Origin: a virus
Virus record (IMG/VR): IMGVR_UViG_3300045988_096313
Location: 32,001-96,000 of that record
Reading direction: 5' to 3' (one strand)
Length of the DNA: 64,000 nt
Program-made: the position numbers and the translations under genes
Shown: one piece after another, positions 1 to 64,000 of the stretch
How positions within the stretch are numbered: the first letter of the stretch is position 1
How the letters are laid out: every line of letters starts with the position of its first letter
The notes under the pieces: model-generated
What the model saw: only the letters and a program-made list of their open reading frames with translations
Told to the model about the DNA's origin: nothing
The model's database searches: none

Positions 1-10
1 CACAATTGTT

Positions 11-265
11 ATGAAGATGATTACCGACAAGCAGAAGAAGTTCATCAATGATATTAAAGGTGTTATCACAGAAAATGGCATAAATGTTATTGATGCATTG
101 GACTTGAATAAGTTTACTTGTTATGATGCGTCTAAGCTTATTAGTGGCTTGCTTGGTCTTAGAGATTGCTACAAGGCGATTACAAGAGGTGCATGTGTAA
201 CTAGTACAGCGTATTGCGATGAGGCTTTAGATAACGTCTTTGATACAATTGAAAAGTACAAATAA
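11..265 (+). CDS. hypothetical protein (84 aa)
   Basis: Intact ORF heading a same-strand array. N-terminal ITDKQKKFI resembles MTDKQRKYI at the start of the 44580..44828 product. Confidence 0.5.
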   Translation: MKMITDKQKKFINDIKGVITENGINVIDALDLNKFTCYDASKLISGLLGLRDCYKAITRGACVTSTAYCDEALDNVFDTIEKYK

Positions 266-272
266 CATAAAA

Positions 273-295
273 GGTGAGACACACCCAAAAAACTG
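273..295 (+). promoter_or_regulatory. conserved hairpin-box copy 1 (GGTG-AGACA-CACC + CAAAAAACTG)
   Basis: 4-bp stem and 5-nt loop at 273..285, followed by an A-rich ACTG tail. It ends 9 nt before the ATG at 305. Confidence 0.6.
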
Positions 296-304
296 TCTAA
301 GAGA

Positions 305-490
305 ATGAATAGCAAAGAATTAGTAAGAAATATGATAGCTTTCTTAAACGAGCGTCACGATATGGATTGCGCTACTTTGCGCCAGCGTTTCGCAGTATGC
401 TATGGCATGAGTGAAGACGAGGCTAAGAAAGTTATTTTGGATTTGACTATGCTTCAGATTTTTGCAGAAAATTTTGGTGTTGAAATTTAA
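305..490 (+). CDS. hypothetical protein (61 aa)
   Basis: ORF starting 9 nt after hairpin-box copy 1. Confidence 0.5.
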   Translation: MNSKELVRNMIAFLNERHDMDCATLRQRFAVCYGMSEDEAKKVILDLTMLQIFAENFGVEI

Positions 491-501
491 AACTTAGAAT
501 T

Positions 502-972
502 ATGGATAAGAATACAGCATATCAAGTAATAAGCCAATTTAAGGAAAATAATTGCAAGAGCGGAGCTTTGGCTAACGCTTTGGATGAAGCTTTGAAAGCT
601 TTGAAGCCAGTGGCTACAAATAACGTTTACGTTATCAAGTTGGCTATATTGGGGACTACGTTATCTACGTTATGGATAGAAACATCTAACGATAAGAAAA
701 GGATGCAAGCACATATTGCAGAATGGAGAAGTAAGATAGTAGAGCGATGCAAAGATGATAATAGCTCTTTCGAGTTTGATTTTCAACATGGGAGTCCTTA
801 TAATTTCACGGCAAACAAAAAGAATTGCAATGAGTTGCCTTTTTACTTTGATGGCAAACATTATTGCTTTACGATATTAAAGGGTTATAAAAGTCTTAAA
901 AGCAAATATGAGCAGAGTATCGAGCACGATATGGATGCCGTTCAAGATATGATGTCTTATTTAAATTTATAG
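502..972 (+). CDS. hypothetical protein (156 aa)
   Basis: Intact ORF in a tightly packed same-strand array. Confidence 0.55.
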   Translation: MDKNTAYQVISQFKENNCKSGALANALDEALKALKPVATNNVYVIKLAILGTTLSTLWIETSNDKKRMQAHIAEWRSKIVERCKDDNSSFEFDFQHGSPYNFTANKKNCNELPFYFDGKHYCFTILKGYKSLKSKYEQSIEHDMDAVQDMMSYLNL

Positions 973-975
973 AGC

Positions 976-1242
976 ATGAGGTTATACGAGGTAGGCTGCA
1001 TCGTCAAAGAGGTGCAGCCAAAGAATGGAGAAAAGATTTCTCTAGAGGAGGCTCAGGCTTTGGTTGATGGATATGTTGAGCTGGTTCATCTTGAAGATGA
1101 TAATATATTGTTATGTGATGAAGAAGGACTTCTCAAACATAAACCTATAAATACTTTGGCTACAATACAAGCGAAGGGGCTTGGCTGGAAAGGTAGTTAT
1201 TTGGTTGGAAGCGTGTTATTTTTAAAGGATAAGGAGTTTTAA
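976..1242 (+). CDS. hypothetical protein (88 aa)
   Basis: Intact ORF 3 nt after the previous stop. Confidence 0.5.
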   Translation: MRLYEVGCIVKEVQPKNGEKISLEEAQALVDGYVELVHLEDDNILLCDEEGLLKHKPINTLATIQAKGLGWKGSYLVGSVLFLKDKEF

Positions 1243-1246
1243 ATAT

Positions 1247-1585
1247 ATGAGTAAGGCAAGAAAGAATGATGTGAATAAGGATATACCCGAAGAGCGAATA
1301 ACTCTTAGGGTATTGAAGAATTATTCCAAGATGCAAGAAGAGTTGTGTCGTCTTCGTAAGAAAACACGTGAACAAGGCTACAGACTTAATGAACTCAACA
1401 ATCAGCTACAGAGGCTTCACTCGAAAGAAGTTAGATGTGAGTTAGAGAAGTACAGAAAGTTACTCTTAGAGCGTGATGAGTTATGTGAAAAGAATAAGGC
1501 TTTGGAGCAGGTGGTAAAGCAATACGAAGGATTAAAAAAGTTTTTTACCAATGAGTTGAACGAAAAATTGGAGGGCAAAGAATGA
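1247..1585 (+). CDS. coiled-coil protein (112 aa)
   Basis: Heptad-like charged sequence (ELCRLRKKTREQ..LERDELCEKNKALEQ). Overlaps the next gene by 4 nt (ATGA). Confidence 0.5.
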   Translation: MSKARKNDVNKDIPEERITLRVLKNYSKMQEELCRLRKKTREQGYRLNELNNQLQRLHSKEVRCELEKYRKLLLERDELCEKNKALEQVVKQYEGLKKFFTNELNEKLEGKE

Positions 1586-2307
1586 TTATCGGTTCTATGA
1601 CAGGGCGTGAACTCTTTGAGATATTCAAGAAGGATAAGTCTATGCTAGAAAAGTTTGCTATCGAAAAAGCAAAGAAACTCATCCGTGAGCTTCGTAAAGG
1701 AATGGGGCAATGCACTACTCAGTGTTATGATTTCAAGACGAAAGATGCTACCGAGTACAAAGTATGCGTGTATGTAAATAGAGGGAACATCAGACAATTC
1801 TATTTCGATATGTTTATCTATTGCAAGGAGACGAATGACTATGTATGTGCTACTTCCTTGTTGGACGAAGAGAATAGCGCAGAGCAGTTCAGTTATACGC
1901 CCCATTTCTTACGAAGATATGCCGAGCGAGCATTGGGAATAGAGAATATGCCAATTAATAGGGTATTAGCTCATATAGAAAGAGAAGTGGCTTGTACGGT
2001 GCTTATTTATAAGAATGATACAAGCAAGGTTGTAGCTACGAGTATGGGGCTTTATCTGCAAAAGATTGACTATAAGCGAGGTATTAATATCTGCAAGACT
2101 TTTGTGAGCGTAGATATGCTTAAATCTTCCAAAATTAAAGCATATATGGTAGTTGCCGACTTAATTAAAGAATATTCTGAACGATACACTAAAGTTCAAA
2201 GGAATGATAATGTACAGGTAGATTTCGCTAATGATTGTTTGAGTAGAGGTATTACTGAAAAAGATTTGGTTAATGCCTATGGTGAATATTTCAAGAACAA
2301 AAAATAA
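1582..2307 (+). CDS. hypothetical protein (241 aa)
   Basis: Long intact ORF, translationally coupled to the upstream gene. Confidence 0.55.
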   Translation: MIIGSMTGRELFEIFKKDKSMLEKFAIEKAKKLIRELRKGMGQCTTQCYDFKTKDATEYKVCVYVNRGNIRQFYFDMFIYCKETNDYVCATSLLDEENSAEQFSYTPHFLRRYAERALGIENMPINRVLAHIEREVACTVLIYKNDTSKVVATSMGLYLQKIDYKRGINICKTFVSVDMLKSSKIKAYMVVADLIKEYSERYTKVQRNDNVQVDFANDCLSRGITEKDLVNAYGEYFKNKK

Positions 2308-2322
2308 AAGAAAGGGGTTTGT

Positions 2323-3321
2323 ATGGAGAGAATGACAAGAAATGATGCCGCTGCTTATTTAGGTGTTGACCCTCAGACGATTACAAACTGGGTTAACAAG
2401 GGTTTGCTTGGAGGCTACAATGATAAGAGTAGTAAACGCTTTTGGGTGAATGCAGATGATGTTAAGAAGTATTCCGAGAAGTACAAGATGTTGTCTGTTT
2501 CAGAAGACTTGCTTGATAAAGAACAGAAAGAGTTGTTGGCAAGTGAGCGCAAGGTAAATGCGAAGATACAAATGTTAATGCATGATGCCTTGAACGTTTC
2601 TTCTTTCAGCTATGACAAAATAGGTGGTTCGCTTTGTACGTTATTGGAGTTAACGTCACAAGGTGGAATGCGAGAGAAGAAGATTATGCAAGCATTTTTT
2701 AATGGGGAAAGAATTTGTAATATAGCCGAAGAATTTGAACTTTCAAGGGAGAGGGTGCGCCAGATTGTCATTAAGGCTATCAGAAAGTTTAACTATGCGA
2801 TTGAAGAACTTGCTGACTTGAAGCAGGAGAACAATTCCTTGAAAGAAGAAATTAAGAATGTAAAAATGCAGTTGATTATGCAAGAGGGTGAAAAAGAAGA
2901 AGAACATTCTGAAGATGTTCCCCCTTCTGTGTTCTCCATCCGATTAGTTAATTGTAATTTACCAGTACGTGTCCTTAATGTGACAAAGGCAGCCAATATA
3001 GATACTATTGGAGATTTGGTACAATATTCCAAGTTCGAAATGGTAAAATTCAGAAACTTCGGAAAGAAAAGCCTTATGCAATTGGATGAATTCATTCACG
3101 AAATGGGCTTGGAATGGGGAATGGATAAGGCTAAGATATACGCAAGAGGTATTCAGCGAATGAAGGATGACACTTACATTGAAGAACTTTTTGGGATACA
3201 TCTTGCGGACATAACAAGCGATATTGAGAAAAAGTATAATCTTTCTCCGGCTGAGGCTATGAAGAGAGCTTATAGTGAAATGAAGAGATATGTAGGATTT
3301 AAAGAGAAGAGCAATGAATGA
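2323..3321 (+). CDS. putative transcription factor: N-terminal MerR/excisionase-like HTH, sigma-70 region-4-like segment and RNAP alpha-CTD-like C-terminus
   Basis: AAAYLGVDPQTITNWVNKGLL looks like an HTH. EFELSRERVRQIVIKAIRKF resembles sigma region 4.2. LPVRVLNVTKAANIDTIGDLVQYSKFEMVKFRNFGKKSLMQLDEFIHEMGL resembles the alpha-CTD helix-hairpin-helix pattern. Confidence 0.6.
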   Translation: MERMTRNDAAAYLGVDPQTITNWVNKGLLGGYNDKSSKRFWVNADDVKKYSEKYKMLSVSEDLLDKEQKELLASERKVNAKIQMLMHDALNVSSFSYDKIGGSLCTLLELTSQGGMREKKIMQAFFNGERICNIAEEFELSRERVRQIVIKAIRKFNYAIEELADLKQENNSLKEEIKNVKMQLIMQEGEKEEEHSEDVPPSVFSIRLVNCNLPVRVLNVTKAANIDTIGDLVQYSKFEMVKFRNFGKKSLMQLDEFIHEMGLEWGMDKAKIYARGIQRMKDDTYIEELFGIHLADITSDIEKKYNLSPAEAMKRAYSEMKRYVGFKEKSNE

Positions 3322-3589
3322 AGTATATAACGATGTTTTAGGTAAGGTATTAAACATTAAATCAAACAATAATATTGCCGTTAAAGTTGAACAAGGAGCA
3401 TTAGAAGTTAATCTGAAACAATGCAGTGTAAAGCGAATTATGTGGTTCTCTGTCTTCTTGGTTGATGGGTTTACTATGCGACCATGTAGCTATACTTTCT
3501 ATTCCTCTATGAGTGATGACGAGTTGGATGATACCTTTACACAAGTAGAAGACAGATTGAACTTTCTGAAAAACTTAAATTCTAAATGA
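3314..3589 (+). CDS. hypothetical protein (91 aa)
   Basis: ORF overlapping the upstream stop by 8 nt. Confidence 0.45.
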   Translation: MNEVYNDVLGKVLNIKSNNNIAVKVEQGALEVNLKQCSVKRIMWFSVFLVDGFTMRPCSYTFYSSMSDDELDDTFTQVEDRLNFLKNLNSK

Positions 3590-3590
3590 T

Positions 3591-4019
3591 ATGACGGAAC
3601 AAGAAAGAAGAGTTGTAAACCATGCAATGAAAATTTTGGAACAAAGCCAAGATGATGAGGCTAGAGTTCTGGCGGTCAGATTATTGGAGCGAGGAACAAA
3701 AGTTCCTCTTCAAAAAGTTCAGCATTATGCAGCATATTGCAAAGGCTTACGTGATGGGTATTCAAGAATATTCGACCTTATACAAGGTGGTGGGTGGCTT
3801 GCGAAAGTTAGCAAGAAGGATATGACGTACTTCGAAGCAGAGAAGAATCTTGTAGAGAGTTGTATAGATGCTTGTTATGATTATCAAATGGGTAAGTATG
3901 ATATTAGGTACAAAGATAAAGTGTTATCTAAGAGTGGTAAGCTATTGTCTTGCAAGGCAGTTTTTGTGAAACAAACGATTGCAGGTGTTGAGGTTCGTTA
4001 CAACAAAGATAAAGAATGA
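3591..4019 (+). CDS. hypothetical protein (142 aa)
   Basis: Intact ORF, last gene of the leftmost plus-strand array. Confidence 0.5.
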   Translation: MTEQERRVVNHAMKILEQSQDDEARVLAVRLLERGTKVPLQKVQHYAAYCKGLRDGYSRIFDLIQGGGWLAKVSKKDMTYFEAEKNLVESCIDACYDYQMGKYDIRYKDKVLSKSGKLLSCKAVFVKQTIAGVEVRYNKDKE

Positions 4020-4022
4020 TTG

Positions 4023-4039
4023 CACAATATAAATAAGTG
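4023..4039 (+). promoter_or_regulatory. CAC-N11-GTG dyad (CACAATATAAATAAGTG), candidate activator site
   Basis: Its first C lies exactly 61 nt upstream of the first T of the -7 box at 4084. The dyads at 9531 and 11087 have the same spacing. Confidence 0.5.
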
Positions 4040-4083
4040 AAGTTGCAAGCCTTTGATATTTAGGTACTCCCAAGGTTATTTCG

Positions 4084-4091
4084 TATCTTTG
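4084..4091 (+). promoter_or_regulatory. Bacteroidota-type -7 promoter box TATCTTTG
   Basis: Matches TAnnTTTG. Lies 24 nt upstream of the ATG at 4115. Confidence 0.6.
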
Positions 4092-4114
4092 CAAATAAAA
4101 AAGGAGATTTATAT

Positions 4115-4756
4115 ATGGCAGATAGAGGATATAGAGGCAGACCTCAACGAGGCGAAAGAGCAGATAGGCAAATCAATGCCGGACATAGCCGTGGGTTGGA
4201 TGCGGCTTTGTCCGACACTGAAGCTAAAATTAGAAAGCTAAAGACAGAACGTATTTATGCTTATGACCAAAATGGAAAAGAGATAAGCCATTCCACAAGA
4301 GGTACTTCTACAAGTACGAAATTGCCAAGTGGCTATAATTACAAAGATGCAATATTGACGCATAACCACCCAGGAGAAGGGTTGGATAGCAATATTGCAG
4401 GTAGGATAGGAAGAAGCTTTAGTAGTGCAGATATTGCTACTACGGTCATAAATAACGCATCAGAGATAAGAGCTATCACAGGCTCTTATACATACTCTAT
4501 GAAAAGACCGAAGAATGGTTGGGGAATAAGTACGCAACGTCAAGCCGTGAATGTTGCAAGAAAAATAAAGGATAGGCGTATGAAATATTTTAATTCATAT
4601 GTCGCTAAACCAAGTTCCGATTACACTCACGGAAGAATAAGTAGAGAGCAGTTGTCAATTGCTTGGGACAGAGCTGATGTAGTTAGTACTAATAAAGCTC
4701 TTCGTGAAGTCGCAAAGGAATTAGGTTGGAATTATACTCGCAAGCGTACAAGTTAA
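4115..4756 (+). CDS. hypothetical protein with JAB/MPN (RadC-type) like motif
   Basis: THNHPGEG..(15 aa)..SFSSADI fits the HxH...S..D JAMM pattern. The N-terminus is Arg-rich. It has its own promoter. Confidence 0.4.
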   Translation: MADRGYRGRPQRGERADRQINAGHSRGLDAALSDTEAKIRKLKTERIYAYDQNGKEISHSTRGTSTSTKLPSGYNYKDAILTHNHPGEGLDSNIAGRIGRSFSSADIATTVINNASEIRAITGSYTYSMKRPKNGWGISTQRQAVNVARKIKDRRMKYFNSYVAKPSSDYTHGRISREQLSIAWDRADVVSTNKALREVAKELGWNYTRKRTS

Positions 4757-4782
4757 GGCATATATTCAAAGGATGGGTAGTA

Positions 4783-5226
4783 TTACCCCTCCTCATGTGG
4801 AAAGAACTTTCCCATCATCGCAAGCGCAGTAGTACATTTTTCAAATTGTTTTTGGAATCCGTACTTCTTGGCTCTCGATTGGTTGTGATGCAGGTCATTG
4901 ATTTTGACTTGGATTGCAACCATATCTTTTGAGTCGATGATAGATTGTACGTAGTCGAAATACGGAACACCTTCCTTGTGGGTTAGGACACATACACTAT
5001 CGGCAATGTCTTTTCTAACACCTAGTGATAACAGCTTGTCGTAGGTCATATCCGTATCTTCTATCGTATCATGGAGAAATCCAACACAAATCTCTTCGGT
5101 ACTATTACCCATTTCTCCTACATGGATAGGATGCAATATCACCGGAAGTCCAACCTTATCAATCTGTCCTTTGTGCGCCTTGCAAGCGATACCGAGGCAC
5201 AATTCAATCATTTCAGAATCTTTCAT
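4783..5226 (-). CDS. HD-domain small alarmone ((p)ppGpp/ppApp) hydrolase-like protein
   Basis: AHKGQIDKVGLPVILHPIHV...FLHDTIEDT...VKINDLHHN matches the RelA/SpoT HD hydrolase (Mesh1/SAH) signature. Confidence 0.75.
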   Translation of the reverse strand: MKDSEMIELCLGIACKAHKGQIDKVGLPVILHPIHVGEMGNSTEEICVGFLHDTIEDTDMTYDKLLSLGVRKDIADSVCVLTHKEGVPYFDYVQSIIDSKDMVAIQVKINDLHHNQSRAKKYGFQKQFEKCTTALAMMGKFFPHEEG

Positions 5227-5452
5227 ATTCTTCTTTCGTTATTAGCTCACCTAACTCAAGAGCATCTTGTGCATAGGTGTTTTCATTAAACTTAAACTCC
5301 TTTGGCTTACGTCCTTTGCCTTTAGGGTAACACATAAGTTCTTTATTTACATATTGATAACGGACAACGATGTCATCCTCCCAATAGTAAACATAAACCG
5401 ACTCTCCGTTTTTAAGGAGGTGGCTGATTTTGTTCTTATCTTTATTGTTCAT
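5213..5452 (-). CDS. hypothetical protein (79 aa)
   Basis: Start moved to ATG 5452, because the ORF-track start at 5479 lies inside the -7 box at 5477..5484. Overlaps the hydrolase gene by 14 nt. Confidence 0.5.
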   Translation of the reverse strand: MNNKDKNKISHLLKNGESVYVYYWEDDIVVRYQYVNKELMCYPKGKGRKPKEFKFNENTYAQDALELGELITKEEYERF

Positions 5453-5476
5453 AGTCTTTATCTCCTTATTACAATG

Positions 5477-5484
5477 CAAAGATA
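5477..5484 (-). promoter_or_regulatory. -7 promoter box (TATCTTTG on minus strand)
   Basis: The plus strand reads CAAAGATA. Lies 25 nt upstream of ATG 5452. Confidence 0.55.
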
Positions 5485-5546
5485 TAAAAAAGATATTAAA
5501 CTTGCAAATAAATTAATGTTTATTACTTGAAATTTAAATATATTAA

Positions 5547-6176
5547 TTATTGAAACATTGCATAGTAAGCTTGTTGCATAGATACCGACCTTTGCTTCTT
5601 GCCTCCGTTACTCTTGGCGGTTCTACTTTGCTCGTATAACGCATGTCCCCAACCGGATGGTTTCTTGGTCTCTTTATAGATTTCTCGCATGGTCTTTCCA
5701 CCCAACAGCTTATAGGCTATCGAGTAATTCTCCTTGGCGTAAATCATCTTGGCAGTGTTAACTTGTATCTCACCAATAAGTCCGGTCTTCTTGTTCCGAA
5801 TATTGATGATGTTTCCTGAATAGCCAGTATCCAGTTTCTGTTCCTTGAGTCTTACGAACTCAAAGCCTTTGTATTTGCCTTTTAGGTCTTTTATGATTTT
5901 CGGAATCGAGCCCTTATCTGCGATGATGGTTGTTCTGTACGAGTCCTTTATGTCTTTAATACCATTAGCCTCGCCCTTAGCTTTTCGTACTATAGAGTCA
6001 ACACTCTTGTAATTGATAGGAGTAACCCTTGCTCCATACTTCTTAGCTATACCTTCCGCTATAGCTTGTAGCTTATTACCAACCGACTCGGCTTTTCTCC
6101 GCATAGAGGTAGCTTGTGCTCGCAGCCTAGCATATGCCCCATTATTACCTACGTCTCCCATATCTTTTTTGTGCAA
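5547..6176 (-). CDS. RelA/SpoT-like nucleotidyltransferase (small alarmone synthetase / toxSAS-like)
   Basis: YKSVDSIVRKAK, IKDSYRTTII, TGYSGNIINI and GEIQVNTAKMIYAKE align with the RVKS..S, D..G.R.I, GY.S.H and EIQ.RT..M..WAE motifs. The start is ambiguous: TTG at 6176 or ATG at 6161. Confidence 0.65.
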   Translation of the reverse strand: MHKKDMGDVGNNGAYARLRAQATSMRRKAESVGNKLQAIAEGIAKKYGARVTPINYKSVDSIVRKAKGEANGIKDIKDSYRTTIIADKGSIPKIIKDLKGKYKGFEFVRLKEQKLDTGYSGNIINIRNKKTGLIGEIQVNTAKMIYAKENYSIAYKLLGGKTMREIYKETKKPSGWGHALYEQSRTAKSNGGKKQRSVSMQQAYYAMFQ

Positions 6177-6251
6177 AAGTAACCAAAATATAAGCCAATT
6201 AATATGTTACTGCGGTATGTTATTTCACTAAAAAGACAAAGTGAAAAGACA

Positions 6252-6259
6252 CAAAGATA
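6252..6259 (-). promoter_or_regulatory. -7 promoter box (TATCTTTG on minus strand)
   Basis: The plus strand reads CAAAGATA. Divergent from the plus-strand box at 6288. Confidence 0.5.
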
Positions 6260-6287
6260 AACATTTCTCTTAAACAATTATTATTCA

Positions 6288-6295
6288 TACCTTTG
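6288..6295 (+). promoter_or_regulatory. -7 promoter box TACCTTTG
   Basis: Matches TAnnTTTG. Lies 23 nt upstream of ATG 6318. Confidence 0.55.
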
Positions 6296-6317
6296 CAAGA
6301 AACAATGAGTTGATAAG

Positions 6318-7124
6318 ATGACGAAACCAAGAGATTATTTCACAGGTAAGCAAGAAGAGTTCAAACGCTCCGAAGTGCAGATAGCACCATATAATCCAAG
6401 GAGGATTTCACCGCAGCAGAAAGCTACATTGAAACGTTCCATAAGAAAATATGGCGTTGTTGGTGGTATAACCGTCAATAAGCAAACAATGACCATCGTA
6501 GGCGGCAACCAAAAAGTAACCATCGTGGATGAGATTATGGGCTATCCCGAAAAGGATTATACTCTTTTGGCTGAGGCTGTAAATATGGATTACAAGACCG
6601 AAGTTGAACTGAATTTCATGCTTAATTCCGAGAATGCTCATGGAGAATGGGATGACATGAAAGTCCGTGAATTACTGCCGGACATAAACTATATGGATGC
6701 TGGATTAACGGAAGAAGACCTATCCTTGTTTGGATATGATGCAATGGTAAAGACTGAAGGCGAAGATGAGTTAGGTAAAGAACTCAATTCCTTACTAGAC
6801 CCATTTGCCCAAGAAAGCGAAAACAGAAAAGTGCCAGCACCAAAGGAAGTGCAAGAAGAGCAGAGACGACAGATAGAACAGAACCAAGTCATAGCCAATC
6901 AGCAACAGGAGGCTCAATACCAAGCGAATAAGGAACGTATGCAACAGGTAAAGAAAGAAGTAAATACCAAGGCAGCAGAAAAAGCATTGGAAGCCGAGTC
7001 TTACGTCATGCTATCCTTTGATAACATCGAGAACAAGGAACGATTTATGAGCACCTTTGGCTTTATTGAAACCGATAAGGTGATAAAGGGAGAAATGCTT
7101 ATGAAGGTTGCTAAACGCATATAA
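6318..7124 (+). CDS. ParB/Srx-fold N-terminal domain-like protein with acidic/Gln-rich C-terminus
   Basis: IAPYNPRRISPQQKATLKRSIRKYGVVGGITVN...IVGGNQ resembles the ParB-like nuclease domain. The canonical GxxR motif is not conserved. Confidence 0.5.
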   Translation: MTKPRDYFTGKQEEFKRSEVQIAPYNPRRISPQQKATLKRSIRKYGVVGGITVNKQTMTIVGGNQKVTIVDEIMGYPEKDYTLLAEAVNMDYKTEVELNFMLNSENAHGEWDDMKVRELLPDINYMDAGLTEEDLSLFGYDAMVKTEGEDELGKELNSLLDPFAQESENRKVPAPKEVQEEQRRQIEQNQVIANQQQEAQYQANKERMQQVKKEVNTKAAEKALEAESYVMLSFDNIENKERFMSTFGFIETDKVIKGEMLMKVAKRI

Positions 7125-7135
7125 ACAAAAACAAA

Positions 7136-7327
7136 ATGAAAGCAATGAAAAAGATTATAAGATTCACGTTAGGGTTTATAATGGCGGCAATAACAATAGG
7201 TATGCTCATTCCCTTTATGATTGCTTCTATGTTTCTTGGCAAGAGGAGAAAGAACGCATTCAATATGTGGGTGTCGTGTTTCTTTACTCCTTTGATAAAC
7301 AAGGTAGGGCAATTGGTCAACTCATAA
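7136..7327 (+). CDS. small membrane protein (63 aa)
   Basis: Hydrophobic stretch FTLGFIMAAITIGMLIPFMIASMFL. Confidence 0.45.
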   Translation: MKAMKKIIRFTLGFIMAAITIGMLIPFMIASMFLGKRRKNAFNMWVSCFFTPLINKVGQLVNS

Positions 7328-7340
7328 ATATCGAAAGATT

Positions 7341-7466
7341 ATGAAGACAAACAGGAAAAGATTAATGAAGATTGCGAACTTGGCTATAGCTATGGTATTG
7401 GCAATACCGATGTTCATTCTAGCCGTTCCTTTCTATATATATAACAAGATTAGAGGCAAGGTATAA
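7341..7466 (+). CDS. small membrane protein (41 aa)
   Basis: Hand-translated as MKTNRKRLMKIANLAIAMVLAIPMFILAVPFYIYNKIRGKV. Below the ORF-track size cutoff. Confidence 0.35.
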   Translation: MKTNRKRLMKIANLAIAMVLAIPMFILAVPFYIYNKIRGKV

Positions 7467-7512
7467 ATCCCATCTGCCCAATATATAGCGAAACAATAAT
7501 AAATACAAGAAA

Positions 7513-8091
7513 ATGGCAAAACCGAAATTTGATTACAATGGCGATGCTTTCTACGATGAGATAGAACAGCTTGCAAAGCAAGGTCAGAAGGATTCTGAAA
7601 TTGCTTACGCCCTTGGTTTGAAGTTTGGGGTTGACCTAAATCCACAGGTCTTCAACCGAATGAAAAACGGAAAATATGAGAATTGGAATGAAGACGAAAA
7701 TGCGGAAAGAGGCGAAAGAATAACTCAATCCCTCGTGCGTGGCAGAGAGTTTATTAATGCAATAGTGCGTGGTAGATACCTTAAATGTGCCCTTGGCGGT
7801 GTAAAAGTAAAAGGAAAGACGACTACCAAAAGACACATGGTTGTAGATGGAGTTATGACGGATGATATAGTAGTAGAAACTAGAGAAACAGAACAGGAAA
7901 CCCCACCTAACATACAAGCTCTTTCTACTTGGTTATTCCATTATGATATGACTTGGAGAGAGATACAGAGAGGTAAAAAGGATGAAGAGGAAAAGGGCAT
8001 TCCTTTTGACCCTAAGAAAGGTATATCCGTCAACAAGTGGATTGAAAGAGAGATTGAGCAGGAAGCAGAAGAGCAAGAGGAGGATGAATAA
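7513..8091 (+). CDS. terS: terminase small subunit (putative)
   Basis: Lies directly upstream of terL and overlaps it. N-terminal HTH-like segment QKDSEIAYALGL and an acidic C-terminus. Confidence 0.55.
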   Translation: MAKPKFDYNGDAFYDEIEQLAKQGQKDSEIAYALGLKFGVDLNPQVFNRMKNGKYENWNEDENAERGERITQSLVRGREFINAIVRGRYLKCALGGVKVKGKTTTKRHMVVDGVMTDDIVVETRETEQETPPNIQALSTWLFHYDMTWREIQRGKKDEEEKGIPFDPKKGISVNKWIEREIEQEAEEQEEDE

Positions 8092-9374
8092 TGGCAAAAA
8101 CACATTCCGTTTATTATCCGTTATATAACGACAAGACGCATTTCATTTACCTTATTACAGGAAGCCGTGCGTCAGGAAAAAGTTTCTCTGTCTCTCAGTT
8201 TATCGAAAGGCTTACTTTTGAATACAATGCCGAAAGGAAGATAGCGCATAAGATTCTTTATACACGTTACACGATGGTAAGTGCCGCTATTTCCGTAATT
8301 CCAGAGGTTAAAGAGAAGATAGAGATTGATGGCACACAGGATTACTTCAAGAATACTAAGACAGATATTGTCAACAAAATGACAGGAGCTGAAATCATGT
8401 TCCGTGGTATCAATACTTCTAGTGGTAATCAGACTGCTAAGTTGAAGTCTATTCATGGCGTGACTATATTTGTTGTTGATGAGGCTGAGGAGTGGACTAG
8501 TGAGGAAGACTTTGAGCGAATTATGCTCTCAATCCGTCAGAAAGGCTTGCACAACCGAGTAATAATCATTATGAACCCATGTGATTCTAATCATTGGGTA
8601 TATAAGCGTTTTATAGAAAAGACACACAAAGAGGTCTACTTTGATGGCGTTCCCGTCCAGATCAGTACCGACCCTAGAGTGCTTCATATACATACAACAT
8701 ACCTTGACAACATAAAGCATCTGTCACCGGAGTTCCTTAACGAGGTATTGGAAATGAAGGAGAAAGAACCTGAGAAATATGCGCATATAATGATTGGCAG
8801 ATGGTTAGATGTCTCTGAAGGTGCTATATTCAAGCATGTAGGTATCGTTGACAAGTTCCCTAGTAACGCTAGGAAAGTAGCCATCGGTGTAGACTGGGGA
8901 TATTCGAAAGACTATACTGCTATTGTGAAGTGCGGTATAGTTGACAATCGTCTTTATATAGAGGAACTTTGTTATAAAACGGAAATGTTGTCTAGTGACA
9001 TCATAAGATTCTTGCGCCCTTATGCGGACGAAGGCTTGTTTGTGTATGCAGATAGTGCTGACCCTAGACTTATAGATGAGGTAGCTCTTGGTGGAATAGT
9101 CATATATGGAGCACAAAAGGGTGCTGGTTCGATATTGGCTGGTATTGACAAGATGCAGACATTCGAAATCTTCACAACTAGGCAATCAGTCCATTTACAG
9201 AGCGAGTTCCGTAAATATGTGTGGTCAAAGGATAAGGATGGTAATTATATCAATGTTCCGGAAGACCATGACAATCATTTAATAGATGCTGCTAGGTATT
9301 ATATTCTTGCTGTATTACTCGGTAAGGTGATGAAGCCAAGGAAAGCATCTAAATCAGACTTAGGAGTGTACTAA
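8091..9374 (+). CDS. terL: terminase large subunit
   Basis: Walker A-like ITGSRASGKSFS and Walker B-like IFVVDEAEE. C-terminal nuclease-type acidic motifs (ADSADPRLI, EDHDNHLIDAARY). Confidence 0.88.
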   Translation: MAKTHSVYYPLYNDKTHFIYLITGSRASGKSFSVSQFIERLTFEYNAERKIAHKILYTRYTMVSAAISVIPEVKEKIEIDGTQDYFKNTKTDIVNKMTGAEIMFRGINTSSGNQTAKLKSIHGVTIFVVDEAEEWTSEEDFERIMLSIRQKGLHNRVIIIMNPCDSNHWVYKRFIEKTHKEVYFDGVPVQISTDPRVLHIHTTYLDNIKHLSPEFLNEVLEMKEKEPEKYAHIMIGRWLDVSEGAIFKHVGIVDKFPSNARKVAIGVDWGYSKDYTAIVKCGIVDNRLYIEELCYKTEMLSSDIIRFLRPYADEGLFVYADSADPRLIDEVALGGIVIYGAQKGAGSILAGIDKMQTFEIFTTRQSVHLQSEFRKYVWSKDKDGNYINVPEDHDNHLIDAARYYILAVLLGKVMKPRKASKSDLGVY

Positions 9375-9480
9375 ATGACAAATATAATTACTTTTGTAAG
9401 AAAAATACAAGTGTTTAAATATTAGATAGTTAGTGTAAGTACTCTATAAGGGTGAATAAACGTCTAGTGTAAATAAAAAA

Positions 9481-9527
9481 GATTGTTTACTAAATAAAGA
9501 TATATTCTTTAGTAAATAGTCTTTTTT
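9481..9527 (+). terminator. intrinsic terminator after terL
   Basis: A 14-bp stem (two G-T wobbles), GATTGTTTACTAAA/TTTAGTAAATAGTC, followed by TTTTTT. Confidence 0.75.
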
Positions 9528-9530
9528 ATT

Positions 9531-9547
9531 CACTTAAAAACTAAGTG
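9531..9547 (+). promoter_or_regulatory. CAC-N11-GTG dyad (CACTTAAAAACTAAGTG)
   Basis: Palindromic arms CACTTA/TAAGTG. The first C lies 61 nt upstream of the -7 box at 9592. Confidence 0.55.
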
Positions 9548-9591
9548 AAAGGCATACGTAGATTAAAGTGTGTAGAAACCCTGTTTATTAT

Positions 9592-9599
9592 TACCTTTG
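9592..9599 (+). promoter_or_regulatory. -7 promoter box TACCTTTG (portal promoter)
   Basis: Matches TAnnTTTG. Lies 19 nt upstream of ATG 9618. Confidence 0.6.
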
Positions 9600-9617
9600 C
9601 TTCAAAAAGTTATAAGG

Positions 9618-11030
9618 ATGTTTGTAGATTCAATTATTCAGATAAAGACATATTTTCGAAACCTCACGCTCAACGCATTGGGTGTGGAGAGAAGCATCTT
9701 CGAACGTTTGGAAGATAATGATGTTGATTCTGTCGTAAACATGATGGAACAACATGATTTCGATGTGGATAATGCTATTTCGGAATATAATCCGCAAACT
9801 CACAAGGTGATGAGCCGTGAGGATAAATGGGTAAAGGGAGAGAAGCCATATAGGACGGAGAAGTTGGCAAGGACAAGACAGAGATACATTAATGAGGTAG
9901 AATTGTTTTTTTTGTTAGGTAATCCGGTAATGTGGAAGAAGACTGAAGGTGATGATGAAGCCTTTGAGTTATACAAAAAATACTTGAAGGATATATACTT
10001 CAATACCAAACTACGCCAATGCAAGCGACTTGCAGGTTCGGAAACCGAAAGCGGTTTTGTTTTTAATTTCTCGCAAAAAAACGGAAAAATGCATGTTGAT
10101 GTGTATGTTGCAGCTCGTTCAAAGGGACATAAGATGAGAGAGTTGTTTGACCAGTATGGAAACATGCTTGCTTTTGCTATTGGTTATTCCTTAAAGCGAG
10201 AGTCAAAGACTATCGAATGTTGGGATATATTGACATCCGTTTTTAACTATCATTGTGAACGTGGTGGCTTTGGGTGGAAAGTGTATAAGTATCCTAATCC
10301 GACAGGAAAAATTAATGGCATTTATTTTCGTCAGCCAAAGGCATGGGAAGGAGCAGAACCGAGAATGGAACGTGAAGAAATGCTTGATTCCAAGATAGGA
10401 GATACTAACAACTACTTTGCTGACCCTATTGCCGCTGCAACTGCTGACGTGATACAATCAATCCCTAAGCGGAACAAGCCAGGTAAACTCATACAACTTA
10501 CAGGCAAGAACTCTAGGTTTGAATATATCAACCCACCTCAGAATTCCGAAATCCGCAAGGCAGAGAAAGAAGACTTGGCTCAGTCTATATTGTTTGATAC
10601 GTTTACACCGGATATGTCACCGGAACTGATGAAAGCTATGAGTACGCTTACAAGTGTAGGCATAAAACGAGCGTTGGTATTGGGTTACATCAAACGAGCG
10701 AACCGAATGGAAATCTATGAAGAACTTGTCGGTAGATTATCGCATGTGATTATAGCCGTTATGAAGGAACTATATCCTGAGATGAGAAGCAAGTTGGATA
10801 AGCTGGAAGTGGAGTTCGATTTCGCAGAGCCGTTCGAGGATGACAAAAAGGATAAGTGGAAAGTAATAGCGGAACTATACAATCAAGGTGTACTATCATT
10901 GGAGACTGCTGTTCAAATGTTGGCTCTTACTGATGCTCCTGCTGAAGAAATCGAAAAGATACGCAAAGATTCAGAAGATAAAGTAGCATTAGCTGCAAAA
11001 GTAAAGGGAAACGAAAACACAACTTCATAA
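9618..11030 (+). CDS. portal protein (SPP1 gp6-like)
   Basis: About 470 aa, immediately after the terminase genes. Start moved to the first ATG after the promoter, because the ORF-track TTG at 9597 lies inside the -7 box. Confidence 0.7.
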   Translation: MFVDSIIQIKTYFRNLTLNALGVERSIFERLEDNDVDSVVNMMEQHDFDVDNAISEYNPQTHKVMSREDKWVKGEKPYRTEKLARTRQRYINEVELFFLLGNPVMWKKTEGDDEAFELYKKYLKDIYFNTKLRQCKRLAGSETESGFVFNFSQKNGKMHVDVYVAARSKGHKMRELFDQYGNMLAFAIGYSLKRESKTIECWDILTSVFNYHCERGGFGWKVYKYPNPTGKINGIYFRQPKAWEGAEPRMEREEMLDSKIGDTNNYFADPIAAATADVIQSIPKRNKPGKLIQLTGKNSRFEYINPPQNSEIRKAEKEDLAQSILFDTFTPDMSPELMKAMSTLTSVGIKRALVLGYIKRANRMEIYEELVGRLSHVIIAVMKELYPEMRSKLDKLEVEFDFAEPFEDDKKDKWKVIAELYNQGVLSLETAVQMLALTDAPAEEIEKIRKDSEDKVALAAKVKGNENTTS

Positions 11031-11051
11031 TTTTAAATACTTATTGTTTTT

Positions 11052-11085
11052 GGGCGCATTTCCTGTTGGGATTTGCGCCCTTTTT
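11052..11085 (+). terminator. intrinsic terminator after portal
   Basis: GGGCGCA/TGCGCCC stem followed by TTTTT. Confidence 0.75.
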
Positions 11086-11086
11086 G

Positions 11087-11103
11087 CACTTAAATTTTAA
11101 GTG
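11087..11103 (+). promoter_or_regulatory. CAC-N11-GTG dyad (CACTTAAATTTTAAGTG)
   Basis: 7-bp arms CACTTAA/TTAAGTG. The first C lies 61 nt upstream of the -7 box at 11148. Confidence 0.55.
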
Positions 11104-11147
11104 AAAGCATTGTGGTAAAAATATAATATTATTCCTCATTTTGTTTT

Positions 11148-11155
11148 TAACTTTG
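11148..11155 (+). promoter_or_regulatory. -7 promoter box TAACTTTG
   Basis: Matches TAnnTTTG. It lies only 5 nt before ATG 11161, implying a near-leaderless transcript. Confidence 0.45.
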
Positions 11156-11160
11156 TTGGC

Positions 11161-11646
11161 ATGAACACGAATGAACTTATCATAAACGGAAAAGATGCTT
11201 GGACTACCTATCGGGTCAAGATGGGGTATGGCTTTTTGGATGCGTTGGAAGCTGACGCAGACAATAAAAGTTATATTACCAATGAAGTAAGGACAGAGAA
11301 TGGAACTAGGGTAGTTCCTATCCGTCCAAAAAAGGCTGAAAGAAGTATAACCTTGGAGTTCGTTATTGTCGGTAAAGACCATAATGATTACAACAATAGG
11401 GTAAAAGCCTTTGATACACTTATGGATAATGGTTTTGTTACGATACAGGTTCCGAAGTCGAAGGATGATGTCTATCGTTTGTTTTGTGCGAGGAAGTCGC
11501 CTACCTATTCAAGAGGAAAAGGAGGGGTTATAGGCAAGAAGAGTTTGAAGTTTGTAGAATATAATCCTACTAATAGGGGAGTGTTGACGGATTCAGATAT
11601 TGATATGTTCACGTTGAAAGAATTTGAGGATATAGAGCAATTATGA
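11161..11646 (+). CDS. distal tail protein (Dit)-like / phage tail family protein
   Basis: 161 aa, directly upstream of the giant fibre or tail-tip gene. The call rests mainly on position. Confidence 0.45.
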   Translation: MNTNELIINGKDAWTTYRVKMGYGFLDALEADADNKSYITNEVRTENGTRVVPIRPKKAERSITLEFVIVGKDHNDYNNRVKAFDTLMDNGFVTIQVPKSKDDVYRLFCARKSPTYSRGKGGVIGKKSLKFVEYNPTNRGVLTDSDIDMFTLKEFEDIEQL

Positions 11647-11694
11647 AAACTTACAAGGATATTGAGCGATTATGAAAACTTACAAGGATATTGA
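11641..11694 (+). repeat. 29-bp-period tandem duplication of the fibre start region
   Basis: TTATGAAAACTTACAAGGATATTGA occurs at 11641..11665 and again at 11670..11694. The first copy gives a 9-codon mini-ORF overlapping the Dit stop. Confidence 0.9.
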
Positions 11695-14600
11695 TATAAA
11701 GTATTACGATAATGACGGAAACATACATGTAAGATGTTCTGTTCCCGTAACACAGGATGCATTGGTTCACTATGAATTAATGCAGTCCCACTATTGTAAG
11801 CTTTCCTTTAAGCTTACTAAGCCTACATATTTCTTACTTGGTGATTTTATAGATACACCATATGGACGATTTGAACTAATAGACTTAATTAAGGCCAAGG
11901 ATAATGATACTATTGGATATTCCTATGAGATACAATTTGATGCATATTATCGTAAGTTAAAGAATAAGATCTTGAAGTATCGCCCTAATACAGGTTCACA
12001 AGAAGCGACATTCTCTCTTACTTCAAAAATAAGCACCCATGTAGAGGTGATTATGAAAAGTTTAGCTTATTATGCGAAGTTAGACAAGTCTTATCTTTAC
12101 GACCCTAAATTTGAAGGCGAAGGTACGGACTATACTTATGTTATTGATGCGAGCGTAGACGCAAATGCTGCAAAGCTTATAACCTACTCAAACACAAGTA
12201 TGTTGGATGCTATTGCAAATATTGCTCAGACGTTTGAATGTGAATGGTGGTTTGAAGGCAATATTCTACATTTTGGTACTTGCGAGAATACAAATGCGAT
12301 TGTTGATTTCAGACTAAACGACAACATCGTTTCTATGTCAAGTTCGCAAAGCCAGTCCACTTATGCAAACAGGGTATATGCTTTTGGAGCTGCAAGGAAC
12401 TTGCCTAGTGGATATAAGAATGATGCAGATGCGGACATAACAAAGGATGGTGTTGTAGAAAAACGTCTCATGCTTCCTACTTCAGCAGAATGCTCTGACA
12501 AAAACAAGCAATTGTTAGCAGAGAATGGCTTTGAGCTGAAAAACGGATATATACAAGTCGGTGGACTCCATGAAGACCAGTATGTAGAGGGAGTAACAAC
12601 AAATGATGATATTTATCCAAGAAACCTTATCAAAACGTCTAAGGTGACATCATACGAAAAAGATGTAGAGGATGAAAGTACGCCCGAAGAGGGTGATTAC
12701 ATCAAACGGACTTTCTATCGTGTAAATTCGCTTACTATTGTCAATGATGATGGCGAAAAAACAGGTGATATGGCTTTCCGAAAGGCGTATATTCTTAGTG
12801 GTAAGAATTTACATATAGTGTTCCAAAGCGGTTCACTTAATGGTATGGACTTCGAGTGTGAGTTTAATCCAGATGGAGTTTCGGAAATACTTAGAGATAA
12901 TGATGGCAATCCGATTTTAAAGTATGGAAAGGAACAGATAAATCCAAAATCACAGGTCTTTGAGATTGTTGCTAATGAGGATTATGGTCGTTTTTTGCCG
13001 GACACGGCATTACACCCAAAAGATGGAGATACTTTTGTTCTCTATAATTGGGATTCTACCAAATTGGGCGATACTTTGGTTTCTGCTGCTTCGAATGAGT
13101 TGTTGACGGACGCTATTAAAAATTTGAAGAAGTCTATGATAGACCCTACGACATATACATGTACCGCTGAGGCTAATTATTCATTCAGTCAAGGTCGTGG
13201 CAACTTTCATGGGGTAGGAGACAGGGTTAACCTTTACAATAAGGGTTATGATGACAGCTATAGGTCTTCAAGAATTATCGGCTATGAACTTAATTTGGAT
13301 ATTCCTTATGATGGAGCAAAATATTATGTCGGAGAAAAACCGTCATATTCACGGCTCAATGCAATGGAGTCTAAAATTGAGGAACTTGTTTATAACGGAC
13401 AGAGTTATCTTAATGGCAATGGAGGCGGTGGAAAATCAATTTACATTATTAAAAGTTACGACAAGACTGCACCTACTGATTACAATGTGTATTCCGCAAA
13501 GGCTGTTGACGAGCAAAGATTAAACAAACTTAAGGATGACACCGCCAAGGGAACTATCACTTGGGAGAAGGTGCAGAAGCTTCTAAGTGGTTTGCTTATC
13601 GGTAACTCCAACAATGAGAACGGAGGCTCGTGGACTCCAGATGCAGAAGGTCGTTCGCACCTCATCACAGATTACTTGGAGGTAAGAATGAAGGCTATCT
13701 TCGAGGAGCTGGTCATTAATAAAACATCCACCATCGGTGGTAAGGAGATAATCTCTCCTGCTGGTGGCGTGGTGGCTCATAAGGTAGAAGAAGTTACTGT
13801 GACATACAATAATGTGTCACAGAAGGCTTATCGTTGCTATTTCTTAGCAGAGCAAGACGGCGACAAGATAGACAACGACTTTGTTGTTGAAGACCAAGTG
13901 CGCTCGGAGTCATTCAACTTGAATGCAGGAAAGTACCACAAGACAGGCAACCACTTCTTTTGGCGATTGGCAATCGGTCGTGACGAGGAACCTGTAGAGT
14001 TGGAAGGAAAGAAATACCATTACATCGACCTCTCGGAAACGGATTGCGCAACAGGTAGCGATGTTCCTATGAAGGGCGATGTACTCAGCCAATGCGGTAA
14101 CAGAAGCGACCCTATGAGACAGAGCTGCTTGGTATTCTCTTCGGTAGATACCTATTCGCCATCCATTAGCCTCTATCACGGCATCAACAGCTATTCCTTT
14201 GCCAATAGGGAGTATGTGGAATATGGTGTGAATAAGCAGACTAACAAGGCATTCTTCCACGTCTACGGAGATATGTACTTCGGAGACCGACCTACTAGTG
14301 CCAATAACTACGAGGGTGATTCCTACGTCAAGTATGATAGCGACAAGAAGAAAGTAACCATCAAGGGAGACTTGGATATTAAGTCCACCTATGATGGCAA
14401 AACCTTGGATAAGTATATCGCAGACAAGAGTTTGGATAAGAATGCCGTTGAGACCATTATCAAGAAATCGGAGACGATTATCGACCTTCAAAACCAGATA
14501 GACGGTGCAATCGAGACATGGTTCTACGATGGCGTTCCTACATTGAAAAATGAGCCAGCAGTCGGATGGGACACGGACATGATGAAAAACCATCTTGGGG

Positions 14601-17600
14601 ATTTGTATTATGACAATAAGACGGGCAAGGCATACCGCTTTGCCAAGGATGGCTCTACCTATAAGTGGATTATCATCACAGACACGGAACTGACCAAGGC
14701 ACTCGAAGATTCAAGCCAAGCACTCAAAGATGCAAAATCAAAGAGACGTATCTTCGGCTCTCAGCCAGTTCCACCATACGACGTGAACGATATGTGGGTC
14801 AATGCCACCTATCCTAGCGATGGAAGTACCTACAAGAATGAAATCTTGAAGTGTTCCACCTCCAAGGCAGAAGGTGAAGAGTTTGATATTGCCGATTGGA
14901 AATTGGCTAGCAAGTATACCGATGACACGAAGGCAGAGGAAGCAAAGAAAGCTGCTGAGAAGGCGCAAGCAGAGATTAAGGACACGCAAACTAATTTGAT
15001 TGCCCTCGGAACGACCGTATCTAACAATAAGAAGGCTTTCGATGCTTTTACCTCTGATGGCTACTTGGATAGTTCTGAGATTGCGGCTATTGCGCAGGAT
15101 AGCAAGCGTTTGGAGGACGATTATAATGCAGCCGTTGAGTCGTATAATAATGTTGTTGGCTCTAAGTTCTTGTTAGATAAGGATGGTAAAGAAACGACCT
15201 ATAAAACGGATTTGGTTTCAGCTAAGGCTACACTCGATAGCGCAAAAAATGAACTCATTACCTATCTTTCTGACATCGTAAGCAGATACAACGCTTCTGA
15301 TTCCAATGAAAAGGCTACCATCAAGGCGGCTGCGGCTCAGAAGTATACCAACTTCACCAATGCTTATAAGGCTTTCTACGACAAGCTGGGTGTGGCGAAC
15401 AACTATATCACGTCTAATCTGTTTGATGGTCTCAATACTAAGCTCATCACCAATATGGCTGGTCTTGAATACATCAAGGCTGCACTTGTTGATGGAGACA
15501 CAGTAGTCAAGGGTGGTCTTATCCTCTCTACATTGATAGCCTTACGTAACGATAAGGGAAATGTTACCGCAGGTATCAATGGAGCGGACACGAAGGAGAA
15601 TGGCATCGCCCTTTGGCTTGGTGGTAAGGCTATCGACAAGCAAGCCTCCACGACAACAGAGGAAGAGAAGAAAATTGCTGCCAAGTCCCTCCTACGCTTT
15701 GACGGAACTGGCTACTTCGCCAACGGCAACCTTTGGTGGGACGCAGATGGTACTTTGCACGCAGACCCGACATCTTTCATTATCAACAAGAATAATGTTG
15801 GTGTACAGCTTGCTCTCTTCGCACCTGTATGGAAGAGCGGAACGACCGACACAACAAAGCTGGCAAACGTATTATCTATCGACCCACAGAAGCCTTTCAC
15901 TCATCTTGACGTATCGGGTAACGTGACAACCGAAGGCAGCTTGAAAATTGGTGGAATCTATCTATCGTATGATAGTACCAACAATGCCCTTCGACTATCC
16001 AAGGATGCGGCAGGAAAGGAGGCTGCTAACTTCTATGCTCTTGGTGGTATTACCGCATACGGAAAAGGTGCAGGTACTTCTGGCGGTGGTGGCGGCTTGA
16101 ACGGCAGTGTGAAGAGTTATTCAAATGCCTTGAAACTTACATCAGAATCGCTGAATGAGATTGCCTCTGCCTACTCCATCAAGGCTCTTGATTCTCGTAT
16201 CTCCAGCCTAGAAGGTGGTAGTGCTACTGCTATTTCTGTCAGCGGTAGCGGTAATGCGGTTACGTCTGTCACCAAGAATGGTACTACTATCAGCGTAGTT
16301 AAAGGTGCAACGTTCCTCACCAGTCATCAGTCACTTGATGGTTACGTTAATGCAATATCTGTAAGTGGAAGTGGGAATGCTATCACGTCTGTATCTAAAA
16401 GCGGAAAGGGTATTACATTTACTAAAGGTGCTACATTTTTAACTTCTCACCAAAGTCTTGCTAACTATTATACCAAAAGTAGTGTAGATTCACTTCTTAG
16501 TGGTAAGTCGGCAACTAGTCATACACATAGTGTTAAGATTAACGGTGTTACTAAAACTATTGCAGCTACTGGTGGAACTGCTGTAGATTTAGGTACTTAT
16601 CTTACTTCTCATCAATCTTTAGCAAATTATGTTACTACTACAGATAGTAGACTTAGTGATAGTCGTTATCCTAAATTTGCTAATCGTACTTGGTATTTAG
16701 TAGGATACGATGCTTATATTGGCGACCATAATTTAAGTGGTTATTTTTGTGTTAAAAGTGCTAATGATAGTACTCGAGTTGGTATTTCATTATGGAATCG
16801 TGCTGAAAATGATTATGCTAATATATGGTTCGATAATACAAATATAAACCTTGATAAACAACTTGTTATGAATAACAAGCGTATTTGGATTCAAGGTGTC
16901 GGTACTGCTGGAGGTAATAATAATAGACTTACTCTTGTAGCAGGTATGCCTAGCGGATTAGCATATAATACTTCATGCCGTGGAACGATTCTTTATTCTA
17001 ACGGTATAGCATTTGCTGACCCATATAATGGTAAATCAAATAATGATAGTGGATGGATTAGACATTTAGAAACTTCTGGTAATAGTGGAACTTTAGAAAT
17101 AGCAGTAGGTGATGATGCTTCAAATGAAGAAATTCATTTCAGATGGTATGATACTACTCCAACTTCAGAACATATAAGATATGATATAACTGTTCCTAGA
17201 GCTACAGGTACTTTAGCTTTAACTAGTCAAATACCTACTTCTCTTAAATCTCCAAATTCATTATCTTGGAGTGGTTATAATACAGGTTCTTATGATGGTT
17301 CTAGTCCTAAAAGTTTTGTTATACCTAGTAATACTAATCAGTTAACTAATGGAGCTGGTTTTATAACTTCTAGTGCTAGCATTAGTGGTAATGCTGCTAC
17401 AGCAACAAATGCTGATAAACTTGATGGTATACACGCTAATGGTCTTCTCACTGCTATATCTAATTCCGATAAAGGTATTAGTATAACAGTTGGCGGAACT
17501 ACTAAAAGTGTTAGTAATATTAGTGTTAACTATGCTAGTAGTGCTGGAAATGCTGATACTGTTGATGGTTATCATGAAAGTTCATTTCTTAGATATAGAG

Positions 17601-19477
17601 GTGAGTATGGAGATGCATCTGTAACTAAAGATGGAGTTGGAGTTTATGGTTGGGCTCATACTAATGAGGGACATAATAATTTTCATGAAAGCTATGGTGA
17701 TATAATTAATATACAAGGCTATTCTACTTGGAGAACTAGATTTGATATAGGAACTAGTGGAAGAATTAGAATAATGCATGGTATAAATACTACTACTGCA
17801 ACTCAGGTTGGTTATCTTGCTTATTTACATGATAATGTGGCTTCTGCAACTAAACTTCAAACTGCTAGAACTATTTGGGGGCAAAGCTTTGATGGTACTG
17901 GTAATGTTAATGGAACTATTTACATAAACAATAATAATTCCTCTAACGGTGCTATACGATTAAACAATGATATAAATTCTAATGCTCGTATATCTGCTAT
18001 AGATAACCAAGTAATATTTAATACTGGTGCTGCTATTCGTTTTGGTGAAACTGCTTGGGATTGGAATCAGTGGGCTGGACTTAAATATAATCATTCCTAT
18101 AAAATTATTTATCTTGGTATAGCTGATGGTTCTGCATTTAATGCTAATAACGCACAAAGTGAAGGTACGCTTAGACTTGCTGGTATTAAAACTGTAACTC
18201 CTGATAGTGGAGCTAGAATTGGAAATACTGGTGGAGATTTATATCTAGGTAATAACAATAATAGTGCTTGGGTGAAAGTTCAAGACATGTGTAGTCAACA
18301 AAATAGTAATAATTGGCGTATATATCAAGCTGGTGGTGCTGTATTTAATACTCTTACAATTAATGGTGGCAGTACTTTTAATGGTGCAGTTAAAGTTAAC
18401 AATATGCTTACTGCTAAAGCTATAATGTTTACTACTACTGATGCAAATGCGTTTGGTACTGATATAAATAATTGGGATGGTAGTATTGGGGCTAATGTTA
18501 CTAATATGTTTAATGGTATTCCTCAGGACAATATACAAGTAGAATATTCAATGGATAATGGTGCTAGTTGGAATACATATCCTGGTAATCCAGAAAGTAG
18601 ATTTAATCTTGTAAATGATAATACTAGGGTATTTAATTATTATTTAGGGTGTAATAATATGCTTGGTGATACTGAGGCTGATAAACTTGCTCAAATAAAG
18701 AAAAATCAACTTAGGGTTACTGTTAAAATTCCTGCTGAAATATATCAAGAACTTAGTTGGATAAGTGTTGACGTAAATAACGGAGTTGATATAAAATGTC
18801 AAGTATACTTTGGAAGTAGTACTGGTGGTTATAAAGAATATGTTTCTAAAATAATGTTAGGATGGGCACACAAATGTGATATTTGTGTTGGTCCTTTAAA
18901 TGTAAATGTTGGTAATGATACATATCGTTATGTAAGATTAGTATTTAGTCATCCTAGTAATAATACTGCTTTACGTAATGGTATTGTTGCTAAAATTAGA
19001 GCTTTAGCTTTAACTAAATATATTTATAATAATGGCAGATATACATTTAGTACTACTGGTCATATATATGATTATGATGCTTATATGAATACTTATTTCC
19101 CTAATAGCATTCTTGCTGCTGGTGGAGTTACAGCTTATAAATCTTCTGATGTTCGTCTTAAAACTAACATTACTAAACTTAATTGTTTAAATGTTATTAA
19201 AAGTATTGGAGGTACTTATGAATTTGATTATCTTCGTGACCATAAACATAGTATTGGTTTTATTGCTCAACATGTAAATAATCCATTACTTAAAGATATA
19301 GTTGCTAAGGATAAAGATGGTTATCTAAAGATTAACTATTGGAGTCCTAAACTTATTAGTCTTGCTTTTGGTGCTTTAACTGAAATAGATGATGAAGTTG
19401 ATAGACTTAAAGCTAGAGTTAGAGAATTAGAAACTGAAGTTGAATATTTAAAAAATAAAGATTATGCCTTACAATAG
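11672..19477 (+). CDS. giant tail fibre / tail-tip receptor-binding protein (2601 aa) with C-terminal intramolecular chaperone
   Basis: Uninterrupted 7.8-kb ORF with fibre-type repeats (NADKLDGIHA, NADTVDGYHES, SHTHS, LTSHQSL). C-terminal SSDVRLKTNI...IGFIAQHV...coiled coil matches Peptidase_S74. Confidence 0.88.
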   Translation: MKTYKDIDIKYYDNDGNIHVRCSVPVTQDALVHYELMQSHYCKLSFKLTKPTYFLLGDFIDTPYGRFELIDLIKAKDNDTIGYSYEIQFDAYYRKLKNKILKYRPNTGSQEATFSLTSKISTHVEVIMKSLAYYAKLDKSYLYDPKFEGEGTDYTYVIDASVDANAAKLITYSNTSMLDAIANIAQTFECEWWFEGNILHFGTCENTNAIVDFRLNDNIVSMSSSQSQSTYANRVYAFGAARNLPSGYKNDADADITKDGVVEKRLMLPTSAECSDKNKQLLAENGFELKNGYIQVGGLHEDQYVEGVTTNDDIYPRNLIKTSKVTSYEKDVEDESTPEEGDYIKRTFYRVNSLTIVNDDGEKTGDMAFRKAYILSGKNLHIVFQSGSLNGMDFECEFNPDGVSEILRDNDGNPILKYGKEQINPKSQVFEIVANEDYGRFLPDTALHPKDGDTFVLYNWDSTKLGDTLVSAASNELLTDAIKNLKKSMIDPTTYTCTAEANYSFSQGRGNFHGVGDRVNLYNKGYDDSYRSSRIIGYELNLDIPYDGAKYYVGEKPSYSRLNAMESKIEELVYNGQSYLNGNGGGGKSIYIIKSYDKTAPTDYNVYSAKAVDEQRLNKLKDDTAKGTITWEKVQKLLSGLLIGNSNNENGGSWTPDAEGRSHLITDYLEVRMKAIFEELVINKTSTIGGKEIISPAGGVVAHKVEEVTVTYNNVSQKAYRCYFLAEQDGDKIDNDFVVEDQVRSESFNLNAGKYHKTGNHFFWRLAIGRDEEPVELEGKKYHYIDLSETDCATGSDVPMKGDVLSQCGNRSDPMRQSCLVFSSVDTYSPSISLYHGINSYSFANREYVEYGVNKQTNKAFFHVYGDMYFGDRPTSANNYEGDSYVKYDSDKKKVTIKGDLDIKSTYDGKTLDKYIADKSLDKNAVETIIKKSETIIDLQNQIDGAIETWFYDGVPTLKNEPAVGWDTDMMKNHLGDLYYDNKTGKAYRFAKDGSTYKWIIITDTELTKALEDSSQALKDAKSKRRIFGSQPVPPYDVNDMWVNATYPSDGSTYKNEILKCSTSKAEGEEFDIADWKLASKYTDDTKAEEAKKAAEKAQAEIKDTQTNLIALGTTVSNNKKAFDAFTSDGYLDSSEIAAIAQDSKRLEDDYNAAVESYNNVVGSKFLLDKDGKETTYKTDLVSAKATLDSAKNELITYLSDIVSRYNASDSNEKATIKAAAAQKYTNFTNAYKAFYDKLGVANNYITSNLFDGLNTKLITNMAGLEYIKAALVDGDTVVKGGLILSTLIALRNDKGNVTAGINGADTKENGIALWLGGKAIDKQASTTTEEEKKIAAKSLLRFDGTGYFANGNLWWDADGTLHADPTSFIINKNNVGVQLALFAPVWKSGTTDTTKLANVLSIDPQKPFTHLDVSGNVTTEGSLKIGGIYLSYDSTNNALRLSKDAAGKEAANFYALGGITAYGKGAGTSGGGGGLNGSVKSYSNALKLTSESLNEIASAYSIKALDSRISSLEGGSATAISVSGSGNAVTSVTKNGTTISVVKGATFLTSHQSLDGYVNAISVSGSGNAITSVSKSGKGITFTKGATFLTSHQSLANYYTKSSVDSLLSGKSATSHTHSVKINGVTKTIAATGGTAVDLGTYLTSHQSLANYVTTTDSRLSDSRYPKFANRTWYLVGYDAYIGDHNLSGYFCVKSANDSTRVGISLWNRAENDYANIWFDNTNINLDKQLVMNNKRIWIQGVGTAGGNNNRLTLVAGMPSGLAYNTSCRGTILYSNGIAFADPYNGKSNNDSGWIRHLETSGNSGTLEIAVGDDASNEEIHFRWYDTTPTSEHIRYDITVPRATGTLALTSQIPTSLKSPNSLSWSGYNTGSYDGSSPKSFVIPSNTNQLTNGAGFITSSASISGNAATATNADKLDGIHANGLLTAISNSDKGISITVGGTTKSVSNISVNYASSAGNADTVDGYHESSFLRYRGEYGDASVTKDGVGVYGWAHTNEGHNNFHESYGDIINIQGYSTWRTRFDIGTSGRIRIMHGINTTTATQVGYLAYLHDNVASATKLQTARTIWGQSFDGTGNVNGTIYINNNNSSNGAIRLNNDINSNARISAIDNQVIFNTGAAIRFGETAWDWNQWAGLKYNHSYKIIYLGIADGSAFNANNAQSEGTLRLAGIKTVTPDSGARIGNTGGDLYLGNNNNSAWVKVQDMCSQQNSNNWRIYQAGGAVFNTLTINGGSTFNGAVKVNNMLTAKAIMFTTTDANAFGTDINNWDGSIGANVTNMFNGIPQDNIQVEYSMDNGASWNTYPGNPESRFNLVNDNTRVFNYYLGCNNMLGDTEADKLAQIKKNQLRVTVKIPAEIYQELSWISVDVNNGVDIKCQVYFGSSTGGYKEYVSKIMLGWAHKCDICVGPLNVNVGNDTYRYVRLVFSHPSNNTALRNGIVAKIRALALTKYIYNNGRYTFSTTGHIYDYDAYMNTYFPNSILAAGGVTAYKSSDVRLKTNITKLNCLNVIKSIGGTYEFDYLRDHKHSIGFIAQHVNNPLLKDIVAKDKDGYLKINYWSPKLISLAFGALTEIDDEVDRLKARVRELETEVEYLKNKDYALQ
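16229..16474 (+). repeat. two tandem 123-nt (41-aa) repeats inside the fibre
   Basis: AISVSGSGNAVTSVTKNGTTISVVKGATFLTSHQSLDGYVN is followed by AISVSGSGNAITSVSKSGKGITFTKGATFLTSHQSLANYYT. A partial third copy (TYLTSHQSLANYV) lies near 16600. Confidence 0.9.
19142..19474 (+). other. Peptidase_S74 / endosialidase-type intramolecular chaperone auto-cleavage domain
   Basis: SSDVRLKTNITKL..YEFDY..HSIGFIAQHV..LKINY, then the coiled coil VDRLKARVRELETEVEYLK. Confidence 0.8.
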
Positions 19478-20747
19478 TGAAACTGGAATTATTAGTGCTC
19501 CTGTTAGCATTGATGATGTTAAACAAGCTCTTGGAGAGAGTAGCAATGACCTTGCTACTCTTTGTAAGAGTGAGAATATAAATATATGGAGTAGGTATAA
19601 ACCTATTAGTTGTAAAGGTGACTTTAAAGAATATCCTATTAGAGAAGATTCTGATGAAAAAGCAACATCTTCATATAATAAGTATGCTTGTGTTGTTCGT
19701 TGTGGTATGAATATACCTATAGATACTTATAAGAACTTACGTTATAATTATGGTGGAGAAGGTTTTGCAATTAACGCTTGTGAATTTTTTTATGTGGATA
19801 ATGTATACGGTCTTTATGGTGGTATTCATGATAATACAACTACAAGGGTATCAGGAAAACATTTTCCAAAAGGTGGTGCTAATTCTCCTTATAGATTAAG
19901 TGATTTTAGAAACTATAATAGTAAAGCTGAAAGTAATATATTTCTGACTTCTCTTCCTATATTAACTAGTGTTGAAATTTATTATTCTTCAACTCCTAAA
20001 CTTAATTGTGTATTATATATGAATGCAAATGTAGGTATTAATACAAATCTTACTATGGATGATATAATACCTGATTTATCTTTAGCTTGGTCTCTTTGGG
20101 TTCAAATTCGTTATGAATCACCATATAATGTTAACGATACGATTTATAAAAATTATTATGTTGGTAATTGTAAAAAACCAACAGATTTTGTATATGTTAG
20201 TAAAGAAATAACTTTTGATATAACTGGTGATAAAAAAATTGATATTGTACCTTTTTTAGCTGATGTTCGTAACGGATATTTATACGATAATTCAAAAATA
20301 ATTTTTATAAGTCCTCCAGGTAGTATTTATTTTAGCTATTATCCTAGACAAATTAATATGGAACGTATTAAAAGTGGTTCTAGTGATTTTGTTTATTTCT
20401 CAGAATTGAGAGAATTAGTTGGTGGTACTTGTATTTGTAAAGCAAGAATACATAAACTTCCTGATGCTGCATTTACAGTTACTGATGGTATATTTAGAAG
20501 TGTTTGTGCATATGGTAATAATAAGATAACATACGGAAGAGGTTATGTATCTAATAGCTCTGGTCAAAATATATCTTCTGTAACTGTTCCTAACGGTAAT
20601 AGAACAGATTATATTGATGTATATATAAGATTTGATAATGTTTATGAAGGAGCTTATTATGGACAAAAATGTGAATTGTCTTTTGAAATTAATATAGATG
20701 GCGGATGGAAACAAGTTCCTCCAGGAGGTTATTATATTATGCATTAA
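19464..20747 (+). CDS. hypothetical protein (427 aa), probably tail-fibre associated
   Basis: Overlaps the fibre stop by 14 nt and shares the AT-rich, T-ending codon usage of the distal fibre. Confidence 0.5.
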   Translation: MPYNSETGIISAPVSIDDVKQALGESSNDLATLCKSENINIWSRYKPISCKGDFKEYPIREDSDEKATSSYNKYACVVRCGMNIPIDTYKNLRYNYGGEGFAINACEFFYVDNVYGLYGGIHDNTTTRVSGKHFPKGGANSPYRLSDFRNYNSKAESNIFLTSLPILTSVEIYYSSTPKLNCVLYMNANVGINTNLTMDDIIPDLSLAWSLWVQIRYESPYNVNDTIYKNYYVGNCKKPTDFVYVSKEITFDITGDKKIDIVPFLADVRNGYLYDNSKIIFISPPGSIYFSYYPRQINMERIKSGSSDFVYFSELRELVGGTCICKARIHKLPDAAFTVTDGIFRSVCAYGNNKITYGRGYVSNSSGQNISSVTVPNGNRTDYIDVYIRFDNVYEGAYYGQKCELSFEINIDGGWKQVPPGGYYIMH

Positions 20748-20834
20748 GAAGTAGATATTCTTAACATAATAAATATGCTAGAAATGATATTAACTTTACT
20801 TATCAAATAAGTATAATTATTTAATAATACAATT

Positions 20835-21149
20835 ATGGAAATTAAAGTAACTAAAATTGTAAGTATGACTTCTAATGTAGAAGCTACTGTAAATGAACTT
20901 AGTATTAATGCTAATGTTCGAGTTCGTAACAATGACACTATCGAAGGTGTAGATAGTGGTAATGTAATTGATAGTACTGGTGACCAACTAGCTACTTTTA
21001 GTTATTACGGAAGTAATAATCTTAATATTAATTATAACAATATTGAGAATGGTAATGTTGCTGCTGTTAGTACTGCTGTTAATGATTTCATTAAAGAACT
21101 AGAGAAAAATCCTGCTCTTGTTAGTATTGCAAATACTAGTGAAATCTAA
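20835..21149 (+). CDS. hypothetical protein (104 aa)
   Basis: Last ORF of the AT-rich cassette. Asn/Ser/Val-rich. Confidence 0.45.
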   Translation: MEIKVTKIVSMTSNVEATVNELSINANVRVRNNDTIEGVDSGNVIDSTGDQLATFSYYGSNNLNINYNNIENGNVAAVSTAVNDFIKELEKNPALVSIANTSEI

Positions 21150-21170
21150 GTGTAATGATTAGCTTGGTTT

Positions 21171-21204
21171 GTGGGTATGAAAGCAGAATGCAAGTAATAC
21201 CCAC
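21171..21204 (+). terminator. hairpin at the end of the AT-rich cassette (possible terminator)
   Basis: GTGGGTAT/ATACCCAC 8-bp stem followed by TTTCC. The T tract is weak. Confidence 0.4.
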
Positions 21205-21265
21205 TTTCCGCTAATTTGTTTAGACAAAAAGTGTTAAAAAGATGTTTTTTGTACTGATTATTTTG

Positions 21266-21273
21266 TACCTTTG
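21266..21273 (+). promoter_or_regulatory. -7 promoter box TACCTTTG
   Basis: Matches TAnnTTTG, upstream of ATG 21336. Confidence 0.55.
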
Positions 21274-21335
21274 TGTGCAAATATAAATTATTATTTTTTT
21301 TATTATTTCTACAGTTGTAGACAACCAAGTTAATT

Positions 21336-21800
21336 ATGAAGAAGATTAAGACAATCGAGGCGGTCAACGCCTACAAAACATTGAAGGGCTTTAAGACAAG
21401 CTCTTTGAGTGAGGAAACCATGTTGGCGGTATGGAAGAACATGAAGGCTCTTCGTTCTATCGCCGACACCTTCGACAAGGATAAGGATGAGGCTCAGGAT
21501 TCCTTGAAGGATGACAAGTTCGAGGAGATGCAAGGCAAGCTCAAAACCGCACAGAAAAACGAGCTCAAGATGAAGAACGATGGCTATACCTACACCAAGG
21601 AGGATGCTGAACTCTTGGAAGAGGTGAACACCTACTTTGCTGCCTTTAGCAAGAAGACCATGGAGTACTTCAACGAACTCGCCGACAAGGAGGTCGAGGT
21701 GGAAATCACCGAGGTCGAGGAAGCCGAGCTGCTTAAGGCTATCAAGGCTTGCGAGAAGAGCTTCGATGACATGGAGATGCTCGCTTGCATCTGCAAGTAA
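21336..21800 (+). CDS. acidic helical protein (154 aa), monocistronic
   Basis: Flanked by its own promoter and a strong terminator. GC-rich, C/G-ending codons unlike its neighbours. Asp/Glu/Lys-rich. Confidence 0.6.
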   Translation: MKKIKTIEAVNAYKTLKGFKTSSLSEETMLAVWKNMKALRSIADTFDKDKDEAQDSLKDDKFEEMQGKLKTAQKNELKMKNDGYTYTKEDAELLEEVNTYFAAFSKKTMEYFNELADKEVEVEITEVEEAELLKAIKACEKSFDDMEMLACICK

Positions 21801-21831
21801 CGTAAAAGAAAATGAGAATGTTTCTTTATTG

Positions 21832-21866
21832 TGGGCGGCTGATTATTTCGGTCGCCCATCATTTTT
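21832..21866 (+). terminator. intrinsic terminator
   Basis: TGGGCG/CGCCCA stem followed by ATTTTT. Confidence 0.7.
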
Positions 21867-21871
21867 ACTTA

Positions 21872-21919
21872 CAATCTGTAATTTACCCCACATTTTTGAA
21901 TGGTAAATCTTACAGATTG
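21872..21919 (+). repeat. extended 16-bp interrupted hairpin
   Basis: CAATCTGTAA-TTTACC ... GGTAAA-tc-TTACAGATTG, immediately after the terminator. Confidence 0.7.
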
Positions 21920-21962
21920 GTACTTTAGCAAAGTTTAACTCTAAAAAGTTGCTCAAAATGAA

Positions 21963-21970
21963 TATCTTTG
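21963..21970 (+). promoter_or_regulatory. -7 promoter box TATCTTTG
   Basis: Matches TAnnTTTG. Lies about 95 nt upstream of ATG 22065. Confidence 0.5.
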
Positions 21971-22064
21971 TGCAGAATTGTTTATTTTTGCGGCACTTTC
22001 CTTATTATTAAGAATGAGGAACTAAGAACAAATAATAAACCCAAAAACAAAAGGAGAAGAATTT

Positions 22065-22616
22065 ATGACTAAAGAGGAAGAAGATGAAGTCCATCGGTTA
22101 GTTCAATCAGTCGGTGTTGTACAGTTGTCAAGAGTAATGTTTAAGGGTATGGACGTTAGCGAAATGATTAACGTCATTATCCTAGCAGGTAGAGGCTACA
22201 GCGTGAAGCTACTCACTTGGTTCAAGTATTATTGTGAGGTTATGCCGCTATTCATCATGCTTTTTCATGTTGCATGCATGGTGACATTTGCATCACACGA
22301 AAAAGAAATGTGTGTGTGGTTTAAGGAGAATTGGGTATCAGCAGCATTTATCTATTTCTCTGTTTACATCCATCCGCTTGTGCTTATACTTGCAAGTAGG
22401 TTCTTCTGGCTCTGCTACAGATGGCGTATTCCTATGATTATATACCTATTCGGTATTAATGCTATACACATTGTATACTGGAATGTTTTTACCACCAACG
22501 AAATGGTGGAAGCTAATGTTGTAATACTTGTAATGACAATCATATTTTATGCATATGGTTTCGCAGATAAGTATTTCTCAGGCAAGGGCTGTCAAAGTTT
22601 AATCTCTAGATTATAA
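22065..22616 (+). CDS. multi-pass membrane protein (183 aa)
   Basis: Several hydrophobic segments (VMPLFIMLFHVACMVTF, AAFIYFSVYIHPLVLILA, VVILVMTIIFYAYGF). Confidence 0.55.
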   Translation: MTKEEEDEVHRLVQSVGVVQLSRVMFKGMDVSEMINVIILAGRGYSVKLLTWFKYYCEVMPLFIMLFHVACMVTFASHEKEMCVWFKENWVSAAFIYFSVYIHPLVLILASRFFWLCYRWRIPMIIYLFGINAIHIVYWNVFTTNEMVEANVVILVMTIIFYAYGFADKYFSGKGCQSLISRL

Positions 22617-22620
22617 TGAT

Positions 22621-22965
22621 ATGGGAAAGTTATTTGGTTATCACACCTTGGGAGTGTTATTAAAATCATTGTCTGACTCTTGCTTTCGAGCAGACGAGCA
22701 AGAGAAGAGAGGGGAGAAGGTAACTGCTTGCGGAATGAGTAGCGATGAGATAGAAGACCTTTGTGAGAACTATCTGCCGTATGCTCTCAACCCTATGCTG
22801 AGCACCGAGGAAGTTAAGGAGAAGCTGCACGTTTCAGATGCTACCCTTAATCGTATGGTGGCTAGGGGCGATTTGCCCCATGGCGAATGCAAAAAGCGAG
22901 GGCACACCCGATATTGGAAGAAGTGGGATATACTACACTTCATAAAGAGCAAGAGAGGTAAGTGA
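22621..22965 (+). CDS. excisionase/MerR-like HTH protein (114 aa)
   Basis: C-terminal LSTEEVKEKLHVSDATLNRMVARGDLP...W..W resembles the HTH_17/Xis type. Confidence 0.5.
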   Translation: MGKLFGYHTLGVLLKSLSDSCFRADEQEKRGEKVTACGMSSDEIEDLCENYLPYALNPMLSTEEVKEKLHVSDATLNRMVARGDLPHGECKKRGHTRYWKKWDILHFIKSKRGK

Positions 22966-22982
22966 TTGCCTCTCTTTTTTAT
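22952..22982. terminator. terminator between convergent genes
   Basis: AGAGAGG/CCTCTCT stem followed by TTTTTT. Confidence 0.65.
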
Positions 22983-22987
22983 TGTTT

Positions 22988-23497
22988 TCATATTTTCAAG
23001 AAGTCTTCTACATCAATGTACTCAATTCCGAAATTCTCTGCGCATTGTTTGTCGGAGTCTGAGAAGTCACCTTCTTTTCCACTGGCATCACCTATCATAA
23101 TCAGCTCACTCTTTTTCCAAGAAGAATACGACTCAAGCATTCCTGTATTTGGCTTTCTCATGCAAATCTCTGCATTTGATGGGCAATACATGGAGTTGAC
23201 AAAGATGTTGCGTCCGGTATGATGGCGAAGATATTTTTGCATAAAGCTTTCTATAGCCTTAATCTTTCCGATAAATTCCTGTTCGTCAACGAATTGAGGT
23301 ATGCCACCTTGGTTTGAAACTATTTCTACATAGTATAGGGTAGGGAACGCTTCTACTATCTTATCCAAAACCTCTTTACGTATTTTGAAATCTGTTACAT
23401 CTGTAGGAAAGGTGTTTCCTGAAATAGTCTTGATTATAGTATCGTCTAAATCAATGAATAGTACTTTTTTCTTGATTAAATATCCTTTTTCTATCAT
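22988..23497 (-). CDS. HAD-family polynucleotide 3'-phosphatase-like protein (PNK phosphatase domain only)
   Basis: FIDLDDTII (DxDxT), VSNQGGI and MIGDASGKEGDFSDSDKQCAENFG match the PNKP/T4 Pnk phosphatase motifs. There is no kinase P-loop. Start moved to ATG 23497, downstream of the promoter and box. Confidence 0.65.
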   Translation of the reverse strand: MIEKGYLIKKKVLFIDLDDTIIKTISGNTFPTDVTDFKIRKEVLDKIVEAFPTLYYVEIVSNQGGIPQFVDEQEFIGKIKAIESFMQKYLRHHTGRNIFVNSMYCPSNAEICMRKPNTGMLESYSSWKKSELIMIGDASGKEGDFSDSDKQCAENFGIEYIDVEDFLKI

Positions 23498-23553
23498 ATT
23501 TTGCTTATCCTTTATATTAATGTCATTACCTAAAAAATGAAGTTTATAAAACA

Positions 23554-23576
23554 CAGTTGTTTTGGTGTGTCTCACC
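23554..23576 (-). promoter_or_regulatory. conserved hairpin-box copy 2
   Basis: The minus strand reads GGTGAGACACACC-AAAACAACTG, 12 nt downstream of the -7 box. Confidence 0.6.
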
Positions 23577-23588
23577 TCTTTAACAATG

Positions 23589-23596
23589 CAAAGATA
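23589..23596 (-). promoter_or_regulatory. -7 promoter box (TATCTTTG on minus strand)
   Basis: The plus strand reads CAAAGATA. Confidence 0.55.
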
Positions 23597-23644
23597 CGAC
23601 AAAATGGATATTCTTGCAAATAAATTAATGCAAATTTTGAATCG

Positions 23645-23989
23645 TTATCTGTTTTTAAAGAAATTATTAATAATTCTCGAAATAGCTTCTTGTTTGATGA
23701 TGATAGGGGCATCACCTTGATATTCTATCACTTGGCAACCGCATTCCTTCCAAAATAGAGTGCTATTGATGCGCTCGCCATCTACTAAGATCCAATCCGG
23801 ATAATACTCAAAAGAATGCATCTTAGTTAAAGGAACAAGAACGAATAATTTATTTTCTTTCTTGTTTACGAGTACAGACAAGTCTGTATCATCAAATGTG
23901 ATGATAACTCGATTTTCATTCTCGGAAAGAACGTTGTAATCCTCGTTATAACGTTCGAAAAGATAATTTTTAATGCTAGAACAACTCAT
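23645..23989 (-). CDS. hypothetical protein, LVPLTK-family paralog (114 aa)
   Basis: LVPLTKMHSFEYYPDWILVDGERINSTLFWKECGCQVIEY aligns with the 58964..59260 and 62782..63081 products. Confidence 0.55.
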   Translation of the reverse strand: MSCSSIKNYLFERYNEDYNVLSENENRVIITFDDTDLSVLVNKKENKLFVLVPLTKMHSFEYYPDWILVDGERINSTLFWKECGCQVIEYQGDAPIIIKQEAISRIINNFFKNR

Positions 23990-24065
23990 ATTCTTGTAAT
24001 TTTATAGGAGGGCAGATGGAAAAATCCAAGGTCTGCCCGCCAAGTTAAACTTATAAGGAAATCTT

Positions 24066-24434
24066 CTATAATATCGACTGACAAAGCCATCCCATAAGAT
24101 AGCATGGTTCTTCGCCTTGCATATCTATTCCCAGATGGTTGCATATATGTGCTACTACATGAAACATTTCATGTGTGAGACTATTTATATACTCACCTTC
24201 AGAAGTAGACTTGCAAATGAGCACAACACTTGTGTTTTTTGAAACATTTGTGTACGTCAACCCTTTGTTTGGTGAATTGGTTGAAATGTGGTCGTATGCA
24301 TCCAACAATGGTTGTCCTTTACAATCAATGGAACTTAGTAAATCCATAGCCTCGTCAACCTCTTCTTGATTAGCAACATGACATACAATTACATTCCAAT
24401 CATATTTCTCCAAGTAAATTTCTTGTTTAATCAT
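24066..24434 (-). CDS. small HExxH-motif protein (possible metallopeptidase-like)
   Basis: HEMFHVVAH is the only recognisable motif. Confidence 0.4.
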   Translation of the reverse strand: MIKQEIYLEKYDWNVIVCHVANQEEVDEAMDLLSSIDCKGQPLLDAYDHISTNSPNKGLTYTNVSKNTSVVLICKSTSEGEYINSLTHEMFHVVAHICNHLGIDMQGEEPCYLMGWLCQSIL

Positions 24435-24859
24435 AATACATCATCCCATGGAATGCCGATACCATTATGGTTGCAATCGGCATAAAATCTGTTGAAAATA
24501 AATCCGTCTGCTTGGTCAGGGTCATCCACCATATCCTTAATGAATTGAGCCAAAGCCGCTTCATCCTTTAGAGAGGACTTAAAGAAGTCAGCTCTTGCCA
24601 TATTTGCGACATAGACAAAATCGTAATTATCAGCATTCTCCAACTTTACGTTGTTGACTTTAAGAAGTTCCTCTACAGTGTCTTTTTCTGTAGGTTCTAC
24701 TCTTTCCAATTTGCCTGTCGTTGCGTTTGTCTTTCGCATTAAGGTGATAGCCCAATCACACATCTTTTTGTTGAAGTGCCATCCATTGTAGCGAAGGTAT
24801 GCAATCATTCCTTCGGGCTTCATGTCATATGCATCAAGTGGCATTTTGTATCTTCCCAT
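24431..24859 (-). CDS. hypothetical protein (142 aa)
   Basis: Intact ORF, overlapping the next gene by 4 nt. Confidence 0.55.
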   Translation of the reverse strand: MGRYKMPLDAYDMKPEGMIAYLRYNGWHFNKKMCDWAITLMRKTNATTGKLERVEPTEKDTVEELLKVNNVKLENADNYDFVYVANMARADFFKSSLKDEAALAQFIKDMVDDPDQADGFIFNRFYADCNHNGIGIPWDDVL

Positions 24860-24910
24860 AATAAATGTTTTTAAAGGAGGTGGAGATTTCTCCCCACCTC
24901 AAGTGTAATA

Positions 24911-25147
24911 CTAATAGCGATAGCCGCCACCTCTGCGACCACCATGTCTTTCACCATAGCGGTCTTCATCGTCATCCCAATTGTCTCGGTAATCCGGCAT
25001 TGGGCTTCTGTGACCCATTCGTCCATACTTGTCATCCCCCATTTCATCAATGCAGTGCATGAGTTTACCACCATACTTAAGCATCTTCTCTACAAGTTCC
25101 GACATTTCATTTACCTTGTTTTCGGTAATTTCTATCATGTATCCCAT
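24911..25147 (-). CDS. hypothetical protein (78 aa) with Arg/Gly/Tyr-rich tail
   Basis: C-terminus reads RYGERHGGRRGGGYRY. Confidence 0.45.
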   Translation of the reverse strand: MGYMIEITENKVNEMSELVEKMLKYGGKLMHCIDEMGDDKYGRMGHRSPMPDYRDNWDDDEDRYGERHGGRRGGGYRY

Positions 25148-25153
25148 AATGAT

Positions 25154-25672
25154 TTACTTTTTTGTATTAACTTTTTCCAAAGCCACTGACAACATAGACT
25201 TAATATCGGTCAAAGTTCCCTTCATTCCGCTAACCTCGCTTTTGAGGTTATTGATGTCTTCTTCCTGTTGTCTGTCTTTGGCTATCTGTGGATTCAAGAC
25301 GGCACGCATCTTAGCGCACTCTTCCATAACCTTTTTATGGTATGGCTCGCTTTCCACAATCTCCTTGGAATGCCGATACATAGCCTCAACTTCCGCATCC
25401 ATAGCTTCACGACTTTCAGAAACCACAAGGTTCTCTGAGTTTGCGATTTGCATGTTGGATGGGAGCTGTTTGAACTCCATTTGTTCATTAGGCAATTTTA
25501 CGACAACATCAACGGTAGTCTCCATTGGTTGTGGGTTGAATTGCCCAGGAGTATATGTCGGGAACTTAGGTTGTGGGTTGCTGACCGATACAACCTGTCC
25601 GATTTTAAGACTTGGGTTTTCACCCTTGTCAAGCACATAGAATATGCTGTTAGGTCGAAGTCCTTGAAACAT
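25154..25672 (-). CDS. hypothetical protein (172 aa), C-terminal coiled coil
   Basis: Intact ORF in the minus-strand operon. Confidence 0.55.
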   Translation of the reverse strand: MFQGLRPNSIFYVLDKGENPSLKIGQVVSVSNPQPKFPTYTPGQFNPQPMETTVDVVVKLPNEQMEFKQLPSNMQIANSENLVVSESREAMDAEVEAMYRHSKEIVESEPYHKKVMEECAKMRAVLNPQIAKDRQQEEDINNLKSEVSGMKGTLTDIKSMLSVALEKVNTKK

Positions 25673-25691
25673 AGCTTTGTAATGTTAATTG

Positions 25692-26036
25692 TTAAACAAT
25701 ACCCGTCATTAGCTGAAGGGTGTTAGTATCTCGCTCGAACCAAAACTGATAAACTCCAGTTCCTGCAATGTCGGCTACCGTCAAAGGATTGCCGTTGAAC
25801 TTAGTTACAGCTTGGGTTACGCCATTGGTCTCGAAAAGGATTGGCAGCGTATTTGTCGTACCAGTCGGAATAGCTTGATGTAGGTTCACAAAGATAGTTC
25901 CCCTATAGTTAGCATTCACGAAGGCGTGGTTTCTGAACGAGAAAACGACATTTTCGGTGTTCACCACCACGCCTGTAGATGCGATAGCTGCCGAGCCGTT
26001 ACGATTAACCCATGCAAAAGGTCTCATCCATAACAT
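25692..26036 (-). CDS. hypothetical beta-rich protein (114 aa)
   Basis: Intact ORF with no recognisable motif. Confidence 0.5.
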   Translation of the reverse strand: MLWMRPFAWVNRNGSAAIASTGVVVNTENVVFSFRNHAFVNANYRGTIFVNLHQAIPTGTTNTLPILFETNGVTQAVTKFNGNPLTVADIAGTGVYQFWFERDTNTLQLMTGIV

Positions 26037-26054
26037 AGCAGCCTCCTTTCCTAA

Positions 26055-27041
26055 TTAACCCCAAAAGCTTGCATTGTTGACACCATTCAGACCATATAAG
26101 CCTGTTTGCCAAGCAACACAATTTGGAACAGCAGTAAATGGACTATAGCTTGTCGTAACTGTTGATGGAAGCTTGCACTTGATACCATCTACCTCTTTTT
26201 GCAAGCCAGCCAACATAGCGTTGACAGGTGCGATAGCTTGACCTACAATCTGAGAAGTCATGGCAGAAGACTTATAAGTTCCATTCTCTTCACGAAGATG
26301 GTCTATCTTGTCCTGCATATCTCTGAGTTCTGCTTGGCGTTGACCATTAACTACAGTCTGAGTGCTATCCTTGATAGCATTCAAGATGTCGCATGTCTGA
26401 CCCTTGGTTTCGAAAGCAACACTAGAAAAGCCTCGTTCCTGACCTACGGCTACATTGTTGATGGCATTCTGCAAAGTGCCAGTCTGCTGACACATAGCCA
26501 ACTTGACGTTTCCGTCCATAGCCGTAATATTGTTATTTACACGGCAGCAGCAATCAGCGAGTTGTGATGCAATCTGCATATTACCTTGCTGAAGAGCGTT
26601 GATGGTTTGCATTCCGCTCATGCCTACTTGGTTGCCCACGTTCTGGACTTGGGTTGTCAAGGCAGAGATAGCTTGCTGAATCTGTCCTTCAGTACAATTG
26701 AGCTGAGTAGCGAGATTACTGAGTGCATTACGATTGCCACCGATTGCATCCATAAGCAAGGAACGACCATAGTCATTGTTGATTTCGTTAGCAAGACCTG
26801 CGCCATTGCCACGACCACCAAAGCCGAAACCATTACCGCCCCAACCACAGAAGCAAAGGATAAAGAGCAGCCAAATGAACCAAGAACCATCGCCATTGCC
26901 GAATCCGTTATTACCCTTCATCGCAAGAAGAACGTTTGGATCAACGCCTCTCTGTTGGAGCAAAGGAGCTATCAAGCTCATCATTCCTCCATTGTTACCT
27001 GAACCCTCTGGATTAAAAACATAAGTTTTTGATGTCTCCAT
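26055..27041 (-). CDS. membrane-anchored Gly/Asn/Gln-rich protein (328 aa)
   Basis: Hydrophobic segment SWFIWLLFILCFCGWGG flanked by GNG/GFG repeats. Long Q/N-rich region with a CCC cluster and a C-terminal coiled coil. Confidence 0.55.
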   Translation of the reverse strand: METSKTYVFNPEGSGNNGGMMSLIAPLLQQRGVDPNVLLAMKGNNGFGNGDGSWFIWLLFILCFCGWGGNGFGFGGRGNGAGLANEINNDYGRSLLMDAIGGNRNALSNLATQLNCTEGQIQQAISALTTQVQNVGNQVGMSGMQTINALQQGNMQIASQLADCCCRVNNNITAMDGNVKLAMCQQTGTLQNAINNVAVGQERGFSSVAFETKGQTCDILNAIKDSTQTVVNGQRQAELRDMQDKIDHLREENGTYKSSAMTSQIVGQAIAPVNAMLAGLQKEVDGIKCKLPSTVTTSYSPFTAVPNCVAWQTGLYGLNGVNNASFWG

Positions 27042-27085
27042 AAGAATAATCTTTTTGTGTTAAACCTTAATTAAACTAACTCTAT

Positions 27086-27095
27086 GTAACGTTAC
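27086..27095. promoter_or_regulatory. palindrome GTAACGTTAC overlapping the predicted start of the minus-strand operon transcript
   Basis: Perfect 10-bp palindrome, 6-15 nt downstream (minus sense) of the -7 box at 27101..27108. Confidence 0.45.
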
Positions 27096-27100
27096 GGCTG

Positions 27101-27108
27101 CAAAGTTA
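27101..27108 (-). promoter_or_regulatory. -7 promoter box (TAACTTTG, context TAACTTTGCAGCCG)
   Basis: The plus strand reads CAAAGTTA. The same 14-mer context recurs at 62566. Confidence 0.5.
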
Positions 27109-27283
27109 CGAATAATAAGGATAAGATTAAATAACTCTATCAAACTTTCTTTTAATCGCTAATAATCAAGTAGTTAAGGTGATAGGAGGTAATATCATAC
27201 TTTCGAATGCATGAAAAACAAAGGCTTGTTTGCAAATTCCGTTTGCAGAAAACGATAAATGCAAACGGAACTGCAAACGGAAA

Positions 27284-27901
27284 TTAAGCACACACAAATT
27301 TGAAACCAAACTTTTCAGTATAGTATTCCTCTTTAGGGTGTCTTTTTGTCTCGGAGTCATAGCAGAGAATAAACGGCTCACCCTTAGAGTAGAAATAGTT
27401 ATAAGACTTTCGCAAATACATCTTTGCATTCAAAGCCTTTGGGGAGAGCTTTCTTATTCTTAACTTTGTCTCTTGTGGTTTGCCCGACATAACTCTAAGT
27501 TCATCCATTTTGTATTGCATGTGAAGTTTTCTTCCTTTACTTGCATATCTTTCTTTAGTCCAATAGTTTCTTAGAGACTTGTTTCGCTCTTTACGAATCC
27601 TATTTATCGTTTCTACATCGTGTTTCAAGCCAAGCTTACTGATTTGTCCTAATATTGTAGACTGAGGAATATTCGTTACTTCTGAGATTTCTCTCGCTGT
27701 CATCGTTTTGTACATGTCGGAGATTTTGCTGATAGTCTCATTGTTCAATTTATTGTCTATTTTCGTACCACCTAAAATAGTGATATACTTGTATAATGTA
27801 TGTAAGGTTACACCAGCAGCCTTGGCTACTTCCTTTCGTGGGTAGTCATTGATGTGGACTTTGATATAGTCCATCTGTTCTTGTGTTAATCTTCTTGGCA
27901 T
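27284..27901 (-). CDS. HTH DNA-binding regulator, paralog A (205 aa)
   Basis: Two HTH-like segments (PRKEVAKAAGVTLHTLYKYI; TAREISEVTNIPQSTILGQISKLG). Collinear similarity to the adjacent gene. Confidence 0.6.
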   Translation of the reverse strand: MPRRLTQEQMDYIKVHINDYPRKEVAKAAGVTLHTLYKYITILGGTKIDNKLNNETISKISDMYKTMTAREISEVTNIPQSTILGQISKLGLKHDVETINRIRKERNKSLRNYWTKERYASKGRKLHMQYKMDELRVMSGKPQETKLRIRKLSPKALNAKMYLRKSYNYFYSKGEPFILCYDSETKRHPKEEYYTEKFGFKFVCA

Positions 27902-28527
27902 TCTTCGTCCTCCTCAAAAGAAAATCCGTATTTGTTCTTGTAGAATTCTTCATCCATTCTGCGAGTATTCCGGTCATAACCTAAGATGTATGGTTCACCT
28001 TCAAACGCAAAATACCCATACTTATTTATAAGATGGTACTTGGCATGATATGATTTTATCGGCATTTCTGAAAATTTGAATTTCGTCTGCTGCGGAATAC
28101 AAGATATAACTCGGAATTTCTCCATCTGCATAGTTCTTTGCCAGCTTTTCACCCTTTTGCCAATAGTTGCTTTATCATATGCTTTTTTTAAGTTAGCCAA
28201 ACTATTCTTTTTAAGTCTTTCGATAGTTTCTTCTGAATGAGTAAGCTTTAGTCTTTTTGCCGCCTTTCCTACTGTAGATGGATGACACCCTACAATCTCG
28301 GCAATCTCTCTGACCGAATGGTCAGGATAAAGCATTGTGATTTGCTCGTCACGCTTCTTGTTGGGTTGCGGAACAGGTGTTTTATGTTCGATTTTACAAT
28401 TGCAATCATGTAGAATCTTATACAAGAATTTCACGCTGACACCCATTCTTTGTGCCAACTTGTATCTTGGTCGTTCATTTATGTGCGCCTTAATAAAGTT
28501 TATTGTGTCTTGTTCTATAACTTTCAT
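27886..28527 (-). CDS. HTH DNA-binding regulator, paralog B (213 aa)
   Basis: PRYKLAQRMGVSVKFLYKIL and SVREIAEIVGCHPSTVGKAAKRL. Shares the GEP[FY]IL.YD and KYGF.F C-terminal motifs with paralog A. Confidence 0.6.
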   Translation of the reverse strand: MKVIEQDTINFIKAHINERPRYKLAQRMGVSVKFLYKILHDCNCKIEHKTPVPQPNKKRDEQITMLYPDHSVREIAEIVGCHPSTVGKAAKRLKLTHSEETIERLKKNSLANLKKAYDKATIGKRVKSWQRTMQMEKFRVISCIPQQTKFKFSEMPIKSYHAKYHLINKYGYFAFEGEPYILGYDRNTRRMDEEFYKNKYGFSFEEDEECQED

Positions 28528-28534
28528 TTTTATT

Positions 28535-28557
28535 CAGTTTTTGTGGTGTGTCTCACC
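28535..28557 (-). promoter_or_regulatory. conserved hairpin-box copy 3
   Basis: The minus strand reads GGTGAGACACACC-ACAAAAACTG and ends 7 nt before ATG 28527. Confidence 0.6.
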
Positions 28558-28567
28558 TGTTTTTTTG

Positions 28568-28575
28568 CAAAGGTA
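28568..28575 (-). promoter_or_regulatory. -7 promoter box (TACCTTTG on minus strand)
   Basis: The plus strand reads CAAAGGTA. Confidence 0.55.
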
Positions 28576-28708
28576 ATTAGATTTTGTTGAAAAAGCAAAT
28601 ATTTTAATGTGTAATAACTTAGTTTAAGGAAATATTTAATTATTTGCACAAAAATTAATTGTGCGGTTATCCGGTTAGGCTGTTTACACATTATTATATA
28701 TAAATTAC

Positions 28709-28716
28709 TATCTTTG
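28709..28716 (+). promoter_or_regulatory. -7 promoter box TATCTTTG (lysis cassette)
   Basis: Matches TAnnTTTG. Lies 19 nt upstream of ATG 28735. Confidence 0.55.
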
Positions 28717-28734
28717 CAACAAAAACACGAGAAA

Positions 28735-29163
28735 ATGACAGCGGAAACTATTCAATTGATACAGACAGGAATTAATCTTCTTTGCGCATCGGGAGTTATC
28801 TCTACGTTGCTGTACTATAATAGTAGAAAACGAAAGGAGGCGGCACTCGCATCACAGGAAGAGAATAAGACTATTTCATCATATGCCGATGAGTGGAAGG
28901 CTCTCTATGAACGTTCCAACGAGTCGGTCGTTAATCTTAATAGTAAAGTAGATGAATTGTATGAGGAAATCAACCAATACAGAATTACGATACGCAATCT
29001 TAGGGACGAGAAGAACGATTTGAAGCTTGCCTTGCATGAGGCACAATGGAACAGATGCATCAAGGATGGATGCCAACTTAGAACTCCACCAAGAAAGCGA
29101 GAATCCTTAGAATCGTTGGTTGAAAAGGAAGAAGATGCGATATATCGTGATAGGGAGGATTAA
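28735..29163 (+). CDS. N-terminal TM + coiled-coil protein (i-spanin-like or holin accessory)
   Basis: TM segment GINLLCASGVISTLLYY followed by a coiled coil. First gene of the lysis cassette. Start moved past the promoter box. Confidence 0.4.
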   Translation: MTAETIQLIQTGINLLCASGVISTLLYYNSRKRKEAALASQEENKTISSYADEWKALYERSNESVVNLNSKVDELYEEINQYRITIRNLRDEKNDLKLALHEAQWNRCIKDGCQLRTPPRKRESLESLVEKEEDAIYRDRED

Positions 29164-29166
29164 GTT

Positions 29167-29436
29167 ATGATAAAGTATCTGAAATTACTCATACAAGTTA
29201 ATAGCGGACATTCAAGCAAGGCATTCTTCTTAGTGTCCGTGACCTTGATAGGTTTCTTGATGCTCTTAGTTGTATGCTTCATCTTAGTGTGGGAAGTGGT
29301 GACTTATGGGACGATCAAGACCGATTTGATGGGGTTAAGTGCATTTGTTGGTAGTGTAGCTAGTTTGTTCGTCACGGCTGGCATTACCAAGACGATAGGG
29401 GAACGTGGCGAACATCAAAACATAAACGACAAATAG
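29167..29436 (+). CDS. holin-like membrane protein (89 aa)
   Basis: Two hydrophobic segments (AFFLVSVTLIGFLMLLVVCFILVW; LSAFVGSVASLFVTAGI), directly upstream of the endolysin. Confidence 0.45.
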   Translation: MIKYLKLLIQVNSGHSSKAFFLVSVTLIGFLMLLVVCFILVWEVVTYGTIKTDLMGLSAFVGSVASLFVTAGITKTIGERGEHQNINDK

Positions 29437-29439
29437 ACT

Positions 29440-29988
29440 ATGGCAGACTCAAGTATTTTACAACCATTCATCCTCTCATTCGAGGGTGGATATTCTAACA
29501 AAAAGAGTGATAGGGGAGGCGCAACGATGAAAGGCGTGACTCTAGAGACGTTCCGTAAAGTTTATGGTGCTAGAAAGACCGCATCGGACTTGAAGAAGAT
29601 AACCGATGAACAATGGCATCACATATTCAAGAAATATTATTGGGATGCATGTAAGGCAGACCAAATCAACAATCAGTCAGTGGCTAACTTATTGGTTGAC
29701 TTCGCTTACAATAGTGGAGTAAGCAGAGCCGTACAAAAGATTCAGACTATCGTAGGAACGAAAGCTGATGGCATTATGGGTAACATGACCTTGGCTGCTA
29801 TTAATTCATACAAACAAGGACAATGGGCTTTGTTCGATAAGCTGAAGGTGTCACGTATTGCTTTTCTCAATGCGATTGTGAACAATGACCCAAGGCAGGG
29901 CGTGAATTTGCATGGTTGGCTTCGTAGGGTAGGGAACATACAATACGGAAAGCTCGTATGTAATACCGGAAAGATAATCACTTGGTAA
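29440..29988 (+). CDS. endolysin, GH108 N-acetylmuramidase with PG_binding_3-like C-terminus
   Basis: ILSFEGGYSNKKSDRGGATMKGVT matches the GH108 EGGY...D.GG.T motif. ADGIMGNMTLAAIN matches the peptidoglycan-binding motif. Confidence 0.8.
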   Translation: MADSSILQPFILSFEGGYSNKKSDRGGATMKGVTLETFRKVYGARKTASDLKKITDEQWHHIFKKYYWDACKADQINNQSVANLLVDFAYNSGVSRAVQKIQTIVGTKADGIMGNMTLAAINSYKQGQWALFDKLKVSRIAFLNAIVNNDPRQGVNLHGWLRRVGNIQYGKLVCNTGKIITW

Positions 29989-29994
29989 TCTATA

Positions 29995-30024
29995 TAGGGT
30001 GCATCTTATGATACACCCTATTTT
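29995..30024. terminator. bidirectional terminator between convergent genes
   Basis: TAGGGTG/CACCCTA stem followed by TTTT. Confidence 0.65.
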
Positions 30025-30205
30025 ATATACCTTTTAAATTCCTAACAATCCAAGAACCTATTGTTATATTCTCTTCTTTAGCTTTCTGTTTTATAATTTC
30101 TGCTATATCTTTAGGTATTCTAATGTGTAAATATACATGATTTAGTGCTTTTCGTCCAGATCCTTCTCTTGCACCGCCTCGTTTACTTGTTTTATTACTA
30201 TTCAT
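30023..30205 (-). CDS. ribbon-helix-helix-like DNA-binding protein with basic GGAREGSGRK arm
   Basis: The strand-helix-helix pattern VYLHIRIPKDIAEIIKQKAKEENITIGSWIVRNL. Paralogous N-terminal motif to the 60361..60549 product. Confidence 0.5.
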   Translation of the reverse strand: MNSNKTSKRGGAREGSGRKALNHVYLHIRIPKDIAEIIKQKAKEENITIGSWIVRNLKGI

Positions 30206-30225
30206 ATCTAGTTTTTATTCTTGTT

Positions 30226-30720
30226 TTAATAAATCCTTGACATTCCGGTTGGGCAGAATGATGTGCCATACGCCTTATCAATCTCTCCCAAATAGATTTC
30301 AATCTCGTTGTTTGCTTGAAGAAGCTCGCTGACGATGCGGTTTTTGTTCTCCCAATACCAAGTATCATAATCTTTACTATCGTGGTCTTCGGGAATATCG
30401 TCCGAATATTCCATAAGTCCGTCAATATCATCAATCATAGCGACCTCTCCACAATCCGCACTAAACGACACACCATCTAATCCGGACAATCTGATTTCTT
30501 CATTCAGTTCATCAATCTTTGCTAGAATGCCGTTTTCGGAAGATTCTGCGCAATTGTCAATATTGGTATGAAGTTCATGTCGCAAGCCGCATAATCTGGT
30601 AATCATGTCTGCTTGTTCTTTTGTCATACCATTACTGATGGCGATCTCTTCATTGTGAGCATTTCTTTCGGCTGCACTATTTTTGCGATACTCGTATTGT
30701 TCTTTATTAAGATAAGCCAT
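30226..30720 (-). CDS. acidic hypothetical protein (164 aa)
   Basis: Intact ORF, Asp/Glu-rich. Confidence 0.5.
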   Translation of the reverse strand: MAYLNKEQYEYRKNSAAERNAHNEEIAISNGMTKEQADMITRLCGLRHELHTNIDNCAESSENGILAKIDELNEEIRLSGLDGVSFSADCGEVAMIDDIDGLMEYSDDIPEDHDSKDYDTWYWENKNRIVSELLQANNEIEIYLGEIDKAYGTSFCPTGMSRIY

Positions 30721-30749
30721 AAAGTTGCTTTAACCGTGATAGCGAGGGC

Positions 30750-31064
30750 TTAAAATCTTTTTGTTTTCTTTCCGTTTATATATTCTTCTTGCCACATCTC
30801 TTTATAGTCAGACATATCGTCTGAATAGTAACAGATTATGGTTACTTGCGCAAGACCCGCATCTAATGATGTTGATTCTTTGTAACGCATGTTTTCAGAG
30901 CCAATATCTAACGAATACTTCTTAGCCATTTTTACAGCTTCTCTATAATTGTCTGCTCCATCGAACTCTACACTTTCGTAATCGTCTTCCACGCTACCTT
31001 TTACGTGCTGTTTAAGAGCAATTTCGTATTTTGGATATACTGTCTTTCCATAGATATTTTTCAT
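30750..31064 (-). CDS. hypothetical protein (104 aa)
   Basis: Intact ORF in the minus-strand operon. Confidence 0.5.
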   Translation of the reverse strand: MKNIYGKTVYPKYEIALKQHVKGSVEDDYESVEFDGADNYREAVKMAKKYSLDIGSENMRYKESTSLDAGLAQVTIICYYSDDMSDYKEMWQEEYINGKKTKRF

Positions 31065-31067
31065 ATC

Positions 31068-31340
31068 TTATGCCTTATCCGTGTTGGCGAGGGCTGATAG
31101 AAATTGTAATTTTAGTTTCTTAAACATAACCTTTTGGTCAAGGCTATCGGAAAAACAAAGAGAAATAGACTCTTTTAATTGTTCGTCCGTTCGGCAATCT
31201 ATATAATCTGCATAAATAGCTTCAATATAGCTATTATACCTATTAAAATCATATTTTATAGAGCCGTCAGATAGGTGAACAATATTTTTTGTTCTTCTAT
31301 CTATATTCTTGTTCTTTAGAACGTATAAAGTATTACTCAT
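31068..31340 (-). CDS. hypothetical protein (90 aa)
   Basis: Intact ORF in the minus-strand operon. Confidence 0.5.
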   Translation of the reverse strand: MSNTLYVLKNKNIDRRTKNIVHLSDGSIKYDFNRYNSYIEAIYADYIDCRTDEQLKESISLCFSDSLDQKVMFKKLKLQFLSALANTDKA

Positions 31341-31473
31341 CCTTTAATTCTTTTAGTGCATAATCCAAAAGCTTATCAATATCCATTGATAGCGAATAAC
31401 AGTTCTCGTCATCTATTCTTTCTAGCTTTTTTCGAGCACGATTTATTAATTCTATTAAATTTTCTGTATTCAT
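31333..31473 (-). CDS. hypothetical small protein (46 aa)
   Basis: Hand-translated as MNTENLIELINRARKKLERIDDENCYSLSMDIDKLLDYALKELKDE. Its stop overlaps the next start (ATGAGTAA). First ORF after the promoter at 31540. Confidence 0.35.
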   Translation of the reverse strand: MNTENLIELINRARKKLERIDDENCYSLSMDIDKLLDYALKELKDE

Positions 31474-31539
31474 ATACATTCGCTTATCCGTGGTGCGTAG
31501 GGCTTAATTGGTTATTAACCTTGTTTCTTAATTACATTG

Positions 31540-31547
31540 CAAAGATA
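31540..31547 (-). promoter_or_regulatory. -7 promoter box (TATCTTTG on minus strand)
   Basis: The plus strand reads CAAAGATA. Confidence 0.55.
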
Positions 31548-31722
31548 CAAAGAATAATTGAAAGATGCAACTAAAAACCAAAGATTTTCCTTGCAATTAA
31601 TAATATTTTACTGAAAAGAGTAGTCTCGTAAGGTTCATTAACAGAAAAGACTTATTTTTCACTTTTTCTTGTTTTGCAAAAACGAAGTCTATAATTTGTA
31701 TGGATATAGTAATATAAATGTT

Positions 31723-31730
31723 TATCTTTG
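31723..31730 (+). promoter_or_regulatory. -7 promoter box TATCTTTG
   Basis: Matches TAnnTTTG. Lies 21 nt upstream of ATG 31751. Confidence 0.55.
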
Positions 31731-31750
31731 CACTCAAAAAGGAGGTAGAT

Positions 31751-32344
31751 ATGGAACTCAGATTCGATTGGTGGCGTTGGCTCGTTACCATATTGGTAGG
31801 TTTCTTCATCATGCTGATGATGTACGGATGCCGGACAACAAGATATGTAGAAGTGGAAAAGGTGGTGCGAGACACTACTACTTATGCTCATTGGGACTCA
31901 ATCGTCAATGAAAGGGTTAAGCTCATTCGGGATAGCTTACTATCTTATCATTGGGAGCAGACCGAAAAGCATGTTAAGGACTCCACTTACATCAAGGATG
32001 ATGTCAAGACAAGGGTAGATGAGAGTGGTAAGGTGCTAGGTAAGGATTCTACTCATATAGAGATTAGATACAGGGACAGCAAGGAACTATCCAAGTTTCG
32101 TGATAGCCTTATTCATTATAAGGAGATAGCAGAGCGAGCGAGTATATATAAGGCTCAGAGGGATAGCCTAAACAGAGAATTGAGTATCGCCCAGACCAAA
32201 AAGGAATATATTGAGAAAGACTTGGAGGGATGGGATTTGTTCTATTGGAAATTCGGTATGATTTCCTTTTGGGTCGTTTCCTTGATGCTGGTTACAATGA
32301 TTTTCTTTCTCACGGTAAAATATAAGAAAAAGTTATTTTATTAG
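31751..32344 (+). CDS. unimolecular-spanin-like protein (N-terminal signal/lipobox-like, C-terminal TM)
   Basis: N-terminus WWRWLVTILVGFFIMLMMYGC (non-canonical lipobox), a charged helical middle and a C-terminal TM MISFWVVSLMLVTMIFFLTV. Start moved past the promoter. Confidence 0.4.
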   Translation: MELRFDWWRWLVTILVGFFIMLMMYGCRTTRYVEVEKVVRDTTTYAHWDSIVNERVKLIRDSLLSYHWEQTEKHVKDSTYIKDDVKTRVDESGKVLGKDSTHIEIRYRDSKELSKFRDSLIHYKEIAERASIYKAQRDSLNRELSIAQTKKEYIEKDLEGWDLFYWKFGMISFWVVSLMLVTMIFFLTVKYKKKLFY

Positions 32345-32395
32345 GTTGGTTTTTAGTTATTAAGGTTTTAGATTGGTTTAAGGTAACAACTTATG

Positions 32396-32431
32396 GAGCA
32401 GCTGCCAGTGATGGTGGTTGCTCTTTTTTTT
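32396..32431 (+). terminator. intrinsic terminator
   Basis: GAGCAGC/GTTGCTC stem (one G-T wobble) followed by TTTTTTTT. Confidence 0.75.
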
Positions 32432-32587
32432 ATCTTGAAAATGCATTAGGGTGCTAGATGTTAAAAATGCAAGTGGTTTAATGTGTTTATAGTTTTATAT
32501 ATGTAACTAAAATCGAATTGTGTGTTAAAAATTCGCAGAAAATAAAATAAAACACACTAAACCACTTGCGGATTGAAAATAAATTAG

Positions 32588-32595
32588 TATCTTTG
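32588..32595 (+). promoter_or_regulatory. -7 promoter box TATCTTTG
   Basis: Matches TAnnTTTG. It would drive the roughly 230-nt leader of the 32830 gene. Confidence 0.55.
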
Positions 32596-32601
32596 CAGCG
32601 T

Positions 32602-32736
32602 GCTTTGTTGGTGCTGACCCGCTTACAAGAATCAATAAGATTTTCCGTGGCGAAAGCCATATCACGATAATCCTTACCTAGATTTCGGGGTCAGACGAAT
32701 GAAGGGTAAGGATTTCTTTTTAGAATCCTTATTTTT
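32602..32736 (+). ncRNA. structured 5' leader with mutually exclusive antiterminator and terminator helices (riboswitch/attenuator-like)
   Basis: Helix A pairs 32614-32620 with 32688-32694. A GAAA-loop hairpin TGGC/GCCA lies near 32648-32659. The antiterminator pairs AATCCTTACC (32669-78) with GGTAAGGATT (32705-14). The terminator pairs TAAGGATT (32707-14) with AATCCTTA (32724-31), followed by TTTTT. Confidence 0.55.
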
Positions 32737-32829
32737 GAGTCGAAACATTCTTAGATAGCTCTAAGTAAGTAATGGGCTATAATTGTTGGAGTAAGCGAAA
32801 CACAAATAAGTTAAACAAATAAGGAATTT

Positions 32830-33660
32830 ATGGGAAAGCATTATTTACATATACGTATGGACTTGGTAAAGAAGTATACCTATGGTGCGTCATCATCAGA
32901 AGTGAAGGCGCACAAGGAGACGCTTTGCTTTGCTATTTGGTGTAAGATGCAACACAGAAATTCTGTAATATTTAACTTAACCATTAAGGATGTAAAGAAA
33001 AAACTCGGTGTAGGCTATCCAAAGGCAAGAAAATTGCTAAAGGATGTCAAGGAGGATGGACTCTTTACAGAACTTGGTAACGGGCGATTTATCGTGAATA
33101 CGTTCCGTGATAAAGAAAAGAAGACCAATAAAAAGGGCGGTCGCTTCCAAGGGGCTTATGTTTGTCGTATTCCTATTAGCAAGAACTATAAGCTAAAGGA
33201 GTTATATTCTATAGTCAACAATATTTTGTACACATCGGTTATTAGTGGTGCTCGTCAAGACTGTTTTAACGTTGGAAACAATAATTGTGCTTGGCATCAA
33301 CTAACTACTAACTCGTTTGCAAAGGTTGTGAATATGGGACATGGCTCTATATGCCGAATCAAGAAGAATCTTATCAGCAAAGGTAAGATTAAGTCCACGT
33401 ATGCGGAAATGCACATGGCAGATGATAGAAACGAGGGAGAGATGGAACGAACATTGCAAAGGTTTGGTCGTAGGAACTTTACGTTTAACGTAGGTAACTT
33501 GCACTATTTAATCATACCTTGCTCTTACTCTTTTGGAGACCGAGAGACTTCTGTTGCTATCAAGCACAGAATCTATGGTTATAAATTGAAGGGACATCGA
33601 ATGCAAATAAAGGAAAATGGCACAATAGGAAATCTACCTGATGACTTCTATGGTGGATAA
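32830..33660 (+). CDS. hypothetical protein with two winged-helix-like segments (possible replication initiator)
   Basis: TIKDVKKKLGVGYPKARKLLKDVKEDGLF and FAKVVNMGHGSICRIKKNLISKGKI. The Rep call is an inference from architecture and context only. Confidence 0.4.
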   Translation: MGKHYLHIRMDLVKKYTYGASSSEVKAHKETLCFAIWCKMQHRNSVIFNLTIKDVKKKLGVGYPKARKLLKDVKEDGLFTELGNGRFIVNTFRDKEKKTNKKGGRFQGAYVCRIPISKNYKLKELYSIVNNILYTSVISGARQDCFNVGNNNCAWHQLTTNSFAKVVNMGHGSICRIKKNLISKGKIKSTYAEMHMADDRNEGEMERTLQRFGRRNFTFNVGNLHYLIIPCSYSFGDRETSVAIKHRIYGYKLKGHRMQIKENGTIGNLPDDFYGG

Positions 33661-33772
33661 GTTCTATTTTGGACATTTTCATATTAGTAGTTAGTTGGAA
33701 TAAGTATAGGAGTCTTTAAGAGGCTAACGTGTTCCTTGACATATTACGTGTTATTATTATATATACGAGATT

Positions 33773-34963
33773 ATGAAGAAGATAGAAGAAAAGTACTTGG
33801 AATCAGAACATCAAGTTAGAGCTTATGATGTTTATCTGAGTTCATATCGTGTGAAAGGTGCAAATCGAGTGTTGGCTTGTAGTCGATTGTATGATGGTGA
33901 CAAATTCATTCGTGACAACTTCCTGGTCAACGAGCAACAAGCCGACAAAATAGAGGCTATGTTTGACTTGGTTAATAGAATGTTGGAAACTTGTAAGGAT
34001 ATAGATTTGTTTACGATTCGTGTTTCAAACAAAACTTTTGCGAATTTAGTGAAGAATGCTGACTTTGCGGAAGAGTCTAATCGCTACTTTGGCAATATAT
34101 CTAGATTCAAACGTCTGCTTGGCAAGAGGGAGGTGATAATTGTTATTCCCAATTGGTGTACCGCAAACAAAAAAGATTATGCTATTGACGAAATGGCAAA
34201 GGATTTGTATGCGAAGATACCATCTTCCCGAGTCTTTTCGGGTTTCTGTATAAAGAAAAATTGGATAGAAAAGGGCTTTATCGAAGATTTGTGGGACTTG
34301 TTATGGAAAAACGAATGGAGACAGAAAGATGGAAACTATTGTGATGATTGGCGAACATTGGCAGGTGCTTACAATTCCGTTTTGCGAACAGGCAAGAATG
34401 CAAAGTATGGCAAGGTTCAACCTAAGAAAGAAGAAACTGTTGTGGAAAGAAAAAGGCTTCTTCCAAACTATATTTGCTATACAGATGGCAGCTGCGATAA
34501 CTATTCCACCCATAAGGCAGGTGGTTCTGCGTATATTGTTGTGAATACATCTACAGGTGAACTTGAAAAGGTCAAGACACACCATTGCTTGCATACTACC
34601 AATAATAGAATGGAGATGTTAGCGATAATATCAGCCGTTAATTATTGCCCGAAAGGTTCTGTCATAGAGGTTCGAAGTGATTCCAAGTACGCATTAAAGA
34701 TGTTCCGCTATACAGATTGGGAAATAGGCGCAGATATAAAGAACACAGACTTAATCAAGTTGTATCGTAAGTGTGCAAAGGATAAGCTTGTTATTTTGAC
34801 TTGGGTAAAGGGACATAATGGTGATGATTTGAACGAGCAAGCGGATTGCTTGGCTTTTGGTGCATATGAGAAAGCATTAAAAGAGAATGGCTTACCAATG
34901 GCTCCTGAGAAGTATCGTGCTATGAGACGAGGCAAGCAGACTGTGTTTGAAACAGATAATTAA
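33773..34963 (+). CDS. RNase HI domain protein with a roughly 230-aa unknown N-terminal domain
   Basis: C-terminal CYTDGSC (D), NNRMEMLAI (E), VRSDSKYAL (D), VKGHNGDDLNEQADCLA (D), giving the RNase H DEDD set. Confidence 0.75.
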   Translation: MKKIEEKYLESEHQVRAYDVYLSSYRVKGANRVLACSRLYDGDKFIRDNFLVNEQQADKIEAMFDLVNRMLETCKDIDLFTIRVSNKTFANLVKNADFAEESNRYFGNISRFKRLLGKREVIIVIPNWCTANKKDYAIDEMAKDLYAKIPSSRVFSGFCIKKNWIEKGFIEDLWDLLWKNEWRQKDGNYCDDWRTLAGAYNSVLRTGKNAKYGKVQPKKEETVVERKRLLPNYICYTDGSCDNYSTHKAGGSAYIVVNTSTGELEKVKTHHCLHTTNNRMEMLAIISAVNYCPKGSVIEVRSDSKYALKMFRYTDWEIGADIKNTDLIKLYRKCAKDKLVILTWVKGHNGDDLNEQADCLAFGAYEKALKENGLPMAPEKYRAMRRGKQTVFETDN

Positions 34964-34981
34964 AGAAAAATTTGATTTATT

Positions 34982-35332
34982 ATGAAAGAGTTAAGTTTTG
35001 ATAAGCTATACGTAAATTTTAGCAATTTATATTGTGAGTATCGTAGTAGAAAGCAATTCTTGAAGTGGTTGAAATCCTCAAAGAATCTTTCTGAAGAGTT
35101 GTTTGAAGTAACGCCAAGTGAAGGTGGTTCGTTTGATGTTGTGTTGTCTTTTGAAGAGATAAAGGATGTATTCCCGATTATGGAGAATTCATTGCCTAAG
35201 TACGAAAACGATATAAAGCAAGTTCTTTTGGCTATAAAGGAAATGGGACAGCTTGAAGTTGCAAAGATATGGCATGAGGATGATTGGGGTGATGGCTTTG
35301 TAGAGGATTTTTGTAAAACACATGATATTTAA
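34982..35332 (+). CDS. hypothetical protein (116 aa)
   Basis: Intact ORF whose stop overlaps the MTase start. Confidence 0.5.
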   Translation: MKELSFDKLYVNFSNLYCEYRSRKQFLKWLKSSKNLSEELFEVTPSEGGSFDVVLSFEEIKDVFPIMENSLPKYENDIKQVLLAIKEMGQLEVAKIWHEDDWGDGFVEDFCKTHDI

Positions 35333-36381
35333 TGAGGATACGGACGTTTGAACTTTGTGCCGGATATGACTCTCAACTGATGGCTTTAGAGCGGTTGAAG
35401 AAGAAATATTCTGATTTCGATTACGAGTGCATCGGCTGGTCGGAGATAGAGCCAAGTGCAATAGCCTTGCATAATGCTTGTTTTCCTAGTCTATCCTGCA
35501 AGAATTTCGGTGATATGACAAAGATAGATTGGAGCAAGGTTGAAGACTTTGACTTGCTGACATATTCAACACCTTGCCAGTCCATTTCGCAAGCCGGAAA
35601 GCAGAAAGGAATAGAGGAGGGGAGTAACACCCGTTCCTCTATCCTTTGGCTTACAAGAAACGCCATTATTACCACGAGACCGAAATACCTCTTGATGGAG
35701 AATGTTGAGGCTTTGGTTCAAACAAAGTTCATCGGGTTCTTCAATAAGTGGCGTAAGGAGTTGGAATCCTATGGATATGTCAACTATGCTAAGGTGATAA
35801 ATGCAGCCGATTGTGGTGTTCCTCAGAACAGAAAGCGTGTCTTTATGCTCTCTATACGAAATGATGGAGAAAAGACCGATTATCACTTTCCGAGAAAGAT
35901 AAAGCTGGAGAAACACTTAGTTGATGTCTTGGAGGAAAATGTGGACGAGAAGTACTTTTTGAGCGATGCCCTGCTATGTAAAGAGAAGTTTGTGTCAAAT
36001 GAAAGGAAAGAGCCTATGAGTGCAGCTATAAGAACTCGTTCTGAGGGGAAGTGGATAAAAGGCGAAATGCATAGTCCAAAGGTCGAGCTTGGAAAGAATA
36101 TAGCCAATACCATTACATCTGCGAGCAAGGACTCCTTGGTTGTGCTTGGAGAGACAAGGTTGCGCATTAGGCGTTTGACTCCGAGAGAACTCTTCCGCTT
36201 AATGAACGTTGACGAAGAATACATAGACAAGATGCTTGAAAGTGGAGTGTCGAAGTCAAGTCTTCAAAAGGCAGCTGGAAATTCGATTGTCGTAGCTTGC
36301 ATGGAAAGGATATTAGAGGAACTTTGGTTTAATAGCAAAGAGTTCGACGTTTCCGATGACGGACAATTATATATATTTTAG
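35332..36381 (+). CDS. DNA (cytosine-5)-methyltransferase
   Basis: FELCAGYDS (motif I-like), TYSTPCQSISQAGK (PCQ, motif IV), LLMENV (motif VI), QNRKRVF (motif VIII), GNSIVV (motif X). Confidence 0.85.
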   Translation: MRIRTFELCAGYDSQLMALERLKKKYSDFDYECIGWSEIEPSAIALHNACFPSLSCKNFGDMTKIDWSKVEDFDLLTYSTPCQSISQAGKQKGIEEGSNTRSSILWLTRNAIITTRPKYLLMENVEALVQTKFIGFFNKWRKELESYGYVNYAKVINAADCGVPQNRKRVFMLSIRNDGEKTDYHFPRKIKLEKHLVDVLEENVDEKYFLSDALLCKEKFVSNERKEPMSAAIRTRSEGKWIKGEMHSPKVELGKNIANTITSASKDSLVVLGETRLRIRRLTPRELFRLMNVDEEYIDKMLESGVSKSSLQKAAGNSIVVACMERILEELWFNSKEFDVSDDGQLYIF

Positions 36382-36401
36382 CATATGTTTATAAGGGTAG
36401 C

Positions 36402-36509
36402 CATATTATCGTGGATTGCAAGCGGTTCGATTCTGACATCTTTTTCCGCAAGGATGCTTGTCAATGGATTCAGATGCAACCTAAAGAAATGCTATCAATG
36501 GTAGCGTAA
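36402..36509 (+). pseudogene. 3' fragment of an LVPLTK-family gene
   Basis: Encodes ..IIVDCKRFDSDIFFRKDACQWIQMQPKEMLSMVA*. The last 81 nt differ at only 3 positions from the 3' end of 62782..63081 (reverse complement). No N-terminal part is present. Confidence 0.75.
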
Positions 36510-36576
36510 AGAAACAAGGTATAATTTTTCGGTGAAAGTTCTTGCCAATTCCCTTGCATATATGAAGAAATTTTCG

Positions 36577-36584
36577 TATCTTTG
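36577..36584 (+). promoter_or_regulatory. -7 promoter box TATCTTTG upstream of tnpB
   Basis: Matches TAnnTTTG. The upstream TTGCATAT resembles the promoter modules at 39.06 kb and 44.24 kb. Confidence 0.55.
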
Positions 36585-36596
36585 CAAGTGGATTTC

Positions 36597-36621
36597 GGTG
36601 AGACACACCTTTCAAAAACTG
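36597..36621 (+). promoter_or_regulatory. conserved hairpin-box copy 4
   Basis: GGTGAGACACACC-TTTCAAAAACTG. Lies 12 nt after the -7 box and ends 16 nt before the tnpB ATG. Confidence 0.6.
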
Positions 36622-36637
36622 TTTAAAATTTAGGGAT

Positions 36638-37774
36638 ATGATTTCATACAAGTATAAGCTATATCGGACAAAGAAGACGAAGCATTTGGATAAGATGCTC
36701 CGAGAGGCTTGCTATGTTTGGAATCATGCGCTTGCCTTGCAGATGAGGTACTATAAGCTGTACCACAAGTATATTCCAAAATTTACGATGTTTAAGCATT
36801 TCTCTAAGCGATATAAGCCAATATTGCTTAACGGTCATACCATTAGAGAAATTTTAGAGCGTTTGGATATAGCTTACCAACGTTTCTTCAAACACGATGC
36901 GAAGCGTCCACCGAAATTCAAAAAGGCATCTGAGTTTTGCTCATTTGTTTTTACTGATTGTGGTTATTCTCTTAGTGGAAATGAGTTGGCGATAAACAAG
37001 ATTAAGAAGTCCTTCAAGTTCTTTCTGAGCCGTTCCTACGATGGCAAGGTCAAGAGGGTGTCAGTTAAGCGCAACAAGTTGGGCGAGTACTTCATTATCC
37101 TTTGCTTAGATAAAGAAGCCAGACCTTACGGAAAGTCACACGATGGTGCATCCGTTGGCATCGACTTTGGATTGAAGAAGTACCTGACTTTGAGCGATGG
37201 GCGTGAGATTGATAATCCTCAGTTCCTTAAAGCTGACTTGCAGGAGCTTAGGCGCAGGTCTCGCAACTTCTCGAAGTGCAAGAAGGGCAGCAACAACCGC
37301 AAACGAAAGAAGCTGGAGTTGGAGCGATTGTATCGAAACATCGTGAACAAGCGTTCCGATTTTCAGTGGAAGTTGGCGCATGAGTTGTGCAAGCGTTATG
37401 ACTTGATTTGCTTGGAGGATTTGAACTTGGAGGGAATGATAAAGCGTTGGGGACGCAAGATGTCTGACTTGGCTCATGGCGATTTCGTTGTGAAGTTGGA
37501 GCACGTAGCGAAGAAGTATGGCGTTCAGGTTCATAAGATAGACCGCTTCTTCCCTTCGAGCCGTCTCTGTACCTGTGGTTACAAGAATGATAAGCTGTCA
37601 TTGAGTGATAGGATTTGGACTTGTCCTAGTTGTGGTGCAGTTCATCCTAGAGACCTCTTCGCAGCTGAGAATATACTTCGGCAGGGCATTGCCGAATTGG
37701 GGAGTGGTAGTAAGTCACCCAAGCACTCGCAAGGGCGCAGCCACGTTAGCCACCCAACAATTCCTTGCAAATAA
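36638..37774 (+). CDS. tnpB: TnpB (OrfB) RNA-guided RuvC nuclease
   Basis: Typical N-terminus MISYKYKLYRTKKT. RuvC triad candidates VGIDFGLKK (D), ICLEDLNL (E), HPRDLFAAENI (D). Zinc ribbon CTCG...CPSCG. Confidence 0.85.
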   Translation: MISYKYKLYRTKKTKHLDKMLREACYVWNHALALQMRYYKLYHKYIPKFTMFKHFSKRYKPILLNGHTIREILERLDIAYQRFFKHDAKRPPKFKKASEFCSFVFTDCGYSLSGNELAINKIKKSFKFFLSRSYDGKVKRVSVKRNKLGEYFIILCLDKEARPYGKSHDGASVGIDFGLKKYLTLSDGREIDNPQFLKADLQELRRRSRNFSKCKKGSNNRKRKKLELERLYRNIVNKRSDFQWKLAHELCKRYDLICLEDLNLEGMIKRWGRKMSDLAHGDFVVKLEHVAKKYGVQVHKIDRFFPSSRLCTCGYKNDKLSLSDRIWTCPSCGAVHPRDLFAAENILRQGIAELGSGSKSPKHSQGRSHVSHPTIPCK

Positions 37775-37785
37775 GCAAGGAAGTA
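37560..37785 (+). ncRNA. predicted omega/reRNA scaffold region of TnpB (position inferred, not demonstrated)
   Basis: In characterised TnpB systems the guide RNA scaffold overlaps the tnpB 3' end. An 8-bp hairpin TTCCTTGC/GCAAGGAA (37761..37782) spans the stop codon. Confidence 0.3.
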
Positions 37786-38087
37786 TGCCAACAGCTATGT
37801 TTATTTTAAATATTGATGATATGATGTTTTTGAATAATAAAGAGAAAAAGGAGAAAGCAAATGCTATCTCATACAAGATAGAGGAGTACATCTGGGGACG
37901 TAAGGATTTCGTTACCGACTGCCCCTATGGAGAGAAAGGCAGATATACCAACGCCATTAATAAGGTTGGTGATTTGGGATGTAACACTTGCAAATGGCAG
38001 GTAAGGCATAGCCCAAGAGCGCAAGTTGTGACGTGCTCCCATCCAAAGGAGGAGAATTGCGAGGTTAAGAAACAGTTTAAGGATTAA
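37785..38087 (+). CDS. hypothetical Cys-containing protein (100 aa)
   Basis: Start moved to ATG 37785, 3 nt after the hairpin. The longer ORF-track version overlaps tnpB out of frame. Confidence 0.45.
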   Translation: MPTAMFILNIDDMMFLNNKEKKEKANAISYKIEEYIWGRKDFVTDCPYGEKGRYTNAINKVGDLGCNTCKWQVRHSPRAQVVTCSHPKEENCEVKKQFKD

Positions 38088-38500
38088 TGATTATGGATAA
38101 AGAAAAGTTAAAGAAAGATTACGAGAATGCTTGTAATGCTTATTTGAAGGCATTTTGTGAGAAGCATGAGTTTTACGGATTAGATAATCCGGAGACATTT
38201 TGGATAGGAGACCAAGTTGGAGGAATAGCCAATTGCGGTGATTTTACCTTCGATATGGCTACTATTGTAACTGATATAGACAAGGAGGCTCCAGAGGAAG
38301 AGTTGTTGAAATGGTATGACTATACGATTGAAGCCAGTGACTTCAATTTACCTGTTCCAAACTTCGACCATTGGCTGATGGGATGTCCTATAACACCAAG
38401 TAAATGGTTTGAGAATATGCGAGCAAAGCGCAAGGAGTTTGAGGACTTGTTGAAACAAGAAAACGAAAGACTGAAAAATGGAAAAGAGCAATCTTTATAA
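38087..38500 (+). CDS. hypothetical protein (137 aa)
   Basis: TAATG overlap with the upstream gene. Confidence 0.5.
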   Translation: MIMDKEKLKKDYENACNAYLKAFCEKHEFYGLDNPETFWIGDQVGGIANCGDFTFDMATIVTDIDKEAPEEELLKWYDYTIEASDFNLPVPNFDHWLMGCPITPSKWFENMRAKRKEFEDLLKQENERLKNGKEQSL

Positions 38501-38756
38501 TCATTTGCAAAGGCTCTTTGATGAGGGGCTCTGCATGAAGACTACCGAACTTGAATTCGGTACACTTGAAGTAACGGTTGAGAATCGAAGCCAAGACAAG
38601 AAAATCACATTCTTAGCAAATGGTATAGAGGATGCAAAGCAGAAAGCCATGGAGTGGCAAGTTGGTCAGATGCTGCTGAATTCCGAAGATTTCGAGGAGG
38701 TTGTTATGTTCTTGGCTCAAAGAAAGAAACTTAAAAAGGAAATGTCAAATGGATAA
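38478..38756 (+). CDS. hypothetical protein (92 aa)
   Basis: Intact ORF overlapping the upstream gene. Confidence 0.5.
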   Translation: MEKSNLYNHLQRLFDEGLCMKTTELEFGTLEVTVENRSQDKKITFLANGIEDAKQKAMEWQVGQMLLNSEDFEEVVMFLAQRKKLKKEMSNG

Positions 38757-38910
38757 GAATTTTAGAAGTTGTTTTTGTTGCGTCCATTTCTTGGAAATAC
38801 AAAATACAAGTACAGGAAACGTTTTGAAATGCAAGAAGGGTAGCACTACGAAAGTGCAAGGGAAGCGACTGACAGAAATCGCTGCAAGATGCAGAAATTA
38901 TAAAGCGTGA
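38749..38910 (+). CDS. small Cys-rich protein (53 aa)
   Basis: MDKNFRSCFCCVHF...C..C. Start chosen at the ATG overlapping the previous stop. Confidence 0.4.
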   Translation: MDKNFRSCFCCVHFLEIQNTSTGNVLKCKKGSTTKVQGKRLTEIAARCRNYKA

Positions 38911-38928
38911 GCCACACGTTAAAAACTG
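38906..38928 (+). promoter_or_regulatory. conserved hairpin-box copy 5 (variant CGTG-AGCCA-CACG)
   Basis: CGTGAGCCACACG-TTAAAAACTG overlapping the stop of the previous gene. It is followed after 12 nt by only an 8-codon ORF. Confidence 0.5.
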
Positions 38929-39084
38929 ACTTTGATTAATATGGTTACAAAAACTTTCAATTGTTAGAACGCATAAAATGCAAAAATCTACTAAATGAAT
39001 GGTTGTATTAATGTTTAAAGATTAAAATACTTTAAACGTGTACATAAACACATTAAATAATTTGCATATTTCGATATTAGTTTG

Positions 39085-39092
39085 TATCTTTG
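39085..39092 (+). promoter_or_regulatory. -7 promoter box TATCTTTG with TTTG 24 nt upstream
   Basis: Matches TAnnTTTG. A candidate -33 TTTG lies at 39061. Confidence 0.6.
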
Positions 39093-39129
39093 CACTGTAA
39101 TTAAGAGACAAAGATTACTAATTTGAAAA

Positions 39130-39152
39130 GGTGAGACACACCATAAAAACTG
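39130..39152 (+). promoter_or_regulatory. conserved hairpin-box copy 6
   Basis: GGTGAGACACACC-ATAAAAACTG, ending 6 nt before ATG 39159. Confidence 0.6.
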
Positions 39153-39158
39153 GTGATA

Positions 39159-39467
39159 ATGACAAAGAAAGAAATTTTAAAACAATGGCTTGAAGAACCA
39201 AAAGTGAAATATTGTGGCAATTCAAATTTCACATTAGGTTATGGTGATGGTTGGGATTGGGTTAAAGATACCCTACGACCAACTATCACGAAGAATGCGA
39301 TGTTCCTTAGACTCTTGGAGCATGTTTTCCGTGAGATAGAAGAATTTCTTAAGCCCAAGTCTGGGAAACCGAGCGAAGAGGATTGTACCTTGTATTCTGT
39401 TGGATACAAAGATGGAGTCAAGGATGCTATAATAGCAATAAAGAATAGATTTGAAATATATAAATAG
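39159..39467 (+). CDS. hypothetical protein (102 aa)
   Basis: First gene after the promoter-box module. ATG 39159 preferred over GTG 39153. Confidence 0.5.
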   Translation: MTKKEILKQWLEEPKVKYCGNSNFTLGYGDGWDWVKDTLRPTITKNAMFLRLLEHVFREIEEFLKPKSGKPSEEDCTLYSVGYKDGVKDAIIAIKNRFEIYK

Positions 39468-39476
39468 GAGGTTTTA

Positions 39477-39767
39477 ATGGATTTAGGTAAGGCGATTAAG
39501 ACAATTAGGGTAAGCAAGGGCTTGACCCAACGACAACTGGCTATGGCTATCGGTTGTAGTGAGACGAATATGTTGTTTATGGAGACCGGAAGAACGTTTC
39601 CACGTAAGAGTAAGATAGATGCAATATGCAAGGTGTTGGGGATTCCGGTGTCCTATTTGTTAATGTTCTCAATTACACAGGATGATATTCCTGAAGGCAA
39701 GCAGAGTTTGTACACAAGCATCGTTGAGCCGATGCGTAACGAATTTACTAGGGAGTTACTGCGATGA
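39477..39767 (+). CDS. XRE-family HTH transcriptional regulator
   Basis: IRVSKGLTQRQLAMAIGCSETNMLFMETGRTFP matches the Cro/C1-type HTH. Confidence 0.7.
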   Translation: MDLGKAIKTIRVSKGLTQRQLAMAIGCSETNMLFMETGRTFPRKSKIDAICKVLGIPVSYLLMFSITQDDIPEGKQSLYTSIVEPMRNEFTRELLR

Positions 39768-39994
39768 AAAGATACTTTTATTTTTCCGCAAGATTCATCA
39801 AGGATGGACGTATGAGGTATTCCGCCGGAATATCGGAATCAGATGATGGATATTTTGATTTTGTTAAGACCACAAAGGATATTGCACAAGAAGAAGGGGT
39901 TGATGTCAAAAATATTATTATAGTTTTTTGGACAGAGACCAATTCTATTATGAAGGATAAGTTTGAAGCTTTAAAAGAAGAGGAAAATTGGTAG
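39764..39994 (+). CDS. hypothetical protein (76 aa)
   Basis: ATGA overlap with the upstream gene. Confidence 0.5.
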   Translation: MKRYFYFSARFIKDGRMRYSAGISESDDGYFDFVKTTKDIAQEEGVDVKNIIIVFWTETNSIMKDKFEALKEEENW

Positions 39995-40176
39995 AATTTT
40001 ACTTTGAAGGGAATATCATTTGGAAAAATTACGACTTCCATTTCATGCCTTGTGTTGGAGATAAGGTCGTAATAAACAATCTTACATATAAAATTAAGAC
40101 TCGTGTGTTCAAGTGTGATGGGAAGACAGTTAAAGTTGTTTTAAAAAAGGTAGATAATGAAATTACGAATAGTTAA
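39988..40176 (+). CDS. hypothetical protein (62 aa)
   Basis: Overlapping ORF in the same-strand array. Confidence 0.45.
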   Translation: MVEFYFEGNIIWKNYDFHFMPCVGDKVVINNLTYKIKTRVFKCDGKTVKVVLKKVDNEITNS

Positions 40177-40498
40177 ACATGTTTGTACCGATGGAGTAGA
40201 AAGAGGTATTTTGGAGTACCGCAATCATTGGTGGGAGAAATGGATGCCATTACATCAAGACGGCAAGCTGGCTTATGTTGCGTTTATGGGAACGAAACCA
40301 TATAAGTCATTGCAGGAAGAGTGCTTTGATGTACTTGGATTGAATGAAGAGCAGATAAATGTTCGTGAACAGATGTTCCGCTATATCTTGGATGCAAAAG
40401 AGGTATATGTTGGTGCTAGAATAGGCAACGAATATCATATCGGCTATGATGTTGATAATGATGAGAGTCTTGAAACGCTTAGAAATTTGGAGGACTAG
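40157..40498 (+). CDS. hypothetical protein (113 aa)
   Basis: Intact ORF in the same-strand array. Confidence 0.5.
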   Translation: MKLRIVKHVCTDGVERGILEYRNHWWEKWMPLHQDGKLAYVAFMGTKPYKSLQEECFDVLGLNEEQINVREQMFRYILDAKEVYVGARIGNEYHIGYDVDNDESLETLRNLED

Positions 40499-40500
40499 TT

Positions 40501-40797
40501 ATGTTCGTAAAGATTTTTTCGGTTAAGACCGATATTGTTTATCGTAGAGAGGAGAGCTTGAATCTCTTCGAAGGCAAGAAGAAACTTGATAAGGTGGTGT
40601 CAGGTCGGGTATTCAAGGAACAAATCAAGTTGCTTGGTTTTACCATCAGGACAAAGTATTATTATCAGATTTGTTGTCCGCAAGTCAATATGAATGATAC
40701 CCATGAGGTTATCGTATTGAATAAGGTCGAGGATTTGGTAAGAACGGGGTGCTATAACAAGGTTGTTGAATATTCTGTTAGAAAACATCATGCCTAG
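40501..40797 (+). CDS. hypothetical protein (98 aa)
   Basis: Intact ORF in the same-strand array. Confidence 0.5.
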   Translation: MFVKIFSVKTDIVYRREESLNLFEGKKKLDKVVSGRVFKEQIKLLGFTIRTKYYYQICCPQVNMNDTHEVIVLNKVEDLVRTGCYNKVVEYSVRKHHA

Positions 40798-41614
40798 TGT
40801 AAATTGTTTCAGAAGAGTCTTGTTGAACGTAGGTGGCAAGAAGATAATCATCAGTGTTCCGCATGGAATGACCGAAACCGAAGTAAACAAGGTTATGATT
40901 GTTACTAGAGGTTATCTTCAGCAATATGTCTATGTTGAAATGGTGTTGGCAGAGTGCTTCATGCAGAAAATCGAAAAGAGTATTCTGAAGAAGAAATGCG
41001 TTAGGTTTGAAGTTAAGAAGAAGTGGGTGGACTGCAAGAAGAACCTTCGCAAGGCGGTTAAGTATTATGACGCTTATGTTCCTAATGCAGATTTCAATAA
41101 CGAATTCGCAATGACGTTCTATGACAAGATAAGTGGAGATTTGTATAAGTTGCGAGATAAGATTGCGGTGAGGTTGCAGAACTTAGGAATTGGTGAAAAA
41201 TCGGGAGTTTATGCGAATGCAATCATCCTTTATAATCTTACCAACCTTTGTTTGGGCACTTATGAGAATATCATCCGTAAGCTGTTTGAAGAGTTGCACG
41301 TTAACTTAATGCAAGCGTTCAAGGACTTTGCCCCTATCTTGGCCTTTGAAAACTCTTATGACTTCATGGCATTAGTGATGGATAAGGATTTCGAGAGACT
41401 GGCTGACCATTTGATGACGAAAGAAATACTTTCTTATTTCGACAAGGTGAGAAAAGGTGTCTTTGACGAACAGACATTGAATGAGGCGGCTATCAACGCA
41501 ACGGAAGACATGATGGGCGACGAGAAGGATTTGCAGCGGACATACATAGGAATTAGTGACTTTATGAAGAGTGACTATCCATTGGAGAGTGTGACATCTA
41601 AGAAAGCAAGCTGA
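40790..41614 (+). CDS. hypothetical protein (274 aa)
   Basis: Start placed at ATG 40790, overlapping the upstream stop (ATGCCTAG). The ORF-track start at 40763 is possible. Confidence 0.5.
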   Translation: MPSVNCFRRVLLNVGGKKIIISVPHGMTETEVNKVMIVTRGYLQQYVYVEMVLAECFMQKIEKSILKKKCVRFEVKKKWVDCKKNLRKAVKYYDAYVPNADFNNEFAMTFYDKISGDLYKLRDKIAVRLQNLGIGEKSGVYANAIILYNLTNLCLGTYENIIRKLFEELHVNLMQAFKDFAPILAFENSYDFMALVMDKDFERLADHLMTKEILSYFDKVRKGVFDEQTLNEAAINATEDMMGDEKDLQRTYIGISDFMKSDYPLESVTSKKAS

Positions 41615-41871
41615 TGAAAATCGAACCAAGTGAGTTCTTGTCGATAGGTAATGAATTTCAGAAAATCTTCGGTGTTAGCTTTGGAAAGTTCATTGATATG
41701 CGGTTTCTTTTAGCGAGAAAAGAGTTGGTCTTTAACTTACTGAAGTTCACGGATTGGCTTGAAGAACGTTATCCAGATGAGTGTTCCATTGATGAAGTGA
41801 GTTACAATGCGGTTGTCGAGCGAAAGTTTGGCAAGCGAGGTGTTAAAATGATTAAGAAGTTGATAGGATGA
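41614..41871 (+). CDS. hypothetical protein (85 aa)
   Basis: Start overlaps the upstream stop, and the stop overlaps the Dam start. Confidence 0.5.
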   Translation: MKIEPSEFLSIGNEFQKIFGVSFGKFIDMRFLLARKELVFNLLKFTDWLEERYPDECSIDEVSYNAVVERKFGKRGVKMIKKLIG

Positions 41872-42593
41872 AGTACATGGGTAGTAAGGCTAGAATCGTG
41901 CATGAGATATTGCCGATTATGCTGGACAAAGAGCATAATACGTTTGTAGATGCTTTCTGTGGTGGCTGTAGCGTTATTGAGAACGTTCCGGACACGTATC
42001 GCAGGATTGCCAACGACAAGAATAAGTACCTTATCGAAATGTGGAAGTATCTACAGAACGATGGATTTGTCTTCAACCATATTAGTAAGACGTTGTATGA
42101 CTTTGCACGAGATTGTTATCACGGAAAGAATAATTTCTTTACCGAAGCTGGTGTTGGACTAATAGGGTTTATGGCTAGCTTTAATGGCCGTTTCTTTGAT
42201 GGTGGCTATAGCGGACATAATGTTGTCGGCAAGAACGGAAAGGCTAGAGATTACATAAGGGAGCAGATAGAAAATACAATGCGTGATGTGCCTCTTCTCA
42301 AAGGTGTTGAGTTCTATAGCGGCAGTTATGATGAACTTGTGATACCGGATAGGAGTATAGTGTATTGCGATCCACCTTACAAATCTACGAAAAAGTATGA
42401 TGTATCAAAGAATTTCGATTACGAAAACTTCTATATATGGTGCATGGAAATGGCTAGAAGAGGTCATAAGGTATTTATCAGCGAGTACCAGATGCCGCAA
42501 GAGTTCAGATGTGTTTGGGAAAAGGAAGTAACAAACTCTCTTAACCCGAATATCACAAAGAGACCAGTTGAAAGGTTATTTACGATAGATTAA
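41868..42593 (+). CDS. DNA N6-adenine methyltransferase (Dam / D12 class)
   Basis: N-terminal MKYMGSKARI, FVDAFCGGCSV (AdoMet motif) and VYCDPPY (catalytic DPPY). Confidence 0.85.
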   Translation: MKYMGSKARIVHEILPIMLDKEHNTFVDAFCGGCSVIENVPDTYRRIANDKNKYLIEMWKYLQNDGFVFNHISKTLYDFARDCYHGKNNFFTEAGVGLIGFMASFNGRFFDGGYSGHNVVGKNGKARDYIREQIENTMRDVPLLKGVEFYSGSYDELVIPDRSIVYCDPPYKSTKKYDVSKNFDYENFYIWCMEMARRGHKVFISEYQMPQEFRCVWEKEVTNSLNPNITKRPVERLFTID

Positions 42594-42600
42594 AATCGGT

Positions 42601-42759
42601 ATGAAAGAAACTTGTTGCTTAGAAGATACGCTTTACAACACAAAGCGTTACTTCACTTTGGAAAATGGTGTAGTATCAGGAACGGAACTTTCGCAGGAAG
42701 ACTTTAATGTGTTCCTCGACCTTGCAAGTCGTCTTGGTTATAATGTAGTGAAACTATGA
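42601..42759 (+). CDS. hypothetical small protein (52 aa)
   Basis: Hand-translated as MKETCCLEDTLYNTKRYFTLENG.... ATGA overlap with the next small ORF. Confidence 0.35.
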   Translation: MKETCCLEDTLYNTKRYFTLENGVVSGTELSQEDFNVFLDLASRLGYNVVKL

Positions 42760-42917
42760 CAAGGCGAGTAAACAAGGATTGTCCGTTCACAGCAGAAGAA
42801 CTGGATGGGTTCAGAGCTGCTTTGTATAGTGTGAATACATCGTTTCTCTGCTGCAATGCAGCTCCGGTAGATTGGGCAGCAGGATGGCAGCGGTATGATA
42901 TAAGGAAGACGAGGTAG
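42756..42917 (+). CDS. hypothetical small protein (53 aa)
   Basis: Hand-translated as MTRRVNKDCPFTAEELDGFRAALYSVNTSFLCCNAAPVDWAAGWQRYDIRKTR. Confidence 0.35.
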   Translation: MTRRVNKDCPFTAEELDGFRAALYSVNTSFLCCNAAPVDWAAGWQRYDIRKTR

Positions 42918-43364
42918 GATTCCATAATCTACAAATACCCACGTGTCAAAGCCGTGTGATGCCTTGCGTGGGGGCGGGATTGTAAACTTAGGAGTCGCAC
43001 GGCTTTATTTGGAAGTTTCATAACTACAATAGCCTATCGCTAATGGTTGTTCCCTTGGGCAGGGAGATAGTTAATACCGCATCGTAAGATGTGAACACTT
43101 GAAATTTGTCGGCAATCATTGGCAAATGCCTATTAGTCAGCGGCAGAAACCCTTGGGCAAGGTTGGAAATGGTGCAAAGTCTTCAAATTCGCATCTGTCG
43201 CTGACAAACGGATGAGTGGCATTGGCAACTGAAAGCAATGCGACCCTCGCAAACTTGGAGCGGATTTTCTGATTAAATATTCCGTGTACCAGGTCACTGG
43301 GGAGGTGTTGACATCAACAAGGGTTTAAATCCCTTGTCATCCACTAATTTTAAAAGGTTAAATT
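42918..43364 (+). ncRNA. ORF-free 447-nt GC-richer region with multiple helices and two degenerate roughly 100-nt repeats (candidate structured RNA or cis-acting DNA site)
   Basis: 9-bp helix 42948-56/42998-43006. 11-bp helix 43136-46/43195-43205. GUAA-loop hairpin 43078-93. Two hairpins share the loop TTGGGCA on different stems (TCCC/GGGA at 43051-65; AACC/GGTT at 43148-64). CATTGGCAA occurs twice. 6-bp helix 43219-24/43236-41. Confidence 0.45.
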
Positions 43365-43592
43365 ATGAATGAATATTGTAAGAATTTGATTTCAAATGGT
43401 GTTCCTAGCTGGATAGTAGAGGAGGCTTATAAATTTACAATTGAGCCTTTGAAATCAACAGAAGGCTTGGTAGAAATTGATAAGGAAAATAGTGAGCTAT
43501 ATAGAAATGTCATTATCGCAGCCTACATTGAGGGTGCTAGTGCTACATTGGAAAAAGTGCAAAGATATTATGGCAGTGAGGAACATAGTTAG
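43365..43592 (+). CDS. hypothetical protein (75 aa)
   Basis: First ORF after the non-coding region. Confidence 0.45.
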   Translation: MNEYCKNLISNGVPSWIVEEAYKFTIEPLKSTEGLVEIDKENSELYRNVIIAAYIEGASATLEKVQRYYGSEEHS

Positions 43593-43809
43593 ACAATGGA
43601 ACGAGGCAACAGGAGGATATTCGTACCGCTTCAAAGGTGGAGATATTTTCCTTCGCTTGGTAAAGGCTGATGGTATTTATGAATTGCGTAACCCTATAGG
43701 TTATGGTGTTCAAGTAGTCAAATGCAAAGACTTGGATGAAGCAGATGCAAAAGCCAAGGAAGTGCTAGAAGCTTTTTTTGAAGACAAAGTTAACATAAAA
43801 GTTATTTGA
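43570..43809 (+). CDS. hypothetical protein (79 aa)
   Basis: Start placed at ATG 43570, overlapping the end of the upstream gene. Confidence 0.45.
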   Translation: MAVRNIVRQWNEATGGYSYRFKGGDIFLRLVKADGIYELRNPIGYGVQVVKCKDLDEADAKAKEVLEAFFEDKVNIKVI

Positions 43810-43811
43810 TT

Positions 43812-44081
43812 ATGGACTTAGAAATGTTGATTGATAAGATAGACTTTAGTCAAGGTGCAAGGCAGATAGCCAAGCAAGCCTTGGAGTTGGGAATAAAATA
43901 TCAAAAGGAAGATGCTTGGCATTCGGTTGAAGAATTGCCGGAGCACAACAGACGCATTGTCGGTTTGACCAAGGTTCGCAAGCGTTTCAAGCATCTGAAT
44001 TTCTTAGGAGAGGAATGGTGGAAGAAGTTTACGAAGTCAAATGCTATCTATAAATGGGCTTATGTGGACGATTTAGTTTGA
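43812..44081 (+). CDS. DUF551-like small protein
   Basis: WHSVEELPEHNRRIV core and a C-terminal YKWAYVDDLV motif shared with paralogs. Confidence 0.5.
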   Translation: MDLEMLIDKIDFSQGARQIAKQALELGIKYQKEDAWHSVEELPEHNRRIVGLTKVRKRFKHLNFLGEEWWKKFTKSNAIYKWAYVDDLV

Positions 44082-44128
44082 TAGTAATCGTAGAAATCCA
44101 TAATGCTATTTTGTTTTAAATGTTTGCC

Positions 44129-44167
44129 CCATCACTATATATAATAATGTAGTGGTGGTTTTTTTTT
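44129..44167 (+). terminator. intrinsic terminator
   Basis: CCATCACTA/TAGTGGTGG stem (one wobble) followed by TTTTTTTTT. Confidence 0.75.
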
Positions 44168-44261
44168 GTTAACGTCAGCAAATTATTCGTTTATATTATT
44201 ATAGAGTGTTAAAGGTTATAAGAAATACATTAAATAACTTGCATATTTCGGGATTTATTCG

Positions 44262-44269
44262 TATCTTTG
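44262..44269 (+). promoter_or_regulatory. -7 promoter box TATCTTTG
   Basis: Matches TAnnTTTG. Confidence 0.6.
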
Positions 44270-44305
44270 CATCGTAGTTAAGAAACAAAGGTTACTAATT
44301 TAAAA

Positions 44306-44328
44306 GGTGAGACACACCTTAAAAACTG
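44306..44328 (+). promoter_or_regulatory. conserved hairpin-box copy 7
   Basis: GGTGAGACACACC-TTAAAAACTG, ending 10 nt before GTG 44339. Confidence 0.6.
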
Positions 44329-44338
44329 TAAGAAGAAA

Positions 44339-44599
44339 GTGGAAAAGAATAATGTTTATGTAGAGGTGTTGGCAAAGATTGCCAGCCTCATGGGTAGAAC
44401 AAAGGAGTCTATCCAGATGTCGTCTTCAAATACTCATACGAGTATTACGATGTTTGCTGAAAATAATAGCAAGATTATTGGAAATTGGTATTTTGATGCT
44501 TCCGATAGCAAGGAGTTGGTGGATGCTACTTTCAATGGTCTGAAGGCTTTGGTTGAGTCTCTTGAGCACAATAAGAGCAATGACGGACAAGCAGCGTAA
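44339..44599 (+). CDS. hypothetical protein (86 aa, GTG start)
   Basis: First ORF after promoter-box module B. Confidence 0.45.
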   Translation: MEKNNVYVEVLAKIASLMGRTKESIQMSSSNTHTSITMFAENNSKIIGNWYFDASDSKELVDATFNGLKALVESLEHNKSNDGQAA

Positions 44600-44828
44600 G
44601 TACATAGAAAGACTTATCAAGAAAGTGTTTCGTAATGCAGATTCGCAGAGCGAAATACTTTCTAGATTGGATAGGGTTAAGATTTCAAGCCATCAAGCTT
44701 CGGTAATGATACATGCATTGAAGTTAGAGTGCAATATCGGTCGCTCCGTTCCGGCATATATGTTAATGGCAAACAATCTAAATTCAAAAATGGATGAGTT
44801 CTTTAGTATATTAGGGTACGATGAATGA
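44580..44828 (+). CDS. hypothetical protein (82 aa)
   Basis: Start at ATG 44580 (MTDKQRKYIERL), similar to the N-terminus of the 11..265 product. Confidence 0.45.
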   Translation: MTDKQRKYIERLIKKVFRNADSQSEILSRLDRVKISSHQASVMIHALKLECNIGRSVPAYMLMANNLNSKMDEFFSILGYDE

Positions 44829-44857
44829 CGTATTCTTCAAGAAGAAAAGAAGTTGAT

Positions 44858-45133
44858 ATGAAAAAGGTAATTATGATAATAGCCGTTGCCGCCATTTTGG
44901 TAGGTTGCAAAGGTAAGGGTACAAGAGTCCAAATCTCGGATTCTGTTGACAAATTCAATGTCGAGAAATTGTTTGTTGTTGATAGTATAACAGTGTACAG
45001 GTTCTATGACCAAGGAAATGCTATCTATTTCACTAACCGGAAAGGTAGGGTAGATGCAACCCATTCTGAGTACAATCCGGTTACTCACACATACAATGAC
45101 GAGGTTAACGAAACTTTATGTGAAGGAGACTGA
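44858..45133 (+). CDS. lipoprotein (91 aa)
   Basis: Signal peptide MKKVIMIIAVAAILVGC with an LVGC lipobox. Confidence 0.55.
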   Translation: MKKVIMIIAVAAILVGCKGKGTRVQISDSVDKFNVEKLFVVDSITVYRFYDQGNAIYFTNRKGRVDATHSEYNPVTHTYNDEVNETLCEGD

Positions 45134-45136
45134 AAA

Positions 45137-45367
45137 ATGGAAAAGAGATTAACTAAGGAAGAGTTCCTGAAGGATTTATGGCATCCATACAATGAAGAGC
45201 CTAGAAATGACTCTAAAATTGTATACGAAGATTGCGATAGAGACATTCATAACAAACAATACATTAAAGAAGACTACGAAGAGGGTTGGAGGGATTTTGT
45301 TTGTTTTTATAGCGTTTGGAAATGGGCTTATAAAGATGATTTACTTCCAAAGGAAGGAGGTGAATAA
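45137..45367 (+). CDS. DUF551-like small protein
   Basis: LWHPYNEEPRNDSKIV core and a C-terminal WKWAYKDDLLPKEGGE. Confidence 0.5.
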   Translation: MEKRLTKEEFLKDLWHPYNEEPRNDSKIVYEDCDRDIHNKQYIKEDYEEGWRDFVCFYSVWKWAYKDDLLPKEGGE

Positions 45368-45555
45368 TGACAAAATGGTACTCTGCAAAAGAAGCTCCAA
45401 ACTACGAAGAATGGATTCTTACAGAATGGTATGATGGAGACGATGGATGTCTTAAGTACGAAGCTGATTATCTTTACTCTTTTGTTTATTGGAAAGATTA
45501 TGTAAAGAGAAACAACATCACAAAGTGGTGCTATATTAAAGACATAAAAGATTAG
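45367..45555 (+). CDS. DUF551-like small protein
   Basis: KWYSAKEAPNYEEWIL core and a C-terminal TKWCYIKDIKD. Confidence 0.5.
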   Translation: MTKWYSAKEAPNYEEWILTEWYDGDDGCLKYEADYLYSFVYWKDYVKRNNITKWCYIKDIKD

Positions 45556-45654
45556 GCGTATGAAAGAACTTAAGAAGATGTTTGCTGAGCGTGTTTTCGA
45601 TAATAGAAATAAAGGTTTGTAGTGTTAGTCCAAATTTAAAAAGGAGGTTTGATT

Positions 45655-45873
45655 ATGAAATTATCTGAAATAGAATTAGAATTTTTGTATGAAAAATCAG
45701 CAGAGTTGTTTAGAGATAAAGTAAAACAACGAGGGGAAGATTACGAGCATTATAATAGATGCGCTTGCCCTGATGCTGTTCGCAGAACTCATCTACGAAC
45801 TCTCGCAAGAGAATCCATAGAAGATGTCAAGATTTTAATTGATGAACTACGTAATAATGGTTATGAAGCTTAA
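45655..45873 (+). CDS. hypothetical protein (72 aa)
   Basis: ATG 45655 preferred over the ORF-track TTG at 45649. Confidence 0.45.
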   Translation: MKLSEIELEFLYEKSAELFRDKVKQRGEDYEHYNRCACPDAVRRTHLRTLARESIEDVKILIDELRNNGYEA

Positions 45874-45877
45874 TAAA

Positions 45878-46297
45878 ATGGTTTTAGACAATAAGAAAAT
45901 AGAAGAAGCTGCACAAGGAGCAGCAGACTTGTATGAGCAAGACTTGCCTATAATGTCTTATAATGAAGACACAGAGGTTGATGGCCAGCATCATTTCTGC
46001 CAAGAGTTTGGCGCAGAGTTGTTTAAGGATGGTGTTAAGTGGGCTATCAATGAATTCCAGAAGAGCTTGTGTCACCCTGCTAGCGAAGTTCCTCAAATTG
46101 GCAGAGGAAGAGTTCTTGCATACTCTATAGACTGCTGTTATAGAAATCTTTACAACCTATACGATATGATGTCCAAGACCGATTGTAACACATATCAAGA
46201 AATGTGGGAATTAGAAGTTAAGGCATACGATTTGGATGGTTGGATATACGCAGATGAATTGTTTGGTTTAATTATAGAAGGAGGCAATCATGATTAA
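45878..46297 (+). CDS. DUF551-like protein, paralog of 54480..54803
   Basis: LDNKKIEEAAQGAADLYEQ...DGVKWAINEFQKSLCHPASEVP aligns with DDKKIEAAAFEEY...EGAKWAIKAFLEGLWHQTNKEP. Confidence 0.5.
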   Translation: MVLDNKKIEEAAQGAADLYEQDLPIMSYNEDTEVDGQHHFCQEFGAELFKDGVKWAINEFQKSLCHPASEVPQIGRGRVLAYSIDCCYRNLYNLYDMMSKTDCNTYQEMWELEVKAYDLDGWIYADELFGLIIEGGNHD

Positions 46298-46514
46298 GGA
46301 AGTAACAATGTACTCTGTCGTTTGTGACAGATGTGGAAAGACTTATGGTGTGGACGATGGCATAGACTGCTGGGTAGACATCTGTACCGCTAGAGAGCAA
46401 GCAATGGAAAGCGAATGGGCGGAGATAGGTGATAAACACTACTGTCCAGACTGCTACGAGTTTGAAGAGAAACTTGATGAGTATATTCCCAAAAAGAAAG
46501 GAGGTGAACAATGA
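46290..46514 (+). CDS. zinc-ribbon small protein, paralog of 50730..50945
   Basis: MYSVVCDRCG...KHYCPDCYEFE aligns with MYQIVCDRCG...KHYCPDCYEVE. Confidence 0.5.
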   Translation: MIKEVTMYSVVCDRCGKTYGVDDGIDCWVDICTAREQAMESEWAEIGDKHYCPDCYEFEEKLDEYIPKKKGGEQ

Positions 46515-46672
46515 AAAAGAATAAGCACTCATTAAAGATAAGTCGTAGTTTCTTTGGTGATACTACCCTTGATGGATATCCAATAGCAACATATTCAAAT
46601 GACGAATTGAAGATTCTAAAGAACCTGCTAACAAAGGTTCTGTGTGAAGTAAATGAATATATAAAAGACTAG
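46511..46672 (+). CDS. hypothetical small protein (53 aa)
   Basis: Hand-translated. ATGA overlap upstream, and it ends in the junction TAGGCGTATG. Confidence 0.35.
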   Translation: MKKNKHSLKISRSFFGDTTLDGYPIATYSNDELKILKNLLTKVLCEVNEYIKD

Positions 46673-46676
46673 GCGT

Positions 46677-46865
46677 ATGAAAGAGCTTAAAGTTGGAGAA
46701 AAGACCAAATGTGTCGTCACTATTAAAGCTGTTAGATGTGGTACATGCGAGGAATGTTTATTTTATGATGAATATTATCACTGTGCTAATGAAAAAAAAA
46801 TCGAATGTTTGGGTAAGTATCGCTCAGATGGAGAGAATGTAATCTTTAAATTGGTAAAGGAGTAA
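46677..46865 (+). CDS. small Cys-rich protein (62 aa)
   Basis: VRCGTCEECLFYDEYYHCANEKKIEC. Confidence 0.45.
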   Translation: MKELKVGEKTKCVVTIKAVRCGTCEECLFYDEYYHCANEKKIECLGKYRSDGENVIFKLVKE

Positions 46866-46869
46866 GCGT

Positions 46870-46992
46870 ATGAGTTACGAATCAAGAAGTAGATGTAAGG
46901 AAAGACAAATAACACCTTGTGGAATTTGTCCTTTAATGTTTAAGTGTCCTTATGATGAAGATGAGGATAAGTATAATCATCGTAAAAAGTAA
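46870..46992 (+). CDS. hypothetical small Cys-rich protein (40 aa)
   Basis: Hand-translated as MSYESRSRCKERQITPCGICPLMFKCPYDEDEDKYNHRKK. Flanked by TAAGCGTATG-type junctions. Confidence 0.3.
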   Translation: MSYESRSRCKERQITPCGICPLMFKCPYDEDEDKYNHRKK

Positions 46993-46997
46993 AGCGT

Positions 46998-47381
46998 ATG
47001 GCGCAGAAATATATTAAAGATGACATTGTAATGTATAAAAACAGAATACATACAATCATAGATACACTTGGACTAAATAATTATGAATTATCTTATGTAA
47101 GACATTCTGTAAATCAAGCTGAATTATCAGGCATTCCTCTTACTCTAGAGATTCTAGAGAAGAACGGATGGGTAAAAGATACGCATCGCCATTGTTTGGA
47201 TGAAATGCCGGCAGAGGCTTATGGAAAGAAGGACTTCCCGTTATCGTATTTTAATGTGACTTTTGGAAAGACAAGAATACAGGCTTCTCATGATTGCCTG
47301 TTTGTTAGAAATCTAAAATATGTGTCAGATTTACAACACCTTCTCTTCGGTCTAGGGCTTAACTCAGAAATGGAGGTGTAG
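46998..47381 (+). CDS. hypothetical protein (127 aa)
   Basis: Intact ORF in the array. Confidence 0.5.
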   Translation: MAQKYIKDDIVMYKNRIHTIIDTLGLNNYELSYVRHSVNQAELSGIPLTLEILEKNGWVKDTHRHCLDEMPAEAYGKKDFPLSYFNVTFGKTRIQASHDCLFVRNLKYVSDLQHLLFGLGLNSEMEV

Positions 47382-47383
47382 GT

Positions 47384-47551
47384 ATGGCTATATTATTATT
47401 AACATTAACAATGATTTTGGATATTACGGTACAATTTGGAATGGATAGAACTGAAAGTGTATGGTATGTTCCTATAAGTATCTTTGTTTTTATTTTAAGT
47501 GTAGCCGCTTTAGTGGTAGCATTTTTGGGTTTGATATATTTGATTGTTTAA
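47384..47551 (+). CDS. small two-TM membrane protein (55 aa)
   Basis: Hand-translated as MAILLLTLTMILDITVQFGMDRTESVWYVPISIFVFILSVAALVVAFLGLIYLIV. Confidence 0.4.
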   Translation: MAILLLTLTMILDITVQFGMDRTESVWYVPISIFVFILSVAALVVAFLGLIYLIV

Positions 47552-47577
47552 CGCCTTCGGGCATAACTTTTAAAGAT

Positions 47578-47883
47578 ATGACAAAAGAAGAATTAAAAGC
47601 AAAGGTTGCAAAGCAACAAAGTATCATTAATGATGCTAACAATCAGATTTGTTCTGATGTGAAGGAGTACATAGAAAGTCTTCCATACAAGGTTGGTGAC
47701 AAAGTTAGCTGTTCTAGATGTGATGTTTGTTGGATTGCAAGCATTGTTCCAGAGCGAGGTTATAAAGGTTATACTGGCGAGATTGATGTAAGAATCAACC
47801 CTGCTAAGAAAGATGGCACTCGCTCCAGTAGAGAGTTTGTACTATGGAGTATGGAAATTGATAGTATCAAGAAGATTGATTAA
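47578..47883 (+). CDS. hypothetical protein (101 aa)
   Basis: Start placed at ATG 47578 (MTKEELKAK). The longer ORF-track version overlaps the membrane ORF. Confidence 0.45.
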   Translation: MTKEELKAKVAKQQSIINDANNQICSDVKEYIESLPYKVGDKVSCSRCDVCWIASIVPERGYKGYTGEIDVRINPAKKDGTRSSREFVLWSMEIDSIKKID

Positions 47884-47914
47884 TCATCCTGCAAAGGATA
47901 TAAAAAGTAGTAAT

Positions 47915-48127
47915 ATGGATATTGATAAATTAGAAAGAGCAAATATCTTAGCAAAAAGTTTGATTCCTAAAGTAGATAACCTCTTAAATATGGGTTCAGT
48001 TATAAATAGTAAACTTGCTGATGCCATTTTGGGACTATCACAGCGTGATAAGGAATTTGAAACTAAATTCAAGAAGCTTCTGAATGAAACAAAACAGAGA
48101 TTTCAGAAAGAGTTTGATGAACTTTAG
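47915..48127 (+). CDS. hypothetical protein (70 aa)
   Basis: Start placed at ATG 47915 (MDIDKLERAN). Confidence 0.4.
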   Translation: MDIDKLERANILAKSLIPKVDNLLNMGSVINSKLADAILGLSQRDKEFETKFKKLLNETKQRFQKEFDEL

Positions 48128-48165
48128 TAACTAACCATTCCTTTTGGGATATAAATATAAGTAAT

Positions 48166-48315
48166 ATGGAAGAAATTTCTTTTAAAGTAATTCTGAGAGG
48201 TGAAGAATTAGACAAGGCGGAAGAATATCTTTATAGTATCAAAAATGCTATTAAAGAAGATATTGTAGAACAGAATTGTGAATTTGAAGATTTTGATGTA
48301 TTGATAACAGAGTAA
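48166..48315 (+). CDS. hypothetical small protein (49 aa)
   Basis: Hand-translated as MEEISFKVILRGEELDKAEEY.... Flanked by the direct 12-mer AGTAACTAACCA at 48126 and 48311. Confidence 0.3.
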   Translation: MEEISFKVILRGEELDKAEEYLYSIKNAIKEDIVEQNCEFEDFDVLITE

Positions 48316-48321
48316 CTAACC

Positions 48322-48549
48322 ACCCTCTCCTTGGTGAAGTTAAGATAATAATGAAAAAGTCGTGCTCGAATTAGATTGGTTGGCATCAGGTGTAGCCGTA
48401 AAATATCAATTACCGCTTGACAATTCACCTCAGAGCACTCTTATGTGGAAAAGGCATCAAGCATTTAGTACACATTGAAGAACGTTAATGAGTGAAAGGC
48501 TCATAAAGACTCCAATCCGTTATTATTTTAACAACATCAGGGAGAGGGT
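48322..48549 (+). ncRNA. candidate structured RNA (about 228 nt) closed by a 15-bp long-range helix
   Basis: 48322-48336 pairs with 48535-48549 (9 Watson-Crick pairs, then 6 more including two G-T wobbles valid only on the plus strand). Nested helices: GTGCTC/GAGCAC (48362-67/48433-38), AGGTG/CACCT (48388-92/48426-30), ATGAG/CTCAT (48488-92/48500-04). No plus-strand ORF above the size cutoff. Confidence 0.45.
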
Positions 48550-48563
48550 AAAAAGAAGAGAAT

Positions 48564-48695
48564 ATGGATGCAGGCAAAATAACATTAGGTAGCTATATTG
48601 CCTATCTCAAAAGTATGTATCAGCGATATGGTAATATAAGTATTACGCAACTAAAGCATATAGAAAGAAACAGGAAAAAGGAGAATAAACAATGA
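48564..48695 (+). CDS. hypothetical small protein (43 aa)
   Basis: Hand-translated. ATGA overlap with the next gene. Confidence 0.3.
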   Translation: MDAGKITLGSYIAYLKSMYQRYGNISITQLKHIERNRKKENKQ

Positions 48696-49096
48696 GCATA
48701 TATGTAACAATAAACTTGGATAGCTTGATATGCAAGCTGTCTAATAAAGAATTATATGATTTCATGATTGAAACATTCCGTGATAGAGTACCTGATGAAT
48801 CTCATATAAGCCTTATAACAGAAATGTTTAAGGTTATGTATGATACAGACCAAGAAGATGCACTTGCCAAAATGGTTGCTAACATACAAGGAAGAAGACC
48901 AAAGCAAGTGTCTCCCGTATGGGTTTCTGTCAAGGATAGACTTCCACCAGTAGATAAAGAAGCTGTAGTACTCACTACAGATGGTGAAATATGTTTCGGA
49001 CATATAGTAGATAAAAAGATAGCCAAAGACTACAACGGATGGAATATTCCTGATGTAGAATACTGGCTACCATTCGTTGACCCAAAAGATGAATAA
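48692..49096 (+). CDS. DUF551 domain protein
   Basis: WVSVKDRLPPVDKEAVVLTTDGEICFGH...EYWLPF is the characteristic DUF551 pattern. Confidence 0.6.
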   Translation: MSIYVTINLDSLICKLSNKELYDFMIETFRDRVPDESHISLITEMFKVMYDTDQEDALAKMVANIQGRRPKQVSPVWVSVKDRLPPVDKEAVVLTTDGEICFGHIVDKKIAKDYNGWNIPDVEYWLPFVDPKDE

Positions 49097-49098
49097 TT

Positions 49099-49434
49099 AT
49101 GGATTTTATGAACTCAGAGCGTAAAGCACGCAAACCTCACAAATGTTATATGTGTGGTTGTGAAATAGAAGTAGGACATAAATATATTCGTCAGTTTGTA
49201 CCAGAATACAGGTCTGCAACCTGTATGCACAAGGAATGTGTAGACCTTCTAAGCTATGAAGGTTTCTGTGATGAAGAATCTAGCGAGGGTACAAGTGATG
49301 ATTTCTTTTGCAACGCAATCTTTGATTACGTCAATAGGTATCATACTTCTTCTGATGGCAAAGCGTTAGATGAAGGTTGGGATGCGCCTATATATGAACA
49401 AGTAAAACTAATTTTAAAAGAATTGGAGGATTGA
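49099..49434 (+). CDS. Cys-rich hypothetical protein (111 aa)
   Basis: HKCYMCGCEIEVGHKY...CMHKEC. Confidence 0.5.
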   Translation: MDFMNSERKARKPHKCYMCGCEIEVGHKYIRQFVPEYRSATCMHKECVDLLSYEGFCDEESSEGTSDDFFCNAIFDYVNRYHTSSDGKALDEGWDAPIYEQVKLILKELED

Positions 49435-49436
49435 TT

Positions 49437-49592
49437 ATGACAAAATTTAAAGTAGTTAGATATTGGGATACATATCCCGATGGAGTTGTTGCAACTTGTG
49501 ACACAGAGGAGGAGGCTGAAAAGATACGTAAGAAATATCTTAGTAATTGCAAGCCTATGTATGACTATTTGGTTAGAAAGGAGAACGAGTAA
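49437..49592 (+). CDS. hypothetical small protein (51 aa)
   Basis: Hand-translated as MTKFKVVRYWDTYPDGVVATCDTEEEAEKIRKKY.... Confidence 0.35.
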   Translation: MTKFKVVRYWDTYPDGVVATCDTEEEAEKIRKKYLSNCKPMYDYLVRKENE

Positions 49593-49759
49593 TGACTAGA
49601 GAAGAGTTAAGAAATAATTATGGAAATGACATCTGTGAGTTATGCCACCGTGAGTTCTATACTAGCAGAGCATACCCAGAATCACTTTGCGAAGGTCTGT
49701 TTTGCGAAGAGGCAGAAGATGACTACGCAGCAGAAAATAACATAGAGTTGGAGGATTGA
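49592..49759 (+). CDS. hypothetical small protein (55 aa)
   Basis: Hand-translated as MTREELRNNYGNDICELCHREFY.... TAATG overlap upstream. Confidence 0.35.
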   Translation: MTREELRNNYGNDICELCHREFYTSRAYPESLCEGLFCEEAEDDYAAENNIELED

Positions 49760-49760
49760 T

Positions 49761-50015
49761 ATGACAGAAGAAATTTATAACAAAGCTACAAACTTAAGAA
49801 GTTTAATTGAAAAAGACAAGAAGACTCTTAAGTATTGGAAGGAAGCAGTAGATGCAACAGAAGAAACTATCACATTGTCTAACGGATTAGGATATAATGG
49901 ATATGTAAAAACATCTATTGCTATGTTTATATCTTTCAAAGAATTGAAAGATATGGCTATTGAGAGACTTACAAAGAGTTTAGAACGACATCAAAAAATG
50001 TATGAAGAATTATAA
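49761..50015 (+). CDS. hypothetical protein (84 aa)
   Basis: Intact ORF in the array. Confidence 0.45.
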   Translation: MTEEIYNKATNLRSLIEKDKKTLKYWKEAVDATEETITLSNGLGYNGYVKTSIAMFISFKELKDMAIERLTKSLERHQKMYEEL

Positions 50016-50029
50016 TGGAGAACTAAATT

Positions 50030-50458
50030 ATGGACAGAAATCAAGCTAAAGAATTTTATCCTATTCTGCAAGCTTATGCTGAAGGAAAGGTAATAGAGTG
50101 TAGAACCAAACCAAGTGCCATAGAAGATGAGAACGTTCCGAATGAATGGGCAGAAATAAAGGTTATAGAGTTTAATGGCAATAAAGAGTATCGCATTAAG
50201 CCAAATCTAGAACCAGAGTCAGAGTACCGTCCTTTCAAGGATGCTATAGAGTGCTGGACTGAAATGCGTAAGCATAAGCCGTTTTCAATTTTGAAGGATA
50301 AAAAAGATGGACATCGGATTCAAATCTCTTCTATCTCTGATGGAATTAATTCAATTAGTTCAAGTCCAGATTCAAATTTTTGCTGTGATTTTAAATACAG
50401 AATGGATTCATGTACCTTTGATGATGGGGCTCCATTCGGCGTAAAAGTGGAGGAATAG
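50030..50458 (+). CDS. hypothetical protein (142 aa)
   Basis: Intact ORF in the array. Confidence 0.5.
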   Translation: MDRNQAKEFYPILQAYAEGKVIECRTKPSAIEDENVPNEWAEIKVIEFNGNKEYRIKPNLEPESEYRPFKDAIECWTEMRKHKPFSILKDKKDGHRIQISSISDGINSISSSPDSNFCCDFKYRMDSCTFDDGAPFGVKVEE

Positions 50459-50460
50459 TT

Positions 50461-50703
50461 ATGGAAATTAATGAAAAAATAAATGAAATAATTCAACAAG
50501 CAAAAGAAGAAGGAGATTATAAGGAAGATTTTGACGCATTTGAACAAGCGATATATGACCAAGGTTTTCATAATGCAATTTCTTTCATGCTGTGGAATCC
50601 AAGCGAGCGAAGTTGTTCTAATTGTCAGTATCAGCACAGTAGACAGCTATGTGGGGAAGAGTACTGCGGGCAAAAATACTGGAGACCAAAATTGGAGGAA
50701 TAG
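50461..50703 (+). CDS. hypothetical protein (80 aa)
   Basis: Intact ORF in the array. Confidence 0.45.
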   Translation: MEINEKINEIIQQAKEEGDYKEDFDAFEQAIYDQGFHNAISFMLWNPSERSCSNCQYQHSRQLCGEEYCGQKYWRPKLEE

Positions 50704-50729
50704 ATATGCCATGTAAAGAAGAATAGCTT

Positions 50730-50945
50730 ATGTATAGACCGATTACAATGTATCAGATTGTTTGCGATAGATGCGGAGAAGTGTTTGGTGGTACAGATAC
50801 TTGCTCTGCACTATTCAGTAACAAAGAAGTTGATATTGGTGACTACTCTGATTGGGAAATGATAGATAGCAAACACTATTGTCCCGATTGTTATGAAGTA
50901 GAGGTCATTGATGGAGTGTATAACGTTAAAGCAAAGGAGAAATAG
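50730..50945 (+). CDS. zinc-ribbon small protein, paralog of 46290..46514
   Basis: Shared CDRCG...HYCPDCYE motifs. Confidence 0.5.
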   Translation: MYRPITMYQIVCDRCGEVFGGTDTCSALFSNKEVDIGDYSDWEMIDSKHYCPDCYEVEVIDGVYNVKAKEK

Positions 50946-50947
50946 AT

Positions 50948-51262
50948 ATGGAAGTATTAAAAGACATAAGTCAGTTAACAAAAGGTTGCGGAGTGACATT
51001 CATTAAAAATGATAATTTCCACTTCTACGAGTACCTTATGGTACACCCTAATCGTGAAACCTATTATCTTTTTATAGATAACTGGACGCAAGACGTTGTA
51101 CGAATACACGTCAGCGAACTCTTAAATGGAGATTACTATATAGGTGAATATGATACTGTTTTCGTTAATAAAAAGATGATAGAATTTTATAAACGTATGA
51201 TTCACTGTCACGAGAATAGAATTAAAGAGAGTTTAAAGAAAAATAGTTATGGCAACCTATAG
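50948..51262 (+). CDS. hypothetical protein (104 aa)
   Basis: Intact ORF in the array. Confidence 0.5.
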   Translation: MEVLKDISQLTKGCGVTFIKNDNFHFYEYLMVHPNRETYYLFIDNWTQDVVRIHVSELLNGDYYIGEYDTVFVNKKMIEFYKRMIHCHENRIKESLKKNSYGNL

Positions 51263-51503
51263 AATAGTAGATATGTATCGTAAAAGCAAGGCTGTTAGAG
51301 GCATACATTACGATTCTTGGAATGAGCAAATCCTTGCTTATCGTGTAGATAAAAGACATTCATTGCTCTTTGGGCTTATCCATTATTGGGATTATGGCGC
51401 ATATAACCTTTGTCCAGAGTATTTGTTTCCTTCGGTTGATAAAGCCAAGGAGGCTATATTAAAAGTGAACAAAAATAGAAGAGTGACAATTTTACATAAA
51501 TAG
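51249..51503 (+). CDS. hypothetical protein (84 aa)
   Basis: Intact ORF overlapping the upstream gene. Confidence 0.45.
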   Translation: MATYRIVDMYRKSKAVRGIHYDSWNEQILAYRVDKRHSLLFGLIHYWDYGAYNLCPEYLFPSVDKAKEAILKVNKNRRVTILHK

Positions 51504-51506
51504 CTT

Positions 51507-51884
51507 ATGAAAATAGAAAACATAAAGTTCAAGGCTAAACGTCTTGACAACGGAGAATTGGTTTATGGTAGCCTAATCAGAAGTACTGCTGGGATAAAAG
51601 AAAGAGCTTACATAGTAGATAATTTTAGTAGTATGAGCGATTATAGTGTTATTGGTATTGACCATTCTACCATCTGCCAGTTTACAGGGCTGAAAGACAA
51701 GAACGGAACACCTATCTATGAAGGCGATATAGTTATATACAAAGACAACAATGCTGAGAGGCGAGGTGCTATTGTTTGGGACAACGAATCAATAGCATTC
51801 TGCTTTGAAAAAGGTTTCTTCTTGTGCCATTTCCCTTCAAAAAATATGGTCGTTGTTGGCAATAAATTCGATAAAAATAAGTAG
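51507..51884 (+). CDS. YopX family protein
   Basis: KFKAKRLDNGELVYGSL...CQFTGLKDKNGTPIYEGDIV matches the YopX pattern. Confidence 0.7.
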   Translation: MKIENIKFKAKRLDNGELVYGSLIRSTAGIKERAYIVDNFSSMSDYSVIGIDHSTICQFTGLKDKNGTPIYEGDIVIYKDNNAERRGAIVWDNESIAFCFEKGFFLCHFPSKNMVVVGNKFDKNK

Positions 51885-51887
51885 CTT

Positions 51888-52268
51888 ATGAATATAGCAA
51901 TTTTGTATATTTGTGTAAGCATTGTCTATATCTTCTTTGTCTGTTTAGATGGAGAAGATGTAAAGCCAAAATGGAAACAATGGCTAGCTGAAAAACTAGG
52001 CATCAAACCAAATATAGAAGTTAGATACATAGAGCCACAAATCGTTAAGCTTCATTCAAGGGTTGCAATATCACGTTTTGAAATGGAGTACTATGGTCGT
52101 GATAAATCTAGCATGGTACAATTGAAGAGAAGAGCAATAGAAAGTGTGTACGATGAAATTCTTAAGGGAATGAAGGCAAATGGATTGGTTTCCATTTCGC
52201 AATATAATGACATTTATAGTAATAACACTATTTATGAGGGGACATGTGAAATTTATAAAAATAATTAG
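51888..52268 (+). CDS. hypothetical protein with N-terminal TM (126 aa)
   Basis: MNIAILYICVSIVYIFFVCL. Confidence 0.45.
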   Translation: MNIAILYICVSIVYIFFVCLDGEDVKPKWKQWLAEKLGIKPNIEVRYIEPQIVKLHSRVAISRFEMEYYGRDKSSMVQLKRRAIESVYDEILKGMKANGLVSISQYNDIYSNNTIYEGTCEIYKNN

Positions 52269-52271
52269 TAT

Positions 52272-52532
52272 ATGAAGATAAGACAAGCTAAGAAGATAAT
52301 GAAGCAAGTCTATAAAACCCGATATTGGGCTTATAGACAAGGCTATTATTGTGGCAAAACGGATGCAGGAAAACTAGCCGGAGACCATCGTTTGTTAAAG
52401 GCTATGCGTCTTACACAGAAGTGGGAAATCCGCAAGATGCGAAATAAAATATTGAAGAAGAATCCGTTCAAACCGAGAGACCTTCGACGTAGTGTTTTAA
52501 AATTAATGAGATATGGATGTAGCAATGCTTAA
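52272..52532 (+). CDS. highly basic small protein (86 aa)
   Basis: Lys/Arg-rich throughout (RQAKKIMKQVYKTRYW...RKMRNKILKK...RDLRRSVLKLMR). Confidence 0.45.
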   Translation: MKIRQAKKIMKQVYKTRYWAYRQGYYCGKTDAGKLAGDHRLLKAMRLTQKWEIRKMRNKILKKNPFKPRDLRRSVLKLMRYGCSNA

Positions 52533-52589
52533 TCGTAAAATTCTCGGTGTAGATTTTGAATATAAAAACTTCTAAAATGAAAAAGAGAT

Positions 52590-53018
52590 ATGGAAATTAA
52601 AGATAACAAATTAGTCCTTGATATTCCTGAAGGAATGGAAGTGGACGTTGAAAAAAGTGACTTGAAAGCTGGCATTATTATGCTTAGAAAAAAGGTAATC
52701 TGCTATGCGGATGTCTTATCTGCTTTAGCTGAGGAAGGTGTTTGTCCCGTTGACATGAAAGTTCCTGGTTTGATTGCAGGAAAGATAATCGCATTAGCTA
52801 GGTTAATGACCATAGCTAAGTACTATAATGGAGATTGGAAACCGGATTGGAAGTCTAAAGAATATAAGCATAATATCATGCGAACCAGCGAATATGGTAT
52901 AACTTCTAGTGGTAATTATAACGAAGGTGCTATTTACTTCAAGAACAAAGAAGATGCCCAAGCCGTTATTGATAATCCGAATTTCAGAAGTATTCTTGAT
53001 GCAATCTATAAGGACTAA
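52590..53018 (+). CDS. hypothetical protein (142 aa)
   Basis: Intact ORF in the array. Confidence 0.5.
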   Translation: MEIKDNKLVLDIPEGMEVDVEKSDLKAGIIMLRKKVICYADVLSALAEEGVCPVDMKVPGLIAGKIIALARLMTIAKYYNGDWKPDWKSKEYKHNIMRTSEYGITSSGNYNEGAIYFKNKEDAQAVIDNPNFRSILDAIYKD

Positions 53019-53023
53019 GGCTT

Positions 53024-53263
53024 ATGAAAGAAATGTTCTTTAAGAGTGTAAAGTTCCGTGAAGTTCAGCATTGGTCATTCTCGGATGAATATATAACCGC
53101 ATACGTGTCGGTGAACCATGTTCCAAAGATGCACATGAGTGTTAATACACCTCGTGACGAATATGGATTTGCGAAAGGCAAACCAAAGCGTTACTTTAGA
53201 GTGGGGTTTGGAAAATGGCTTACCGAAAGAGCGTTTATTAAAAAATATTTTAGCGAAGAATAA
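53024..53263 (+). CDS. hypothetical protein (79 aa)
   Basis: Intact ORF in the array. Confidence 0.45.
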   Translation: MKEMFFKSVKFREVQHWSFSDEYITAYVSVNHVPKMHMSVNTPRDEYGFAKGKPKRYFRVGFGKWLTERAFIKKYFSEE

Positions 53264-54316
53264 ATGAATATAAAAAAGTCTGATATGGAAACAAAGATTA
53301 ATATAGAGGAAATCCTTAAGGATAAGCCGCAAGGAACAAAGCTGTATGACTGGTTGTATAATATAGACGTGGAGTTAGATACTATCAGTACTACAGATAC
53401 AGAAACAGTCGTTTGGTGTACAAATGAGACTGATAATAATACAACATGCCATCGTGGTTATTCCGGATTTGGTACAGTAAGAGGATGCAATGATGGCTTA
53501 CAGATTCTTCTTCCATCTAAGGAAATGCGTGATTGGCGCAAGTTCTCTTGGAAGAAGGGCGATGTTCTGGTTAGCAATGATAGCGACACACATATAATCT
53601 TTAAGGGTTTCTCAAAAAGTGATTATACTACATTTGAAGGTAAACACTGGATTAGTGTAAGTAAAAAGAGACATGTATCTTGTTTGAAAATGCAGAATGT
53701 ACAAGATTATCATATTGAAGATAACAAAGAATCTGCTCAGACCTACATCAACACCATCGAGGAAAGATTGGGTGGTAAGCTCAATCGTGAAACCTTCGAG
53801 ATTGAGAAGGTTCAGCCAGAGTTCAAGGATGGGGATATAATCTATGCAGAAAGTGATGCTTATCATTATCCTTCGATTCATATTTTAAACACTAATTGTG
53901 ATTCAAGACGTTATTATGCTAGGTTAGTAATTAATGGTAGTTATGATGGAGCTATCGACTATGATATATCAGCATTTGATGACGCTGCCCCAGATAGACT
54001 TCGCTTTGCAACAGAAGAAGAGAGACAACAACTCTTCAAAGCTCTTGCAAATGAAGGCAAGGCTTGGGATGCTGAGAAGAAAATGATTGTGGTCTTGAAG
54101 TCATTGTGGACTCCAAAGCCTTTTGATAAGGTGCTGGTTAGAAATTCGGATGCAGATAAATGGTTGGCAGGGTTCTTCGAGAAATTCGAGAAGTCTTGGA
54201 ATAATCCATACCATATAATGAATCTTCATCACATGACAGATTTTGCTTTTAAGCAGTGCATTCCTTACGAGGGTAACGAATCATTGTTAGGTACAACTAA
54301 AGATGTGGAGGGCTAA
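53264..54316 (+). CDS. hypothetical protein (350 aa)
   Basis: Largest ORF of the small-gene array, with no recognisable motif. Confidence 0.55.
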   Translation: MNIKKSDMETKINIEEILKDKPQGTKLYDWLYNIDVELDTISTTDTETVVWCTNETDNNTTCHRGYSGFGTVRGCNDGLQILLPSKEMRDWRKFSWKKGDVLVSNDSDTHIIFKGFSKSDYTTFEGKHWISVSKKRHVSCLKMQNVQDYHIEDNKESAQTYINTIEERLGGKLNRETFEIEKVQPEFKDGDIIYAESDAYHYPSIHILNTNCDSRRYYARLVINGSYDGAIDYDISAFDDAAPDRLRFATEEERQQLFKALANEGKAWDAEKKMIVVLKSLWTPKPFDKVLVRNSDADKWLAGFFEKFEKSWNNPYHIMNLHHMTDFAFKQCIPYEGNESLLGTTKDVEG

Positions 54317-54319
54317 GAT

Positions 54320-54466
54320 ATGGACGAAGCTTTTAAGAAAGAACTTATAAAACATTGCAAAAGGCAGATACAATACTTTAAGAGAATGGGCAGAACTGAT
54401 TCTTTCGCATATAAGGAACATGTTATCTTGCTTAGTTTTCTCGAACGTCCATATTTACCTTTTTAA
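54320..54466 (+). CDS. hypothetical small protein (48 aa)
   Basis: Hand-translated as MDEAFKKELIKHCKRQIQYFKRMGRTDSFAYKEHVILLSFLERPYLPF. Confidence 0.3.
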   Translation: MDEAFKKELIKHCKRQIQYFKRMGRTDSFAYKEHVILLSFLERPYLPF

Positions 54467-54479
54467 TACAACAATAGTT

Positions 54480-54803
54480 ATGATAGACGATAAGAAAATA
54501 GAAGCTGCCGCTTTTGAGGAATACCCTCTTAACAGCGATGGAAATATTATAGGAAGAAATGGTTTCAAAGAAGGTGCTAAGTGGGCTATCAAAGCGTTTT
54601 TAGAAGGCTTGTGGCATCAAACAAATAAAGAGCCAGAAGGATATGATGAATGGATATTGCTACACTATAATGTAGGAAACTATTATTCATTAGCCCAAGT
54701 CAAAGACTTCAAATCTTGGAAAGGATTTGTTGAGAGAGCACCTATAGAAAACTGGCTCTATATTGATGATTTAGAATCAAAGGAAGGAGGTGAATGCAAA
54801 TGA
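54480..54803 (+). CDS. DUF551-like protein, paralog of 45878..46297
   Basis: Start at ATG 54480 by alignment to its paralog. C-terminal ENWLYIDDLESKEGGECK. Confidence 0.5.
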   Translation: MIDDKKIEAAAFEEYPLNSDGNIIGRNGFKEGAKWAIKAFLEGLWHQTNKEPEGYDEWILLHYNVGNYYSLAQVKDFKSWKGFVERAPIENWLYIDDLESKEGGECK

Positions 54804-54973
54804 CCGATGCAGAATTCTATAAGTTTGTGCTTGTACTAGAGAATGAAGCGTTTCGGTTTTCGAGAAGCCAAAACGAATTTAAGGAACATCGGGGGATTAT
54901 AGAACAGTCCTTCAAGCTAGGAGGATTGTTCATCCTTAGAGAACTGAAAAAGTATTTTAATCAAAAGAAGTAA
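54800..54973 (+). CDS. hypothetical small protein (57 aa)
   Basis: Hand-translated. ATGA overlap upstream, ending in the TAAGCGTATG junction. Confidence 0.35.
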   Translation: MTDAEFYKFVLVLENEAFRFSRSQNEFKEHRGIIEQSFKLGGLFILRELKKYFNQKK

Positions 54974-54977
54974 GCGT

Positions 54978-55151
54978 ATGAAAAAAGTTTCTTTGACTGA
55001 TGATGAGATGGAATTACTTATTATCGGGTTGCATTGTGTAGATAGGTCTAATTATAACAACTACGGACGATATTACGACTCTTATGATAAAGTGTCGCAA
55101 ATGAAGGAAGAACTTAGGATTAAACTTAAGAGAACGTTGTATAATTTTTAG
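54978..55151 (+). CDS. hypothetical small protein (57 aa)
   Basis: Hand-translated as MKKVSLTDDEMELLIIGLHCVDRSNYNNYGRYYDSYDKVSQMKEELRIKLKRTLYNF. Confidence 0.35.
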   Translation: MKKVSLTDDEMELLIIGLHCVDRSNYNNYGRYYDSYDKVSQMKEELRIKLKRTLYNF

Positions 55152-55181
55152 TTTTGAATAGTAGTTTAAATATATTAAGAT

Positions 55182-55457
55182 ATGGAATTAAAGATAAAAA
55201 CGCATCATGCATTGCCTTGCCGTGCAGAGGTATTCACCATTAACGGAAAGAATGCCGAACAAAACGATTTTGGCGATATGTATGACCATCATGCTCAAGA
55301 TGCAGAGCCTTATGCTTGTGCCGATATGAGCTTTGACCCAAAGCCTCCAACAAAGGAAGTACTAGACCGATATAATATAACGGATAAAGAATATTATGAA
55401 ATCTGCAACGAACTAGAATGTGAGTTGTGCGTTGGTCGTTGCGGATGGTGTGTTTGA
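55182..55457 (+). CDS. Cys-rich hypothetical protein (91 aa)
   Basis: C-terminal CELCVGRCGWCV. Confidence 0.45.
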   Translation: MELKIKTHHALPCRAEVFTINGKNAEQNDFGDMYDHHAQDAEPYACADMSFDPKPPTKEVLDRYNITDKEYYEICNELECELCVGRCGWCV

Positions 55458-55485
55458 TAGTATTTGAGAATAAACAATATAAGCA

Positions 55486-55665
55486 ATGACAAAGGAAGAA
55501 ATATTAGAGAAGGCATCCGACTTTGAGGATGAAGATGAGTTTGTGAAGTGTGATAGATTGCCGTTCACTGAGGAATGGTGGCTTTTGCATCAACTAGTGT
55601 ATCATCTTGGCTTGACTTGTACCTATACAGGTCGTGGTTATATAATTGAGAAACTTAAAGATTAG
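55486..55665 (+). CDS. hypothetical small protein (59 aa)
   Basis: Hand-translated as MTKEEILEKASDFEDEDEFVKCDRLPFTEEWW.... Confidence 0.35.
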   Translation: MTKEEILEKASDFEDEDEFVKCDRLPFTEEWWLLHQLVYHLGLTCTYTGRGYIIEKLKD

Positions 55666-55678
55666 TAAAGTTTAAGAG

Positions 55679-55701
55679 CGTGAGACACACGTTAAAAACT
55701 G
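55679..55701 (+). promoter_or_regulatory. conserved hairpin-box copy 8 (CGTG-AGACA-CACG)
   Basis: CGTGAGACACACG-TTAAAAACTG with no adjacent -7 box. Ends 14 nt before ATG 55716. Confidence 0.6.
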
Positions 55702-55715
55702 AAAAGAAGAAACAA

Positions 55716-56471
55716 ATGGAAAGTAAGATTGTTTTGACAAAAGAAAGCTCTTCATTGGATTTGGAGAGTTACTTTCGTGGAGTTTTGGAATTAGATAAGC
55801 AGAGAAAGGAATATCCTGTAAATCTTGATGAAGTTTGGCAACTTTGCTATGCGGAGAAAGGAAAGGCAGTGCGTGCATTGAAGACCAACTTCATTGAGAA
55901 TGTGGATTTTATCAGTATTGCCAAAAATGGCAAAACTGCAACAGGTGGTTACAAAGAGGTTAGCTATCACCTCACCTCCGCTTGTTTGGAATATTTTGTT
56001 GCTCGCAAGGTTCGTCCGGTGTTTGAAGTGTACCGCAAGGTCTTTCATTGTGTAGCACAAGGCATGATACCTTCTTATCAGATTGAAGACCCAATTGAGA
56101 GAGCGAAGCGTTGGATAAAGGAGCAGGAAGAGAAGAAAGCTATTGAGGAAAAGAACAAGGAAATGCAGCCAAAGGCAGAATACTTTGATAACTTAGTTGA
56201 CAAAGGCTTGCTTACGAACTTCCGAGATACAGCAAAGGAGATTGGTATGAAGCAGAATCTGTTCATCAAAATCTTGATTAAGAAGAAATACGTCTATCGT
56301 GATAAACAGAATCACATTAAGCCATATTCACAATACAATGATGACTTGTTTAAGGTGAAAGACTGGGGAAATGACAAAGCTGTTGGTACAAGAACACTTA
56401 TCACACCAAAGGGAAAGGAGACATTCAGACTGCTTTTCGGAAATGGTAATATGCCTTCGTTGAATTTCTAG
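55716..56471 (+). CDS. phage antirepressor, KilAC domain protein
   Basis: C-terminal KAEYFDNLVDKGLLTNFRDTAKEIGMKQNLFIKILIKKKYVYRD matches the KilAC/ANT pattern. Start moved to the first ATG after the box. Confidence 0.7.
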   Translation: MESKIVLTKESSSLDLESYFRGVLELDKQRKEYPVNLDEVWQLCYAEKGKAVRALKTNFIENVDFISIAKNGKTATGGYKEVSYHLTSACLEYFVARKVRPVFEVYRKVFHCVAQGMIPSYQIEDPIERAKRWIKEQEEKKAIEEKNKEMQPKAEYFDNLVDKGLLTNFRDTAKEIGMKQNLFIKILIKKKYVYRDKQNHIKPYSQYNDDLFKVKDWGNDKAVGTRTLITPKGKETFRLLFGNGNMPSLNF

Positions 56472-56568
56472 GTAGAAGGAGAGGAATGTTACTTCCCCTC
56501 CTTTGCCTTAATCTCAAGCTCGATAGGCTTGCCGCAATGAGGGCAGATGATAGCCGGAGATTATATAA

Positions 56569-56588
56569 AGTGAGTCACACAAAAACTG
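56569..56588 (+). promoter_or_regulatory. conserved hairpin-box copy 9 (degenerate, AGTG-AGTCA-CACA)
   Basis: AGTGAGTCACACA-AAAACTG, ending 7 nt before ATG 56596. The closing pair is not complementary. Confidence 0.45.
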
Positions 56589-56595
56589 AAAAATT

Positions 56596-57306
56596 ATGGA
56601 AATTGATAAAAGTAAAGTGTATTATTCCGTGGAGGGATTTCCTTTTAAGATTGTAAAAATGACATCAAAGTTGACTTGTATTGTTTTTGCTTTCAAACAA
56701 GGATTTATGAAAGGAGTAAGAATAGACAAGATTAACAATGTTTCTTTTCTTATAAATGGAAAAGGTTACTTTGATGTAACTACCATTGAGGAGTATTGTG
56801 ATAAGTATAATTCAAAAGCGTACCAAATTTGGACTGGTATTTTATGCCGCATAGGGGTATCTGGGTATAAAGATGTGAGTGTTTGTAAGGAGTGGTTATT
56901 GTTCTCTCGTTTTGAAAAATTTCATACCAGGTGGTATCAAGAAGGTTATGCAATAGATAAAGATTTGCTTTCGGGTGATACTAAGATATATTCCCCTGAT
57001 ACTTGTACTTATATGCCGGGTTATTTGAACAATTCAATAACTCCCGAATTTAGTAAACGAGAATATGATTTTAAGAAATCTAATGGTATCTATTATTATG
57101 ATATAGCTGATATAAAACAACGTATTTATAGTTCCACAAAGGATGGAATTATTCACAAATACGCCATTTGTAGATGCATAAGGGTTAAAACGTATTATTC
57201 TTCGTGTTGGAAGTTTTTGCGTCCGGAAGCGAGAGAAAAGATAGAAAATATGTATCAGGTAGAACATTTAGAAAAGTATATAAAGGAACACTTAAAGGAG
57301 GATTAA
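56596..57306 (+). CDS. hypothetical protein (236 aa)
   Basis: Intact ORF following box copy 9. Confidence 0.5.
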   Translation: MEIDKSKVYYSVEGFPFKIVKMTSKLTCIVFAFKQGFMKGVRIDKINNVSFLINGKGYFDVTTIEEYCDKYNSKAYQIWTGILCRIGVSGYKDVSVCKEWLLFSRFEKFHTRWYQEGYAIDKDLLSGDTKIYSPDTCTYMPGYLNNSITPEFSKREYDFKKSNGIYYYDIADIKQRIYSSTKDGIIHKYAICRCIRVKTYYSSCWKFLRPEAREKIENMYQVEHLEKYIKEHLKED

Positions 57307-57317
57307 TCCTCCTTTAA
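57292..57317. terminator. perfect 26-nt palindrome between convergent genes (bidirectional terminator candidate)
   Basis: TTAAAGGAGGATT|AATCCTCCTTTAA. Overlaps the stop of the 56596..57306 gene. Confidence 0.6.
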
Positions 57318-57373
57318 ATTAATTCCCATATTAATAGGTTTGCCACAAAGAAGCCAATTTAACTTGGTTGGCT

Positions 57374-57697
57374 CTATTTCGTCTTTGAAGAAATTTCCAG
57401 CTTATCAACAATAGAACGAAGTTCTTGCAAGGAAGATGCGACAAATGTATCTCCATTTTCTGAGCGGACAAATGCGCAGAAGTTAAACCTTGGTGAACAC
57501 TCGCAGTAGATGTCTTCTGGGTCAACAAATAGTTGCCAAGTTGGAACACCAAGAAGTTGTGCCATTTCTTCCAATCTTGCTTTTGTAGGGTTGCCATTGA
57601 TAAGGTTTGTAATGGCTTGCTTTGAAATCCCCAACATTTGGGCAAACTCTGTTTTTGAGATACCCTTTTGCTTTAAAATACTTTCTAGTCTATACAT
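57374..57697 (-). CDS. XRE/cI-Cro-type HTH repressor-like protein
   Basis: LKQKGISKTEFAQMLGISKQAITNLINGNPT. Divergently transcribed from the 57979 operon. Confidence 0.75.
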   Translation of the reverse strand: MYRLESILKQKGISKTEFAQMLGISKQAITNLINGNPTKARLEEMAQLLGVPTWQLFVDPEDIYCECSPRFNFCAFVRSENGDTFVASSLQELRSIVDKLEISSKTK

Positions 57698-57737
57698 ATT
57701 ATACCTTATTATATATTAATACAAACTTATTCGTATG

Positions 57738-57745
57738 CAAAGATA
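57738..57745 (-). promoter_or_regulatory. -7 promoter box (TATCTTTG on minus strand)
   Basis: The plus strand reads CAAAGATA. Confidence 0.55.
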
Positions 57746-57760
57746 CGGCAAAAACCATAA

Positions 57761-57780
57761 AGTACAAAGAAAATAGTACT
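57761..57780. promoter_or_regulatory. operator-like repeat O1 (AGTACAAAGAAAATAGTACT)
   Basis: 20-mer with inverted arms AGTAC/GTACT. Lies 16-35 nt upstream of the minus-strand -7 box. Confidence 0.55.
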
Positions 57781-57834
57781 AATAAATGTAAATAAGAGAG
57801 TAGTAAAAACATCTTTTTATAAATAATAGTTAAA

Positions 57835-57854
57835 AGTACAAAGAAAATGGTACT
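57835..57854. promoter_or_regulatory. operator-like repeat O2 (AGTACAAAGAAAATGGTACT)
   Basis: 19 of 20 positions identical to O1. Lies 29-48 nt upstream of the plus-strand -7 box. Confidence 0.55.
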
Positions 57855-57882
57855 TTTATTTGGTGGATTACAAAAATGTTTG

Positions 57883-57890
57883 TATCTTTG
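57883..57890 (+). promoter_or_regulatory. -7 promoter box TATCTTTG
   Basis: Matches TAnnTTTG. Confidence 0.55.
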
Positions 57891-57947
57891 CAATGTCTTT
57901 AAGAGATAAAGGCTTTAAAGTTTAACTATTAATTGCTGTTATGCAGC

Positions 57948-57961
57948 CGAGTCGGCACTCG
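57948..57961 (+). promoter_or_regulatory. variant leader hairpin CGAGT-CGGC-ACTCG followed by TAAAACGGT
   Basis: 5-bp stem and 4-nt loop, ending 17 nt before ATG 57979. The same 24-mer recurs inverted at 63821..63844. Confidence 0.5.
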
Positions 57962-57978
57962 TAAAACGGTTTGAGGAT

Positions 57979-58317
57979 ATGACTACTTCAATTAAGAACA
58001 AGATGAGAAAGGTAATGCAGTTGGCACATAGAGCCTATCAGTTGAAATCAGCTTATATGAGTTGGGCAGAATGCTTGAAGCAAGCTTGGCAGGTAATCAA
58101 GCTGAAGGCTCGCATGAAGAAGCAGGTCGTTGAGTTCTACTTTCAGAAGATGAATGGTGAGGTAAGACAAGCCTTTGGTACTCTCCTTCAGAGCCACATT
58201 GACTATACTCCAAATGGTACAGGGCATGCAGCATCAAGAGATTGCATCCGCTATTGGGATGAAGCAAAGGGCGCATGGAGACAATTCAAGGCTTACAACT
58301 TCTTGCGAGTTGCATAA
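57979..58317 (+). CDS. hypothetical protein (112 aa), paralog of 63475..63810
   Basis: Roughly 75-80% amino-acid identity (by-eye estimate) to the inverted copy. Confidence 0.6.
   Translation: MTTSIKNKMRKVMQLAHRAYQLKSAYMSWAECLKQAWQVIKLKARMKKQVVEFYFQKMNGEVRQAFGTLLQSHIDYTPNGTGHAASRDCIRYWDEAKGAWRQFKAYNFLRVA
58027..58161 (+). repeat. 135-bp perfect inverted repeat, arm 1
   Basis: Identical to the reverse complement of 63628..63762 (checked base by base). Confidence 0.95.
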
Positions 58318-58356
58318 AGATATATTCACGTTCTAAGGTGTTTGGCGAGGCTTAAT

Positions 58357-58386
58357 AGGGGGTGTGCCTTTAAACACCCCTTTAGT
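58357..58386 (+). terminator. intrinsic terminator candidate
   Basis: GGGGTGT/ACACCCC stem followed by TTTAGTTT. Confidence 0.55.
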
Positions 58387-58411
58387 TTAGGACTTTTAAA
58401 GTATTTGAGAT

Positions 58412-58660
58412 ATGGAGACAATTGCTAAGTGTTTGAAAGAAGTGTTCTACAAAGGGCATCATATTACCAAGGTGGAGGACGTATTCGGTCAGATTGCCGT
58501 TCGCATTGATAATGTTGTTGAACCGGACTATGCTAGCATAGCAGAGGCGAAACGTGTAATCAATGGTAAAGCCCCAAAGTGGTTTAATGATGGTTATATG
58601 TGGGACGAAGCCAGCAAGAAAGTTGTAAAAGACCCTAACGCTTTCCGATGGGAGGAGTAA
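58412..58660 (+). CDS. hypothetical protein (82 aa)
   Basis: Intact ORF. Confidence 0.45.
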   Translation: METIAKCLKEVFYKGHHITKVEDVFGQIAVRIDNVVEPDYASIAEAKRVINGKAPKWFNDGYMWDEASKKVVKDPNAFRWEE

Positions 58661-58959
58661 GAAAACATAAGGTAAAGAACTTAAAACAATTGGTTATGGA
58701 AAAGTTTATTGATGGCAGTTATGTATTCGAGAAAACAAATGAGTTTCCGGATGGCTACGAAATTTGGGCGATTGGTCGAAGAAATTTCGAGCACAAAGGC
58801 TACGTACCATTGTGTGAGGTTGATGAGAACTACAACGTCAAAAGAGATACCTTGAAGGCTTTGAAAGTCAAGGATGAAGCATTTGCTTTGGCTTTGCTCT
58901 ATGAAGCCGTTAAACGAGGTGTCAACAAGAAGAAGTATAACAAAATGTTAAGTGCATAA
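58648..58959 (+). CDS. hypothetical protein (103 aa)
   Basis: Overlaps the upstream gene by 13 nt. An alternative start lies at 58696. Confidence 0.45.
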   Translation: MGGVRKHKVKNLKQLVMEKFIDGSYVFEKTNEFPDGYEIWAIGRRNFEHKGYVPLCEVDENYNVKRDTLKALKVKDEAFALALLYEAVKRGVNKKKYNKMLSA

Positions 58960-58963
58960 GAAC

Positions 58964-59260
58964 ATGGATGAGAATTTCTTGAATGTGCTCTATATCGAGC
59001 ACACGGACAAAATAGGCGTTCTAAAGGACGATAAGAACGAAAGGGTATCGGTTGTTCGTGGGACAGACAAAACGCTTGTAGAACGCAAAAGAGAGGGCAA
59101 AACGTACCTTCTTGTACCATTAACAAAGAACCATACTTTCAAGTGCAATGGCGATAGCTTGGAGGTTGATGGCAAGATTATCCCTAGCAAGGTATTTTTC
59201 CGTAAGGATGGTGCTCAGTGGATTGAGATTGACAAAGAAACGTTATTTAAGGTTGCGTAA
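58964..59260 (+). CDS. hypothetical protein, LVPLTK-family paralog (98 aa)
   Basis: MDENFLNVLYIEHTDKIGVL...LVPLTKNHTFKCNGDSLEVDGKIIPSKVFFRKDGAQWIEI aligns with the 62782..63081 product. Confidence 0.55.
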   Translation: MDENFLNVLYIEHTDKIGVLKDDKNERVSVVRGTDKTLVERKREGKTYLLVPLTKNHTFKCNGDSLEVDGKIIPSKVFFRKDGAQWIEIDKETLFKVA

Positions 59261-59280
59261 GGAATTAGGAGGTTTAAGCT

Positions 59281-59538
59281 ATGAAACTATATGTAGTAAT
59301 ATCTTCATACCAACATGGATTGGGTGAAGCAGTGGAGGTTGACGCAGAAGTCTTCTCTACCATTGATAAGGCAAGAAAAGCGATAAGACACAAAGGGATG
59401 AACACTTTGGAGAATTACAAGCGAGTTTTGAATTGGGATGATTATCTATACAATATCTCAGATTCTTTCTTCCATATCTCAGACAGCGAAGGAGAAACGT
59501 GGGACAATTTCGACATCGTAGAACAAGAATTAAAATAA
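59281..59538 (+). CDS. hypothetical protein (85 aa)
   Basis: Intact ORF. Confidence 0.45.
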   Translation: MKLYVVISSYQHGLGEAVEVDAEVFSTIDKARKAIRHKGMNTLENYKRVLNWDDYLYNISDSFFHISDSEGETWDNFDIVEQELK

Positions 59539-59545
59539 TAAAGCT

Positions 59546-59794
59546 ATGAAGATTGATGTTATCAAAAATATTATAGAAGATGCGAAGGAGTGTGGTTGCC
59601 TTATGACGATTACACTTGCAAATGGACAGGTATCTCATGTAAACTTCAGTAAGCATATAAAGAAGTTTACTATAACAGATGATGTTATCTTAGACGAGGA
59701 TGGGCATCTTGTGACAATAATTGATACGGATGGAAGTTGTGACTACATTGATAGCGATTCCATCATTCGCATATTTAGTAAAGAAGGTTTATAA
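59546..59794 (+). CDS. hypothetical protein (82 aa)
   Basis: Intact ORF of the same length as the next gene. Weak similarity around YID..SI. Confidence 0.45.
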   Translation: MKIDVIKNIIEDAKECGCLMTITLANGQVSHVNFSKHIKKFTITDDVILDEDGHLVTIIDTDGSCDYIDSDSIIRIFSKEGL

Positions 59795-59813
59795 CAATTG
59801 ATTAGATAAGAAT

Positions 59814-60062
59814 ATGGATGCTGGTCATGTGAATGTGATATTGGGCAAAGCCGAGGACAAAGGTCTTAGAGGAACTATCAACTTGGTAGGTGGAGCAAAA
59901 ATAAGTTTCGACTTCAATGGTATTGGTATTGAAACATCTTTCAATTGCAATACAAAGAACAGAACACTTATGATTGGAAGTGGAAGTACAGTAGTGTTTA
60001 CACGTAAATATATTGATTGTAGCTCTATCCAGTATATTGAAGTGTTTGAACGTACAAAATAA
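59814..60062 (+). CDS. hypothetical protein (82 aa)
   Basis: Intact ORF. Confidence 0.45.
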   Translation: MDAGHVNVILGKAEDKGLRGTINLVGGAKISFDFNGIGIETSFNCNTKNRTLMIGSGSTVVFTRKYIDCSSIQYIEVFERTK

Positions 60063-60079
60063 TTATAGGAGACAAGAAT

Positions 60080-60364
60080 ATGAATATACTAGACTATTAT
60101 GAGGTTGTCACCTCAAAGATTTTCAAGTTGGAAAGCATGAACGAGGGGCTTGTATTGATAGCACCGGAGCAGGAGGTAGATGGAGTCCGTTCCTTGATGG
60201 TGGGATTATATGTTCCTGAGCATGAACGATACAAGATATATACTTTCCGTTCATCTATGAACGAGGGCGAACTTGGCGACAAGTACAAGGCGATGGTCGG
60301 CACGATGAATGTACTTAAACCGGATTGGGACAGAATTAGAAAGAAAAGACGGAAGAGGATTTAA
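60080..60364 (+). CDS. hypothetical protein (94 aa)
   Basis: Intact ORF, convergent with the RHH gene (4-nt overlap). Confidence 0.45.
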   Translation: MNILDYYEVVTSKIFKLESMNEGLVLIAPEQEVDGVRSLMVGLYVPEHERYKIYTFRSSMNEGELGDKYKAMVGTMNVLKPDWDRIRKKRRKRI

Positions 60365-60549
60365 CCTCTTACCGCCTTAAGGATGCATTCGTTGATGAAG
60401 TCACTCTTGTTTCCGTCTAAGGAATTGAGGATGTCGAGCGTTTCTTCTGTGGCAGAAAAGAACATACGTTTAGCGCATTTTTTCTTGCGTCCACACCCTT
60501 CTCTTGCACCTCCCCATGACTTGGTTGTCTTTTCTTCGTTTGTGCCCAT
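60361..60549 (-). CDS. ribbon-helix-helix-like protein with basic WGGAREGCGRKKK arm
   Basis: The strand-helix-helix pattern RMFFSATEETLDILNSLDGNKSDFINECILKAV. Paralogous arm to the 30023..30205 product. Confidence 0.5.
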   Translation of the reverse strand: MGTNEEKTTKSWGGAREGCGRKKKCAKRMFFSATEETLDILNSLDGNKSDFINECILKAVRG

Positions 60550-60583
60550 ACGTTAAAAATTTGGTGGTTTGAAATAAATTTCG

Positions 60584-60591
60584 TACCTTTG
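60584..60591 (+). promoter_or_regulatory. -7 promoter box TACCTTTG driving the antisense small RNA
   Basis: Matches TAnnTTTG. Its end lies 5 nt before the first paired base of the RNA (60596). Confidence 0.5.
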
Positions 60592-60595
60592 CAAC

Positions 60596-60733
60596 GAAAT
60601 CCCAAGGTGGGAGGCGGTGGTGTGAACACTACCTCCCTGTTGGAAATCTAAGCTTTACAATTCAATTGTAAGAGCAACTTTGATTTTCCAAATCCGAACT
60701 GAAATGTAAACTCTCATACGGCTTTGGGATTTC
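60596..60733 (+). ncRNA. candidate 138-nt structured small RNA, antisense to the 5' leader of the RHH gene
   Basis: P1 pairs GAAATCCCAA (60596-605) with TTGGGATTTC (60724-33). A hairpin GGGAGG...CCTCCC lies at 60609-37, and its inner G-T wobble is valid only on the plus strand. P2 pairs TTGGAAATC (60640-48) with GATTTTCCAA (60682-91), enclosing a TTACA/TGTAA hairpin. Confidence 0.5.
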
Positions 60734-60793
60734 ATTTCACCTACTCTTTCAGGTTTTCGGCATCCCCTTTGCAATCTCTCATTGATTACACAG

Positions 60794-60801
60794 CAAAGAT
60801 A
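60794..60801 (-). promoter_or_regulatory. -7 promoter box (TATCTTTG on minus strand) for the RHH gene
   Basis: The plus strand reads CAAAGATA. Implies a leader of about 240 nt. Confidence 0.5.
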
Positions 60802-60811
60802 CGAAAAATAT

Positions 60812-60834
60812 TTGAAATATGCAAACTATTTCAA
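60812..60834. promoter_or_regulatory. dyad TTGAAATA-N7-TATTTCAA (operator candidate)
   Basis: 8-bp inverted arms, 11-40 nt upstream of the minus-strand -7 box. Confidence 0.45.
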
Positions 60835-60896
60835 GATTATTTTAAGAAAATATGAAAATAAATTAGAGTTTTCTTGCATTTCACGAAGGTTTTTAT

Positions 60897-60904
60897 TACC
60901 TTTG
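60897..60904 (+). promoter_or_regulatory. -7 promoter box TACCTTTG
   Basis: Matches TAnnTTTG. Lies 29 nt upstream of ATG 60933. Confidence 0.55.
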
Positions 60905-60932
60905 CGAATGTAAACATCAAAACAATGAGCTT

Positions 60933-61337
60933 ATGAAAGTATTATCAATTCGTCAGCCGTATGCTTGGTTAATCGCTATCGGCTGCAAGACCATTGAAAA
61001 CAGAACCTGGAATAGAAAGTTCCGTGGTCGTTTCCTTATTCATGCTAGCCAAGCCAAACCTGAAAAACTTGACGGATGGCAGGAGAGCGCAATGAAGAAA
61101 TATTGCCAAGAGCATGGTATTGTTATTCCGGACTTCAAAGACTTGCCAACGTCAGCCATTATCGGCAGTGTAGAGTTGGATGATATTCAATTTCATGAGG
61201 CTTATCCGGATGCATTTGCTGAAGATTTCCAATATCATTGGTTCTTGAAGAATGCTAAATTGTTCGATGAGCCGATTAGAAACGTCAAAGGCAAGTTGTT
61301 CCTCTGGGATTATGAGTATAATGAAGCCGAAATGTAA
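60933..61337 (+). CDS. ASCH domain protein
   Basis: MKVLSIRQPYAWLIAIGCKTIENRTW..RGRFLIHAS is the typical ASCH/PUA-like N-terminus. Confidence 0.75.
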   Translation: MKVLSIRQPYAWLIAIGCKTIENRTWNRKFRGRFLIHASQAKPEKLDGWQESAMKKYCQEHGIVIPDFKDLPTSAIIGSVELDDIQFHEAYPDAFAEDFQYHWFLKNAKLFDEPIRNVKGKLFLWDYEYNEAEM

Positions 61338-61437
61338 AATAACAATACTTTTGTAATAAAAATACAAGCCATTGAAAATTAGCGCAAAAGTGTTTGTTCT
61401 TCTAAGAGATAGATAAGAAGTAAATGTAAAAATAAAG

Positions 61438-61470
61438 AAAGCCCCAATCTCGTTAGAGGTTGAGGCTTTT
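61438..61470. terminator. terminator between convergent ASCH and Rha genes
   Basis: AAAGCCCCAA/TTGAGGCTTT stem. The single mismatch becomes a G-U wobble on the minus strand. T and A runs lie on both sides. Confidence 0.6.
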
Positions 61471-61471
61471 A

Positions 61472-61494
61472 CAGTTGTCCTAGTGTGTCTCACT
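61472..61494 (-). promoter_or_regulatory. conserved hairpin-box copy 10 (AGTG-AGACA-CACT)
   Basis: The minus strand reads AGTGAGACACACT-AGGACAACTG. It overlaps the 3' end of the Rha gene, just before the terminator. Confidence 0.5.
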
Positions 61495-62331
61495 GCTTGC
61501 AAACATATCTACTTGCTTGGATGGTTTGTAGCCGATGATTTCCAATACCTCCTCAAACTTGTTGTCATACCACTTCGGAATGGTTTGCCCAGGCACATCC
61601 TTGTAGATGTCATTCAAAGCATACACCAAACCTTTCTCGGTGACGGAATAGTACTTGTGAACCTTTCCGTGCGTACCCTTTCGGGTCTTCTCTTCCAATA
61701 AGCCAGCAGTCAATGCCATCTTATTGAACTTGATAGCAGACAACACAACTCCACGTTCTTTCAATAATTCGCTGACTGCGTGCGAAGCACCATTCGGAGC
61801 GTGGACGTAATCGGGAACCGGAACACCATAAGGCTCTGCTATCTGGCTTACCAACTGCAAGCGAGCAGCATCACTATATCGCAACGAGTCCATTACCCAA
61901 TTGGCAACCGTCAACTTGTCTTGCAAGAAACTTTGCTGAGGCTTCATTTGCTCGGCTTGCATCTTGGCTTGTGCTTGCTCACGATGCTTGATTTCCAACT
62001 CCTCCCAACGCAAAATCAACTTCGCTCTTGCCTCGTCATTGAACTTGGTCGCAATGTAAAGACTCTCACGTTTGGTAAGGGAATAACAAGGACGCTCACG
62101 TCCGTTTTCATCTAAGTAAGAGCAGAGGGAAAAATTTCCCCGAGCCACCTTAAACCATGATTCTTCCATTTTACGAATAGCTTTCATCACATCTGCGTGA
62201 CGTTTATTTGCTATTGTAGCAATTTCTAACGAGGTGATTCTTTCTTCTCCATCACCTGTCGTACCAGATTTCACACTGCCCGATGGGAACACTGGCGGAT
62301 TCACCATCATCCGGTTTACATTTTCTGTCAT
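61480..62331 (-). CDS. Rha-family phage regulatory protein / antirepressor-like
   Basis: ITSLEIATIANKRHADVMKAIRKMEESW matches the Phage_pRha N-terminal domain. Confidence 0.7.
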   Translation of the reverse strand: MTENVNRMMVNPPVFPSGSVKSGTTGDGEERITSLEIATIANKRHADVMKAIRKMEESWFKVARGNFSLCSYLDENGRERPCYSLTKRESLYIATKFNDEARAKLILRWEELEIKHREQAQAKMQAEQMKPQQSFLQDKLTVANWVMDSLRYSDAARLQLVSQIAEPYGVPVPDYVHAPNGASHAVSELLKERGVVLSAIKFNKMALTAGLLEEKTRKGTHGKVHKYYSVTEKGLVYALNDIYKDVPGQTIPKWYDNKFEEVLEIIGYKPSKQVDMFASSETH

Positions 62332-62385
62332 AGTAACTCCAAATTTAAATTGTTAATAATTATATTTGGCTGTGGTGGAAACGAA

Positions 62386-62424
62386 AAGCCCCATCCGCTA
62401 ATGTGGAAAGTGCGAACGGGGCTT
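62386..62424 (-). terminator. terminator-like hairpin inside the Rha leader
   Basis: The minus strand reads AAGCCCC-(25 nt)-GGGGCTT followed by TTCGTTTCC. It lies between the -7 box at 62566 and ATG 62331. Confidence 0.4.
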
Positions 62425-62565
62425 AGCCACTTGCCCACTAAAGTAGAGAGATGAGCTTGTGGCAATTCTCCACGCTTGGAGAAAGTGAAATATCTAACAA
62501 ATTTTAATAGTTTCAATATCCTTATTAGCCGTGCTCTCTACTTCACAACCTTGTTGTTTCGGCTG

Positions 62566-62573
62566 CAAAGTTA
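62566..62573 (-). promoter_or_regulatory. -7 promoter box (TAACTTTG, context TAACTTTGCAGCCG)
   Basis: The plus strand reads CAAAGTTA. The extended context matches the promoter at 27101. Confidence 0.5.
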
Positions 62574-62616
62574 ATGCTTTTCTCTTTAACTTGCAAACGC
62601 TTTAGTGTTTTATTTA

Positions 62617-62630
62617 AAACGTTAACGTTT
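62617..62630. promoter_or_regulatory. palindrome AAACGTTAACGTTT upstream of the Rha promoter
   Basis: Perfect 14-bp palindrome centred about 50 nt upstream (minus sense) of the -7 box. Confidence 0.45.
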
Positions 62631-62738
62631 GTTTTACTTTGGAGGACTTCTGTCCTCGCCAGCACGACCAGCTATCGTGGCACGTTGCTGCACATTACTT
62701 CTTCTTTCCATTATTCACGGAATTTAATTGTTAAACAT

Positions 62739-62746
62739 CAAAGATA
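62739..62746 (-). promoter_or_regulatory. -7 promoter box (TATCTTTG on minus strand)
   Basis: The plus strand reads CAAAGATA. Downstream lie only a 25-codon ORF and hairpins. Confidence 0.4.
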
Positions 62747-62751
62747 ATGTG

Positions 62752-62772
62752 CAGTTTATAGTGTGCCTCACC
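62752..62772 (-). promoter_or_regulatory. conserved hairpin-box copy 11 (GGTG-AGGCA-CACT, G-U closing pair)
   Basis: The minus strand reads GGTGAGGCACACT-ATAAACTG, immediately 3' of the 62782..63081 gene. Confidence 0.5.
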
Positions 62773-62781
62773 TTATATATA

Positions 62782-63081
62782 TTATGCTACCATTGATAGC
62801 ATTTCTTTTGATTGCATCTGAATCCATTGACAAGCATCCTTGCGGAAAAAGATGTCAGAATCGAGCTGCTTGCCATCCACAATGATGTAATTACCCTTAT
62901 ACTCAAATTTGTGGTTTCGGGTCAATGGGACTAGCAGATAGACCGCCATGTCCTTTTTATCCAACACCAGTGTAAGGTCAGTACCCAATATATGTGAAAT
63001 AGTGTTGTCTTTGTCGTCACACAATACACCAATCTTCTCATCGTAGCTCACGTAGAGAGCATCCATTAAATTCTTATCCAT
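62782..63081 (-). CDS. hypothetical protein, LVPLTK-family paralog (99 aa)
   Basis: Start moved to ATG 63081 (MDKNLMDALYVSY) by alignment to 58964..59260. The ORF-track N-terminus covers box copy 12. Confidence 0.55.
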   Translation of the reverse strand: MDKNLMDALYVSYDEKIGVLCDDKDNTISHILGTDLTLVLDKKDMAVYLLVPLTRNHKFEYKGNYIIVDGKQLDSDIFFRKDACQWIQMQSKEMLSMVA

Positions 63082-63114
63082 ATCTCTTAAATATTTAATG
63101 TTCAAAGTCCGGTG

Positions 63115-63135
63115 CAGTTTAGCGTGTGCCTCACG
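63115..63135 (-). promoter_or_regulatory. conserved hairpin-box copy 12 (CGTG-AGGCA-CACG)
   Basis: The minus strand reads CGTGAGGCACACG-CTAAACTG in the intergenic gap, 33 nt before ATG 63081. Confidence 0.55.
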
Positions 63136-63142
63136 AAATCTA

Positions 63143-63442
63143 TTACAAATCACACTCGTATGAGTATTGCTTTTTCAGCTTGTTCAATGCGTTCTCGGTA
63201 ACGTAGTAGATGTTATCGAAATATTCGCTTTTCTTGATGCTTCGGCTTTCTTTCAGCTCTACCTTGTGATTGAATGTCACTTCGTAGCGGTTTGCGATGC
63301 TTGTAATCAAGAAATCGACCTCACGCTTATGTCTGTCCAGCTCGGTCTCTTTATACTCACCACGCTTGATAAATGCGTCCTTGTTCGTCTCTTCGATGGT
63401 TGCAACCATATTGCCTTGCATCACGATAATCTTTGCGCTCAT
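63143..63442 (-). CDS. hypothetical protein (99 aa)
   Basis: ATG 63442 is preferred. The ORF-track start at 63517 would overlap the upstream gene by 43 nt. Confidence 0.45.
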   Translation of the reverse strand: MSAKIIVMQGNMVATIEETNKDAFIKRGEYKETELDRHKREVDFLITSIANRYEVTFNHKVELKESRSIKKSEYFDNIYYVTENALNKLKKQYSYECDL

Positions 63443-63474
63443 ATATAGTTTCTTTTTAATCGTTAATAATCTTG

Positions 63475-63810
63475 TTAAGCAACTCGAATCAAGTTGTAGT
63501 TCTTGAATTGTCTCCACTCTCCCTTGACCTCATCCCAGTACTTGGTGCAGTCCTTGCAAGCGTAACCCTTGCCGTTTGGAGTGTAGTCAATGTGACTCTC
63601 CATCAAAGTGCCGAAAGCCTGACGAATCTCACCATTCATCTTCTGAAAGTAGAACTCAACGACCTGCTTCTTCATGCGAGCCTTCAGCTTGATTACCTGC
63701 CAAGCTTGCTTCAAGCATTCTGCCCAACTCATATAAGCTGATTTCAACTGATAGGCTCTATGCGCCATATTCATCACTTCTCTCATCATATTCTTAAAAA
63801 TAGTAGCCAT
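63475..63810 (-). CDS. hypothetical protein (111 aa), paralog of 57979..58317
   Basis: ATG 63810 is preferred, by analogy with the plus-strand copy. Confidence 0.6.
   Translation of the reverse strand: MATIFKNMMREVMNMAHRAYQLKSAYMSWAECLKQAWQVIKLKARMKKQVVEFYFQKMNGEIRQAFGTLMESHIDYTPNGKGYACKDCTKYWDEVKGEWRQFKNYNLIRVA
63628..63762 (-). repeat. 135-bp perfect inverted repeat, arm 2
   Basis: Reverse complement identical to 58027..58161. Confidence 0.95.
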
Positions 63811-63828
63811 AATCACTATACCGTTTTA

Positions 63829-63842
63829 CGAGTGCCGACTCG
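63829..63842 (-). promoter_or_regulatory. variant leader hairpin CGAGT-CGGC-ACTCG (inverted copy)
   Basis: The 24-mer CCGAGTCGGCACTCGTAAAACGGT is shared with 57947..57970. Confidence 0.5.
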
Positions 63843-63902
63843 GAGGTGCAACCTCAGCTAAATTAATAATGTTATTGTGACCTTTCTTTCTTAATCACGA
63901 TG

Positions 63903-63910
63903 CAAAGGTA
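63903..63910 (-). promoter_or_regulatory. -7 promoter box (TACCTTTG on minus strand)
   Basis: The plus strand reads CAAAGGTA. TGTAACGT-type repeats lie at 63919, 63951 and 63986, upstream in the minus sense. Confidence 0.5.
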
Positions 63911-64000
63911 ACATATTTACGTTACACTGCCAAATATTTTAGAAAGAAAATGTAACGTATTTAGGTTAATTAACAAATATTCATTTGTAACGTACTATTC

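Follow-up and report, generated by a model that had tools for sequence, protein, structure and literature searches.

A predicted cis-antisense RNA opposite a conserved small ORF in a three-part cassette of Bacteroidota phages

Introduction

Two groups of described systems share features with the phage cassette analysed here. The first comprises type I toxin-antitoxin pairs: in Ibs/Sib of E. coli, and likewise in hok/sok and AapA1/IsoA1, an antisense RNA of about 140 nt, transcribed from a promoter of its own, covers the whole of an ORF of about 19-20 aa, and a long-range 5'-3' helix of the mRNA forms around the ORF. The second comprises phage countertranscripts: P22 sar (immI), lambda OOP, P1 c4 and P4 CI RNA are short antisense RNAs whose promoter lies inside a phage regulatory operon, with antirepressor- or repressor-type genes nearby. 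The P22 operon also encodes the RHH protein Arc.

According to a passage in a 2025 paper, type I systems are so far found only in Proteobacteria, Firmicutes and Tenericutes (PMC12390103). In B. thetaiotaomicron, cis-antisense pairs with candidate small ORFs, BTnc143/144 among them, have been described as reminiscent of type I toxin-antitoxin systems (Ryan et al. 2020, PMC7366714). In gut phages of Bacteroidota, regulatory RNAs and micro-proteins have hardly been explored.

Here we describe a locus in 64,000 nt of a Bacteroidota phage, the whole stretch of DNA that was analysed (the window). Its layout resembles both toxin/antitoxin RNA pairs and phage counter-transcripts, and it belongs to no described family.

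Results

Layout and distribution of the cassette

The cassette has three parts: a small ORF, a cis-antisense sRNA and the gene of a GGAR/RHH-like protein. Its features, with the evidence for each in brackets, are the following.

60560..60591, plus strand: sRNA promoter, with a -33 TTTG (60560-63), a 20-nt spacer and a -7 TACCTTTG (60584-91) (match to TTTG-N18-21-TAnnTTTG)
60596..60737, plus strand: structured cis-antisense sRNA, a three-way junction (MFE fold, covariance-model match, covariation, RNAalifold)
60596-60608 with 60721-60733, plus strand: P1 of the sRNA (fold and comparative model)
60609-60637, plus strand: P2 of the sRNA (fold and comparative model)
60640-60691, plus strand: P3 of the sRNA (fold and comparative model)
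60692-60720, plus strand: J, a conserved single strand of the sRNA (fold and comparative model)
60734..60745, plus strand: U-rich tail after P1, AUUUCACCUACU, putative sRNA 3' end or termination region (alignment consensus)
60812..60834, no strand: dyad TTGAAATA-N7-TATTTCAA around the -33 box of the minus-strand promoter (sequence)
60794..60825, minus strand: promoter of the small-ORF/62-aa-gene mRNA, with a -33 TTTG, a 20-nt spacer and a -7 TATCTTTG (60801..60794) (pattern match)
60771..60789, minus strand: 5'-terminal hairpin of the mRNA, GUAAUC-N7-GAUUGC (folds)
60738..60770, minus strand: DUF805b motif (Rfam RF02914) in the 5'-UTR of the mRNA that encodes the small ORF (score of 40.3 bits, gathering score 35.6)
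60655..60717, minus strand: conserved small ORF, 20 aa plus stop, MRVYISVRIWKIKVALTIEL (translation, conservation, codon pattern, DUF805b spacing)
60361..60549, minus strand: second cistron of the operon, encoding a possibly RHH-like protein of 62 aa whose N-terminus has the motif WGGAREGxGRKKK (ORF)
60353..60370, minus strand: hairpin resembling a terminator, with CCGUCUUUUC behind it, where the 62-aa gene has its stop codon; the operon likely ends here (terminator scan)

Sequence comparison indicates that this combination of small ORF, cis-antisense sRNA and GGAR/RHH-like protein is conserved across Bacteroidota phages. The three parts are linked: the GGAR gene adjoins the RNA in 35 of the 37 variants retrieved via the RNA, and the RNA is present in 10 of 11 loci retrieved through the 62-aa protein alone. 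A plain 16-mer scan returned mostly chance matches and needed a BLAST filter. The cassette is common in the viral collection, at least as frequent as the pattern matches listed, and comes from human gut, rumen and other animal samples, on contigs assigned to Bacteroides, Prevotella and Segatella.

Structure and strand of the RNA

An earlier note on this DNA had described a 138-nt plus-strand RNA, and its structural elements are present as claimed. GAAATCCCAA (60596-60605) is fully complementary to TTGGGATTTC (60724-60733), GGGAGG (60609-14) and CCTCCC (60632-37) form a hairpin, and the helix 60640-48/60682-91 carries an apical hairpin. The plus strand of the 138 nt folds into this structure with -46.4 kcal/mol (z = -4.26), a value that none of 200 shuffles reached. 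The G·U pair reported for this strand, G60616·U60630, is real and is replaced by G-C in close relatives.

A covariance model seeded with nine distant relatives, the window itself excluded, recovered the sRNA at 60596-60737 (+) with 66.7 bits and an E value of about 1e-13. Across homologous loci the helices are conserved with compensatory changes: in an alignment of 38 distinct variants fitted to the structure of the model, double-sided changes occurred in 29 of 38 pairs, and in the same model-fitted alignment 93.2% of cells were paired, compared with 77.3% after shuffling and 34-62% when partners were slid. The model-guided alignment was used in place of a MAFFT alignment of all variants, which recovered P1 only. 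RNAalifold independently yielded the same three-way junction, and single-sequence MFE folds gave the same layout in 29 of 29 variants. These comparative data establish the RNA structure and support a structured RNA on the plus strand. A DNA-level role of the segment, as an origin or cruciform, was ruled out because pairing in the helices persists through strand-specific G·U pairs.

Folding alone picks no strand, because the minus strand of the same segment folds at least as well (z = -6.06). Averaged over whole molecules, the MFE was -50.5 for the plus and -49.7 for the minus strand, with the plus strand more stable in only 18 of 38 variants. The structure could thus be a cis-regulatory leader or attenuator of the mRNA downstream of DUF805b, with the plus-strand box not an active promoter. 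The classification of DUF805b as cis-regulatory by Rfam is in line with this, as is P3, which contains both G·U and A·C cells; some of the latter would be G·U on the minus strand. P1 points to the plus strand instead: the stability of its duplex favours the plus sense in 35 of 38 variants, its interior pairs include 42 G·U cells and 0 A·C cells, and the G·U pairs of this terminal stem are valid on the plus strand only, being mismatches in the mRNA. Together with the full promoter match described below, which stands at a fixed distance from the RNA in 30 of 30 contexts, this makes a structure that serves the mRNA alone very unlikely.

Downstream of P1 the alignment consensus reads (A/G)UUUU(N)CC, which may mark the sRNA 3' end; a terminator scan found no canonical intrinsic terminator after the sRNA. 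Hairpin P2 was ruled out as a minus-strand terminator because a U-run is absent after it in every class. The plus-strand RNA had no Rfam match at gathering or permissive thresholds, and ARAGORN found no tRNA or tmRNA, although type B copies contain a T-loop-like GGTTCGAG.

Convergent promoters

Both -7 boxes that the earlier note had pointed out were confirmed, and each belongs to a full Bacteroidota-type promoter (consensus as cited in PMC7366714), TTTG-N20-TAnnTTTG. The window contains 15 matches to this composite pattern, where 1.9 ± 1.4 would be expected. The TAnnTTTG box of the sRNA lies 4-9 nt upstream of the start of the RNA model in 30 of 30 distinct contexts, part of the loci having been retrieved with a pattern that included the TTTG of this box. 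These matches establish the sRNA promoter. On the minus strand, 24 of 30 contexts have a -7 box at a distance of 44-71 nt past the sRNA, facing it head-on. In the window the two matches, 60560-60591 (+) and 60825..60794 (-), converge about 190 bp apart; both are conserved, and both strands are probably transcribed.

Over 68 nt the minus-strand promoter shares 84% identity with the one that precedes a tRNA array in crAss001. This comparison bears on the dyad at 60812-60834, which is present as the earlier note had reported, but whose proposed role as an RHH operator is downgraded. Its left half sits in the -33/-7 spacer of the minus-strand promoter and is conserved, crAss001 included, and its right half is only loosely conserved. 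For these reasons the dyad is better read as largely promoter architecture than as a demonstrated operator.

The plus-strand RNA could also be the promoter-proximal leader, or a terminated transcript, of a downstream operon, read through under antitermination like lambda PR'/6S RNA. Such a role would suit several unrelated phages in which the next gene starts a packaging or other long operon. We consider it highly improbable, given that downstream genes vary widely and are sometimes convergent (as in locus L241), that the mRNA promoter opposes the sRNA in most contexts, and that about half of the downstream genes have a -7 box of their own, including that of ASCH at 60898. The downstream plus-strand operon begins with ASCH in the window and with terS-terL-portal or an integrase in other phages.

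The DUF805b leader and the small ORF

The earlier note had read the region between the minus-strand promoter and the 62-aa gene as a leader of about 240 nt. The promoter is there, but the region is not merely a leader: it holds DUF805b and a conserved ORF of 20 aa. At the 5' end of the mRNA, the sequence of the hairpin stem differs across lineages with pairing kept, and a U·G wobble is valid on the minus strand only. DUF805b follows. Its score above the gathering score and its 5'-UTR placement shortly before a start codon assign it to the family, and in 17 of 20 related loci it likewise exceeds the gathering score and adjoins the sRNA on the opposite strand (relatives score 38.8-52 bits). The distance from DUF805b to the ATG of the small ORF is 22 nt in the window and 21-24 nt across cassette loci. 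At 15 of 17 further sites DUF805b stands at the same spacing before unrelated long genes, measured to their start codons (mode 23-24 nt, range 21-31 nt), which establishes DUF805b as the leader of the small ORF. DUF805b is only a 35-nt piece of the 5'-UTR, and also precedes ordinary genes without the sRNA and small ORF. Among the papers searched, one unrelated paper names the motif, and the text of its discovery paper does not mention it.

The small ORF is established by its conservation and codon pattern. Intact copies, found in 36 of 38 variants, encode 28 distinct peptides and fall into classes of 20, 22 or 23 aa whose length differences are in frame; an in-frame upstream ATG, at 60735 in the window, exists in some lineages only. 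On the minus strand 36 of 38 variants have an ATG-to-stop ORF of at least 19 codons, whereas on the plus strand 1 of 38 does. Its pN/pS values, 0.44 and 0.27, are the lowest of the six frames, and its second codon position is the least variable (permutation P = 0.015 and 5e-5); constraint in the 20-aa set, to which P = 0.015 belongs, is moderate.

Probable target of the antisense RNA

The small ORF lies with its start codon wholly inside the complement of the sRNA (60596-60737), an arrangement conserved in 36 of 38 variants. In the window the sRNA reaches to 47 nt upstream of the ATG of the 62-aa gene, and in short variants to about 29 nt. Because it covers the start codon of the small ORF and ends short of the other, the small ORF is more likely to be its direct target than the 62-aa gene. 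Any effect on the 62-aa gene would be indirect, since the sRNA misses its translation start region. That gene probably depends on the same mRNA: its ATG is only 14-17 nt from the -7 box of the sRNA in many relatives, leaving no room for a separate promoter and supporting an operon.

The earlier note had proposed countertranscript control of the 62-aa gene. Much of this stands, namely a promoter-driven, structured antisense RNA, convergent promoters and linkage with the gene in most loci retrieved through the protein, but what the RNA would mask is the small ORF and not the start of the 62-aa gene. The strict form of the proposal would make the minus-strand region purely a non-coding leader and leave the RHH gene as the only one whose expression the sRNA controls, on the model of P22 sar; this form seems quite unlikely to us. 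In its favour, the promoters converge, the sRNA is fully complementary to the operon mRNA in its 5' part, linkage with the 62-aa gene is tight, and several phages have antirepressor- or CI-type neighbours, Rha being the one in the window. It is opposed by the conserved, codon-periodic ORF that the leader holds at the canonical DUF805b-to-ATG distance, and by the gap before the 62-aa ATG, across which the sRNA cannot mask that start site.

On balance we lean towards reading the locus as a conserved cassette in which the sRNA opposes the small ORF and lowers the operon mRNA. The minus-strand promoter would give an mRNA of about 440 nt, carrying in order the 5' hairpin, the DUF805b leader, the 20-aa ORF (60717..60655), a G+C-rich hairpin, the 62-aa gene and the terminator-like hairpin (60370..60353). 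The plus-strand promoter, between the two cistrons, would yield a transcript of about 140 nt whose own 5' and 3' ends close the three-way junction into which it folds. This RNA is perfectly complementary to the entire small ORF, and its unpaired J lies opposite the start codon and first codons. Pairing at J would block translation of the small ORF, and the sRNA may also leave less full-length operon mRNA, and with it less 62-aa protein, through duplex cleavage and/or collision of converging polymerases.

The peptide and a possible toxin-antitoxin function

A more specific version would make the cassette a type I toxin-antitoxin module, the 20-aa peptide being toxic to the host and the sRNA its antitoxin, with a function in phage maintenance, exclusion or timing. 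Several points favour this. The geometry is that of Ibs/Sib, in which an antisense RNA of about 140 nt with a separate promoter spans an ORF of about 20 aa; the mRNA begins with a 5' hairpin, and a long-range 5'-3' helix brackets the small ORF. In locus L232 a natural deletion took out the ORF and the RNA body together and left the 62-aa gene, and loci L325 and L240b carry decayed or duplicated copies. The peptide is cationic, with a charge of +2 to +5, and β-amphipathicity is strong in its 20-aa classes, whose hydrophobic moment at 170° is 0.6-0.8. This character resembles that of the designed membrane-active (IRIK)n peptides.

The peptide lacks, however, a hydrophobic membrane helix, a feature of the toxins in most type I families: its best 19-residue Kyte-Doolittle window is 0.3-1.2, compared with 1.35-2.85 for nine known toxins, and three to five charged residues are distributed over its length. 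It is unrelated in sequence to known toxin families, with no match in Pfam or the NCBIfam toxin families up to E = 10. The cassette is also nearly always tied to the 62-aa gene, which a free-standing toxin-antitoxin pair would not need. Weighing these points, we regard a toxin-antitoxin module as somewhat unlikely.

The 62-aa protein

The earlier note had named the product of the second cistron an RHH regulator, an identity for which we found no sequence-profile or structure match. The window protein matched nothing in Pfam, PHROGs or NCBIfam, a PDB profile search returned nothing relevant, and Foldseek gave 0 matches against the PDB. Its homologues form more than 440 unannotated clusters, and RHH_7 matched just 2 of 47 of them (E = 0.038). 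An AF2 model of the monomer is disordered to residue 26, has a confident extended segment called as coil at 27-34, and has helices at 35-43 and 48-61. RHH proteins have a strand-helix-helix topology of about 45 residues, whose strand forms only in the dimer. The model is at most compatible with an RHH fold, and the protein is possibly RHH-like.

Discussion

The cassette departs from each of its closest counterparts. Relative to Ibs/Sib, its ORF opens an operon that continues with the gene of a 62-aa protein, its peptide is cationic and β-amphipathic, and both host phylum and promoter type differ. P22 sar masks the ribosome site of ant, whereas the cassette sRNA would mask the 20-aa ORF and not the start of the downstream protein. 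The sRNA is larger than sar, OOP, c4 or P4 CI RNA, forms a three-way junction and has no sequence or Rfam relation to them that we could find. The BTnc143/144-type RNAs of B. thetaiotaomicron are 80 nt long and occur in repeated copies near transposases, whereas the cassette has a junction RNA of about 140 nt in phage regulatory regions and a GGAR gene. Identity with those pairs is unlikely because, by their description, they are 80-nt and IS-associated.

Tentatively, and with considerable doubt, the cassette might represent a new and widespread three-component module: a cationic β-amphipathic peptide of 20-23 aa, either a toxin or a regulatory micro-protein, a junction RNA that restrains it, and a new GGAR/RHH-like family of small DNA-binding proteins to which both are genetically coupled. 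In that case Bacteroidota phages would have their first defined type I toxin-antitoxin-like family, and the orphan Rfam motif DUF805b would gain a role as a fixed-distance translation-start leader. If the proposed mechanism holds, Bacteroidota would gain a defined antisense switch, the peptide would be a candidate for a new effector, and DUF805b would have a functional context. The promoters, leader and antisense RNA of the cassette would also be compact parts for engineering gut Bacteroides.

The cassette is set in divergent promoter regions beside packaging operons, integrases, CI repressors or antirepressors, neighbourhoods in which phage life-cycle decisions are made. Neighbours of the antirepressor or CI type are Rha in the window and P22_AR_N, Bro-N and a CI repressor in other phages.

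A conserved three-way junction RNA

The earlier note had proposed an antisense RNA over the long leader of an RHH regulator gene, and every feature that it listed was found in place. The shape described for the plus-strand 138-mer (60596-60733) was likewise reproduced, with a terminal stem, a GGGAGG/CCTCCC hairpin and, in the middle, a long hairpin whose apex forms its own stem-loop. This RNA folded at -46.4 kcal/mol (z = -4.26), and 0/200 shuffles were as stable. The opposite (minus) strand folded at least as well (z = -6.06), so thermodynamics alone cannot assign the strand. The plus-strand RNA had no Rfam match, even at E ≤ 10, and a search for tRNA-like genes found none.

We gathered relatives by BLAST on phage records, by a protein-guided scan, by DNA pattern scans of viral and metagenome collections, and by a protein-guided scan of species-representative genomes. 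Among the matches listed, ~40 versions of the region were distinct, with sources in human gut, rumen and elsewhere; some were on contigs assigned to Prevotella, Segatella or Bacteroidaceae. Single-sequence folds of 29/29 variants gave the same three-way junction: a terminal stem (P1), a G+C-rich hairpin (P2), a long hairpin (P3) and a single-stranded segment (J). When nine distant "class 3" sequences, but not the window, were used to build a covariance model, it recovered the window RNA (60596-60737, plus strand, 66.7 bits).

We then examined covariation, suggested earlier as a check on the helices, in 38 distinct sequences. In this alignment, which is model-guided and hence leans towards the model, standard pairs filled 93.2% of cells, compared to 77.3% in column shuffles and 34-62% when partners were slid by 1-3 columns. 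Of the 38 pairs, 29 had changed on both sides, and 500/500 shuffles fell below what was observed. Free prediction with RNAalifold on the same model-guided alignment returned an identical architecture. P1 and P2 lie outside a small ORF on the minus strand, so coding constraint cannot explain their covariation. Judged by this comparison, the RNA structure is conserved.

Promoters and strand

Both "-7 boxes" of the earlier note are parts of complete Bacteroidota-type promoters, TTTG-N20-TAnnTTTG, the consensus as summarised in PMC7366714. This composite pattern has 15 matches in the window against 1.9 expected, an eight-fold enrichment. The features of the cassette, which comprises the sRNA, the small ORF and a 62-aa gene, are as follows.

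Features of the cassette
60560-60591, plus strand: putative sRNA promoter (composite-pattern match)
60825..60794, minus strand: putative mRNA promoter (composite-pattern match)
60770..60738, minus strand: DUF805b (RF02914), 40.3 bits (gathering score 35.6)
60717..60655, minus strand: small ORF, conceptual translation MRVYISVRIWKIKVALTIEL
60549..60361, minus strand: 62-aa gene
60370..60353, minus strand: terminator-like hairpin at the stop codon of the 62-aa gene

A TAnnTTTG box ends 4-9 nt before the start of the structure-model match in 30/30 distinct contexts, including seven RNA-bearing loci from the protein-guided scan of species-representative genomes, for which no DNA pattern was used. 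The interior pairs of P1 hold 42 G·U cells and 0 A·C cells; the whole structure holds 63 G·U against 38 A·C, 21 of the latter at two peripheral pairs. The P1 duplex is stabler in the plus sense in 35/38 variants, by a mean of 2.5 kcal/mol, and the consensus energy is -37.05 (plus) versus -32.80 (minus). Box position, the G·U cells of P1 and the stability of its duplex point to a functional RNA on the plus strand. Counting against this, whole-molecule MFEs showed no difference between strands, and P3 is ambiguous as to strand. A strand-specific structure is also present in the mRNA, where a hairpin of 6-9 bp stands right at the predicted 5' end (60789..60771, minus strand); its sequence differs among lineages with pairing maintained, and its wobble pairs are valid on the minus strand only.

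The earlier note had also suggested a dyad at 60812-60834 as an operator. Its left half lies within the -33/-7 spacer of the minus-strand promoter; an eight-locus alignment shows conservation of this half and of the -33/-7 elements, but only loose conservation of the right half. The dyad may act as an operator, though these sequences do not indicate it. The promoter region (60793-60860) has a counterpart in crAss001, 84% identical over 68 nt and equally oriented, immediately ahead of the tRNA array (MH675552.1 1589-1657; L333:1501-1569). The window phage and crAss001 are otherwise unrelated.

The leader encodes a predicted conserved peptide

The stretch taken earlier for a leader only is instead predicted to encode a conserved peptide. 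In every class, the minus strand carries an ATG-to-stop ORF of 20-23 codons with an invariant ...R/K-I/V-W-K-I/V-K/E... core. It is unbroken in 36/38 distinct variants, which encode 28 different peptides; the plus strand has an ORF of comparable size in 1/38 only. Its pN/pS (20-aa set, 0.44; 23-aa set, 0.27) is the lowest of the six frames. Column variability is codon-periodic, at 14.0/8.3/16.5 for positions 1/2/3 in the 20-aa set (permutation P = 0.015) and 10.2/2.0/14.1 in the 23-aa set (P = 5e-5). Length differences between classes are in frame, and an additional in-frame ATG further upstream (60735) occurs in some lineages only. The peptide is cationic, and strongly β-amphipathic in the 20-aa classes. 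It has no hydrophobic helix and matched no toxin family in Pfam or NCBIfam.

An Rfam scan of the whole 64-kb window gave a single match, DUF805b, which falls within this former leader in the mRNA sense. DUF805b adjoins the sRNA, on the opposite strand, in 17/20 related loci. Scanning viral contigs for the DUF805b core added 22 loci, of which only four have the sRNA. Where the sRNA is absent, DUF805b is followed at 21-31 nt (mode 23-24) by the start codon of an ordinary, unrelated long gene. Such loci (L334-L354, e.g. L337:662-684, L340:3514-3536 and L343:12431-12453) are on phage contigs from non-gut samples. DUF805b thus behaves like a 5'-UTR element of general use, set at a fixed distance from the start codon, which suggests a translation-start element of Bacteroidota phages. 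In cassette loci the conserved small-ORF ATG is 21-24 nt past DUF805b; by this spacing, the small ORF is placed exactly where a translated gene would be expected.

The 62-aa protein

The family of the 62-aa protein (GGAR) spans >440 clusters, all unannotated, with an invariant N-terminal GG-R-G-GR motif. Searches of Pfam, PHROGs, NCBIfam and PDB gave nothing significant. RHH_7 matched 2/47 family members (E = 0.038), and the divergent partner protein at the related locus L296 matched a VapB antitoxin (E = 0.028). In an AF2 model (pLDDT 74), the N-terminus is disordered and is followed by an extended segment, modelled with confidence, and two helices, which is compatible with the RHH identity given earlier; Foldseek found no match to it, and no profile match was significant. 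RHH is thus a reasonable guess rather than a finding. In many relatives the ATG of the gene is only 14-17 nt from the sRNA -7 box, so transcription of the gene must start at the minus-strand promoter further upstream, with the gene as second cistron.

Proposed mechanism

J (60692-60720), the conserved unpaired segment, is the exact complement of the small-ORF start codon and its first ~nine codons. An unpaired antisense stretch against a start region is a classical design for fast antisense pairing. Given this complementarity, the sRNA is proposed to repress small-ORF translation. As a secondary effect, it may reduce the amount of full-length operon mRNA, either by cleavage of the duplex or by collision of polymerases, the promoters being ~190 bp apart. 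Direct masking of the 62-aa gene, as the earlier interpretation implied, is unlikely because the sRNA ends 47 nt short of its ATG. That interpretation is thus partly right: what stands is a promoter-linked, conserved plus-strand RNA antisense to the operon mRNA, but the leader is probably coding, and the 62-aa start would be left unmasked.

The layout equals that of Ibs/Sib-type type I toxin-antitoxin pairs. Unlike in those pairs, though, the cassette peptide is cationic, with neither a hydrophobic helix nor a toxin-family match. By analogy, the cassette would work like a type I pair or a phage countertranscript, as a member of neither. Neither antisense control of a small ORF nor the phage countertranscript is new as a kind. 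The RNA, peptide and GGAR protein families, their fixed association and the DUF805b context were not described in Rfam, Pfam, NCBIfam or the literature searched. Putative type I-like pairs reported from B. thetaiotaomicron differ in having 80-nt, IS-associated RNAs (PMC7366714). The type I systems listed in a 2025 paper are from Proteobacteria, Firmicutes and Tenericutes only (PMC12390103).

Linkage and neighbourhood

The GGAR gene is present in 35/37 RNA-retrieved variants and the RNA in 10/11 protein-retrieved loci: in these collections, sRNA, small ORF and 62-aa gene travel together. The versions are mosaic, one type of P2 hairpin combining with different middle domains. One related locus (L232) has lost the sRNA body together with the small ORF, in a clean natural deletion that spares the 62-aa gene. 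Another (L240) has tandem cassettes at 7070-7210 and 7869-8012; an unrelated 140-aa gene follows the first, and the small-ORF start of the second is lost. In L325 the small ORF is truncated.

In the window, the cassette neighbours ASCH and Rha. In relatives, it neighbours a terS-terL-portal operon, an integrase, a CI/S24 repressor, or P22-type or Bro-N antirepressor genes. What these contexts share is a divergent promoter region, within which the cassette forms a small operon of its own.

Several loci had further features. L296 has two cassette copies (2439-2561 and 14142-14263). In type B phages (L357-L359:4189-5699), queuosine-precursor genes (GTP cyclohydrolase I, a radical-SAM protein and PTPS) and the 62-aa gene are convergent, with a 4-nt overlap of stop codons that is also seen in the window (60361-60364). 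L234, a Prevotella MAG contig, has two SAM-I/IV riboswitch matches just above gathering score (1369-1465 and 1590-1694, minus strand) <1 kb from the cassette, and a related phage (L360) has an S-adenosylmethionine synthetase gene nearby. On L285, a 67-kb metagenome contig, CRISPR-DR49 repeat matches (8058-9457 and 14366-14719) flank the cassette (12521-12907).

The window itself contains an inverted duplication: paralogous gene pairs at 57979-59260 (plus) and 62782-63816 (minus) bracket ~3.5 kb that includes the whole region.

Inverted paralogues
57979-58317 and 63475-63816: 112/113-aa pair
58952-59260 and 62782-63153: 102/123-aa pair

Elsewhere in this phage genome, a 378-aa ORF (36638-37774, plus strand) matches phage transposase families (phrog_506, E = 1.5e-87) and adjoins a DNA methyltransferase (35332-36381). 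The terminase (8091-9374) and portal (9597-11030) genes are followed downstream by a single 2601-aa ORF (11672-19477, plus strand).
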